In this document: one piece after another, positions 1 through 38,159 of the stretch | Layout of the letters: every line of letters starts with the position of its first letter | How positions within the stretch are numbered: the stretch's first letter is position 1 | NCBI GenBank assembly: GCA_900549365.1 | Contig: UROD01000002.1 | Span: 1-38,159 of the forward strand | Direction: 5' to 3' | Source: an uncultured Rickettsiales bacterium | Lineage (GTDB): Bacteria; Pseudomonadota; Alphaproteobacteria; Rs-D84 | Length of the DNA: 38,159 nt | The notes under the pieces: model-generated | Seen by the model: only the letters and a program-made list of their open reading frames with translations | What the model was told of the DNA's origin: nothing | Databases searched by the model: none | Program-made: the position numbers and the translations under genes

Positions 1-1
1 G

Positions 2-433
2 GCTGGGTATGGTATTACTGATTCAATGACCGCGGGACAAATCAAGACGGCGATTGACGAGGCCAAGCTTGCAAGTTCTGTCGATTTGACTGCTTATTAT
101 AAAAGGGGCGAAACCGACGAATTATTAAATGCCAAGCAGAACGCATTGACCCCGGAACAAATCGCAGCGGCAAATTCTGGTATCACGGCAGGTGATGTTA
201 CAACGTATAACAAATATGCGGGTTTGATTGCGGCGAATGCGGCGACGGCAACAGATGCTGCAAACGCAGCGCAAAACGCCCAAACCACCGCGAATAATGC
301 AGCGGCGGCGGTTGCGTCTAAACTGTCGGGGCCGGATGGGTCTGGTACATATTTGTTGACGGTGAACGGTAATTCGAAAAAATGGACATCTGTCCAAATT
401 ATCGATGGAAATGGTGACCCTATAACAGAGTGA
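2..433 (+). CDS. secreted tail-fibre-repeat-like surface protein, C-terminal part (5' end lies left of the window)
   Basis: Frame is open from nt 2, so the ATG at 26 is internal. GYGITDSMT at the window edge matches GYGITDAMT in the 525..1514 paralog. The C-terminus (LTPEQIAAANSGIT..TTY) aligns with that of 2658..4109 (LTPTQLNAANSGIT..TTY). Confidence 0.75.
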   Translation, partial: AGYGITDSMTAGQIKTAIDEAKLASSVDLTAYYKRGETDELLNAKQNALTPEQIAAANSGITAGDVTTYNKYAGLIAANAATATDAANAAQNAQTTANNAAAAVASKLSGPDGSGTYLLTVNGNSKKWTSVQIIDGNGDPITE

Positions 434-524
434 TAACCAAATGAAAAGAGTTTTGTGTCTGAATTCCCGCCATAATCGAGAGATTTAGAACAAAAAAACG
501 AAAGAATGAAGAAAGGAACGAAAA

Positions 525-1514
<990 letters not shown>

Positions 1515-1553
1515 TAAAAATAAAATAAAAACTAAAAAAGAAAGGAAAGAAAA

Positions 1554-2567
1554 ATGAAAAAATTAACAGCTGGCATTTTGACAGTTATGCTGGGAATCGT
1601 TGCGGCGAACTCTGCTGATGCTTCTATCGCATCCAAGGGTTACGTTGATGCCCAGGTTAAAACAAGCGTGTCAAATGCAACATTTGAAACATTCAAAACA
1701 GCAAACACAGCAGAAATCGCTGATGCCAAGAAAGCCGGCACAGATGCGGCCGCAGCATTAGCAACATACCAAGAATCTAATGATACCGCTGTTGCAGCAA
1801 AAGCAGATACTGCAACCGTAAACGCAGACTTGGCCAAGAAACAGAACAAATTGGTATCAACAGATAACGTTGTTATCAATGACGACAACACAATCACATT
1901 GAAAGGCATCGCCACAGATACAGGTTTGGCGGATTTGCAAAAAACAGTTGGTGAACATACCACAACATTGGGCACGTTGACTGGCGACGGTGATGGTTCT
2001 ATTGCAAAATCTATTGCTAATGCAATTTCTGGCGAAGTAACCCGTGCAGATGCTGCATATGCAACCGCCGCACAGGGTGCAAAGGCCGATACAGCAGTTC
2101 AGCCAGCGGCGATTGCCGATATGGAAACAAAAGCAAATGCAGCTGCGACATATGCGACCAAGGCCGCATTGGATGCTAAGGCAGACAAATCAACAATCGG
2201 TGAAGTTGAAACTGGTAAAACAGTTGTCCAAATGATCGCTGATGCCAAGAGTGCTGTATCTGGTGATACAACTGCATTGCAGACACGTGTCAAGACAATC
2301 GAAGACAGCGATGTTATGGCATCTGGCGCAACCAAGGCAAAGATTGACGCAATCGCAACCAACACCACAGGCGTTGCTGACAACAAAGCAGCAGTAGCAG
2401 CGGTTACCAAAGATTTGGCAGATAACTATACCAAGACAGCAGATTTGGGCACATTGGCCAAGGCAGCCCCTGGCGAATGCGCAGAACCAACCAAGAAATG
2501 TGCGTTGGTATTTGATGGTACCAAATATACTTGGGAAGTTATCGAACGTGATGCTGAAAACCAGTAA
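1554..2567 (+). CDS. secreted Ala/Thr-rich surface protein (paralog 3)
   Basis: 337-aa ORF with SD aaagga. Signal peptide (..VAANSADA/SI) followed by IASKGYVD. Shares the ADAKKAGTDAAxAL.TY..SND.AV module with 2658..4109. C-terminal Cys pair plus the YTWEVI motif. Confidence 0.8.
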   Translation: MKKLTAGILTVMLGIVAANSADASIASKGYVDAQVKTSVSNATFETFKTANTAEIADAKKAGTDAAAALATYQESNDTAVAAKADTATVNADLAKKQNKLVSTDNVVINDDNTITLKGIATDTGLADLQKTVGEHTTTLGTLTGDGDGSIAKSIANAISGEVTRADAAYATAAQGAKADTAVQPAAIADMETKANAAATYATKAALDAKADKSTIGEVETGKTVVQMIADAKSAVSGDTTALQTRVKTIEDSDVMASGATKAKIDAIATNTTGVADNKAAVAAVTKDLADNYTKTADLGTLAKAAPGECAEPTKKCALVFDGTKYTWEVIERDAENQ

Positions 2568-2580
2568 TCAGAAAAATAAT

Positions 2581-2611
2581 TGTGTCGTGCCCACACAATG
2601 GGCATGACACA
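2581..2611 (+). terminator. intergenic hairpin, possible terminator
   Basis: 12-bp stem tgtgtcgtgccc/gggcatgacaca (one G-U pair) with a 7-nt loop. No clear T-run follows. Confidence 0.35.
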
Positions 2612-2657
2612 TAGTCAGGGTTTTAACAGGTTATAAAAACGAAGGTTTTGGGAAAAA

Positions 2658-4109
2658 ATGAAAAGATTAACAAGTATTTTAGCGATTTCTGTGATTGCGG
2701 TTATGTCCGCAGGTGCGGCGCGTGCTGATATCGCATCAACAACATATGTTGATAACAAAGTATCGCCAGTTTCCGCCAAGGCAGATACCAATGCCGGTGA
2801 AATTGCAACATTAAAATCAGGCAAGCAAGATAAATCAGCGATGGTTGATTCAACCAGCGAGAACTTGGCTGAAACAAACGATACCAACTATCCAACTGTT
2901 GCAGCGGTATACACCATTGCAGCCAATGCATTGGGTACCCAAGTTAACAATAAGTTAGACAAGAAGTTTACAGGCGATGCCAACAAGAGCAAAGCAGTAA
3001 TAACAGATGCTAATGGTGCAATCACCACAGGTACAATTTCGTCCGCAATGATTACAGATGGTACAATCGTAAATGCTGATATCGCAGATAATGCGGCCAT
3101 CGCACAGTCCAAAATCGCAGGTTTGGCGGGTTCTATTGCCGATGCCAAGAAAGCTGGTACAGATGCGGCGTCTGCGTTGAACACTTATAAAACATCTAAT
3201 GATGCTGCGGTGAAAGCAGTGAAGACGACGGCTGATAATACAGCGGCTGCGGTGAACAATGCGACAACAGGTTTGGCAGCAACCAAAAAGATTGCGGATG
3301 ACAATGCTGCGAAGTTGAAAACTATGGCGACCAGCGAAACCGTAACCGCATTGACAACACGTGTTGGAACTGCTGAAACTAACATCACGAGTTTGCAGAA
3401 TGGAAAACAGGATAAATTGGTTTCCAGTGGCGCAAATGCGAACATCAGTGGTTCAAATGGTGTAACCGTTACAGTCGGCACTGATGGCAAGGTTGCTGTT
3501 TCTGGTAATCAGAGCGCAATTGACACAGCAATTGGTGGTAAATTGGGTAAAAACGAAAATGCTGTATCTGCAACCAAAGCAACCCAAGATGGCAGTGGTA
3601 ACATAATTACAGCAACATATGCCACCAAGACAGAGTTGGGAACCAAGCAAGATAAATTGGGTTACACAGCTGAAAATGCAGCGAACAAGGTAACAGCGAT
3701 TTCGTCAACATCAACAGATACCCAGTATCCAAGTGCCAAGGCCGTTTACACTGAATTGGCGAAAAAACAGAACAATATCACGATTGATTCTGAATTGAGT
3801 TCAACCAGCACAAACCCAGTACAGAACAAGGTGGTAAATAATGCACTGGCGGGTAAACAGGCAACATTGACCCCTACACAGTTGAACGCGGCAAATTCTG
3901 GGATTACAGAGGCCAAGGTAACCACGTATGATGGGTATGGTGCGAAAATTACGACCGCTCAGAACACTGCTAATACTGCAAAAACAACGGCAGAAGCGGC
4001 AATTGCAGCACCTGCGGCCGCCACAATCAGTACCGATGGCGTGTATACACTGACAATGAAAGTTGTTAATGGTACAAAAACGTATGCTTGGGAACAGATT
4101 GGTCGTTAA
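2658..4109 (+). CDS. secreted Ala/Thr-rich surface protein (paralog 4, largest)
   Basis: 483-aa ORF. Signal peptide (..SAGAARA/DI) followed by IASTTYVD. Contains modules found in every other paralog, plus YPTVAAVYTIA and QYPSAKAVYTEL motifs reminiscent of phage tail-fibre repeats. Confidence 0.8.
   Translation: MKRLTSILAISVIAVMSAGAARADIASTTYVDNKVSPVSAKADTNAGEIATLKSGKQDKSAMVDSTSENLAETNDTNYPTVAAVYTIAANALGTQVNNKLDKKFTGDANKSKAVITDANGAITTGTISSAMITDGTIVNADIADNAAIAQSKIAGLAGSIADAKKAGTDAASALNTYKTSNDAAVKAVKTTADNTAAAVNNATTGLAATKKIADDNAAKLKTMATSETVTALTTRVGTAETNITSLQNGKQDKLVSSGANANISGSNGVTVTVGTDGKVAVSGNQSAIDTAIGGKLGKNENAVSATKATQDGSGNIITATYATKTELGTKQDKLGYTAENAANKVTAISSTSTDTQYPSAKAVYTELAKKQNNITIDSELSSTSTNPVQNKVVNNALAGKQATLTPTQLNAANSGITEAKVTTYDGYGAKITTAQNTANTAKTTAEAAIAAPAAATISTDGVYTLTMKVVNGTKTYAWEQIGR
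2820..3062 (+). repeat. 243-nt cassette, copy A (near-identical to 4624..4866)
   Basis: Encodes GKQDKSAMVDSTSENLAETNDTNYPTVAAVYTIAANALGTQVNNKLDKKFTGDANKSKAVITDANGAITTGTISSAMITDG. Hand alignment to copy B gives about 7 mismatches. Confidence 0.9.
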
Positions 4110-4123
4110 TGCATGATAAAAAA

Positions 4124-4159
4124 CATGGTATGGCGTGAACGCTTTTGCGTCATACCATG
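4124..4159 (+). terminator. intergenic hairpin, possible terminator
   Basis: 9-bp stem catggtatg/cataccatg with additional inner pairing, 15 nt after the stop of 2658..4109. No strong T-run follows. Confidence 0.4.
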
Positions 4160-4236
4160 TACAAAAGGCACTTGCCATAAAACAGGATTTTTTGGTATTA
4201 TATTACTGAGAGATTGAATATACAGAATGTAGAGTC

Positions 4237-5286
4237 ATGAAATATATTAAAAGTATCTTTGCTGTTTCGATTGTTGCCATGGCTGTGGTGGGAAATGCGC
4301 GTGCAAGTATCGTATCGCAAACAAACATCGTTGGCGGTTCAAATGTATCTGTAAATGTGCCAAAATCTGGTACTAACGCGGGCAAGGTTGTTATTTCTGC
4401 AACTGATACGAATACGACGTATACAACAGGTACAACGACATATTCTGGTACAACAAAATTGTACACGGGGACGGGCAGTGCGACCGATGGTACGCTGACC
4501 CAAAAAGCAATTAAAGATGCGTTGGATGGCAAGTTGTCCACATCTGGTACGGCGGCCAAAGCAACGGCTGATGCCAGCGGTAACACAATCACATCAACAT
4601 ATGCCACCAAGACAGAGTTGGGAGGCAAGCAAGATAAATCAGCGATGGTTGATTCAACCAGCGAGAACTTGTCTGAATCAAACGATACCAACTATCCCAC
4701 AGTTGCAGCGGTATACACCATTGCAGCCAATGCATTGGGCACCCAAGTTAACAATAAGTTAGACAAGAAGTTTACAGGCGATGCCAACAAGAGCAAAGCA
4801 GTAATAACAGATGCTAATGGTGCAATCACCACAGGTACGATTTCGTCCGCAATGATTACAGATGGTGCGGTAACATCCGCCAAGATTGCCGACGGTACGA
4901 TTGCAACGGCTGACTTGTCGGGCGGTTCTGTTACGACAGCAAAAATTGCTGACTTGAACGTGACCGAGGGGAAAATTGCGGCAAACGCAGTTACCACTGC
5001 AAAAATCAAGGACGCGAATGTTACCACGGCCAAGGTAGCGGATGGTGCAATCACATCTGCCAAGATTGCTAATGGTACGATTGCGGAAGCGGATTTGTCT
5101 GACGCGGTTAAAACGAAACTGAATGCAACTGTTCAGACATTTAACCCTGCGTCGGCAACAGCGGGCCAGTATGTGACTCACTTTACCAAAAAAGGCACAA
5201 CCGTTACAGCAGAAACAGCATATGTCCAGATTCCTGTTGGTTCGGCAACCGCGCCGACCAGCGTGGCATCAATCTGGGTTGAATAA
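4237..5286 (+). CDS. secreted surface protein (paralog 5) with about eight 11-residue xxVT(T/S)AKIA repeats
   Basis: 349-aa ORF with signal peptide (..VVGNARA/SI). The central part is a mosaic of two segments of 2658..4109. The C-terminal half carries DGAVTSAKIADGTIATADL-type repeats. Confidence 0.8.
   Translation: MKYIKSIFAVSIVAMAVVGNARASIVSQTNIVGGSNVSVNVPKSGTNAGKVVISATDTNTTYTTGTTTYSGTTKLYTGTGSATDGTLTQKAIKDALDGKLSTSGTAAKATADASGNTITSTYATKTELGGKQDKSAMVDSTSENLSESNDTNYPTVAAVYTIAANALGTQVNNKLDKKFTGDANKSKAVITDANGAITTGTISSAMITDGAVTSAKIADGTIATADLSGGSVTTAKIADLNVTEGKIAANAVTTAKIKDANVTTAKVADGAITSAKIANGTIAEADLSDAVKTKLNATVQTFNPASATAGQYVTHFTKKGTTVTAETAYVQIPVGSATAPTSVASIWVE
4624..4866 (+). repeat. 243-nt cassette, copy B
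   Basis: Same 81-codon segment as 2820..3062. It is preceded by a 27-nt exact match (4597..4623) to 3615..3641 of the neighbouring gene. Confidence 0.9.
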
Positions 5287-5311
5287 AAAACGCGCCACCG
5301 GCGCGTTTTTT
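5285..5311 (+). terminator. rho-independent terminator of the surface-protein cluster
   Basis: aaaaaa-cgcgcc-acc-ggcgcg-tttttt overlapping the stop codon of 4237..5286. Confidence 0.85.
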
Positions 5312-5334
5312 CAAAGTTCAAAGTTCAAAGTTCA
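5311..5334. repeat. tandem heptamer (tcaaagt)x3 plus tca
   Basis: Read directly from the sequence. Confidence 0.9.
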
Positions 5335-5415
5335 TCCGTCTCCGCTGGTGCTCCGCCGCGATAAAAATTTTGCGCGCTGCGCTACGCTTGCTCGCAATGA
5401 CGTTGTTTTTTGTGC

Positions 5416-5557
5416 ATGTGTCGCCTGCGGACTTCGTCCTTGCCGCAACCTTCGCGTACCGCTCGGTTTCATTGCGAGTGTAACGAAGCAATCCAGTTGA
5501 TAGTGTTGCGTAGCACATATATATTGCCTGTGCAGGGCAAGGACGCAGGCGACACAT
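5416..5557. repeat. long imperfect inverted repeat (MITE-like or structured element)
   Basis: The arm atgtgtcgcctgcg(gacttc)gtccttgcc at 5416..5444 is complementary to ggcaaggacgcaggcgacacat at 5536..5557. The roughly 90-nt interior contains the cattgcgag..gcaatccag unit. Confidence 0.7.
5468..5496. repeat. dispersed palindromic unit ttcattgcgag-N9-gcaatccag
   Basis: A related copy in inverted orientation lies at 6661..6690. A half-site, ctcgcaatgacg, lies at about 5389..5400. Confidence 0.6.
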
Positions 5558-5604
5558 TTTTAAGTTTTATATTCTAAAACTATGTCACTATATTGCATTC
5601 TGGC

Positions 5605-6180
5605 CTAGAACAGTGATATCAGGCAGATGCCCAGACCGGCGGCGATAATCGCGCCCAATGTCAATGGCCAGAAATATTTTTTCACGATTGTGTTCGCATG
5701 TTCTTGGAAACGCCACAGTAAATAACCAACAATTGCAAAACGCCCCGTACGGAATATTGCAGATACGCCCAAGAATAATAAAATTGGATAACCTATGAAT
5801 CCCAACCAGATTGCCAGCAATTTATACGGAATCGGTGTCACCGCGGTCAGCACAATAATCAATATGCCGTACCGTGAAAACATTGGTTTGATTGCTGTTT
5901 CTATCAATTCTGGGTTTGAAAATGTTGTTATCAGCCACATGCCAACAGAATCATACAGCCATGCACCAATCATATACGCAATCGCACCACCAACAATTGA
6001 GCCCAATGCCGCAGCCACAGTGATGGGCAGAGCGCGCCTTTTGTTCGCAATTATGGGCGGGGTCATAAATACCTCTGGCGGGACAAATAAAAATATAGAT
6101 TCACAAATTGTTAGTAAAAATACAATCCATGTGTATATGGGACTCTCGGATTTTTTCAGAATATATTCAGCAAACTTCAT
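5605..6180 (-). CDS. DedA/YqaA-family inner-membrane protein
   Basis: Start taken at the ATG (MKFAEY..) with SD aggaaa 8 nt upstream; the track start at 6204 is a TTG. Multiple TM segments. ESIFLFVPPEVFMTPP and GSIVGGAIAYMIG resemble the YqaA/DedA signature. Confidence 0.7.
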   Translation of the reverse strand: MKFAEYILKKSESPIYTWIVFLLTICESIFLFVPPEVFMTPPIIANKRRALPITVAAALGSIVGGAIAYMIGAWLYDSVGMWLITTFSNPELIETAIKPMFSRYGILIIVLTAVTPIPYKLLAIWLGFIGYPILLFLGVSAIFRTGRFAIVGYLLWRFQEHANTIVKKYFWPLTLGAIIAAGLGICLISLF

Positions 6181-6270
6181 TGATTCTTTCCTGCTGTTGA
6201 ACAAAATTTACTTGATTGTAAATGAATATCGGCTACATTACAATCAGATAATGATACAGGGGTGATTTTT

Positions 6271-6624
6271 ATGCCAAGAAAACAAATGCCAAGTAATTCC
6301 AATCGCGCGGGGCGCGTCGCGTCCAAGGTTCAGACACTGGTCGCAGAAATTCTGCGTGATGATTACAGCGATGATAAATTGCTGGCGGGGGTGTCCTTGG
6401 TTGGGGCGGTTGCGCATGGCGGGTTGCAGTTCGTGCGGCTGTTTTATTATTCGCGTGATAAAAACATTCCCGCGGTGCAACAACGTTTGGACGCGATTAC
6501 ACGTATGGTACGCTTTGAATTGGCGGCACGTATGAATCAGAAATATGTGCCAGAAATTCGTTTTGAATATGACGATACATTGGAACGCGCCGCGCGAATT
6601 GACGCTTTGTTGGAAAATCTGTAA
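6271..6624 (+). CDS. rbfA: ribosome-binding factor A
   Basis: RVASKVQTLVAEILRD.. and ..VPEIRFEYDDTLERAARIDALL are typical of RbfA. Start taken at ATG 6271 with SD cagggg upstream; the track start at 6262 is a GTG. Confidence 0.85.
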   Translation: MPRKQMPSNSNRAGRVASKVQTLVAEILRDDYSDDKLLAGVSLVGAVAHGGLQFVRLFYYSRDKNIPAVQQRLDAITRMVRFELAARMNQKYVPEIRFEYDDTLERAARIDALLENL

Positions 6625-6628
6625 AATA

Positions 6629-6655
6629 TTGCCCGCCGTTTGGTGGGCAGTTTTT
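6629..6655 (+). terminator. rho-independent terminator after rbfA
   Basis: Stem ttgcccgcc/ggtgggcag with loop gttt, followed by ttttt. Confidence 0.8.
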
Positions 6656-6660
6656 ATTTA

Positions 6661-6690
6661 CTGGATTGCCACGGCTCTGCTTGCAATGAC
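6661..6690. repeat. dispersed palindromic unit ctggattgc-N13-gcaatgac
   Basis: Its reverse complement (gtcattgcaag..ggcaatccag) matches the unit at 5468..5496. Confidence 0.6.
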
Positions 6691-6714
6691 AAATGTAATA
6701 TGAAAAAAATACGG

Positions 6715-6743
6715 TTGAAAATTACAATATACTGGTGTATCAT
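6715..6743 (+). promoter_or_regulatory. candidate sigma70-type promoter for lepA (TTGAAA-17-TATCAT)
   Basis: Hexamers and spacing read from the sequence. The -10 element ends only 6 nt before the lepA ATG. Confidence 0.4.
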
Positions 6744-6749
6744 TGCCGC

Positions 6750-8552
6750 ATGCATCAAAAAAATATCAGAAATTTTGCAATTGTTGCACATATTGATCAT
6801 GGTAAATCGACGCTGTCTGATCGGCTAATTGAGTACACAGGCGGTCTGCAATCGCGCGAAATGAAAGCCCAAGTTTTGGATTCTATGGATATAGAACGCG
6901 AACGTGGCATTACAATCAAGGCCCAGACAGTGCGTCTGAACTATCATGCGCGTGATGGGCAAACGTATCAGTTAAATTTGATGGACACGCCGGGGCACGT
7001 GGACTTTTCTTATGAGGTGTCGCGCAGTTTGGCTGCGTGCGAGGGGGCATTGATTCTGGTCGATGCAACCCAAGGAGTTCAGGCCCAGACGTTGGCAAAT
7101 GCTTATTTGGCGTTGGACAACGATTTGGAAATGTTGCCGGTGCTGAATAAAATTGATTTGCCGTCCAGCGATGTAGAAGGTACGCGTCAGCAAATAGCAG
7201 ATGCAATCGGGCTGGACGCGACAAATGCCGTATGCGTTTCTGGGAAAACAGGTGCGGGCGTGCCCGAACTGTTGGAAGAAATCGTTCATAAATTGCCCGC
7301 CCCACACGGTAATGAAGATGCCCCAACGCGCGCGTTGTTGGTGGATTCGTGGTATGATTCTTATCTGGGGGTGGTGGTTTTAGTACGCGTGGTTGATGGA
7401 AAATTATCACGTGGGCAAAAGATAAAGTTTTTGGCAACTGGTGCGGAATATACGGTTGAAAAAATCGGATATTTTACACCCAAGATGGTTGATGTTGATA
7501 CCCTGAATACTGGTGAAATTGGTTTTATTATCACGGGTATGAAAACAATTCATGATTGCAAGGTTGGTGATACAATTGCCGATGCCAAGGTGGCGGCCGC
7601 CACTGGGGCAGAGGCATTGCCAGGGTTCAAACCGTCTGTGCCTGTGGTGTTTTCGTCATTCTTTCCCGTGGCCGCGGACGATTATCCGACATTGCGTGAA
7701 AGCGCGGAAAAGTTGGCGTTAAATGACGCGTCGTTTATGTTCACAACCGAAAAATCATCTGCGCTGGGGTTTGGGTTGCGCTGTGGATTTTTGGGATTAT
7801 TGCATATGGAAATTATCAGCGAACGCCTGTCGCGCGAATTTAATTTGTCGTTGATAAATACTGTGCCCAGCGTGTTATACAAGGTCTATATGCGTGACGG
7901 CAGCGAAATGGATTTGGAAAATCCAGCAGATATGCCTGATGTGACGAAAATTCAATCTATTGAAGAACCATGGGTTCGTGCCACAATTATGATGCCAGAT
8001 AAATACATGGGCGGAATTATGTCGCTGTGTGCGGAACGCCGTGGCGTCCAAGAAAACGTATCTTATGTTGGTAATCGTGCGGTATTGGTGTATCAATTAC
8101 CGTTGGCAGAAATCGTGTTTGATTTTTATGACAGGGTAAAATCTATATCTTCGGGGTATGCATCATTTGATTATGTCGTTAATGGTTATCAACCATCTGA
8201 TTTGGTCAAGGTGTCAATTCTGGTTAACGATGAAAATGTTGAACCGTTATCTTTTATGTGCCATCGCATGTTCGCAGAACGTCGCGGTCGCCAAATTGTG
8301 GAAAAACTGAAAGACCTGATACCACGTCATCAGTTCAAAATTCCATTGCAGGCGGCCATTGGTGGCAAAATTATTGCGCGTGAAACAATTGCGGCGTATC
8401 GTAAAGATGTGACTGCAAAATGTTACGGCGGGGATATAACCCGTAAACGCAAACTGTTGGAGAAGCAGAAGGAGGGGAAAAAACGTATGCGCACATTTGG
8501 GAATGTTGAAATTCCACAAAGCGCATTCATAAACGCACTGAAAGTGTCGTAA
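6750..8552 (+). CDS. lepA: elongation factor 4 (LepA)
   Basis: [31 protein letters not shown] and NKIDLP GTPase motifs, plus the LepA-type C-terminus (..[22 protein letters not shown]). ATG 6750 is preferred over the GTG at 6735. Confidence 0.95.
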
Positions 8553-8567
8553 CAAAAGGAGCCCACG

Positions 8568-8957
8568 ATGCTGATTGACAGAATATGGTACTATATAAAA
8601 ACAGATACCCAGACGCGCGCCACGGATCGGCTGCGTTATCAAGAACTGAAAATGCAAGAGCAGGTGTTGGCCAAGGAAGCATGTGATGCATATGCCGAAA
8701 TGAGAAAAGGGGCGTGTGTTGTCGTGACGTTTCATGAAGGCGAAAATTGGGCCGATGATTATCCCTGCTTTGCATATTACAATACGCATATTTGCCCGCA
8801 TTTCAGCGAAAACAAGATATGTAATGTGACCGGTTGTAATTCATATCCCGCAAAGCACAAGTATGACATTGCGTACGCGAAGTGGTATGAGGCACATCGC
8901 TGTATTAAAAACTTCTGGCGTGATGCACACATTGCACATAATACAAACGGCAAATAA
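8568..8957 (+). CDS. small Cys-motif protein, array member 1
   Basis: 129 aa. SD aaggag; starts 16 nt after the lepA stop. N-terminus MLIDRIWYYIKTDTQTRATD..Y. C-x8-C-x4-C motif (CPHFSENKICNVTGC) followed by NFW. Confidence 0.75.
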   Translation: MLIDRIWYYIKTDTQTRATDRLRYQELKMQEQVLAKEACDAYAEMRKGACVVVTFHEGENWADDYPCFAYYNTHICPHFSENKICNVTGCNSYPAKHKYDIAYAKWYEAHRCIKNFWRDAHIAHNTNGK

Positions 8958-8973
8958 CCCAAGGGGGTATAAA

Positions 8974-9369
8974 ATGATACTAGCCAAAATAAAATATTTA
9001 TTGAAAACAGACAAGGCCACGCGCCGCGCCGATAAAAATGAATATAATATATTGAACGAAAAATACATTAAAACATTCAAAGATGAACAAGATGCCTTTG
9101 ATGATATGACCATTGTACGTGTGTGCGAAAAAAATAAGCCACAAATGTCTGATAATGCATGCCGTATATCTGTGATTGCTGCCAAGACCGGTCAAATCCG
9201 TGATGTTCGTGAATGCGTGTTCTTTAATCGTAATGGTTGTGGTCGTGTGTATTGTCCTTGTTATCCCCAGATGGAAAAATGGGTTCGCGCCCGTACAGAA
9301 CGCGCTGTATACACCAAAGCATTGAAATGCTTTTGGTTGGACAAGGTAAAAACACGTGGTGGTAAATAA
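8974..9369 (+). CDS. small Cys-motif protein, array member 2
   Basis: 131 aa from the internal ATG (MILAKIKYLLKTDKATRRAD) with SD aggggg. The longer track ORF from 8863 would overlap member 1. CVFFNRNGCGRVYCPC motif followed by CFW. Confidence 0.75.
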   Translation: MILAKIKYLLKTDKATRRADKNEYNILNEKYIKTFKDEQDAFDDMTIVRVCEKNKPQMSDNACRISVIAAKTGQIRDVRECVFFNRNGCGRVYCPCYPQMEKWVRARTERAVYTKALKCFWLDKVKTRGGK

Positions 9370-9386
9370 ATATTGGGGGGAATTAT

Positions 9387-9800
9387 ATGTTTACAGATGC
9401 TATAAAATATTTTTTCAAAACCAGTGCAATACAACGCCAGTTTGATAAAAAACGTTATGACGCACTGAAAAAATATTATGCGGAATTGGACAACGCGGTT
9501 TATGACACATGGCAAAATATTAGTGTCGATTTCCCTGAATTTGCAAATCTGCAAATGTTCGGGGGCTGGTGTATGAAAAACCGCCGCACAATGTCAGGAG
9601 ATTTGACACAATTTATCAATACTGTGGAATACAGTGTTCCATGTAAAGATTTTAATGAAAATGCATGTTGTGCTAATCGTGGGTGTCCAATGTATGCAAA
9701 AAATAAAGAGCATTTTAATGCTGTGCACAAACGCAATATTGTAAAAAAACAGTTGGACTCGTTCTGGGCTGATATATACCAGCACAGATTTCAGAAATAG
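9387..9800 (+). CDS. small Cys-motif protein, array member 3
   Basis: 137 aa with SD gggggg. N-terminus MFTDAIKYFFKTSAIQRQFD..Y. CKDFNENACCANRGCP motif followed by SFW. Confidence 0.75.
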   Translation: MFTDAIKYFFKTSAIQRQFDKKRYDALKKYYAELDNAVYDTWQNISVDFPEFANLQMFGGWCMKNRRTMSGDLTQFINTVEYSVPCKDFNENACCANRGCPMYAKNKEHFNAVHKRNIVKKQLDSFWADIYQHRFQK

Positions 9801-9809
9801 GAGAAAATT

Positions 9810-10586
9810 ATGTTGATTGACAAGATAAAATATTTTTTCAAAACCGACAAAACAACACGTGCATATGATTTTGCACAATATCGCCAAATCAAGCGCGCCT
9901 GTGCAGAAAAACAGCGAGATGTTACAAATGCAATGTGTGAAGTTATGCATACAGAAAATTGCTTTTGGATTGAACCAGACGAATCGGATAGAAATATCGG
10001 GTTCTTGGTACCGCAACAGTGTTATACTAAATTCTGCCCACAGTTTAATGACACAAAACCATGCGTATGTACTGCGTGTCATGCGTATAAACTGAATAAA
10101 AAATTTTTTGATGTACGTGATGAATACGTAGCGTTATCTGATTCCAAATATTCTTTTTGGAAAAACGCCAGTCGTCGTACCCCAGAACAACGCGCTGCGC
10201 GCGCTGACGAGGCCCAGCGTGTATATGTAAAGCGTGAACGCGAATTGTCTGAAAAATGTGCCATTGCCGCCGAAAAACAGCGTGCGGCGCAGGATGCGAT
10301 TTGTACCCCATTGTTTGTACAATCAGACACCCCACGGCGTGAAAGAGAAAACTGCTTGCAAGATGTACATTATGACTCGATGTCTTATTGCGCAGATTAC
10401 GACCATGGTTTAGACATCAATGTTGTAGAATCATGTAAACATTTCAACCCAGACAGTGTTTGCAGCCAAGAAAAATGCCCGTATCATATCAATAACAAAA
10501 ATATGATTCAAGCAACCAAAGAATTCAAAGACGCCCAGCGTGAATACCGTAATTTCACGGGTAAAGTATGGGAAAAATCAAAATGA
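9810..10586 (+). CDS. small Cys-motif protein, array member 4 (fusion of two repeat units)
   Basis: 258 aa. Unit a runs from MLIDKIKYFFKT to CPQFNDTKPCVCTAC and SFW. Unit b runs from TPEQRAARADEAQRVY to CKHFNPDSVCSQEKCPYH and KVW. Confidence 0.75.
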   Translation: MLIDKIKYFFKTDKTTRAYDFAQYRQIKRACAEKQRDVTNAMCEVMHTENCFWIEPDESDRNIGFLVPQQCYTKFCPQFNDTKPCVCTACHAYKLNKKFFDVRDEYVALSDSKYSFWKNASRRTPEQRAARADEAQRVYVKRERELSEKCAIAAEKQRAAQDAICTPLFVQSDTPRRERENCLQDVHYDSMSYCADYDHGLDINVVESCKHFNPDSVCSQEKCPYHINNKNMIQATKEFKDAQREYRNFTGKVWEKSK

Positions 10587-11011
10587 TAGATAAAATTCTG
10601 TATTATCTTAAAACCACACCTGAAAAACGTGCCGCAGACAGGGCGGAATATGATGCGTTGATACGAAAATATGAAAAACAATTGGGCAAGGTTGCGGCAA
10701 CAGAGGCGGCGTTGCACAGTCCTGTTTTGTCAGATGCCGAATTTCGCAATTCGGAAAAATTCTGCATTATGCACAGAACGGTGCGCGTAAATGATTATTT
10801 GAACGATTCGTTAAATGGTCATTTGCCAATGATGGCACAGGAACAAAGGTGTTCTTTGTATCGCCCGTACAAGGGGAATGGGGCGTGTTGGCGCGGCCTG
10901 TGTCCGTGTAATGCGAAAAATCTGGCGTATTTTGCCGCACGCAAGTATCAACAGAAACTGGAACATATGTTAGATATGTTCTGGGCCAAGAAATATGCGC
11001 GCGCCAGATAA
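10583..11011 (+). CDS. small Cys-motif protein, array member 5
   Basis: 142 aa from ATG 10583 (MIDKILYYLKTTPEKRAADRAEY), overlapping the member 4 stop as ATGA. C-x11-C-x4-C-P-C motif followed by MFWAKKY. Confidence 0.75.
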   Translation: MIDKILYYLKTTPEKRAADRAEYDALIRKYEKQLGKVAATEAALHSPVLSDAEFRNSEKFCIMHRTVRVNDYLNDSLNGHLPMMAQEQRCSLYRPYKGNGACWRGLCPCNAKNLAYFAARKYQQKLEHMLDMFWAKKYARAR

Positions 11012-11028
11012 TATCGGGATAATAAATT

Positions 11029-11391
11029 ATGTTGTTAAAAAAAGTAAAATATTATTTGAAAACATCGGAAACGCAGCGCGCGCTTGATGCCCAAGATGGC
11101 GCAGATTTGGCACGCGAATATGTTGCCATAAAAACAAAGCGTGATGCGGCGTTTCAAAAAATATCGTGGGTATTATCATGTGATGATATGAACGTTGGTT
11201 TGAACTGCGTAAAGCAGGGGGTGTTCAGGGAATATTATTGTCCGGACTTTTCACCAGATGTGCCATGTAATAATCCTGCGTGTAGATTGCGTGATGCCAA
11301 TAATCAATATGTTAAATGCAATCAAGAATTTCAGATTGCACGCGCAAAGTTAGATGAGTTTTGGGCTGAAAAATACAACAAGGTAAAATAA
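11029..11391 (+). CDS. small Cys-motif protein, array member 6
   Basis: 120 aa. N-terminus MLLKKVKYYLKTSETQRALD. CPDFSPDVPCNNPAC motif followed by EFWAEKY. Confidence 0.75.
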   Translation: MLLKKVKYYLKTSETQRALDAQDGADLAREYVAIKTKRDAAFQKISWVLSCDDMNVGLNCVKQGVFREYYCPDFSPDVPCNNPACRLRDANNQYVKCNQEFQIARAKLDEFWAEKYNKVK

Positions 11392-11392
11392 T

Positions 11393-11782
11393 ATGTTCGC
11401 GAAAATAAAATATTTATTGAATACCACACCCGCACAACGTGCGGCAGACAAGGCAGAATATGATGCGCTGAATTATCAGTGCGATAAATTGTATCATGCG
11501 CGTGAATTGGCGTACGATGCAATTTGCAAGTGTGCGCAACCTGATGCAGATTTGTGGAATGTTTTGGCATGTGTAAAACAGCAGCGGGTGGATTTCTATG
11601 AACGCGCGTCGTTTTGGCATCAAGAAGAGTGCGAACATTTTTCATTTTTACGCCCATGCAAAAACGGAAAGTGCCCCAAGGTTTTGGCAAATCATTTATA
11701 TATATCACGTAATAATGACTATGAACGTGCATTGAATAAATTGAATGATTTTTGGTCAGAAAAATACAAACGGGTAAAATAA
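11393..11782 (+). CDS. small Cys-motif protein, array member 7
   Basis: 129 aa; 1-nt gap after member 6. N-terminus MFAKIKYLLNTTPAQRAADKAEY. CEHFSFLRPCKNGKCP motif followed by DFWSEKY. Confidence 0.75.
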   Translation: MFAKIKYLLNTTPAQRAADKAEYDALNYQCDKLYHARELAYDAICKCAQPDADLWNVLACVKQQRVDFYERASFWHQEECEHFSFLRPCKNGKCPKVLANHLYISRNNDYERALNKLNDFWSEKYKRVK

Positions 11783-11783
11783 T

Positions 11784-12206
11784 ATGTTTGAAAAGATAAA
11801 ATATTACATCAACACAACATCAGCCCAGCGTGCATTATATTCGGCGGAATATAATGAATTGGCACATCGTGCGTCCAAGGCGAAATGTGACATGGATTAT
11901 GCGTATGATGCGCTGGTCAGGGACGTGCCAGTTGATAAATCATTTTATTCTGTGTGCGGGTGTATGAAGGTTATGGAAATTCCGCCGGTCACGTTTGCTG
12001 ATGTTTTAAATGCGCTGACATGCCCCAACGGCCCTGTAATTTTACGTAATGAATGTTGGTATTACAATCCGTCGCGGTCATGTAATCAGCGCGCGTGTCC
12101 ATATCACGACAGAAATCAAAATTATTTTGTAAAACGCGAAATTTACCGTGCGGCGTGCGCGGTTCGGAACAGATACTGGCCAAATCTGTACGCGAAAATC
12201 AAATAA
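11784..12206 (+). CDS. small Cys-motif protein, array member 8
   Basis: 140 aa; 1-nt gap after member 7. N-terminus MFEKIKYYINTTSAQRALYSAEY. CWYYNPSRSCNQRACPYH motif followed by RYWPNLY. Confidence 0.75.
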   Translation: MFEKIKYYINTTSAQRALYSAEYNELAHRASKAKCDMDYAYDALVRDVPVDKSFYSVCGCMKVMEIPPVTFADVLNALTCPNGPVILRNECWYYNPSRSCNQRACPYHDRNQNYFVKREIYRAACAVRNRYWPNLYAKIK

Positions 12207-12244
12207 GGTTAGATGCAGGTAAAAAACAGAATAGGGGGCGCATC

Positions 12245-13243
12245 ATGGCACATCAGTTCTTTTTTAATCCGTTTATTTTGGATAATTTGCCTGCGCCCAG
12301 TACTGGGTTTGATGTTGTTCAGGATTTATCCGAACCGCGTTTGCGTATGTATATTACCAGTCGCGGGGTAAAAACATTTTTTGTGCGTCATCGCAGCCAC
12401 GGTCGTGACAAGCGTATAATTATTGGCAATTACCCAAATATGGATATCGAAGATGCGCGCGCCGCGGTGGCAGATGCACTGGTGCGTGCGGATGCACCAA
12501 AAAATAACAAGCGTCGGAAAATCAAATTCAAAAAATTTATTGATATATATATGGCGGCGCGCGTGCGTCGTGGGGCGGCATCGCGTGAAAAATTGGTGCG
12601 TTCTATCAATCGGCACTTGTCAGGATTGTTTGATAAAAATATTGCCGATATAACGCGTGATGATTGCGTTGCGGTAATTGATGGTATCAGTGGCGCGGCA
12701 ATTCGTGGTCGCATGCAGGAATTATTACAGAGTATGTTTTCATACGCTTGTGATGAAGGATATGTGCCCATCAATCCCATTGACGATTTGCCCAAGGTTG
12801 TTCAAACGCGTCGTGTGCGTCCATTAAATCGTACCAGTTTTTATCGCTTGGTGCGGGCGATTAAATCGGTTAAATCGCCAAATATGCGTGCGGCATTTTT
12901 TATGTTGGTGTATGGGTTCGCGCCGAAATCGCACATCTTTGCAATGCAATGGCGGGACTTGGATTTCAATCATTACACATGGTGCGACAGACCTTTGTCT
13001 GATGCGGCGGTTGTGTTATTACAGAATTTGCCCCAAAACGGTCGTTGGGTTTTTGCGGGACGTGGGCGTGGGCATTTAACAGACCCGCGACGCGCGTGGC
13101 GTGCGGTTGCAAATGCCGCGGGCGTGCCAAATTTAACGATGGACGATGTGCATAAATTTTTGATGCGTCAACTGGTTTGGGCGTCTGACCGCGAAGATTT
13201 ACGTACTAATATGAATAACCTGTTGACGGAATTGATGGCATAA
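12245..13243 (+). CDS. P4-type phage-integrase-like protein (tyrosine-recombinase fold) with apparently degenerate catalytic residues
   Basis: 332 aa from ATG 12245 (SD aggggg). The N-terminus (LRMYITSRGVKTFFVRHRSHGRDKRIIIGNYPNMDIEDARAAV) resembles the arm-binding domain of P4-like integrases. The C-terminal domain is short and has no Tyr after the ..DDVHKF.. His. Confidence 0.7.
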   Translation: MAHQFFFNPFILDNLPAPSTGFDVVQDLSEPRLRMYITSRGVKTFFVRHRSHGRDKRIIIGNYPNMDIEDARAAVADALVRADAPKNNKRRKIKFKKFIDIYMAARVRRGAASREKLVRSINRHLSGLFDKNIADITRDDCVAVIDGISGAAIRGRMQELLQSMFSYACDEGYVPINPIDDLPKVVQTRRVRPLNRTSFYRLVRAIKSVKSPNMRAAFFMLVYGFAPKSHIFAMQWRDLDFNHYTWCDRPLSDAAVVLLQNLPQNGRWVFAGRGRGHLTDPRRAWRAVANAAGVPNLTMDDVHKFLMRQLVWASDREDLRTNMNNLLTELMA

Positions 13244-13247
13244 GCAC

Positions 13248-13263
13248 ACAAAAGTACTTTTGT
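13248..13263. promoter_or_regulatory. perfect 16-bp palindrome ACAAAAGTACTTTTGT
   Basis: Read directly from the sequence. It lies 5 nt after the integrase-like stop and about 30 nt upstream of the candidate acpP -35 element. Confidence 0.5.
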
Positions 13264-13293
13264 CAAGGTGTTGTTACCGTTTGTTATAATTTC

Positions 13294-13322
13294 TTGACAC
13301 TGGTGCTGTAAAATGATAGTTT
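13294..13322 (+). promoter_or_regulatory. candidate acpP promoter (TTGACA-17-TAGTTT)
   Basis: Consensus -35 hexamer. The -10 is weak but keeps T1, A2 and T6. It lies about 55 nt upstream of the acpP ATG. Confidence 0.4.
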
Positions 13323-13377
13323 TACATAATGACGTCCCAAAGTGGACAGCAAATTTAACCGAAACAAAGGATAAAAA

Positions 13378-13611
13378 ATGACAACTTTTGAAAAAGTAAA
13401 AAAAATCGTAGCTGAAAAACTGAATGTAAAAGAAGATACAATTACCGAAGCTTCTACATTCGTTAACGATTTGGGTGCTGATTCTTTGGATGTTGTGGAA
13501 TTCGTTATGGAAGTTGAAAAGGAATTTGATATCACAATTCCAGACGAAGAAGCAGCGAAATTGAATACAGTTGGTGATGCTGTCAAATATATTGAAGCGC
13601 ACCAGAAATAA
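13378..13611 (+). CDS. acpP: acyl carrier protein
   Basis: 77 aa with the phosphopantetheine-attachment motif [21 protein letters not shown]. Confidence 0.97.
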
Positions 13612-13631
13612 TCCCGCGTTTCTGTAATTAA

Positions 13632-13665
13632 ATCCGTCGTGCAAATTTGCCGGCGGATTTTTTTA
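13632..13665 (+). terminator. rho-independent terminator or attenuator after acpP
   Basis: Stem atccgtcg/cggcggat (one G-U pair) followed by a T7 run. Confidence 0.75.
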
Positions 13666-13730
13666 CTGTATTTTGTTGCATAAACGGTCTATGATATGGG
13701 AGCAAGTTAAACTCTGACAAAGGAAAAATT

Positions 13731-14981
13731 ATGAGAAGAGTAGTTATTACCGGTATGGGTATTGTTTCGCCGGTTGGCACAGGAATTGAATACGCATGGA
13801 AAAATGTGGTTGCGGGTAATTCTGGGATTCGCAAAATAGATACGTTTGATGCATCTGAACTGGCAACACAAATTGCTGGTATTCCCGTACATGGGACGGA
13901 CGCCGGCCAATATAATCCAGAGGCCGTATTGGAACCGCGTGAAATGCGCAAGATGGACAAGTCAATCGCATACGGCGTTGTTGCCGCGGACGAGGCGTTG
14001 CGTGATGCGGGTCTGATTGACTATGATGGCGACAAAGAAAGAATTGGTGTTTCTATTGGTGCCGGTATTGGTGGGTTGACGTCAATATATGAAAACTGTT
14101 TGGAATTGTTTAATGGTGGTCCACGTCGTATCAGTCCGTTCTTTATTCCAAAATCCATCATCAATATGACTGCGGGGCACGTTTCTATCAAGTATGGATT
14201 AAAGGGTCCAAATTTGGCGGTTGTGACGGCGTGCGCAACAGGGGCGCATTCCATTGGCGAAGCGGCGCGTTTAATCCAGCACGGTGATGCAGATATTATG
14301 GTCGCAGGTGGAACCGAGGGCGCGATTGATAAAATCGGTATTGCGGGCTTTAACGCTATGAAGGCATTGTCAACCCGTAATGATAATCCGGCTGCTGCGT
14401 CGCGTCCGTGGGACAAAGACCGTGATGGTTTCGTTATGTCCGAAGGGGCCGGTGTCCTGATTTTGGAAGAATATGAACACGCGGTTGCCCGTGGTGCAAA
14501 GATTTATGCAGAGGTTGCAGGTTATGGTCTGTCTGGTGATGCATATCATATCACCGCCCCCGCGCCAGATGGCGAGGGCGGTTTCCGTGCAATGCGTGCG
14601 GCGTTGCATGATGCTGGATTGACGCCTGCTGATGTTGACTATGTCAATGCGCACGGTACGTCAACTGGGTTGGGCGACGTTGGTGAATTGGCCGCTGTTA
14701 AAAAGATGTTTGCTGGCGAGAAGGCATGTATGTCTTCAACAAAATCTGTGACCGGACATTTGTTGGGGGCGGCAGGCGCAGTCGAAGCGATATTCTGTGC
14801 GCTGGCGATTCGTGATGGCGTTGTACCACCAACAATCAATCTGGAAAATCCAGAAGAAGCCGTTGGCGATTTTGATTTGGTGCCGAACGTTGCCAAACAT
14901 CGTAATGTTGATGTCGCAATCAGCAACAGTTTTGGCTTTGGCGGAACAAACGCCAGTTTGGTATTGAAAAAAGTGAAATAA
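13731..14981 (+). CDS. fabF: 3-oxoacyl-ACP synthase II
   Basis: 416 aa. Active-site Cys in VTACATGAHSIG, His motifs (..YHITAP.., NAHGTSTGLGD) and the SFGFGGTNASLVLKK C-terminus. Located directly downstream of acpP. Confidence 0.95.
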   Translation: MRRVVITGMGIVSPVGTGIEYAWKNVVAGNSGIRKIDTFDASELATQIAGIPVHGTDAGQYNPEAVLEPREMRKMDKSIAYGVVAADEALRDAGLIDYDGDKERIGVSIGAGIGGLTSIYENCLELFNGGPRRISPFFIPKSIINMTAGHVSIKYGLKGPNLAVVTACATGAHSIGEAARLIQHGDADIMVAGGTEGAIDKIGIAGFNAMKALSTRNDNPAAASRPWDKDRDGFVMSEGAGVLILEEYEHAVARGAKIYAEVAGYGLSGDAYHITAPAPDGEGGFRAMRAALHDAGLTPADVDYVNAHGTSTGLGDVGELAAVKKMFAGEKACMSSTKSVTGHLLGAAGAVEAIFCALAIRDGVVPPTINLENPEEAVGDFDLVPNVAKHRNVDVAISNSFGFGGTNASLVLKKVK

Positions 14982-14984
14982 AAA

Positions 14985-15008
14985 ATGGGGCATTCGCCCC
15001 GTTTTTTA
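14985..15008 (+). terminator. rho-independent terminator after fabF
   Basis: Stem ggggc/gcccc with loop attc, followed by gtttttt. Confidence 0.8.
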
Positions 15009-15039
15009 TTAGAGCATAGATAATAGATTCGTGCAAAAC

Positions 15040-15071
15040 AAAAAACACCACAAAAGTGGTGCTTTTTATTT
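15040..15071. terminator. bidirectional terminator hairpin abutting the duplicated tRNA-Pro 3' fragment
   Basis: Stem caccac/gtggtg with loop aaaa, flanked by an A-run on the left and a T-run on the right. Confidence 0.65.
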
Positions 15072-15090
15072 TGGTCGGAGTGACTGGGTT
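15072..15090 (-). repeat. 19-nt exact duplicate of the tRNA-Pro 3' end (T-loop through CCA), att-like
   Basis: tggtcggagtgactgggtt is identical to 15276..15294. The sequences diverge immediately afterwards (gtaatt versus cgaacc). Confidence 0.9.
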
Positions 15091-15235
15091 GTAATTCCCA
15101 CCGCAATGCGGCGGGCCATTTCGTTTGACCTACGGTCTACACGTAACCTGCGGTTTCACTGCGCGGCAATGTGTTGCCGCTTGTTCCGAACCAAACATTA
15201 TTTCATAATGTGTGGTCGAACTGCGCAATTCCGCC

Positions 15236-15275
15236 CACAAAAAATACCATGCTGTTTTTGCATGGTATATTTTTC
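15236..15275 (-). terminator. terminator hairpin directly downstream of tRNA-Pro
   Basis: 9-bp stem ataccatgc/gcatggtat. A T-run follows on the - strand and a T-rich stretch on the + strand. Confidence 0.7.
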
Positions 15276-15352
<77 letters not shown>

Positions 15353-15364
15353 AAAACAACTGCA

Positions 15365-15392
15365 TTTTTACAAGACGGTGCAGATTATGCAA
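15365..15392 (-). promoter_or_regulatory. candidate promoter for tRNA-Pro (TTGCAT-16-TAAAAA on the - strand)
   Basis: Hexamers read on the reverse complement. The -10 element ends about 12 nt upstream of the mature tRNA 5' end. Confidence 0.35.
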
Positions 15393-15492
15393 CGAACAGG
15401 TGGAAAAAGCAATATCTTTTATTTCTCTTTTATACTTGTAAATATCAAAATTTTTGCCATATTTTATCAGGTATCAAAGAAAGGAAAAAACT

Positions 15493-17172
15493 ATGTTCGC
15501 GTTACGTTTTTTGTCCAAGGACAAATTTGACAGCTATGAGGATTATCGTAAAAACGCTGTGCCGCATGTCCCAGACAATTTTAATTTTGCATATGATGTT
15601 ATAGATGTTATCGCCGCCGAAGATCCGGACAAGGTTGCTTTGTTGTGGACAAATGATTTGGGTGAAAAAAAGACATTTACATTTCGTGATTTGTCGCTGA
15701 TGTCAAATTCGGTTGCGAATTTCTTGGTGTCCCGTGGTTTGAAAAAGGGGGACACAGCGTTGTTATTTATGCGTCGTCGCTGGGAATACTGGGTTCTGAT
15801 GATGGCTATGCACAAGGTTGGGGCGATTCCTATTCCATCAACCAACCAGTTAAAGGCCGAAGATATCAAATATCGTATTGATACGGCGGGTGTTGGGACA
15901 ATTATTGCATTTGATGATGGTACGGTAATGAATGAAATCCGTAATGCCATTGGTGATTCCGCGGTTCAGTTGATTTCAAATGATGAAATTGCACGCGCCG
16001 TTACAACAGAATCAACCGAGTTTGCGCGTGTGCCAAACGAGAACAACGATACAATGGTAATTTATTTTACCAGTGGCACGACAGATTTACCAAAGATGGT
16101 CGCGCACGATTATACATACCCATTGGGGCATATCAACACGGCCGTATTTTGGCAGCGTCTGCGTGATGGCGATATTCATTTGACGGTTTCTGAATCTGGT
16201 TGGGCAAAGTGTTCGTGGGGCAAGATGTACGGTCAATGGATGGCGGGTGCGATTGTATTTGTGTACGATTTTTCTGGGATTGCCACAGCGCATGATTTAT
16301 TGACTGCGGTGTCTGAAAATCATGTTACGTCATTCTGTGCACCACCAACCGCGTACAAGATGTTGATACATGGCGATTTGTCCAAATATGATTTGTCGTC
16401 ATTAAATAAAGTCGATATCGCGGGCGAGGCATTGAATCCAGAGGTCTACTATAAATTCTTGGAACAGACGGGAATTAAACTGCGCGAAGGATTTGGTCAG
16501 ACCGAAACATGCGTCATGTTGTTCACCAATGAATGGATTGAACCGAAACCAGGCAGCATGGGTATGCCTGCTGCGGGTTGGGATATTCAGTTATTGGACG
16601 AACGTGGTCGTCCTGTCCCAGATGACACCGTTGGTGAAATCTGTGTTTCGTTAAAGAATGGCAAACCATTAGGATTGTTCAAGGGGTATCACAATGCGGA
16701 AAAATTGACCGCGGCGGCGTTTCGTGATGATGTTTATCATACGGGTGATGTTGCGTATCGTGATTCAGATGGATATTTCTGGTTTGTGGGACGCAATGAT
16801 GATTTGATTAAAACATCTGGGTATCGCGTCAGCCCATTTGAAGTAGAATCTGTTTTAATAGAACATCCTGCCGTGCGCGAGGTTGCCGTTACCGGTATCC
16901 CAGATGCGTCGCGTGGTATGGCGGTCAAGGCAACGATTGTCCTGAATAAATATTTTCAGCCAACTGAATTTCTGAAAGGGCAATTACAACAACATGTTCG
17001 TAATCGTACCGCACCGTACAAGTGTCCACGTGTGATTGAATTTGTAGACAGTTTGCCAATGACCATCAGTGGCAAAATCAAACGTGCGCTGATACGTACA
17101 ATTGACAGTACGAAAAACACACTGATTGACCCAATCAAAACCACTATTTTGGGTAAAGACGAAGAAAAATAG
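15493..17172 (+). CDS. AMP-forming acyl-CoA synthetase (medium-chain/acetyl-CoA-synthetase-like adenylate-forming enzyme)
   Basis: 559 aa from ATG 15493 (SD aaagga; the track start at 15454 is a TTG). AMP-binding motif YFTSGTTDLPKMV, plus GYRVSPFEVES and PMTISGKIKR C-terminal motifs. Confidence 0.88.
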   Translation: MFALRFLSKDKFDSYEDYRKNAVPHVPDNFNFAYDVIDVIAAEDPDKVALLWTNDLGEKKTFTFRDLSLMSNSVANFLVSRGLKKGDTALLFMRRRWEYWVLMMAMHKVGAIPIPSTNQLKAEDIKYRIDTAGVGTIIAFDDGTVMNEIRNAIGDSAVQLISNDEIARAVTTESTEFARVPNENNDTMVIYFTSGTTDLPKMVAHDYTYPLGHINTAVFWQRLRDGDIHLTVSESGWAKCSWGKMYGQWMAGAIVFVYDFSGIATAHDLLTAVSENHVTSFCAPPTAYKMLIHGDLSKYDLSSLNKVDIAGEALNPEVYYKFLEQTGIKLREGFGQTETCVMLFTNEWIEPKPGSMGMPAAGWDIQLLDERGRPVPDDTVGEICVSLKNGKPLGLFKGYHNAEKLTAAAFRDDVYHTGDVAYRDSDGYFWFVGRNDDLIKTSGYRVSPFEVESVLIEHPAVREVAVTGIPDASRGMAVKATIVLNKYFQPTEFLKGQLQQHVRNRTAPYKCPRVIEFVDSLPMTISGKIKRALIRTIDSTKNTLIDPIKTTILGKDEEK

Positions 17173-17182
17173 CGGGCGCGTA

Positions 17183-18199
17183 ATGAAACGAACCAGACGA
17201 CGTTGTTTTAACGATTTGACGAAAATGGGGTTGACGATTGCCGCGCTGGTAATCGTTGGGTGCGTGTATTCGTTCGGTATAAAATCGCCGATTCGCAATG
17301 CGACAACATTTACATTGGCGCGTGGTGCATCGGTGTCGTCGGTTGCGGCATCGTTGTACGCTGGTGGTTTGATTACATCACCTGATGCGTTCAAATTTGC
17401 GGTGCGTATGCATGGGGGCAAAATTCAATCGGGGCGTTATGACATTCCGCGTCGCACCAGTGTGTGGCGTATTGCACATATGTTTGCAACGGGCGATGTT
17501 GCCGCAACAGTTGTTGTCATACCAGAGGGGTTGACCATTAAACAAATCAAGCAATTGTTGCTGACGCAACCTGATTTGTCGGGTGGGGTTGAATGCAGGG
17601 CAGGGCGCAGTGACGCTGTATGCAATTTGCATGATGGTGATATATTCCCCGATTCGTATCGTGTGGCAACCGGCACGTCGCGATTGGCGGTATTAGAACT
17701 GGCACGCAAAAAGATGGCCGGTATTGAGGATGCGTGGGCGCGCGCGGGACGCATTATGCCATCGCCGTTACGCAGTTGGAATGATGTTGTGACATTGGCG
17801 TCAATTGTCCAGAAAGAAACCCCGCGCGAATCGGAAATGCCAATTGTAGCCAGTGTGTATTTGAATCGTCTGCGCAAAAATATGCGATTACAGGCCGATC
17901 CAACCGTTGTTTATGCGCTGACAAATGGTTTGGGCGATATGCAGGGGGCGGCATTGTTGCGTGGGCACTTGCGCGTGGATAGTCCTTACAACACATACAC
18001 GCATGGTGGGTTGCCACCAGCACCGATTGCCAATGTCGGTCAGGCGGCGATTCGCGCTGTATTGCGTCCGGCAGATACTAACTATCTGTATTTTGTCGCA
18101 GATGGACGTGGTGGACACAAGTTTGCAAATTCATATGACGAACATATTAGAAATCACGCTGACTGGCGCGAGATAAAAAAATTACGTAACGGGCAGTAA
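17183..18199 (+). CDS. mltG: endolytic murein transglycosylase MltG (YceG-like)
   Basis: 338 aa from ATG 17183 with an N-terminal TM anchor (LTIAALVIVGCVY). YLNRL..LQADPTVVY and SPYNTYTHGGLPPAPIANVG are the YceG signature. Confidence 0.9.
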   Translation: MKRTRRRCFNDLTKMGLTIAALVIVGCVYSFGIKSPIRNATTFTLARGASVSSVAASLYAGGLITSPDAFKFAVRMHGGKIQSGRYDIPRRTSVWRIAHMFATGDVAATVVVIPEGLTIKQIKQLLLTQPDLSGGVECRAGRSDAVCNLHDGDIFPDSYRVATGTSRLAVLELARKKMAGIEDAWARAGRIMPSPLRSWNDVVTLASIVQKETPRESEMPIVASVYLNRLRKNMRLQADPTVVYALTNGLGDMQGAALLRGHLRVDSPYNTYTHGGLPPAPIANVGQAAIRAVLRPADTNYLYFVADGRGGHKFANSYDEHIRNHADWREIKKLRNGQ

Positions 18200-18266
18200 A
18201 AAGACGTCATTTGTTAATTTTTTTAATAATTTATTTTTTATAATAAAATGCTGTTTTTGATAAATA

Positions 18267-18291
18267 AAACGCCCAGATTTCTGGGCGTTTT
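18267..18291 (+). terminator. rho-independent terminator after mltG
   Basis: Stem aaacgcccag/ctgggcgttt with loop attt, followed by a T-rich tail. Confidence 0.8.
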
Positions 18292-18374
18292 AATGTTTTT
18301 TTGTGGAATCAAATCCGAATCGCGAACGCGCGTATTATAGCATATTTTTGGGGCTGGTGCAAAAATCTTTGCGG

Positions 18375-18404
18375 TTGAATATAGGTATAAATTCAAGGTA
18401 CAAT
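18375..18404 (+). promoter_or_regulatory. candidate promoter (TTGAAT-18-TACAAT)
   Basis: Hexamers read from the sequence, about 58 nt upstream of the ORF starting at 18462. Confidence 0.4.
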
Positions 18405-18461
18405 ACAGGTAACTAGACAGTCAAATCTAGTGTTCTTTTAACAAAAGGGAAAGGATATATT

Positions 18462-19247
18462 ATGAAAAAATTAGCTTTAACTTCCTTGATGGCTGTATTT
18501 GCAGTTTCTGCTGCGAACGCTGCGGTGATTAACGATAATCCGCTGTATCGTCCAATGCAGGGTCAGGCGTACAGTATTACTGGGTTGGAATCTCATTCCA
18601 AATCAACCAGTAATTGGGACGCGACCGAAGAATTGGCTTACGGTGTTACAGATAAATTAGCAGTTGGTATGGAATTATCTGCATCCGAAAGCAACTGGTT
18701 CGATAAATCCGGCATTGATACATTTGGTATCGGCGCAAACTATCGCGTATTTGAACAGAGTGGTTGGGCTGTCGATGTTATGGGTTCTTATGGTCTGTAT
18801 GGCGTTCTGCCATATGGCGGTTCATTCTTGGACAAAGACGTAACAACTTACCAGTGGACAATTGGTGCACAGGTTGGCAAAGAATTTGGTAACCTGACAT
18901 TGGCTGGTCACGTTGCGATGGACTATGTCAACAGCGAATCCTTTAACTGGAATGACGATGGCATTCATCAGGTTCGTTTGGGCTTGGATGGATTCTTGGC
19001 ATTGGACAGCAACTGGGCATTGGTTGGTGGTGTTGAATACGCCGGTATTGCCGATGACAAACTGCCAAATGGTGCAAAGGTTGAAAATGCTGGCACATGG
19101 ACAGGCACAGTTGGTGTGAACTATAACTTCTGTGACAACACATTTGTTGGCGCGTATGTTGGACGTGAAATGTCCCACACTGGCGCAGGCGAATGGTCAA
19201 CAGATGCTGGTTTCGCATTTGGTGCTAAATTCGGTGCACAGTTCTAA
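18462..19247 (+). CDS. predicted outer-membrane beta-barrel protein
   Basis: 261 aa with SD aaaggga. Signal peptide (..AVSAANA/AV), alternating hydrophobic beta-strand pattern rich in Gly and aromatic residues, and a C-terminal ..FGAQF with terminal Phe typical of OMPs. Confidence 0.65.
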   Translation: MKKLALTSLMAVFAVSAANAAVINDNPLYRPMQGQAYSITGLESHSKSTSNWDATEELAYGVTDKLAVGMELSASESNWFDKSGIDTFGIGANYRVFEQSGWAVDVMGSYGLYGVLPYGGSFLDKDVTTYQWTIGAQVGKEFGNLTLAGHVAMDYVNSESFNWNDDGIHQVRLGLDGFLALDSNWALVGGVEYAGIADDKLPNGAKVENAGTWTGTVGVNYNFCDNTFVGAYVGREMSHTGAGEWSTDAGFAFGAKFGAQF

Positions 19248-19270
19248 TATTTAATTGGAACAAATATGGG

Positions 19271-19299
19271 CCCGCGCAGATTGCGCGGGTCTTTTGTTT
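19271..19299 (+). terminator. rho-independent terminator
   Basis: Stem cccgcgc/gcgcggg with loop agatt, followed by tcttttgttt. Confidence 0.8.
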
Positions 19300-19351
19300 G
19301 AATTTCGTCCTGTTGTGTGCGTGATGGCATCGGCGGTACAATTGCACCAAG

Positions 19352-20113
19352 ATGGCCAGATTGCGGAATTTTTTTGGAATTATATTGATAATCGGAATAT
19401 GCGCGGCGTCGCGCGCCGATGTCGGCGACGTCAGTCGTATTGTAAAGTCCGGTGAATTTTCAGCGCATTTTGGGACGGCCTTTGTCACAGGTCGGACGCG
19501 CGATGGGCATTCGCAAACAGATTTTTCCGCCGGTCGCATACATGAAACCAGTTTGACATTGGATTACAGTCCTAATGACTTTTTTACTGTGCAATTCAGT
19601 ACAGATAACGATTATTCCGATATGCAAATCGGGGCATTATATAAAATATGGACAACGCCCCCACTGAAATTCGAGGCCGGCGTGGCATACGGTCCCGCAT
19701 GGACAAAACGGGCGACCGATGGCGTCCGATATGGTCGCAACAATGTAATATTAGATATGCGTTTGCATGGCGTGCGCTGGTCGCGCACACAATGGTCGGT
19801 CAAGGTATCGCCACAATTTGTAATGGATGATGACGGAAATTTCTGGAATATAAAAATTTCGCCACAAATTATGTACTATTTTGTTCAAAATCTGGCTGCT
19901 ATCTTGGGCTTTGATTATGATTTTTTGCAAATTTCGCGTCCCAAAACAATATATAATCGTTCGGTCAGTGCCGAAGCAGTGTATAATATGTCGGACGCCG
20001 CATCGGTAAATCCATATGTAAAATACCATTTTGAAACCAAAGATGCCGACAATGAATTGATTGACTGTGATGACTATTGGAAATTTGGTGTCAGTTTTTC
20101 AGTTAAATTCTAA
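19352..20113 (+). CDS. predicted outer-membrane beta-barrel protein
   Basis: 253 aa with a signal peptide (..IGICAASRA/DV), beta-strand periodicity and a C-terminal ..GVSFSVKF with terminal Phe. Confidence 0.6.
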   Translation: MARLRNFFGIILIIGICAASRADVGDVSRIVKSGEFSAHFGTAFVTGRTRDGHSQTDFSAGRIHETSLTLDYSPNDFFTVQFSTDNDYSDMQIGALYKIWTTPPLKFEAGVAYGPAWTKRATDGVRYGRNNVILDMRLHGVRWSRTQWSVKVSPQFVMDDDGNFWNIKISPQIMYYFVQNLAAILGFDYDFLQISRPKTIYNRSVSAEAVYNMSDAASVNPYVKYHFETKDADNELIDCDDYWKFGVSFSVKF

Positions 20114-20236
20114 TTTTTTGCCGTATTATTTCTTTGTCGATTAGTTAAATTGTACCAAGTTCGTTTTTGTCATTTGATAAAATTCTGTCAGCCCTTAAAA
20201 TCAGGCGGTTTTGCAATGTTTGTTAAAGAATATTTC

Positions 20237-20265
20237 TTGACAATTCAGGGCGGTGTGGTTATAGT
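20237..20265 (+). promoter_or_regulatory. near-consensus sigma70 promoter of the str operon (TTGACA-17-TATAGT)
   Basis: Read directly from the sequence, about 150 nt upstream of the rpsL ATG. Confidence 0.65.
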
Positions 20266-20413
20266 GTACTAGCTTTCCGTGTAAACAAGGAAAGAGAAAA
20301 ACACAGAAAACTGCGACATTTTGCAGGTTTATAATCAGCGGCGCGCCGTTGAAATAAATCTGGTGGCAGGTTTTGTGCAGACAAAAAAGCAAGAACAAAC
20401 AAAGAGATTTTGA

Positions 20414-20785
20414 ATGCCAACAGTAAATCAACTGATTCGGAAACCTCGTAAAAAGGTCGTTGTGAAATCCACAGCGCCTGATATGATGGAAGCTCCGCAG
20501 AAGCGTGGTGTTTGCACACGTGTGTACACAACCACACCTAAGAAACCTAACTCGGCGCAACGTAAGGTTGCACGTGTAAAATTGGCCAATGGTCGCGAAG
20601 TAACCGCGTACATTCCTGGCGAAGGTCACAATTTGCAGGAACACAGCGTTGTTATGATTCGTGGCGGTCGTGTAAAGGACTTGCCTGGTGTTAAATACCA
20701 CATTATCCGTGGTGTCTTGGATACCAAGGGCGTAGACAGCCGCAAGCAGGGTCGTTCCTTGTACGGTGCAAAGACCGGTAAATAA
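20414..20785 (+). CDS. rpsL: 30S ribosomal protein S12
   Basis: [10 protein letters not shown].. and [16 protein letters not shown] motifs. Confidence 0.98.
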
Positions 20786-20865
20786 TAAATCAACCAAAAC
20801 ACGTAATTAAATTTATGTGAGTAATCTGTGAAAGGCACAGACGAAGAAATAAAAGGAAATATAAA

Positions 20866-21339
20866 ATGTCAAGACGTAAAAGTGCAGCAAAACGTGAAAT
20901 TCTGCCAGATTCCAAGTACAACAATCTGGTTGTTGCAAAATGTATCAATGTAGTTATGTGGGACGGCAAGAAAGAAGTTGCCGAAAATATCGTTTATGGT
21001 GCATTAGAAAAACTGAAAAAAGTCGCAAAAGACGGTGATGAATTGACTGCTTTCTTGGAAGCCGTAGATGCATTGAAGCCATCTGTAGAAGTCAAGGGCC
21101 GTCGTGTTGGCGGTGCGACATATCAGGTTCCAGTAGAGGTTCGTCCTGTGCGTCAACAGACATTGGCGTTGCGTTGGTTGGTAATGTTTGCCCGTAAACG
21201 TGGCGAACGCGCAATGGAAGACAGATTGTTTGGTGAATTGCGTGATGCTTTGTCCGGTCAGGGTGGGGCGTTCAAGAAAAAGATTGATACCCACAAGATG
21301 GCAGAAGCCAACAAGGCGTTTGCTCATTTCCGTTGGTAA
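20866..21339 (+). CDS. rpsG: 30S ribosomal protein S7
   Basis: [18 protein letters not shown].. and [12 protein letters not shown] motifs. Confidence 0.98.
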
Positions 21340-21397
21340 TTAATTTATTAAAAAACAATCGGATTAAACACAAGACAAATAAATAAGGAAAGAATCT

Positions 21398-23479
21398 ATG
21401 TCAGTCGGAAAAACCGCTCCTTTACATATGTACCGCAATATCGGCATTATGGCTCATATTGACGCGGGTAAAACAACAACATCAGAACGTATTCTTTTCT
21501 ATACAGGGAAAACATACAAAATCGGCGAAGTTCACGATGGTGGCGCGACGATGGACTGGATGGAACAAGAACAAGAACGTGGTATTACAATTACATCTGC
21601 GGCAACAACATGCTTTTGGCGTGATCACCGTATCAATCTGATTGATACCCCGGGACACGTGGACTTTACAATGGAAGTAGAACGTTCCTTGCGTGTTTTG
21701 GACGGTGCTGTTGCAGTGTTTGAATCTGTGTCCGGTGTTCAGCCACAGACAGAAACAGTATGGCGTCAGGCAGACCGCTATAACGTTCCACGTATTTGCT
21801 TTATCAATAAGATGGATCGTATTGGTGGTAATTTCTTCCGCTGTGTTGATATGATTCGTGAACGCTTGGGCGCAAACCCATTGGTTGTTAATTTCCCAAT
21901 CGGCGCAGAATCTGATTTCCGTGGCGTTGTTGATGTCGTTGAAATGCGCGCTATTGTCTGGGAAGATGACTTGGGCAAAGACCCTCACATCAAACCAATT
22001 CCAGAAGAATTGCGCGAAAAAGCCGAAGAATTGCACAACAAACTGATTGAAGAAGTTGTGACATTGGACGACGATATTATGGAAGCGTACATGGAAGGTA
22101 CAAAACCAGACGTCGCCACAATTAAAAAACTGATTCGCAAGGGTACGATTGCCCAGAACTTTAACCCAGTTTTGTGCGGTACAGCATTCAAGAACAAGGG
22201 TGTTCAGCCACTGTTGGATGCTATTGTTGACTATTTGCCAAGCCCATTGGATATTCCTGCTATCAAGGGAACCAAGATGGACAAGAAAACGATTATCGAA
22301 CGTCACCCAAGCGCAAGCGAACCATTCGCAGCACTGGCTTTCAAGGTTGCAAATGACCCATTCGTTGGGAACCTGATGTTCATTCGTATTTATTCTGGTA
22401 AATTGACATCTGGCTCATACATCTACAACTCTAACCGTGACAAACGTGAACGTGTTGGTCGTATGTTGTTGATGCACTCTAACCAGCGTGAAGAGATCAA
22501 AGAAGCATCAGCCGGTGACATTATCACATTGGTCGGTATGAAAGAAACAATCACAGGTGATACACTGTGTGATGAAGCGAATCCAATCATCTTGGAAAAT
22601 ATTCACGTTCCAGAACCTGTTATCAGTATTGCGGTTGAACCAAAAACCAAGGCCGACATTGAAAAGATGTCATTGGGCTTGCAGGCATTGGCCAAAGAAG
22701 ACCCTTCGTTCCGCGTGTCGGTTGACGAAGAATCTGGTCAGACAATTTTGGCTGGTGTTGGTGAATTGCATTTGGAAATTTTGGTTGATCGTTTGCTGCG
22801 TGAATTCAAGGTTGACGTTAACGTCGGTGAACCACGTATTGCATATCGTGAAACATTCCGCAAGGCAGTTACCGAAGAATACACCCACAAGAAACAGTCG
22901 GGTGGTTCGGGTCAGTACGCACAGGTTAAAATCGAATTCGAACCATTGGAACCAGGCAAAGGTTATGAATTTGAAAACAAGATTGTCGGTGGTGCTATTC
23001 CAAAAGAATACATCCCTGGCGTTGAAAAGGGTTTGAAGATAGCCCAACAGACAGGTGTTCTGATTGGCTATCCGACAGTGGATTTCAAGGCAACGTTGGT
23101 TGATGGTAAATATCACGAAGTTGACTCCAACGTGTTGTGCTTTGAAATTGCGGCGCGTGCTTGCTTCCGCGAAGCCATGAAAAAAGCATCGCCAAAGTTG
23201 CTGGAACCGATTATGAAGCTTTCGGTAACTACGCCGGAAGAATACGTCGGTGACATTATCGGTGACTTGAACAGCCGCCGCGGACAAATCAATGGCATTG
23301 AAACTCAGTTTGGTAACCAGCAGATTTCAGCCTATGTTCCGTTGGCTAATCTGTTCGGATACGTCAAGACATTGCGTTCTTTGTCACAGGGGCGTGCAAA
23401 TCCTTATATGGAACTGTCGCACTATGCCGAAGTACCGCAGAACGTCGCAGATGAAGTTATCAAAAAGCTGACGAAATAA
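21398..23479 (+). CDS. fusA: elongation factor G
   Basis: 693 aa with [23 protein letters not shown] and NKMDR motifs. Confidence 0.98.
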
Positions 23480-23599
23480 AAAAATAAAAAAAGATTGTGA
23501 TTTTTGATTTCTGGTTTATTATATAGGCGTGAAATCCAAATAATAACCGGAAATCAAAGTCAGAAATCATTAACAAGCCAAGCCTAAGGAGAAAAAACT

Positions 23600-24787
23600 A
23601 TGGCAAAAGAAAAGTATATAAGAACCAAACCGCATGTTAATGTTGGTACGATTGGTCACGTTGACCACGGTAAAACAACATTGACTGCTGCTATCGTTCA
23701 TTACTATGGTGTCGGCGCCGACAAAGAAAAAGGCGTTGATAAAATCGATAACGCACCAGAAGAACGTGCACGTGGTATCACAATCAACACCGCACACGTT
23801 GAATATGAAACAGAACACCGTCACTATGCACACGTTGACTGCCCAGGACACGCGGACTATGTTAAAAACATGATTACCGGCGCGGCCCAGATGGACGGTG
23901 CAATCTTGGTTGTTGCTGCAACAGACGGCCCAATGCCACAGACACGTGAACACATCTTGTTGGCACGTCAGGTGGGTATTCCAAAAATCGTTGTTTATTT
24001 GAACAAATGCGATTTGGCGAACGATCCTGAATTGTTGGAATTGGTTGAAATGGAAGTTCGTGAATTGTTGTCTGCAAATGACTTCGATGGCGACAAAGCA
24101 CCTATTATTCGTGGTTCCGCTGTTTCCGCATTGGAAGGCAAGAACGACGGTTTGGGCAAAGAATCCATTGATGCGTTGTTGAAGGCATTGGATGAATATA
24201 TCCCACTGCCAGAACGTCCAGTTGACAAACCATTCTTGATGCCAATCGAAGACGTATTCTCGATCACAGGTCGTGGTACAGTTGTTACAGGCCGTATCGA
24301 ATCTGGTACAGTCAAAGTTGGTGACGAATGCGAAATCGTTGGTTTGCGTCCAACACAGAAAACAACAGTTACCGGCGTAGAAATGTTCCGCAAGATGTTG
24401 GATCAAGGTGAAGCTGGTGATAACGTTGGTTTGCTGTTGCGTGGTACCAAGAAAGAAGATGTAGAACGTGGCCAGATTATCTGCAAACCAGGTTCTATTA
24501 CACCACACACAGAATTTGAAGCCGAAGTTTATATCTTGACGAAAGAAGAAGGTGGACGTCACACAGCGTTCTTCAGCAACTATCGTCCTCAGTTCTACTT
24601 CAGCACAACAGACGTAACTGGTACAATCACATTGCCAGCAGACAAAGAAATGGTTCTGCCAGGTGATAACGTTCGTATCTCTGTGCAATTGATTGCACCT
24701 ATTGCTATGAGCGAAGGTCGTCGCTTTGCTATCCGTGAAGGCGGACGCACAGTTGGCGCTGGTGTTGTATCAAAGATTAACAAATAA
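23600..24787 (+). CDS. tuf: elongation factor Tu
   Basis: 395 aa with [22 protein letters not shown] and NKCDL motifs. SD aaggag. Confidence 0.98.
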
Positions 24788-24796
24788 CAACATAAA

Positions 24797-24842
24797 CGGG
24801 TCGGTGTAACTGGATATACAAACGCCAGTGATTACCGGCCCG
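24797..24842 (+). other. imperfect hairpin in the tuf-rpsJ spacer
   Basis: cgggtcggtgtaactgg pairs with ccagtgattaccggcccg. No T-run follows. Confidence 0.4.
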
Positions 24843-24866
24843 CACAAACATAAGGAAAACGAACAA

Positions 24867-25178
24867 ATGGTACCTGCATCTAAAATTCGAATCAAATTGA
24901 CAGCGTTTGATCATCGCGTATTGACGGACTCTGTTGATGAAATCGTAAAAACGGCAAAGCGCACTGGCGCAGACGTCGTTGGGCCAGTTCGCTTGCCAAC
25001 ATTGATTCAGAAATTTACAGTCAACCGTTCCCCACACGTCGATAAAAAATCGCGTGAACAATTCGAAATTCGCAATCATAAAGCGGTCGTCGATATTGTC
25101 AACCCAACCCCTCAGACAGTTGATGCCCTGATGAAGTTGGATTTGGCGTCCGGTGTTGATGTAAAAATTAAATTGTAA
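24867..25178 (+). CDS. rpsJ: 30S ribosomal protein S10
   Basis: 103 aa from the internal ATG ([20 protein letters not shown]..) with SD aagga. The track start at 24828 adds a non-conserved extension. Confidence 0.95.
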
Positions 25179-25266
25179 AAATTGAGTAAGTAAAATTGTT
25201 AGCGTCGAGTATTTTGGATTCTGAACAAAAATGCTTCGACCTACTGGCAAAATAAAAGGCAAAAAA

Positions 25267-25989
25267 ATGAAACGTAGCGGATTAATAACAACAAAAATAG
25301 GAATGACGCGTCTGTATGATGATGCCGGCGCAGCGCACCCAGTAACAGTTCTGTCTGTGGGCGATTGTGCTGTCATTGGAAATCGCACGCAGGACAAGAA
25401 CGGCTATGTCGCGAATATCTTGGGTATGCGCGAAGCCAAGGCAAAACATGTTGCAAAGCCACAGGCGGTTGCAGCGGAAAAAGCAGGGGTAAAGCCGTAT
25501 CGCAAAGTGGTGGAATTCCGTGTATCGGACGAATGTGTTATCCCAGCAGGGACACAGTTGTCTGCGTCTCATTTTGTTGCCGGTCAATTCGTTGATGTCC
25601 AAGCAACAAGCAAGGGTAAGGGCTATCAAGGTGCGATGAAACGTCATAACTTTGGTGGTAAGGAAGCGACACACGGTGTTTTGAAAGCACATCGTTCATT
25701 GGGTGGTACTGGTATGCGTGAATGGCCAGGCCGCGTTCTGAAAGGCAAAAAGATGGCCGGTCAGATGGGTAATGAAACGGTTACTGTTCAAAACTTGAAG
25801 GTCTTTGGAACAGACGCAGCCGAAAACTTGATTTTCGTCGAAGGCGCAGTTCCAGGCGCAAACGGTACTTTTGTATTGGTTACCGATGCGATTAAAAAAG
25901 AAAACAAAGATTTGCCAGTTCCAACTGCACAGACAAGCGCACCAGCAGCAGAAGTTGCCGCCGATGCAGCAGAAACAGTTGCGGAATAA
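25267..25989 (+). CDS. rplC: 50S ribosomal protein L3
   Basis: 240 aa from MKRSGLITTKIGMTRLYD, with KGKGYQGAMKRHNF. Carries an Ala-rich C-terminal tail. Confidence 0.95.
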   Translation: MKRSGLITTKIGMTRLYDDAGAAHPVTVLSVGDCAVIGNRTQDKNGYVANILGMREAKAKHVAKPQAVAAEKAGVKPYRKVVEFRVSDECVIPAGTQLSASHFVAGQFVDVQATSKGKGYQGAMKRHNFGGKEATHGVLKAHRSLGGTGMREWPGRVLKGKKMAGQMGNETVTVQNLKVFGTDAAENLIFVEGAVPGANGTFVLVTDAIKKENKDLPVPTAQTSAPAAEVAADAAETVAE

Positions 25990-26017
25990 CAATGGGTCAA
26001 CAGTAAGGTGAATTAAA

Positions 26018-26638
26018 ATGCAAATAGAAGTTATAAATTTTGATGGCAAAGCAGTTGGCAAAGTTGAATTGGCCGACAGCATCTTTGGTTTGGACCCACG
26101 CGCAGACATCTTGCACAGAGTTGTTACTTGGCAGCGTGCAAATTCCCGCGCTGGTACACATGCAGTGAAAACTGTATCTGATGTCCAGGGCAGTGGTAAA
26201 AAAGCGTTCAAACAAAAGAAAACAGGTAATGCACGTCAGGGTGAAAAGTATAATGTTCACATGCGTGGTGGTGGTGTTGTTCATGGTCCAGTTGTCCGTG
26301 ATCACTCTATCGATTTGCCAAAGAAAATCCGTAGTTTGGGCCTGAAAATGGCGTTGTCGTCCAAGGTTAAAGATGGTTCGCTGGTTGTAATTGATTCTGA
26401 AAAATTGGCAACCGCAAAAACAGGTGTGTTTGCAAAACAATTGAAAAAATTGGGTTTGGATTCAGCATTGTTTGTTGGTGCGGACGCGTTGGACGAAAAC
26501 TTCAAGAAATCTGCGGCTAACATCGCAAACATTGATGCGTTGCCAACGATTGGTTTGAATGTTTTGGATATCTTGAACCACAATAAATTGGTTTTGACGG
26601 CTGACGCAGTCAAAGCGGTAGAAGCAAGATTGGCATAA
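26018..26638 (+). CDS. rplD: 50S ribosomal protein L4
   Basis: GSGKKAFKQKKTGNARQG motif and conserved operon position. Confidence 0.95.
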   Translation: MQIEVINFDGKAVGKVELADSIFGLDPRADILHRVVTWQRANSRAGTHAVKTVSDVQGSGKKAFKQKKTGNARQGEKYNVHMRGGGVVHGPVVRDHSIDLPKKIRSLGLKMALSSKVKDGSLVVIDSEKLATAKTGVFAKQLKKLGLDSALFVGADALDENFKKSAANIANIDALPTIGLNVLDILNHNKLVLTADAVKAVEARLA

Positions 26639-26658
26639 TTTAATAAAAGGTCAATGAA

Positions 26659-26985
26659 ATGGCAGAAAAGAAAGTAGAAAAGAAAATCGTTGCGACCGCC
26701 GGTATTTATGATATACTGCGTCGTCCGATAATCTCGGAAAAGACAGCAAAATTATCCGAGAGCAATGGTATTGCGTTCGAAATTGCCGCAAATGCAACAA
26801 AAGAAGATGTTGCGCGCGCAGTTCAGGCGATTTACAATGTGAAACCTGTCAAGGTTAACATTGTTGTTGCCAAGGGCAAGGTTAAATCCTTCCGTGGTCG
26901 CAGCAGCGGCACACAACGCACTGTAAAGAAAGCATATGTGTCTTTGCCAGCTGATGCAAAATTGGATTTGGCAGCAAACGCATAA
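26659..26985 (+). CDS. rplW: 50S ribosomal protein L23
   Basis: YDILRRPIISEKT motif. Carries an N-terminal MAEKKVEK extension. Confidence 0.95.
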   Translation: MAEKKVEKKIVATAGIYDILRRPIISEKTAKLSESNGIAFEIAANATKEDVARAVQAIYNVKPVKVNIVVAKGKVKSFRGRSSGTQRTVKKAYVSLPADAKLDLAANA

Positions 26986-27001
26986 GTAAATAATAAAAAT
27001 C

Positions 27002-27047
27002 GCCAAGGCAGATAATCTGGAATTTATTCAGACGTTATTGCCTTGGC
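27002..27047 (+). other. extended hairpin (about 46 nt) in the unusually long rplW-rplB spacer
   Basis: Outer stem gccaaggca/tgccttggc (9 bp), plus inner ataa/ttat and tctgga/tcaga pairing. No T-run follows. Confidence 0.55.
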
Positions 27048-27068
27048 AGAAACAAAGGTAAGAATAAA

Positions 27069-27902
27069 ATGGCATTAAAGCACTATAAGCCAATGACCCC
27101 AGGGACGCGTGGATTGACACTGGTTGACCGCAGCGGTTTGCATCGCGGCGCGCCTGAAAAGGCATTGACAGTTGGTTTGAAATCCAAGGGTGGTCGTAAT
27201 AACTTTGGTCATGTAACCGTTATGCACCAAGGTGGTGGTCACAAACGTAAATATCGTTTGATTGATTTTAATCGTAAAAAGACAGGTGTTCCAGCAACAG
27301 TTGTTCGTTTGGAATACGATCCTAATCGTACTGCATTCATCGCATTGATTGAATACAAAGATGGTGTTCGTTCTTATATCTTGGCACCACGTGATTTGAA
27401 AGTTGGCGATACCGTTATTTCTGGTGTTCGTGAAGATATCAAACCAGGTAACGCGATGCCATTGAAAAATATGCCAATCGGTACAATTGTGCACAACGTT
27501 GAATTGAAACCAGGGGCAGGCGGCCAGTTGGCACGTAGTGCTGGTTGCTATGCTCAGTTGATGGGTAAAGACGGTGTTTATGCACAGATTAAAATGAACA
27601 GCGGTGAATTACGCAAAGTTCATTCCGATTGTATGGCCACAGTTGGCAGCGTTTCTAACCCAGAACAACGCAATGTCAATTTGGGCAAGGCCGGTCGCGC
27701 ACGCTGGTTGGGTATCCGTCCATCTGTTCGCGGTATGGCGATGAACCCGAACGATCACCCAATGGGTGGTGGTAATGGTCATTCCAAGGGCCACGAACCT
27801 GTGTCGCGTACTGGTATTCCAGCCAAGGGATATCGTACCCGCAGCAACAAACGTACTGCAAAGATGATTATCCGCAGCAGACATTTGGCAAAGAAGAAAT
27901 AA
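27069..27902 (+). CDS. rplB: 50S ribosomal protein L2
   Basis: [13 protein letters not shown] and [11 protein letters not shown] motifs. Confidence 0.98.
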
Positions 27903-27909
27903 TAAATAG

Positions 27910-27932
27910 CCCTGCATCTATATGGTGCAGGG
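27910..27932 (+). other. intergenic hairpin with CTATATGG apex (rplB|rpsS)
   Basis: ccctgcatc-tatat-ggtgcaggg. Confidence 0.55.
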
Positions 27933-27956
27933 GACATAAGAAAAACGGAGTAATTG

Positions 27957-28241
27957 ATGTCTCGTTCAGTTTGGAAAGGTCCTTATGTTCACCCATCTGT
28001 CTTGAAAAAGACCGCTGCGGCGAATGAAAAAGATGACCGTAAACCAATTAAAACTTGGTCTCGTGGCAGCACAATTGTGCCACCAATGGTTGGGCTGACT
28101 TTTGAAGTTCACAATGGTAATAAATTTATTCCAGTTTCAATCGTAGAAGATATGATTGGTCATAAATTGGGTGAATTTGCGCCAACACGTACGTTCAAAG
28201 GTCATGCGGCAAATAAAAAGGCCGCGGCAGCCAAGAAATAA
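27957..28241 (+). CDS. rpsS: 30S ribosomal protein S19
   Basis: [11 protein letters not shown].. and [10 protein letters not shown] motifs. Start taken at ATG 27957; the track start at 27954 is a TTG. Confidence 0.97.
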
Positions 28242-28242
28242 T

Positions 28243-28259
28243 GATTTCTAGATGGAATC
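28243..28259 (+). other. intergenic hairpin with CTAGATGG apex (rpsS|rplV)
   Basis: gatttc-tagat-ggaatc. Confidence 0.45.
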
Positions 28260-28283
28260 CGCAAGAATAATAAGGTTATAGTT

Positions 28284-28694
28284 ATGACAACAGCAAGATA
28301 TGGAATTAAAGATAATCAGGTTCGCGCATTCAACAAAATGATCCGCGTCAGCCACCAGAAATTGAATCTGGTTTGCGACACAGTTCGTGGTTTGCCTGTT
28401 GAACGTGCAATTGATGTCTTGAAATTTTCAAAGAAACGCGTATCTGACGAAGTTTTGAAAACTTTGATTTCCGCGATTGCAAATGCAGAACACAACAAAA
28501 ATCTGTCGGCAGATTCTCTGTACGTCAAAGAAATTTGGTGTGGTAAAGCGTTGACAATGAAACGTATTATGGCCGGCCCACGTGGCAGTGCTCGTCCGAT
28601 TTTGAAACCATTTTCAAATCTGACAATCGTTTTGGAATCAGGTGCAGCACCTGCGAAAAAAACAGCAGCAAAAACTGCAAAGAAAGCAAAATAA
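28284..28694 (+). CDS. rplV: 50S ribosomal protein L22
   Basis: RVSHQKLNLVCDTVRG motif. Lys/Ala-rich C-terminal tail. Confidence 0.95.
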   Translation: MTTARYGIKDNQVRAFNKMIRVSHQKLNLVCDTVRGLPVERAIDVLKFSKKRVSDEVLKTLISAIANAEHNKNLSADSLYVKEIWCGKALTMKRIMAGPRGSARPILKPFSNLTIVLESGAAPAKKTAAKTAKKAK

Positions 28695-28730
28695 TAAATC
28701 GTGGCACGTGGTATGGGGCAACCCTGAATA

Positions 28731-28745
28731 AAACCTATATGGTTT
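28731..28745 (+). other. intergenic hairpin with CTATATGG apex (rplV|rpsC)
   Basis: aaacc-tatat-ggttt, nested inside a possible longer stem gtggca(28701)/tgccac(28756). Confidence 0.45.
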
Positions 28746-28780
28746 CAAGAACACTTGCCACAAACTAAGGAAAACAAAAG

Positions 28781-29482
28781 ATGGGACAGAAAGTATCACC
28801 AATCTCGTTGCGCGAATTTATCAACAAGATTACTGACTCGCGCTGGATGGCCGGCAAAAAGGACTATGCGAACCTGTTGGCCGAAGATATCAAAATTCGC
28901 AAATTTATTGAAAAGAAGTTGAAAAAAGCCGGCTTGGCCAAGGTTGTTATTGAACGCTTTGCCAAGAAAGTTGTTGTGACAATTCACACTTCTCGTCCGG
29001 GTATGATTATCGGCAAAAACGGTGCTGATATTGAAACTTTGCGTAATGATATCAAAAAGTTGGTCAAAAACGATCAGGTCGTTGTGAACATTTACGAAGT
29101 TCGCCGTCCAGATTTGAATGCTCAACTGGTTGCACAAAATATTGCGCAGCAAATCGAAGGTCGTGTTTCCTTTAAGCGTGCAATGAAAAAGGCGGTTCAA
29201 AACGCCCAGAAAGCAGGCGCGCAGGGTATCAAAGTTATGTGCAGCGGTCGTCTGAACGGTGCGGAAATTGCCCGCAGTGAACAAATCCGCGAAGGTCGTA
29301 TTCCTCTGCATACATTGCGTGCTGACATTGACTATGCGTCAATTCAGGCGAAAACAACATACGGCGTTATCGGTGTAAAAGTTTGGATTTACACAGGGGA
29401 TGTCGTAAATAAAGAAAAGCTGGCTTCTGAAATGGCACGCCCAACTGAATATGCCGGCAGCAGCGAAAAGAGAAACAAGTAA
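28781..29482 (+). CDS. rpsC: 30S ribosomal protein S3
   Basis: [11 protein letters not shown].. with the KH domain and [10 protein letters not shown]. Confidence 0.97.
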
Positions 29483-29488
29483 TTTTTG

Positions 29489-29509
29489 CTGGTATCTATA
29501 TGGTACTGG
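29489..29509 (+). other. intergenic hairpin with CTATATGG apex (rpsC|rplP)
   Basis: ctggtatc-tatat-ggtactgg. Same apex as 27910..27932, with compensatory stem changes. Confidence 0.5.
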
Positions 29510-29550
29510 GGAAAACAAAAATTAGCAAAAGCAATAAAAGGTAGTTTATT

Positions 29551-29964
29551 ATGTTGATGCCAAATAAAACAAAGTTTCGCAAACAGCACAAAGGCCGTAT
29601 TCACGGCGTCGCCAAAGGCGGCAGCGAACTGGCATTTGGTTCGTTTGGACTGAAAGCCATGACACCAGAACGCGTTACAGCGCGTCAGATCGAAGCGGCG
29701 CGTCGCGCCATTACACGTCACATGCGTCGTATGGGAAAATTGTGGATTCGCGTATTCCCTGATGTGCCTGTGACCAAAAAACCTGCCGAAGTCCGTATGG
29801 GTAAAGGTAAAGGTGCGGTTGAATATTGGATTTGCCGTGTTAAACCAGGACGTATTATGTTTGAAATTGACGGTGTAAAACCAGAAATCGCATACGAAGC
29901 GTTCGCGTTGGCGGCGGCAAAATTGCCAGTAAAAACCAAAGTTGTTGAACGTAAAGCGAATTAA
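29551..29964 (+). CDS. rplP: 50S ribosomal protein L16
   Basis: [16 protein letters not shown].. motif. Confidence 0.97.
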
Positions 29965-29993
29965 GTATAACCGCACATAAAAAGGTCAATAAA

Positions 29994-30188
29994 ATGGCAG
30001 AAAAGAAAGTTGAAAAAGAATCTTTGACAGTTGAAGCATTGCAGAGCAAGCTGGCTGATTTGAAGAAAGAGCAAATGAACCAACGCTTTCAACATGCGGC
30101 TGGTCAGTTGCCAAAGTCACATGTAATGCGTCAGACACGTCGTGAAATCGCACGCGTCAAGACAAAGTTGAATGCTGACAAAAAATAA
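29994..30188 (+). CDS. rpmC: 50S ribosomal protein L29
   Basis: ..QRFQHAAGQL.. motif. N-terminal MAEKKVEK is identical to that of rplW. Confidence 0.93.
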   Translation: MAEKKVEKESLTVEALQSKLADLKKEQMNQRFQHAAGQLPKSHVMRQTRREIARVKTKLNADKK

Positions 30189-30205
30189 AAAATTGTCGAT
30201 TTTTG

Positions 30206-30233
30206 TTGAGATTTCTAAAAATTTAGTTATCAT
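30206..30233 (+). promoter_or_regulatory. candidate internal promoter (TTGAGA-16-TATCAT) in the rpmC-rpsQ spacer
   Basis: Hexamers read from the sequence. They sit in a 154-nt non-coding gap. Confidence 0.35.
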
Positions 30234-30342
30234 ATGCCGAAATCGGTTAAATAAAACCAAAGAATCAGTTGCTGTTTTGCGCGTTTTAGTGTAAAATTAA
30301 GCCCGCAAAACAAGCACTGGCAAATGTATAAGGACACAAGTT

Positions 30343-30612
30343 ATGCCAAGACGTATACTGCAAGGAACAGTAAAAAGTACAGCGAACGACAAAACAGTCG
30401 TCGTCGAAGTGGAACGTCGTTTCCGTCACCCGCTGTATGGCAAGTTCGTAAAGCAGAACAAAAAGTACAAGGCGCACGATGAAACCAACGAATACAAGGT
30501 TGGTGACATCGTTGCGATTGAAGAACATCGTCCAATTTCCAAGACAAAATCTTGGGTGGTCAAGGGGCGCGTTGGCGTTTCCAAGGACGAAACGGTAGAG
30601 GTCGTTGACTAA
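30343..30612 (+). CDS. rpsQ: 30S ribosomal protein S17
   Basis: [27 protein letters not shown] motif. Confidence 0.96.
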
Positions 30613-30723
30613 TACCGCCGGACAGGGTCTTTGAGGTTGGCGTTAGTTTTTTGGCGTGCAACAGTCGGGCCCTATAACAAAGCGGCGGGGGATTGCCCCG
30701 CGCGCAGGACAAGGAAAAAAGTT

Positions 30724-31098
30724 ATGATTCAGAATGAAACAGTTATGACGGTTGCTGACAACTCTGGTGCGCGTAAAGCAATGTGCATCAAGGTTTTGGG
30801 TGGTTCTCACCGTCGTTATGCGACAGTTGGCGACAAAATTGTCGTCGCCATCAAAGAAGCGATTCCACGTGGTAAAGTACAAAAGGGTACTGTGCAACGT
30901 GCTATCATCGTGCGTACAAAATTCCCGGTAAAACGTCCGGACGGATCTATTATCCGCTTTGACGATAACGCGGTTGTTTTGATAAACAAGAACAACTTTG
31001 AACCAATTGGCACACGTATCTTTGGGCCAATTGCACGTGAAGTTCGCCGCAAATACGATGTTCAAAAAATCGTATCTCTGGCACCGGAAGTTATATAA
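30724..31098 (+). CDS. rplN: 50S ribosomal protein L14
   Basis: 124 aa from the internal ATG ([18 protein letters not shown]..) with SD aggaaaa. Confidence 0.97.
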
Positions 31099-31117
31099 TA
31101 TACAAGGGGTTACAGAT

Positions 31118-31420
31118 ATGAAAATCAAGAAAGGCGACGAAGTCGTAGTTATTTCGGGAAAGTACAAAGGCGTCAAAGGTAAAGTACTGGAAGCGCGCCC
31201 AACAGAATCTCGCGTTGTGGTAGAGGGTGTAAACCGCCACAAATGGCATGTTAAACCAACACAGGAACAGGCGGGTCATATCGTTGACCGCGAAGCACCA
31301 GTGCATGTTTCTAATGTTGCGTTGGTTGACCCAAAGACAAAAAAAGCAACACGCGTTGGATACAAAATGTCTGGCGATAAAAAAGTTCGCGTTGCTAAAA
31401 AGTCAGGCGCAGAATTGTAA
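31118..31420 (+). CDS. rplX: 50S ribosomal protein L24
   Basis: 100 aa from [18 protein letters not shown]. The longer track ORF would overlap rplN. Confidence 0.96.
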
Positions 31421-31471
31421 GTATAAACAGTTCCCGCTGTTACGGGAACACAGAGTGTAAGGAATAAAAAA

Positions 31472-32017
31472 ATGCAAAGCAGATTGCGTGAAATTTATGA
31501 AAAAGAAATTGTACCTGAATTGGTAAAAGAATTCGGGTATACAAACAAGTATGCTGTGCCAAAATTGTCCAAAATCGTTTTGAATATGGGCGTTGGCGAA
31601 GCAGTTAGTGATAAAAAGAAATTGGATTCTGCCGCCGCTGATTTGACAGCGATTGCTGCACAGAAATCCGTTATCACACATGCAAAGAAATCTATCGCGA
31701 CATATCGTCTGCGCGAAGGTCAGGCCATTGGTACCAAGGTCACATTGCGTGGTAAAAGAATGTACGATTTCTTGGATAAACTGATTACGGTTGCGTTGCC
31801 ACGTGTCAAGGACTTTCGTGGTTTGTCAAAATCCAAGTTTGATGGTCGCGGTAATTATGCGTTCGGTATCAAGGAACACTTGATTTTCCCGGAAATTTCC
31901 GTTGATAAAATTGACGCAATTCGCGGTATGGATATCGTCATCGCTACAACAGCGAAAACTGACGACGAAGCACGTGCGTTGCTGACGAAAATCGGCTTGC
32001 CGTTGGTTTTGAAATAA
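31472..32017 (+). CDS. rplE: 50S ribosomal protein L5
   Basis: [16 protein letters not shown] motif. Confidence 0.97.
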
Positions 32018-32032
32018 TAAAAAGGTATAAAA

Positions 32033-32335
32033 ATGGCTAAATTAGCGTTGATAAACAAACAGAAAAAACGTGAAAAGATGGTCGCCCAGTATGCCAAAAA
32101 GCGCGAAGCGATCAAGGCGAAGATGTCTGTGAATGCAACACCAGACGAACGCATGGATGCAATGAAAAAAATGGCAAAGTTGCCACGTAATGCGAATCCA
32201 ACACGTTTGCATAATCGTTGTTCAGTTACTGGTCGTGCACGCGGGTTCTCTCGCTTGTTCGGTCTGTGCCGCCAACAGTTGCGCACAATGGCGTCCGAAG
32301 GGAAATTGCCAGGTGTACGTAAATCCAGTTGGTAA
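32033..32335 (+). CDS. rpsN: 30S ribosomal protein S14 (long form)
   Basis: ..RCSVTGRARGF..LPGVRKSSW motifs. Confidence 0.96.
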   Translation: MAKLALINKQKKREKMVAQYAKKREAIKAKMSVNATPDERMDAMKKMAKLPRNANPTRLHNRCSVTGRARGFSRLFGLCRQQLRTMASEGKLPGVRKSSW

Positions 32336-32420
32336 AACAAAACAACCCTGTTGTGGACAATGCAGCAGGGGTTAAACAATAGTGCAGGGGACGATGTCCC
32401 GTGTGACGAAGGAGTAAAAG

Positions 32421-32819
32421 ATGTCATTATCACACCCAATCGGCGATATGTTGACTCGTATTCGTAATGGTCAGAATGCGGGTAAAGAAACAATCACCGT
32501 TCCAAACAGCAAACTGCGCGCAGCAGTGCTGGCCGTCTTGAAAGACGAAGGTTTTATTACAGATTTCCACAAAGAACAGATTGACGAACATCGTGCCAAT
32601 TTGGTCGTTGAATTAAAATATGTCAATGGCAATGGCGCAATCCAAGAAATTTCTGTCGTGTCCAAACCTGGTCGCCGTGTTTATTCCGGCAGTGCAAAAA
32701 TGCCAAAGGTTATGGGCGGACTGGGTATCGCAATCGTTTCCACACCAAATGGCGTTATGACAGATCACAAAGCGCGCCTGATGAATGTTGGTGGCGAAGT
32801 GCTGTGCAAGGTAATCTAA
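32421..32819 (+). CDS. rpsH: 30S ribosomal protein S8
   Basis: DMLTRIRNGQNA motif. Confidence 0.97.
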   Translation: MSLSHPIGDMLTRIRNGQNAGKETITVPNSKLRAAVLAVLKDEGFITDFHKEQIDEHRANLVVELKYVNGNGAIQEISVVSKPGRRVYSGSAKMPKVMGGLGIAIVSTPNGVMTDHKARLMNVGGEVLCKVI

Positions 32820-32841
32820 TTTAGAAGTAAGGATTGAAGTT

Positions 32842-33402
32842 ATGTCTCGTGCAGGAAAACATCCAGTAAAATTAAAAGACGGTACGTCAGCGGCAATCGT
32901 TGGTGACGTTCTGGTCGTAAAAGGCCCAAAGGGTGAAATTAAATTACCTTTGGATACAAAACATGCAGGTTTGGTACATGTTGTTGTCGAAGAAGGTCAG
33001 GTGGTCGTTACACCAAAAGATGCCGAAGATAAAATTTCGCGCGCAATGTGGGGCACAATGACCCGCAATGTTCGCTGTGCAGTAGAAGGTGTATCTGACG
33101 GTTTTTCCAAAGATATGTATATGAAAGGTGTTGGTTACAAAGCATCTGTTTCTGGCAATAAATTGGTTTTGGTTGCTGGTTATTCACATGATATCATTAT
33201 GGAAATACCAGAAGGTTTGACCGTTGTTATGGGCGAAACCCCAACCGAATTTAGCATCAAGGGTATTGATAAGTGCTTGGTCGGTCAATTCGCGGACAAG
33301 GTTCACAAGGTTCGCAAACTGGACCCATACAAGGGCAAGGGTATCAAGTTCGCCGGCGAGCAGCTTCGTCGCAAGGCCGGCAAGACCGCTGGAGCTAAAT
33401 AA
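32842..33402 (+). CDS. rplF: 50S ribosomal protein L6 (contains the codon-usage switch near its 3' end)
   Basis: MSRAGKHPVKL.., GYSHDI and PYKGKGIKF motifs. Lys codons are AAA 12 / AAG 1 in the first 139 codons and AAA 2 / AAG 9 in the last 47. Confidence 0.95.
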   Translation: MSRAGKHPVKLKDGTSAAIVGDVLVVKGPKGEIKLPLDTKHAGLVHVVVEEGQVVVTPKDAEDKISRAMWGTMTRNVRCAVEGVSDGFSKDMYMKGVGYKASVSGNKLVLVAGYSHDIIMEIPEGLTVVMGETPTEFSIKGIDKCLVGQFADKVHKVRKLDPYKGKGIKFAGEQLRRKAGKTAGAK

Positions 33403-33417
33403 TAGGAGGACATAGAT

Positions 33418-33780
33418 ATGGCATTGAATAGAATTGAAAGAAGAAGAAGAATCCATTACCGTATCCGTAAGCACGTCAACGGAACCGCCGAGAGGCCAAG
33501 AATGGTTGTCTTCAGAAGCAACAAGCAGATCTACGTCCAGGTTGTGGACGATCAGAAAGGCGTGACGCTCGTCGCCGCCGCTTCCAATGACAAGGTTCTT
33601 GCCGCTGAGTGCAAGGGCAAGAATGGAATCGAGGCAGCAGCCATTGTCGGAAAGGCGATCGCAGAGCGTGCCAAGGAGAAGGGAATCACCACCATCTCTT
33701 TTGACCGTGGAGGTTACCTCTATCACGGTAGGGTTAAAAGTTTGGCTGACGCTGCCCGTGAAGGTGGCCTTATATTCTAA
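33418..33780 (+). CDS. rplR: 50S ribosomal protein L18
   Basis: [20 protein letters not shown] motif. 9 of 14 Arg codons are AGA/AGG. Confidence 0.96.
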
Positions 33781-33790
33781 TTGAAAGACT

Positions 33791-34309
33791 ATGGCAAATA
33801 CAAATGTTAAAAGAGTAAAGACTTCTGATCTTGAATTGAAAGACAGACTGGTCGCCATCCAGAGAGTAACCAAGGTTACTAAGGGTGGTCGTCACTTCCG
33901 CTTTGCCGCCATCGTGGTAGTGGGTGACGAGAACGGCGTTGTTGGTTATGGTCTTGGAAAAGCCAATGAGGTAACAGCAGCCATCGCGAAGGGTGTCGAG
34001 GACGCTAAGAAGAACCTTGTGAAGATCCCTGTGATCAACACGACCATTCCTCACGAGCAGGAATCCAAGTTCGGAGGTTCTGTAGTGTTTATGAAGCCTG
34101 CGGCTCCTGGTACCGGTGTGAAGGCCGGTGGCGCTATGCGTGCTGTGTTTGAGTCTGCCGGTATCCAGAATGTGCTTGCAAAGTCCAAGGGTTCATCCAA
34201 CCCTCACAACCTTGTCAAGGCTACGGTTGCCGCTCTTACCCAGATGAGGGATGCCTACACAGTGGCCGGTCTCCGTGGAATTCCTATGAGCAAAGTATTT
34301 AACGGTTAG
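33791..34309 (+). CDS. rpsE: 30S ribosomal protein S5
   Basis: [21 protein letters not shown] motif. Confidence 0.97.
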
Positions 34310-34323
34310 GAGGACACACAGTT

Positions 34324-34506
34324 ATGGCAAAACTTAAGATAACACAGGTAAGAAGCAAAAACGGATGCACCAAGAGGCAGATCGCTAATCTGACCACACT
34401 TGGAATCCGCAGGATGCACCAGACCGTGGAGGTCGAGAAGACTCCGGTGACAGAAGGCCAGCTCGCCAAGATCCGTCACCTCGTTGAAGTTGAAGAAATT
34501 AATTAA
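34324..34506 (+). CDS. rpmD: 50S ribosomal protein L30
   Basis: 60 aa beginning MAKLKITQVRS.., located between rpsE and rplO. Confidence 0.9.
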   Translation: MAKLKITQVRSKNGCTKRQIANLTTLGIRRMHQTVEVEKTPVTEGQLAKIRHLVEVEEIN

Positions 34507-34518
34507 GAGGACGAAGAG

Positions 34519-34971
34519 ATGAAACTGGAAAATTTGAAGCCTGCAAAAGGTGCGACTCATAACAGCAAGCGTCTTGGCCGCGGTCAGGGTTCCGGTAAGG
34601 GTGGTACTTCCACCCGTGGTACCAAGGGAGCACAGGCCCGCGCCGGCTATGAACACAAGATCGGTTTCGAGGGTGGTCAGATGCCTATTCAGAGACGTGT
34701 TCCTAAGTTCGGATTCAAGAACCCGACCAGAATTGAGTACAAGGCGGTCAATGTGGCTGCCATCCAGGCCCTTTCCGAGCAGCTTGGCAAGGTGGAGATC
34801 GGACTTGAGGACATCAAGGCCGCAGGACTTGCCGACGCTAAGGAACTCGTTAAGGTTCTTGGCAACGGTGAGATCACCGCTGCTGTCACTGTAACCGCTG
34901 ACGCTTTCTCCGCTTCAGCTGTCTCAAAGATCGAAGCCGCCGGTGGTAAGACAATTGTAATCGGCAAATAA
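34519..34971 (+). CDS. rplO: 50S ribosomal protein L15
   Basis: GRGQGSGKGGTSTRG motif. Confidence 0.96.
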   Translation: MKLENLKPAKGATHNSKRLGRGQGSGKGGTSTRGTKGAQARAGYEHKIGFEGGQMPIQRRVPKFGFKNPTRIEYKAVNVAAIQALSEQLGKVEIGLEDIKAAGLADAKELVKVLGNGEITAAVTVTADAFSASAVSKIEAAGGKTIVIGK

Positions 34972-34973
34972 CG

Positions 34974-36314
34974 ATGAAGAAGTTTATTGAGACAATAAAG
35001 AACATTTTCAAGATCGAGGAACTCCGTACGAGACTCGGCTACACGTTCCTTCTCATCCTGGTCTACAGGTTGGGTTGCTTCATCGTGCTGCCGGGTATCG
35101 ACACGACCCTGCTCGCTTCCCTTCAGGACAGCACCCAGCAGGGCCTCGTCGGTCTGTTGAATATGTTCTCCGGAGGTGCCTTCGGCAACGCTTCCATCTT
35201 CGCGTTGGGAGTTATGCCTTACATCTCCGCTTCAATCGTGATTCAGCTTCTCGGTATGTTCGTCCCTTACTTCAGGAAACTCCAGATGGAGGGCGAAAGC
35301 GGCCGTAGGAAGATGAATCAGCTCACCAGGTACCTTACCATCCTCATCCTCTGCATCCAGGGCCCTGCGTACATAGCTTCCATCCACAGCCAGATCCCGG
35401 GAGCCGCGTTCCTCGCGGAGACCCAGCTCGGCTGGAGCAGGTTTATGTACAACCTTGTGGCGACCATCATTTTGATGTCCGGCTCAATGTTCGTGATGTG
35501 GCTTGGTGAGAGGATCACAGACAGAGGCATCGGCAACGGTATCTCCCTGATCATTATGATCGGTATCGTGGCCCGTCTGCCTTTCGCTCTTGTCAGCGAG
35601 GTTGGTACCAAGCTCAGCACAACGACCGGTGGCGGTCCTATCGCCCTGATCGTCGAGCTTATCATCTGGTTCCTTGTCATCGTGGCGACAATCGCCCTTG
35701 TACAGGGTGTCAGAAGGGTTCCTGTCCAGTATGCAAAGAGAGTTGTCGGTAACAGACAGTATGGTGGTGTGCGTCAGTACATCCCTCTGAAGATCAATGC
35801 CGCCGGCGTTATGCCTATCATCTTCGCCCAGGCGTTGACGCTGTTCCCGCTTCTGTTCTCCCGCTTCGACGCGACCAGAGGCCTCGCCGCCACTCTCGGC
35901 AACTACACCGGATTCTGGTATAACCTGATTTTCGGATTCCTCGTTGTCATCTTCACATACTTCTACACAGCCGTTACGGTAAACCCTACTATGATGGCTG
36001 AAGATATGAAGAAGAACGGTGGATTCATCCCTGGCGTGAAGCCTGGAAAGGCCACGGTCAACTACCTTGACTCCATTATGTCAAAGGTGACTCTCCCTGG
36101 CTCCATATTCCTCGCCATCATCGCCATTCTCCCAGCATTCGCCAGGATTATGGGTGTTCAGGATCAGTTCGCAAGCTTCTATGGTGGTACCTCACTGTTG
36201 ATCCTCGTGGGCGTTGTCCTTGACACACTTCAGCAGATAGAGAGTTATCTTCTGATGCGTCACTATGACGGTCTGATGAAGACCGGACGTATCAGCGGAC
36301 GCTCAGGAATGTAA
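34974..36314 (+). CDS. secY: preprotein translocase subunit SecY
   Basis: 446 aa with about 10 TM segments and the GVMPYISASIVIQLL motif. Confidence 0.97.
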   Translation: MKKFIETIKNIFKIEELRTRLGYTFLLILVYRLGCFIVLPGIDTTLLASLQDSTQQGLVGLLNMFSGGAFGNASIFALGVMPYISASIVIQLLGMFVPYFRKLQMEGESGRRKMNQLTRYLTILILCIQGPAYIASIHSQIPGAAFLAETQLGWSRFMYNLVATIILMSGSMFVMWLGERITDRGIGNGISLIIMIGIVARLPFALVSEVGTKLSTTTGGGPIALIVELIIWFLVIVATIALVQGVRRVPVQYAKRVVGNRQYGGVRQYIPLKINAAGVMPIIFAQALTLFPLLFSRFDATRGLAATLGNYTGFWYNLIFGFLVVIFTYFYTAVTVNPTMMAEDMKKNGGFIPGVKPGKATVNYLDSIMSKVTLPGSIFLAIIAILPAFARIMGVQDQFASFYGGTSLLILVGVVLDTLQQIESYLLMRHYDGLMKTGRISGRSGM

Positions 36315-36335
36315 TTTTGATAATCAACAGGATTG

Positions 36336-37109
36336 ATGGTTAAGCCTAAGACAGAAGAGGAAATCGAGCTCTTGCGCGAGAATGCCATACTTGTCTCAAA
36401 GACATTGGCGGAAGTCGGTAAGGTGGTCGCCCCGGGTGTGACAACCGCGAGGTTGAATGAGGTGGCCGAGACTTTTATCCGTGACAACGGAGCCATTCCT
36501 AGTTTTCTTGGATTCGAGGGTTTTCCCGCCGCGATATGTACATCAGTCAATGATGTCGTTGTCCACGGTTTCCCGTCGGACTATGTCCTTAAGGAGGGCG
36601 ACATCGTGACCGCCGACATAGGCACCCTGTACAAAGGCTATAACGGTGATTCGGCTTACACTTTCCCTGTCGGGGAAGTGGACGCCGAGACCCGGAAGCT
36701 TATGGATGTGACCAAGGCTTCGCTCTACAAGGGCATCGAGGCTGCGGTCGCCGGCAACAGGACTGGTGACATCGGACACGCGGTGCAATCGTACGCCGAG
36801 TCATTCGGCTTCTCGGTGGTCCGTGAACTTGAAGGACACGGTCTCGGGAAGGAGATGCACGAGGCTCCGGGCGTTCCGAACTACGGACGTCAGGGTCACG
36901 GGTGCAGGCTTGTGGATGGAATGGTCATCTGCATCGAACCAATGATCAATGCAGGCGGCAGAGGAGTGTATGTGGCCAGAAATGGTTGGGCTGTACACAC
37001 TTCCGACCACAGGAACGCGGCTCACTATGAGCTTACGGTTGTTGTTCGTAAAGGCAAGGCGGAACAACTGTCAACATTTGATTATATTGAAAGTACTGGT
37101 AAATTTTAA
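36336..37109 (+). CDS. map: type I methionine aminopeptidase
   Basis: CTSVNDVVVHGFP, DIVTADIG and GHGLG..HE motifs. Start taken at ATG 36336; the track start at 36333 is a TTG. Confidence 0.95.
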   Translation: MVKPKTEEEIELLRENAILVSKTLAEVGKVVAPGVTTARLNEVAETFIRDNGAIPSFLGFEGFPAAICTSVNDVVVHGFPSDYVLKEGDIVTADIGTLYKGYNGDSAYTFPVGEVDAETRKLMDVTKASLYKGIEAAVAGNRTGDIGHAVQSYAESFGFSVVRELEGHGLGKEMHEAPGVPNYGRQGHGCRLVDGMVICIEPMINAGGRGVYVARNGWAVHTSDHRNAAHYELTVVVRKGKAEQLSTFDYIESTGKF

Positions 37110-37121
37110 AGTGTTTTTTCA

Positions 37122-37340
37122 ATGTCCAAACAAGTAGCGATAGAACAAGACGGAAAAGTGATCGAGACTCTTCCTAACGCGATGTTCAAGGTGGAGCTTG
37201 AGAACGGTCACGTCCTTCTCTGCAACATCTCCGGCAAGATGAGAATGAATTTCATCCACATCCTCCTTGGAGACAAGGTGCGGGTTGAAATTTCACCTTA
37301 TGATTTGACAAAGGGAAGAATATCCTTCAGGTACAAATAA
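37122..37340 (+). CDS. infA: translation initiation factor IF-1
   Basis: [35 protein letters not shown]. Confidence 0.97.
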
Positions 37341-37353
37341 AAATATTCACGAT

Positions 37354-37470
37354 ATGAAAGTCAAAACATCCATCAAGAAGCGCAGCGAAGATTGCAAGAT
37401 CGTCAGACGCAAAGGCCGTCTTTATGTCATCTGCAAGAAGAACCCTAAGTTCAAGATGCGCCAGGGATAA
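37354..37470 (+). CDS. rpmJ: 50S ribosomal protein L36
   Basis: Absent from the ORF track because it is under 60 aa. Hand translation gives [38 protein letters not shown] followed by a stop. Confidence 0.93.
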
Positions 37471-37507
37471 CAGTAGTTTGTAAAACAAATAAAGTCAAAG
37501 ATAAATT

Positions 37508-37885
37508 ATGGCAAGAATAGCCGGTGTTGATTTACCGAACAACAAAAGAGGTGAGATAGGTCTTACCTACATCTACGGTATCGGCCGCAGCTCCGCGAGA
37601 GAGATTCTCCAGAAGTGCGGAATCGATTACGACATCAAGGTCGGTGAATGGAACGACGAGCAGGTCGCCGCTATCCGTACCCTCATCACCGAGGAGTACA
37701 AGATCGAGGGTGAGCTTCGTTCCTCCGTCCAGATGAACATCAAACGACTGATGGATATCGGTTGCTACAGAGGAATCCGTCATCGTATCGGACTTCCTGT
37801 ACGTGGCCAGAGCACCAAGAACAATGCCCGCACAAGAAAGGGTAAGAAGAAGACCGTTGCAAACAAGAAGAAAGCAACCAAATAA
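37508..37885 (+). CDS. rpsM: 30S ribosomal protein S13
   Basis: [10 protein letters not shown].. and [27 protein letters not shown] motifs. Confidence 0.97.
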
Positions 37886-37898
37886 ATCTTGATGAATT

Positions 37899-38159
37899 AT
37901 GGCAAAGAAGACAACAACAGCAAAAAAGAGAGTTGTAAAAGTTGAAGCTACTGGTGAAGCACATATTTCATCAACCTTCAATAACGTTATCATCGCTCTC
38001 ACAAACAATGTTGGCCAGGTTATCAGCTGGTCTTCAGCTGGTAAGAGCGGCTTCAGAGGCTCTAAGAAAAACACTCCGTATGCAGCTCAGGTTGCAGCAG
38101 AGGATGCTGCCAAGACAGCGTTTGATGCAGGCCTCCGTAAAGTAAAGGTCTATGTTAAG
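37899..38159 (+). CDS. rpsK: 30S ribosomal protein S11 (3' end runs off the window)
   Basis: Hand translation from ATG 37899 gives [50 protein letters not shown].. The frame stays open to the last base. Confidence 0.93.

Follow-up and report, generated by a model that had tools for sequence, protein, structure and literature searches.

The window analysed is a 38,159-nt stretch of DNA from Candidatus Enterousia, an alphaproteobacterium of the gut (order Rs-D84) whose genome measures about 0.9 Mb. Between lepA and an integrase-like gene, here called pInt, positions 8568-12206 of the plus strand hold eight tandem genes (M1 to M8) that together comprise nine units of a single family. The features of the region are:

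6628..6651, plus strand: terminator-like hairpin after rbfA (10-bp stem, 6 GC pairs, T-run)
6750..8552, plus strand: lepA (EF4), upstream anchor (GTP_EFTU, EFG_C and LepA_C domains in orthologues)
8568..8957, plus strand: M1, 129 aa, family member
8974..9369, plus strand: M2, 131 aa, C-x7-C-x4-C, without His
9387..9800, plus strand: M3, 137 aa, missing from the close relative L001, orthologues P0001/P0002
9810..10586, plus strand: M4, 258 aa, fusion of two units
about 9810-10175, plus strand: unit a of M4, family HMM domain at 9816
about 10176-10586, plus strand: unit b of M4, family HMM domain at 10239, N-terminal K-I-K-Y helix missing
10583..11011, plus strand: M5, 142 aa, C-x11-C-x4-C, ATGA overlap with M4, missing from L005
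11029..11391, plus strand: M6, 120 aa, without His, missing from L001
11393..11782, plus strand: M7, 129 aa, unit used for the structure model
11784..12206, plus strand: M8, 140 aa, last unit
12245..13243, plus strand: pInt, 332 aa, integrase-like, downstream anchor
13244..13377, plus strand: pInt-acpP intergenic region (promoter-like boxes, direct repeat TTGTTA, covarying hairpin)

All eight ORFs that the original prediction had placed on the plus strand (starts at 8568, 8974, 9387, 9810, 10583, 11029, 11393 and 11784) exist, and its count of nine units holds, the two units of the 258-aa M4 having each been found separately by the family HMM. The two-unit type seen in M4 is also present in P0011, P0027, P0029, P0045 and P0053. 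M1 starts 15 nt (not 16 nt, as had been given) after the lepA stop codon with no terminator in between, the spacers from M1 to M8 measure 16, 17, 9, -4 (an ATGA overlap), 17, 1 and 1 nt, and M8 ends 38 nt before pInt; the predicted range of -4 to 17 nt with one overlap and two 1-nt gaps, and the distance to the recombinase-like gene, were as measured here. A G-rich ribosome-binding site lies 6-12 nt 5′ of the start of every member. The low nucleotide similarity reported among M1-M8 is true in general, apart from 40 nt at the start of each gene. The hairpin after rbfA is the last strong terminator-like signal before the lepA-array-pInt block, and no comparable plus-strand terminator was found from 6651 to about 15046, whereas the pInt-acpP intergenic region, conserved in an alignment of 21 loci, marks the downstream limit of the block.

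The units are about 130 aa long and basic (median pI 9.1). All members share an N-terminal motif, a C-x8-C-x4-C module and a C-terminal FW motif, and the spacings of x7 in M2 and x11 in M5 were correctly predicted, but unit 4b escapes the proposed pattern, K-I-K-Y being absent and FW being replaced by F-T-G-K-x-W. As claimed, no member carries a signal peptide or a transmembrane-like stretch (maximum Kyte-Doolittle 19-residue mean 1.23), and the proteins are cytoplasmic. The three cysteines plus nearby histidine proposed as a site have to be abandoned: a fourth cysteine sits at least 19 residues N-terminal of the triad, giving C-x(19+)-C-x8-C-x4-C, all four (C60, C80, C89 and C94 in M7 numbering) are invariant in 140 diverse members, and M2 and M6 have no histidine at all, which argues for a Cys4 rather than a Cys3+His ligand set. 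Further conserved positions are Y7, T11, D19, E22, Y23, L26, F83, N100, Y103, F120, W121 and K124. The alignment bore out the claim of conserved ends and a variable centre: conservation is strongest at the very N-terminus and in the basic C-terminal tail, residues 45-59 and 62-79 are near-random, and the hairpin tip accommodates up to 26 inserted alignment columns.

The AlphaFold (AF2) model of M7 (pLDDT 97.2, pTM 0.84; H2-10, H13-44, E45-48, E61-68, E72-79, Cys knuckle 80-96, H97-127) predicts a short N-terminal helix and a long antiparallel two-helix stalk bearing at its far end a head made of a β-hairpin and a Cys4 knuckle. Since C60 and C80 are modelled at opposite ends of one β-hairpin and C89 and C94 in the C-x4-C knuckle preceding the last helix, and since all four are invariant, they are predicted to converge on one site and to bind a single structural metal ion, probably Zn, with Fe or an Fe-S cluster as less likely alternatives. 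The small metal-binding fold suggested earlier thus finds support, as a prediction, in the four invariant cysteines and the pLDDT of 97. The conserved residues of the stalk base are possibly structural only.

As claimed, the family is not a recognised one. The eight members gave nothing below E=0.008 against the Pfam, NCBIfam, PHROG and PADLOC HMM libraries and no match to PDB sequences, and no Pfam family matched more than one of 140 diverse members. A profile of the nine units, the search that had been proposed, was run against 1.84 billion proteins and retrieved 290 cluster representatives at E<=1e-3, 70 of them with E<=1e-10 and nearly all of 107-157 aa or two-unit, so that the sharing of motifs goes far beyond what chance would give; the size of about 290 counts public-data clusters at 50% identity. 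Foldseek found no structural neighbour in the PDB (best E=0.29, TM<=0.45, probability <=0.25) or in BFVD (best E=0.17). The family is thus unmatched in the sequence and structure libraries searched. A phage or plasmid gene was considered and rejected, two family members and pInt used as queries having no homologues in phages, plasmids or the viral contigs of IMG/VR. Ogr and Delta, the late activators of P2 and P4, are small P4-linked Cys4 proteins whose second pair is C-x4-C, and P4 Delta resembles M4 in being a natural fusion of two units; the Ogr spacing is however C-x2-C-x22-C-x4-C, there is no long helical hairpin, and PF04606 matches 0 of 140 members, so that an Ogr/Delta zinc finger was rejected. 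DksA/TraR proteins are similar in size (about 130-150 aa) and in combining a Cys4 metal site with a long antiparallel coiled coil, but DksA has a continuous hairpin with the zinc finger (C-x2-C-x17-C-x2-C) at its base, whereas here the metal head is predicted at the hairpin tip; this family (PF01258) was rejected for its different Cys spacing and for want of a Pfam or Foldseek match.

Among the sampled loci, the family is confined to Candidatus Enterousia and related Rs-D84 alphaproteobacteria, which live in the gut and have reduced genomes, and in about 100 loci examined it is found only between lepA and pInt, on the same strand. At least one unit is present in 87 of 93 sequences, always on the plus strand, directly 5′ of pInt, and no unit lies elsewhere in the 20-kb loci; wherever a locus extends to the lepA side, lepA lies 5′ of the family, and the most divergent members (P0126, P0130, P0137, P0141 and P0143) occupy the same slot. 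Since gene order changes little in these reduced genomes, the fixed slot by itself says little about function. The proposed survey of related genomes at the lepA/acpP junction thus revealed a constant slot with a copy number that varies from 0 to 9 per species, the array in the present window being the largest (76 species: no copy in 5, one in 32, two in 11, three in 13, four in 9, five in 2, seven in 1 and eight in 3).

Among the genomes listed, paralogues within one genome are at most 36% identical, and all 121 multi-copy units have their best match in another genome, in agreement with the old, diversified expansion that had been proposed. Single-copy family genes of different species share a median identity of 27%, as against about 65% for pInt and about 90% for LepA. 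M3, M5 and M6 are present or missing among strains whose LepA is 97-98% identical, and in the comparison with L001 the M1-M5 block shows 96.5-97.9% nucleotide identity while lepA, pInt and fabF show 88-91% and M7/M8 78-80%. The array is a recombination mosaic in which segments have been exchanged between lineages; presence/absence and copy-number polymorphism is accompanied by allele exchange out of step with the flanking genes. Some genomes carry low-scoring partial units, which is consistent with birth-and-death. Old duplication, fast divergence, member loss and segment exchange together account for the evolution of the array. Pairwise dN/dS lies at 0.1-0.25, with a range of 0.07-0.24 against orthologues (0.12-0.17 for M1, whose orthologues in L001, L005 and L041 are 96%, 74% and 71% identical). 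Across the variable middle, where the measurement had been suggested, pairwise values are 0.05-0.33 in both stalk and head (0.05-0.56 for the head over the comparisons made); they stay below 1, the head shows no excess over the stalk, and dN/dS above 1 was not found in the variable region in these comparisons; M2 against L001, with 11 non-synonymous and 2 synonymous differences, is the single exception and rests on these few changes. The eight ORFs are real genes under selection, belonging to a previously unannotated family, as follows from dN/dS of 0.07-0.24, the ribosome-binding site at every start, the four invariant cysteines and the pLDDT of 97.2.

The original prediction noted the neighbouring integrase-like gene but overlooked that it is catalytically dead and occurs in every locus examined, and that the family is found only directly upstream of it. 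pInt, of the lambda/P4 type, matches Arm-DNA-bind_3 and phrog_1 and has the three-domain fold of lambda integrase (Foldseek to lambda Int 1z1b_A, E=3.7e-8, 332 columns). However, PF00589 matches neither pInt nor any of 120 homologues, Pro227 aligns with Arg212 of lambda Int so that the catalytic Arg is missing, the H-x-x-R box reads D-D-V-x, and the homologues have no invariant Tyr past residue 223. Lacking the catalytic R-K-H-R-H/W-Y set, pInt is, judged from its sequence, catalytically dead. It was found in every locus reaching its side (54-95% identity) and likely still binds DNA, given that the arm-binding and core-binding domains are kept.

How the array should be interpreted is a matter of weighing several readings, of which we tentatively prefer a birth-and-death repertoire of binding modules, that is, a conflict-type locus. 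The conserved stalk and its base would form a scaffold or docking surface shared by all members, each paralogue would owe a separate binding specificity to its hypervariable, indel-rich β-hairpin, and the modules may neutralise or sense rapidly changing macromolecules of invaders, competitors or a partner cell. The founding gene would probably have been accessory cargo of an ancient integrative element whose integrase was later domesticated as pInt. This reading draws on the 0-9 copies, gain and loss among strains, the low identity between species, mosaic exchange, the partial units, the variable head and the partner-dependent lifestyle thought to be obligate in Rs-D84 bacteria (PMC12306168). 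The arms race suggested by the original prediction accordingly fits copy number, strain variation and mosaicism, but not the dN/dS values of the head nor the neighbourhood: no toxin, nuclease, restriction, other defence or mobile-element gene adjoins the array, and there is no PADLOC match. That neither positive selection nor defence neighbours were found speaks against a conflict locus, and the strict pInt linkage and the basic pI fit a DNA-binding cofactor equally well. In gut Bacteroidales, orphan immunity genes form recombinase-associated arrays (rAID). These and integron cassettes likewise consist of small, diverse genes beside a tyrosine-recombinase gene with strain-variable content in a gut bacterium, but the present array is a single family without toxin fragments, and its dead recombinase is kept in every locus. 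An integron cassette array was rejected: repeats were found only in coding sequence, the spacers, at -4 to 17 nt, are too short for attC-like sites, and the integrase is co-oriented and inactive.

The constant presence of a dead pInt, with the family only directly upstream, makes one other explanation the main rival, although we consider it rather unlikely. The family could derive from the directionality or accessory gene that immediately preceded int in an ancient integrative element, its products being small basic DNA-binding or architectural partners and the paralogues steering pInt to different DNA sites, in a regulatory role rather than in conflict. The lambda xis gene lies directly upstream of int and overlaps it, and directionality factors, which are small and basic, differ greatly in sequence. 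Excisionases of the lambda Xis and P4 Vis/AlpA types, upstream of lambda/P4-type integrases, are described as co-transcribed with the integrase, to which the array may be likened: its genes are directly upstream of and co-directional with pInt in every locus, no terminator intervenes, the last family gene of L094, from a distant lineage, overlaps pInt by ATGA, the proteins are small and basic, and pInt keeps both DNA-binding domains. On the other hand, five species have pInt, with its invariant N-terminus, but no family gene, so pInt does not need the family. Known directionality factors occur in one copy and do not form arrays of up to nine; a housekeeping regulator would be unusual in showing allele exchange and presence/absence polymorphism, and the integrase beside the array is dead and chromosomally fixed. 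Membership of the excisionase family itself was rejected, since only the upstream, co-oriented position agrees: no HMM, including the Pfam excisionase families, matches, and the predicted fold is a Cys4-headed helical hairpin, not a winged helix or HTH. For a kept inactive tyrosine recombinase there is a precedent in TnsF of Tn6022-like transposons, which has lost catalysis and is apparently retained for DNA binding as a DNA-site selector (PMC10293859); TnsF, however, acts in a mobile Tn7-like element, whereas pInt is fixed in the chromosome and has no transposition genes in its vicinity.

Two further possibilities appear improbable. WhiB-like proteins are small, lineage-specific, multi-paralogue Cys4 proteins, and the family might by resemblance comprise metal- or redox-sensing transcription factors that bind the transcription machinery through a Cys4 site with an Fe-S cluster or Zn. 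The four invariant cysteines, the near-invariant Trp, the basic C-terminal tail and the several divergent paralogues in one genome would agree with this, as would a host that is a strict fermenter (PMC12306168). Nevertheless, there is no Pfam match of any kind, the spacing C-x(19+)-C-x8-C-x4-C is not C-xn-C-x2-C-x5-C, and 0 to nine units with 27% interspecies identity would be unexpected for a regulator family. It is hardly more probable that the proteins are effectors exported into a partner or host cell, with the variable head binding recipient targets and the conserved termini serving as signals for export or recognition. Expanded, fast-evolving families in reduced genomes are often interaction proteins, and the predicted partner-dependent lifestyle, the conservation of the extreme N-terminus and basic tail, and the fused second units without an N-terminal motif could be cited in favour, but the members lack signal peptides and transmembrane segments, neither the window nor the loci showed a secretion system, and in the predicted fold the termini come together to form the stalk base, which explains their conservation structurally.

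We regard as very improbable a prefoldin-like housekeeping helper, for instance a ribosome-associated factor or a chaperone, which would be expressed together with EF4 (LepA) and whose paralogues would co-assemble by their β heads. The genes are apparently in one operon with lepA, and prefoldin and V-ATPase stalk subunits, the top though weak Foldseek neighbours, share with flagellar stalk subunits the order of N-helix, β-hairpin(s) and C-helix in an antiparallel coiled coil; they differ in having no metal site and in belonging to other lineages, the matches do not go beyond E>=0.29, TM-scores <0.5 and probability <=0.25, and the family is missing from five species, has otherwise 1 to 9 copies and diverges far faster than the neighbouring housekeeping genes. 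Decaying duplicates or chance ORFs, which the low-scoring partial units of some genomes might suggest, have practically no chance of being right in view of dN/dS of 0.07-0.24, four cysteines invariant in 140 sequences, intact ORFs with ribosome-binding sites and an AF2 pLDDT of 97.

Beyond the repertoire of binding modules that we prefer, one could speculate, with a good deal more doubt, that the Cys4 hairpin proteins and the dead integrase form a previously unrecognised two-part system, order-wide in these reduced-genome gut symbionts, in which the domesticated integrase would anchor on DNA and the expandable hairpin paralogues would provide interchangeable specificity. If true, such a system would serve the recognition of foreign DNA or protein, a new defence principle, or alternatively programmed gene expression in a partner-dependent life cycle.

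The eight consecutive plus-strand ORFs on which the original prediction rested were all found at their positions between lepA and the integrase-like gene, here called pInt, with a G-rich ribosome-binding site at all eight start codons. The genes (M1 to M8) and the neighbouring features needed for the argument are as follows.

6628-6651, strong terminator-like hairpin after rbfA
8568-8957, plus strand, M1, family gene starting 15 nt after the lepA stop
8974-9369, plus strand, M2, family gene without any His
9387-9800, plus strand, M3, family gene
9810-10586, plus strand, M4, two separate units by the family HMM
10583-11011, plus strand, M5, family gene
11029-11391, plus strand, M6, family gene without any His
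11393-11782, plus strand, M7, family gene whose structure was modelled
11784-12206, plus strand, M8, family gene ending 38 nt before the integrase-like ORF
12245-13243, plus strand, pInt, integrase-like gene of 332 aa
15276-15352, minus strand, tRNA-Pro(cgg), beyond acpP and fabF

The spacers from M1 to M8 measure, in order, 16, 17, 9, -4, 17, 1 and 1 nt. MAFFT alignments, made once with the eight proteins and once with M4 split to give nine units, bore out the picture of conserved ends around a variable centre, the N-terminal motif, the C-terminal Cys module and the FW motif being common to all. Since the family HMM resolves M4 into two units, the count of nine repeat units holds as well, and no hydrophobic stretch suitable for a signal peptide or transmembrane segment occurs in any of M1-M8, as had been claimed. 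The proposed Cys triad needs correction, because four Cys rather than three are invariant, the additional one lying at least 19 residues upstream of the triad. A His as fourth ligand is thereby ruled out, given that M2 and M6 contain none. An integron-like cassette array was rejected because intergenic sites are absent and the repeats are confined to coding sequence, and non-functional ORFs are excluded as an explanation of the array. Nowhere was the nine-unit alignment sufficiently conserved to serve for scanning genomes.

The family proved as unrecognisable as first reported: Pfam-A, PHROGs, NCBIfam and PADLOC gave no meaningful match for M1-M8, and none of the zinc-finger, excisionase or defence models matched. 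A nine-unit profile searched against 1.84 billion cluster representatives retrieved 290 proteins at E<=1e-3, of which 70 reach E<=1e-10. Their length is almost always 107-157 aa, apart from a few two-unit proteins of about 220-300 aa; a word-indexed protein search retrieved just 6-10 family members. Family members are basic (median pI 9.1). When 140 diverse members were aligned, mean column identity was 21%, the four Cys were invariant and Y7 and W121 (M7 numbering throughout) nearly so, and no single Pfam family matched more than one of the 140. A profile search of PDB sequences with the family returned coiled-coil noise alone, and no trace of a phage or plasmid origin was found when two family members and pInt were used as queries against phage, plasmid and viral data.

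With the 140-sequence alignment as input, AlphaFold2 modelled M7 at a pLDDT of 97.2 and a pTM of 0.84, with these elements.

Residues 2-10, short helix
Residues 13-44, long helix
Residues 45-48, 61-68 and 72-79, small sheet
Residues 80-96, loop and knuckle region
Residues 97-127, long C-terminal helix

The long helices are necessarily antiparallel, and the protein would thus be a helical hairpin, or stalk, whose tip carries a beta/knuckle head. In the model C60 and C80 bracket the 61-79 beta-hairpin and the C-x4-C knuckle directly before the last helix contains C89 and C94, a layout from which we infer that one Cys4 metal site would fit. Per-column conservation is concentrated at the stalk base (Y7, T11, D19, E22, Y23, L26, F120, W121 and K124, which lie in the N-terminal helix, early in helix 1 and in the final part of the C-terminal helix) and also at the putative metal site (C60, C80, F83, C89, C94, N100 and Y103). 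Residues 45-59 and 62-79 are near random, and the hairpin tip accommodates up to 26 inserted alignment columns. Foldseek comparisons of M7 yielded nothing significant: in the PDB the top neighbours were subunits of prefoldin and of the V-ATPase stalk, at E=0.29 or worse and TM<0.5, and the lowest E-value in BFVD was 0.17. The family fold is confidently predicted and unmatched in the libraries that were searched.

Rs-D84 bacteria, Enterousia among them, are uncultured and widespread in guts, and to our knowledge almost nothing is known of function in this lineage. Genomes of Enterousia (GTDB order Rs-D84) measure about 0.75-1.0 Mb and lack respiration and most biosynthesis, and a life in dependence on partner cells is presumed (PMC12306168). 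Relatives were gathered with the pInt protein as probe, at one genome per species. The probe matched 241 genomes, and the best 80 of these carry the labels Candidatus Enterousia, uncultured Alphaproteobacteria or Rickettsiales and come from human, bird and ruminant guts. This Enterousia locus also occurs in two public bins labelled 'Bacteroides fragilis' (L013, CAVGNU010000007.1) and 'uncultured Muribaculaceae' (L036, CAZJGX010000008.1), contigs that are probably mis-binned or mislabelled. The gene order rbfA, lepA, array, pInt, acpP, fabF is constant in every locus spanning the region. By the family HMM, units are present in 87 of 93 sequences, all on the plus strand and directly upstream of pInt, and none lies outside this slot between lepA and pInt within the 20-kb loci of the same 93 sequences. 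The slot is likewise occupied by all five divergent members looked up (P0126, P0130, P0137, P0141 and P0143, from public protein clusters), one of which belongs to a lineage whose LepA and pInt are 84% and 54% identical to those of the window. Unit counts for the 76 species whose lepA-pInt interval is complete are listed here.

Family units per species among 76 species
0 units: 5 species
1 unit: 32 species
2 units: 11 species
3 units: 13 species
4 units: 9 species
5 units: 2 species
7 units: 1 species
8 units: 3 species

The array of the window, with nine units, is the largest seen. In the five family-free species pInt starts 21-34 nt after lepA. Four relatives (L087, L072, L068 and L088) have long lepA-pInt intervals with low-scoring partial units alone, which look like decaying copies.

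Four consecutive large plus-strand ORFs without a Pfam match (window 525-5286; 329, 337, 483 and 349 aa) lie in a stretch of extreme AT skew (0.24-0.29), and their counterparts in relatives range from 290 to 435 aa. A second variable hotspot lies near the fabF, AMP-binding-enzyme and YceG genes (window 14982-15453, L001 13632-15195, L008 15483-17319); in the window it holds the tRNA-Pro(cgg) alone, and the restriction-modification pairs found there differ between these two relatives, L001 having MvaI/BcnI and an N4/N6 methylase and L008 EcoRI and a D12 methylase. Two further plus-strand ORFs without a Pfam match (18462-20113; 261 and 253 aa) keep their position in relatives, immediately ahead of the genes for ribosomal proteins S12 and S7; in L001 they encode 261 and 256 aa.

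The array had been taken for an old expansion, and the comparison with relatives agrees. Paralogues within a genome are at most 36% identical in the multi-copy genomes listed, that of the window included, and all 121 multi-copy units find their best match in a different genome, in most cases at the corresponding array position. Recent duplication or an assembly artefact was rejected on this divergence and on the presence of the same array on independent contigs. Turnover is fast: M3 and M6 are absent from L001 and M5 from L005, relatives whose LepA is 97-98% identical to that of the window, and in species with LepA 93-94% identical no unit exceeds 37% identity to any window member. Single-copy family genes have a median identity of 27% between species, and some genomes contain partial, low-scoring units. 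The M1-M5 block (window 8568-11011) is 96.5-97.9% identical in nucleotides to L001 7965-9985 (dS 0.03-0.13), whereas lepA, pInt and fabF are 88-91% identical (dS 0.47-0.68) and M7 and M8 78-80% (dS about 1.0). This mismatch between array and flanks implies that segments have been exchanged between lineages while divergent alleles persist, and at the sequence level the array clearly appears as a recombination mosaic. The family thus evolves by birth-and-death with allele exchange. Orthologues in close relatives have dN/dS of 0.07-0.24 versus 0.00-0.09 for the flanks, values indicative of purifying selection that is weaker than on the flanks. A dN/dS check on the variable middle, suggested by the original prediction, gave 0.05-0.56 for the head by pairwise Nei-Gojobori, with no excess over the stalk, so that positive selection concentrated in the head is not seen; the sole value above 1, for the M2 stalk against L001, comes from 9 vs 1 changes. 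These small basic Cys4 proteins form a lineage-restricted family under selection.

The constant neighbour, pInt, matches Arm-DNA-bind_3 and phrog_1, and the catalytic Pfam domain PF00589 is unmatched by pInt and by all 120 listed homologues. In a profile alignment its invariant Pro227 (G-F-A-P-K) falls on the catalytic Arg212 of lambda Int, D-D-V-x is read at the expected position of the H-x-x-R box (placed by eye, not aligned), and neither 39 nor 36 aligned orthologues show an invariant Tyr after residue 223. In Foldseek the AlphaFold model (pLDDT 74) matches tyrosine recombinases, full-length lambda integrase included (1z1b_A, E=3.7e-8); a sequence search with the isolated C-terminal domain matched no integrase. 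Judged by these residues, pInt is a catalytically dead lambda/P4-type tyrosine recombinase, and an active integrase was rejected since the catalytic residues are missing. It was found in every examined locus reaching that side (54-95% identity). Because it shows no indels across the genus (63-94% identity) and its dN/dS of 0.06-0.14 is within or just above that of rbfA, lepA, acpP and fabF (0.00-0.12), we consider it a domesticated conserved gene, presumably DNA-binding. The N-terminal 20 residues do not vary but are modelled at pLDDT<50, a combination that a partner-binding peptide would be expected to show. TnsF, an inactivated tyrosine recombinase retained for site recognition, provides a precedent (PMC10293859). 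A mobile island bounded by a tRNA was rejected, the sole tRNA lying beyond acpP and fabF on the opposite strand.

As predicted for the array, no terminator comparable in strength to the hairpin after rbfA occurs between lepA and acpP; further terminator-like hairpins follow fabF. The pInt-acpP spacer (13244-13377) is strongly conserved across species and contains promoter-like boxes, with TTGTCAA, the direct repeat TTGTTAnnnTTTGTTATAAT (a TTGTTA repeat), TTGACAC and TAAAATGATAG, followed by a hairpin (GACGyCC...GGrC) that shows compensatory changes and precedes the acpP RBS. The spacer could house promoters of acpP, a 5'UTR element or sites bound by pInt. The simplest reading of this layout would be that lepA, the array and pInt form one transcription unit and that acpP has its own promoter.

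As to function, we tentatively favour the possibility that the array supplies a set of binding modules for conflict or for interaction with partners, and that the element of pInt seeded it. The conserved stalk would display a hypervariable, metal-pinned hairpin as a binding module, the hairpins would act on fast-changing targets in such a setting, and the founding gene would have come as accessory cargo of this element, of which pInt is the remnant. The main rival, which we consider somewhat less likely, is that the proteins, at the classical xis position, are DNA-binding cofactors of pInt. Such a role would suit their location directly upstream of pInt, their basic charge and the ATGA by which, in one lineage, they overlap pInt, but five species have lost the family yet keep an unchanged pInt, and multi-copy arrays also argue against it. 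WhiB-like metal or redox regulators, exported effectors or a prefoldin-like helper are weaker candidates. The defining features of known families are absent apart from a generic Cys4 site and the position upstream of an integrase gene, we know of no system combining a Cys4 array with a dead integrase, and we rate the array as new both as a protein family and as a locus, with the caveat that uncultured lineages often have orphan families and that its fold was compared with PDB and BFVD.

The devotion of 3.6 kb to nine units of an orphan family in a genome of about 0.9 Mb is a strong hint of importance, presumably in how the host deals with other cells or invaders. An exclusive slot, a series of 0-9 copies and a dead integrase that all sampled genomes of about 0.9 Mb have kept make an unexpected trio. 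The family offers a very confident predicted fold to which the searched libraries contain no relative, copy numbers that form a clean natural series, and a fixed link to a domesticated integrase, itself a conserved gene. If array and pInt cooperate, they would be a new case of mobile-element parts recruited into symbiont core biology; if they are independent, the array would still be a well-defined, testable fast-turnover locus.

Follow-up and report, generated by a model that had tools for sequence, protein, structure and literature searches.

Our analysis suggests that the contig studied here is almost certainly a metagenome assembly chimera of three gut bacteria, which we call sources A, B and C, and that it records no biological gene replacement. 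The window, i.e. the whole stretch of DNA that was analysed, is this complete contig of 38,159 bp (its exact SecY has a record on a contig of that length), and it ends 367 nt past the second of two switches between genomes. Each of the three parts is near-identical to another genome that runs collinearly through the junction. A and B each stay in their own lineage there in dozens of independent assemblies, at 98-100% identity to the respective sides of the window. Both switches fall inside short exact words that the adjoining sources have in common (18 nt for A and B, 36 nt for B and C). The junction between A and B is not reproduced, and its pieces are found separately elsewhere, on scaffold_362 and scaffold_3737 of another assembly. 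The sequence-only reading of this DNA had implied two sources, not three, as it missed the second switch at 37757-37792. The window is divided as follows.

1..33327, + strand: segment unique to source A, a gut alphaproteobacterium resembling Ca. Enterousia (identity to the A loci and to scaffold_362, and cluster labels); 1-33345 with the word shared with B
33328..33345, + strand: junction 1, the 18-nt exact word TACAAGGGCAAGGGTATC (YKGKGI, rplF codons 163-168), from base-by-base comparison
33346..37756, + strand: segment unique to source B, a Bacteroidales species resembling Ca. Cryptobacteroides (near-identity to the B loci, to contig L073 and to scaffold_3737); 33328-37792 with both shared words
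37757..37792, + strand: junction 2, a 36-nt exact word in the 3' part of rpsM common to B and C, from discordant bases
37793..38159, + strand: segment unique to source C, a second Cryptobacteroides species resembling 'Bacteroides sp. CAG:770' (mismatch counts and names); 37757-38159 with the word shared with B

Composition and codon usage across the contig

An abrupt switch of codon usage and G+C inside the ribosomal-protein operon had been claimed from the letters alone, and codon tables, Fisher tests and G+C all bear it out. Past 33 kb the composition and the codon usage change abruptly at one point, and the change exceeds the variation from gene to gene. The G+C in 1-kb windows is 0.38-0.50 up to ~33 kb (about 0.44) and 0.51-0.55 for 33.5-37 kb. 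In the per-gene codon table every gene from tuf to rpsH has a GC3 of 0.32-0.52, with Glu nearly all GAA, Arg written as CGN with AGR almost absent, and Leu as TTG. Every gene from rplR to rpsM has a GC3 of 0.52-0.69, with more AAG than AAA and more GAG than GAA; AGA and AGG make up about half of Arg there, and Leu is CTT, CTC or CTG. The codon counts over the pooled genes of the two sides are given below.

Lys AAA/AAG: A 257/135, B 24/80, Fisher p 6e-15
Glu GAA/GAG: A 228/6, B 28/50, Fisher p 8e-31
Arg CGN/AGR: A 240/11, B 41/45, Fisher p 8e-22
Leu TTR/CTN: A 197/58, B 15/99, Fisher p 4e-32

The same reading had proposed comparing the tetranucleotide profiles left and right of the switch, and this comparison agrees with the codon data. 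Seven chunks of ~4.8 kb left of the junction have mutual correlations of 0.68-0.95, and the correlation of the same seven chunks with 33346-38159 drops to between -0.02 and 0.27. We rejected gradual codon-usage variation within one genome, driven by expression level or by leading and lagging strands, since the switch takes place within 18 nt and the two sides match different organisms at >=98% identity.

At the level of single genes, the counts given earlier are exact: Lys in rplF is AAA 12 / AAG 1 over codons 1-139 and AAA 2 / AAG 9 over codons 140-186, and 9 of the 14 Arg codons of rplR are AGR. The breakpoint had been set at about 33.25 kb, which is too far to the left; the true site is 33328-33345, i.e. 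rplF codons 163-168. The codons 140-162 of rplF (33259-33327) hold 4 AAG : 1 AAA, as against 12 AAA : 1 AAG earlier in the gene, and this AAG-rich stretch is native source A sequence, being present in 11 of 11 A loci. The compositional change thus appears to start ~70 nt before the true junction because source A's own rplF turns locally to AAG.

One further feature begins near the switch.

33184..33873, - strand: antisense ORF of 229 aa opposite the 3' part of rplF, rplR and rpsE, lying entirely over well-supported r-protein genes

This ORF exists as it had been listed, and the earlier opinion that it is spurious also stands, given the well-supported r-protein genes opposite to it. It arises from the codon bias of segment B and is no gene.

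The junctions and the source genomes

The position of junction 1 was defined with 10 A and 10 B loci, which all agree. The last base discordant with B is 33327 and the first base discordant with A is 33346, so the crossover lies somewhere inside TACAAGGGCAAGGGTATC. In BLAST searches of the window against these loci, the A matches extend to 33345 and the B matches begin at 33313. This 18-nt word is the longest exact word common to the 20-kb loci of A and B, the next longest being 14 nt. The junction had been placed in the conserved YKGKGI segment of L6 before, and the locus comparison bears this out. We also scanned for the 24-mer GAMCCWTACAAGGGCAAGGGTATC (33322-33345, with two degenerate positions) and found it in at least 120 species-representative genomes of many phyla (loci L032-L151); its carriers among the matches listed include Lachnospiraceae, Bacteroidales, Saccharibacteria, Gastranaerophilales, Lentisphaerae, Verrucomicrobia and others.

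The join leaves an open reading frame that fuses the two L6 genes.

32842..33402, + strand: hybrid rplF ORF of 186 aa, residues 1-168 from A and 163-186 from B, with 163-168 common to both

The native L6 proteins have 183 aa in A and 186 aa in B. An exact look-up in an index of 153 billion genes found the hybrid L6 on no other contig. A junction 39-mer carrying the diagnostic bases of both sides had 0 matches in 185,579 species-representative genomes and 0 matches in 241 million metagenome records. A search for the same junction in independent assemblies, which the earlier reading had named as a check, thus found none, and the junction is unique to this contig. The hybrid L6 is an artefactual protein and not a property of any organism.

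We collected the source A loci (L011-L020) by an exact-protein look-up of S8 (32421-32819). The A-type S8 is indexed in 226 blocks of the collection, and the contigs read reach 935 kb. They carry fusA-tuf-S10 through S8, and past S8 they continue with their own L6 (183 aa), L18 (118 aa), S5 (189 aa), L30, L15, SecY (438 aa), S13 and S11. By BLAST over 22422-33345, segment A is 98.2-99.5% identical to L011-L020 and L022. The left 22 kb of the window are collinear with other A contigs, e.g. the 672-kb scaffold L026, and so segment A is itself coherent. It encodes hypothetical genes, lepA, an integrase-associated island, acpP-fabF, an acyl-CoA synthetase and yceG, and then the r-protein part, rpsL-rpsG-fusA-tuf-rpsJ through rpsH, followed by rplF codons 1-162. 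An exact look-up of LepA read from a GTG start gave nothing on record, probably as its start codon differs from that of the called gene, and FabF was used instead.

The taxonomy of source A is taken from cluster labels, and the scan with the degenerate 24-mer gave the B species representative (L073) but no A representative among the matches listed. The names in clusters of >=90% identity are 'Alphaproteobacteria bacterium', 'Candidatus Enterousia sp.', 'Ca. Enterousia onthequi' and 'Pseudomonadota bacterium', and Ca. Enterousia is classed in Alphaproteobacteria.

Several other observations were made on the A lineage. Six successive + strand ORFs of 135-483 aa occupy 26-6265 of the window, none of them with a Pfam match. 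The coding strand there is A-rich (AT skew 0.14-0.32), and the region is strain-variable, as L026 aligns to it in separate pieces of 87-97% identity, some of them in a different order. There is also a 244-nt internal repeat, with copies at 2819-3062 and 4623-4866 that are 97.5% identical. Between lepA and acpP-fabF, the interval 8568-13243 holds a cluster of small ORFs with a G+C of 0.38-0.43 and no Pfam matches, together with a gene for an Arm-DNA-binding (integrase N-terminal) domain; the arrangement recurs in the source A contigs L026-L029 and looks like a resident integrated element or remnant. The rpsK-rpoA interval of L011-L020 holds a GmrSD-type (PF03235/PF07510) gene or a small HTH gene, depending on the strain, and also a conserved 120-aa ORF on the minus strand.

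The source B loci (L001-L010) came from an exact-protein look-up of L18 (33418-33780), the B-type of which is indexed in 448 blocks of the collection. Upstream of L18 these contigs carry their own L16 through S8 and L6 (186 aa); downstream of it they carry S5 through SecY, and then Map, IF-1, L36, S13, S11, S4, RpoA and L17. The window differs from them over 33328-37792 by about 6-20 mismatches (~99.9% identity), and segment B is 99.7% identical to L073, a species-representative MAG contig named 'uncultured Bacteroidales bacterium'. The segment includes the last 18 codons of rplF, rplR, rpsE, rpmD, rplO, secY, map, infA, rpmJ and most of rpsM. Its labels in clusters of >=90% identity are 'Candidatus Cryptobacteroides sp.', 'Rikenellaceae bacterium', 'Alistipes sp.' and 'Bacteroidales bacterium', and Ca. 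Cryptobacteroides is classed in Bacteroidales. The proposal of a proteobacterial left side and a Bacteroidales right side agrees with these labels, which give Alphaproteobacteria on the left and Bacteroidales on the right.

The argument from gene order holds in part. The order secY-map-infA-rpmJ-rpsM-rpsK on the right is that of Bacteroidales, in line with the Bacteroidota arrangement claimed, but the order secY-adk-rpsM expected of Alphaproteobacteria is not that of source A, in which secY is directly followed by rpsM-rpsK with no adk, map, infA or rpmJ (loci L011-L020, in the region ~12784-19400, which also takes in the rpsK-rpoA interval). As a separate observation on L001-L010 (5440-6876 of these loci), a divergent DUF4294 gene and BacA/FtsX genes, not rpsC, precede rplP-rpmC-rpsQ, so that this lineage of Bacteroidales has its S10 operon in separate parts, unlike the usual arrangement.

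Source C was found by searching the metagenome collection with a 50-mer from the contig tail, which gave 15 contigs. Three of them (L153, L155 and L165) match the window from 37757 to its end with 0-2 mismatches (99.5-100%) and differ from it upstream. The last base discordant with these C loci is 37756, and the first base discordant with B is 37793. The final 367 bases show 62 mismatches and a 3-nt indel to B (~83% identity), and those C contigs that run through the entire operon share only about 78% identity with B in it. In L165 the exact S13 is that of 'Bacteroides sp. CAG:770' and the exact L17 that of 'Candidatus Cryptobacteroides bacterium'. Segment C completes rpsM and, past a spacer, enters rpsK, of which it has the first 87 codons before the contig stops. 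The second join also leaves a hybrid frame.

37508..37885, + strand: hybrid rpsM ORF, 5' part from B and 3' part from C, with an amino-acid sequence that happens to equal a common Bacteroidales S13

The earlier warning that features right of ~33.3 kb may not come from the same organism proved correct, as nothing right of 33345 belongs to the alphaproteobacterium. In addition, we observed that L061 (CAVIXF010000064.1, 4909-5271), deposited under a 'Candidatus Gastranaerophilales' genome, has 82% nucleotide identity to segment C (the 3' end of rpsM and rpsK), equal to the match of the Cryptobacteroides MAG L106. Mis-binning or a similar chimeric join may explain L061.

Independent assembly, mechanism and alternative explanations

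Two rare A alleles led us to an independent assembly, ENA ERZ28622153 of BioSample SAMN03283293 (the OBRE15-1 scaffolds). Only a few contigs carry the S17 allele of the window (30343-30612), and just two in the whole collection, the window's own contig and scaffold_362, carry the 337-aa protein encoded at 1554-2567. Scaffold_362 has 33,364 bp and begins at window base 4. The two stretches of it that were compared, equivalent to window 4-5567 and 24343-33345, are 100.000% identical to the window. Past 33345 its last 22 bases are A's own TTCTATAAGGGCGAACAAATCC, exactly as in all other A loci. From the full identity, the rare alleles and the shared contig start, SAMN03283293 is evidently the sample from which the window came.

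Source B is represented in this assembly by scaffold_3737 (L021; 4,352 bp), which stands alone, covers window 33450-37789 with 0 mismatches and ends at 37789, i.e. at junction 2. It has a 10-N scaffold gap at the rplO/secY boundary, equivalent to window 34966, which suggests that source B is thinly covered in SAMN03283293. A 12-nt 'indel' between the window and this scaffold was considered as a strain difference and rejected, as it is the 10-N gap. This independent assembly, evidently of the same sample, is the decisive comparison: it resolves A and B separately, and the A strain in it has its native L6.

In our explanation a long alphaproteobacterial contig (A) was almost certainly joined to a short, fragmentarily assembled and probably low-coverage Bacteroidales fragment (B), and this fragment to a piece, a few hundred bases long, of another Bacteroidales species (C). 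The joins lie in identical words of universally conserved r-protein genes (18 nt in rplF and 36 nt in rpsM), and at such words assembly graphs touch. The data themselves show three sources, overlaps exact to the base, a junction found nowhere else and pieces kept apart by another assembly; the step that made the join is an inference. There the assembler may walk from one genome into the next, either by itself or along a chimeric library molecule or an erroneous read that bridges the graphs. The smallest k of the common metagenome assemblers is 21. The 18-nt overlap is shorter than that, and hence a join at junction 1 purely by shared k-mers needs an extra element. Candidates for the producing step are a small-k de Bruijn step, a scaffolding or gap-closing step and an in-vitro template switch; another could be a variant of the B strain or a read error, CCA for CCT at 33325-33327, which would extend the 18-mer to a shared 21-mer. 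At junction 2 the 36-nt overlap would suffice for a graph step at small k. Chimeric contigs are known to arise where shared k-mers or sequencing errors connect the graphs of separate genomes (PMC7299287).

Among the alternatives, the best surviving one is a chimera made in vitro, where a template switch between A and B at the 18-mer during library-preparation PCR or amplification gave bridging reads and the assembler followed them faithfully. A physical bridging read would explain the join with no shared 21-mer, the overlap being below the usual minimum k, and it would also place the crossover at the longest shared word. Against it, there are two independent joins in 4.5 kb, and the second, with its overlap of 36 nt, is one that an ordinary small-k graph step would take, so that graph traversal is the simpler account; the independent assembly, apparently built from the same reads, does not have the join. 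We regard this route as rather improbable, and it is in any case a sub-mechanism of the same artefact which leaves the verdict unchanged.

A genuine cross-phylum recombination would mean that the alphaproteobacterium exchanged its own distal r-protein genes, from the C-terminus of L6 to S13, for Bacteroidales DNA at the 18-nt microhomology, and that the hybrid operon exists in cells. The reading frame is kept, the hybrid L6 is full length and plausible, and an exchange facilitated by homology would likewise put the crossover at the longest shared word. We nevertheless give this reading almost no weight. The A strain of 100% identity, evidently from this sample, keeps its native 3' end of L6, and none of the other assemblies searched has the junction. 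The 'acquired' DNA shows no amelioration, with 0 mismatches to the B scaffold that stands alone in the assembly of SAMN03283293. Past segment B the contig does not go back to A; a second conserved word leads it into a third organism, and 367 nt later it stops. In such a cell, about ten parts of the ribosome and translocon would come from another phylum, and both would still have to work. A variant of this reading, in which a minority subpopulation of A has a real Bacteroidales distal spc/alpha operon beside the wild type, the independent assembly captured the wild type only, and just the B|C join is artefactual, appears to us equally far-fetched.

The sequence-only reading had favoured an assembly or binning chimera. 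The assembly part is supported by the mosaic, the unique junction and the separate scaffolds, but the binning part fails on the continuity of the sequence: it is exceedingly improbable that correct contigs of different organisms were merely put in one bin, as both switches fall within ORFs of a single unbroken contig, with no Ns.

Consequences and comparison with known systems

The value of this case is for quality control only. The region 33346-38159 should not be attributed to the alphaproteobacterium, which affects rplR, rpsE, rpmD, rplO, secY, map, infA, rpmJ, rpsM and rpsK, and the 186-aa hybrid L6 is an artefact that is now in public databases. If the contig sits in a genome bin, it would supply universal single-copy markers of the wrong phylum and hide the missing native ones, and it could distort concatenated r-protein phylogenies and falsely suggest a cross-phylum transfer. 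The case shows that cross-phylum mis-joins are possible at words of only 18 nt in universally conserved genes. Since the 24-mer in rplF is common to at least 120 species of many phyla, we speculate that this spot may be a recurrent seed for other inter-genome mis-joins.

The contig resembles the inter-genomic chimeric contigs of short-read metagenomes in its abrupt switch of composition and taxonomy, in that each side is near-identical to a separate genome, in its junctions within short exact words of conserved genes, in that the A|B junction is not reproduced in other assemblies, and in its short foreign tail at the contig end. It differs from them in two respects: the overlap between the A and B representatives is 18 nt, below the usual minimum k, and the A|B join spans phyla, which is rarer than joins of related strains or species such as B|C.

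At face value the contig also resembles a transfer or replacement of r-protein genes, as the distal genes of the cluster have the signature of another phylum. Real r-protein replacements are inherited, recur across strains and assemblies and have host DNA on both flanks. Here the junction is unique and the same strain carries the native sequence; the 11 A loci and scaffold_362 are all native A, and the distal flank is organism C, followed by the contig end.

With respect to the S10-spc-alpha cluster, each source has an ordinary version, with str-tuf-S10-spc and secY then rpsM in A, and secY-map-infA-rpmJ-rpsM-rpsK in B and C. The cluster in the window is a composite of the three that does not exist as such.
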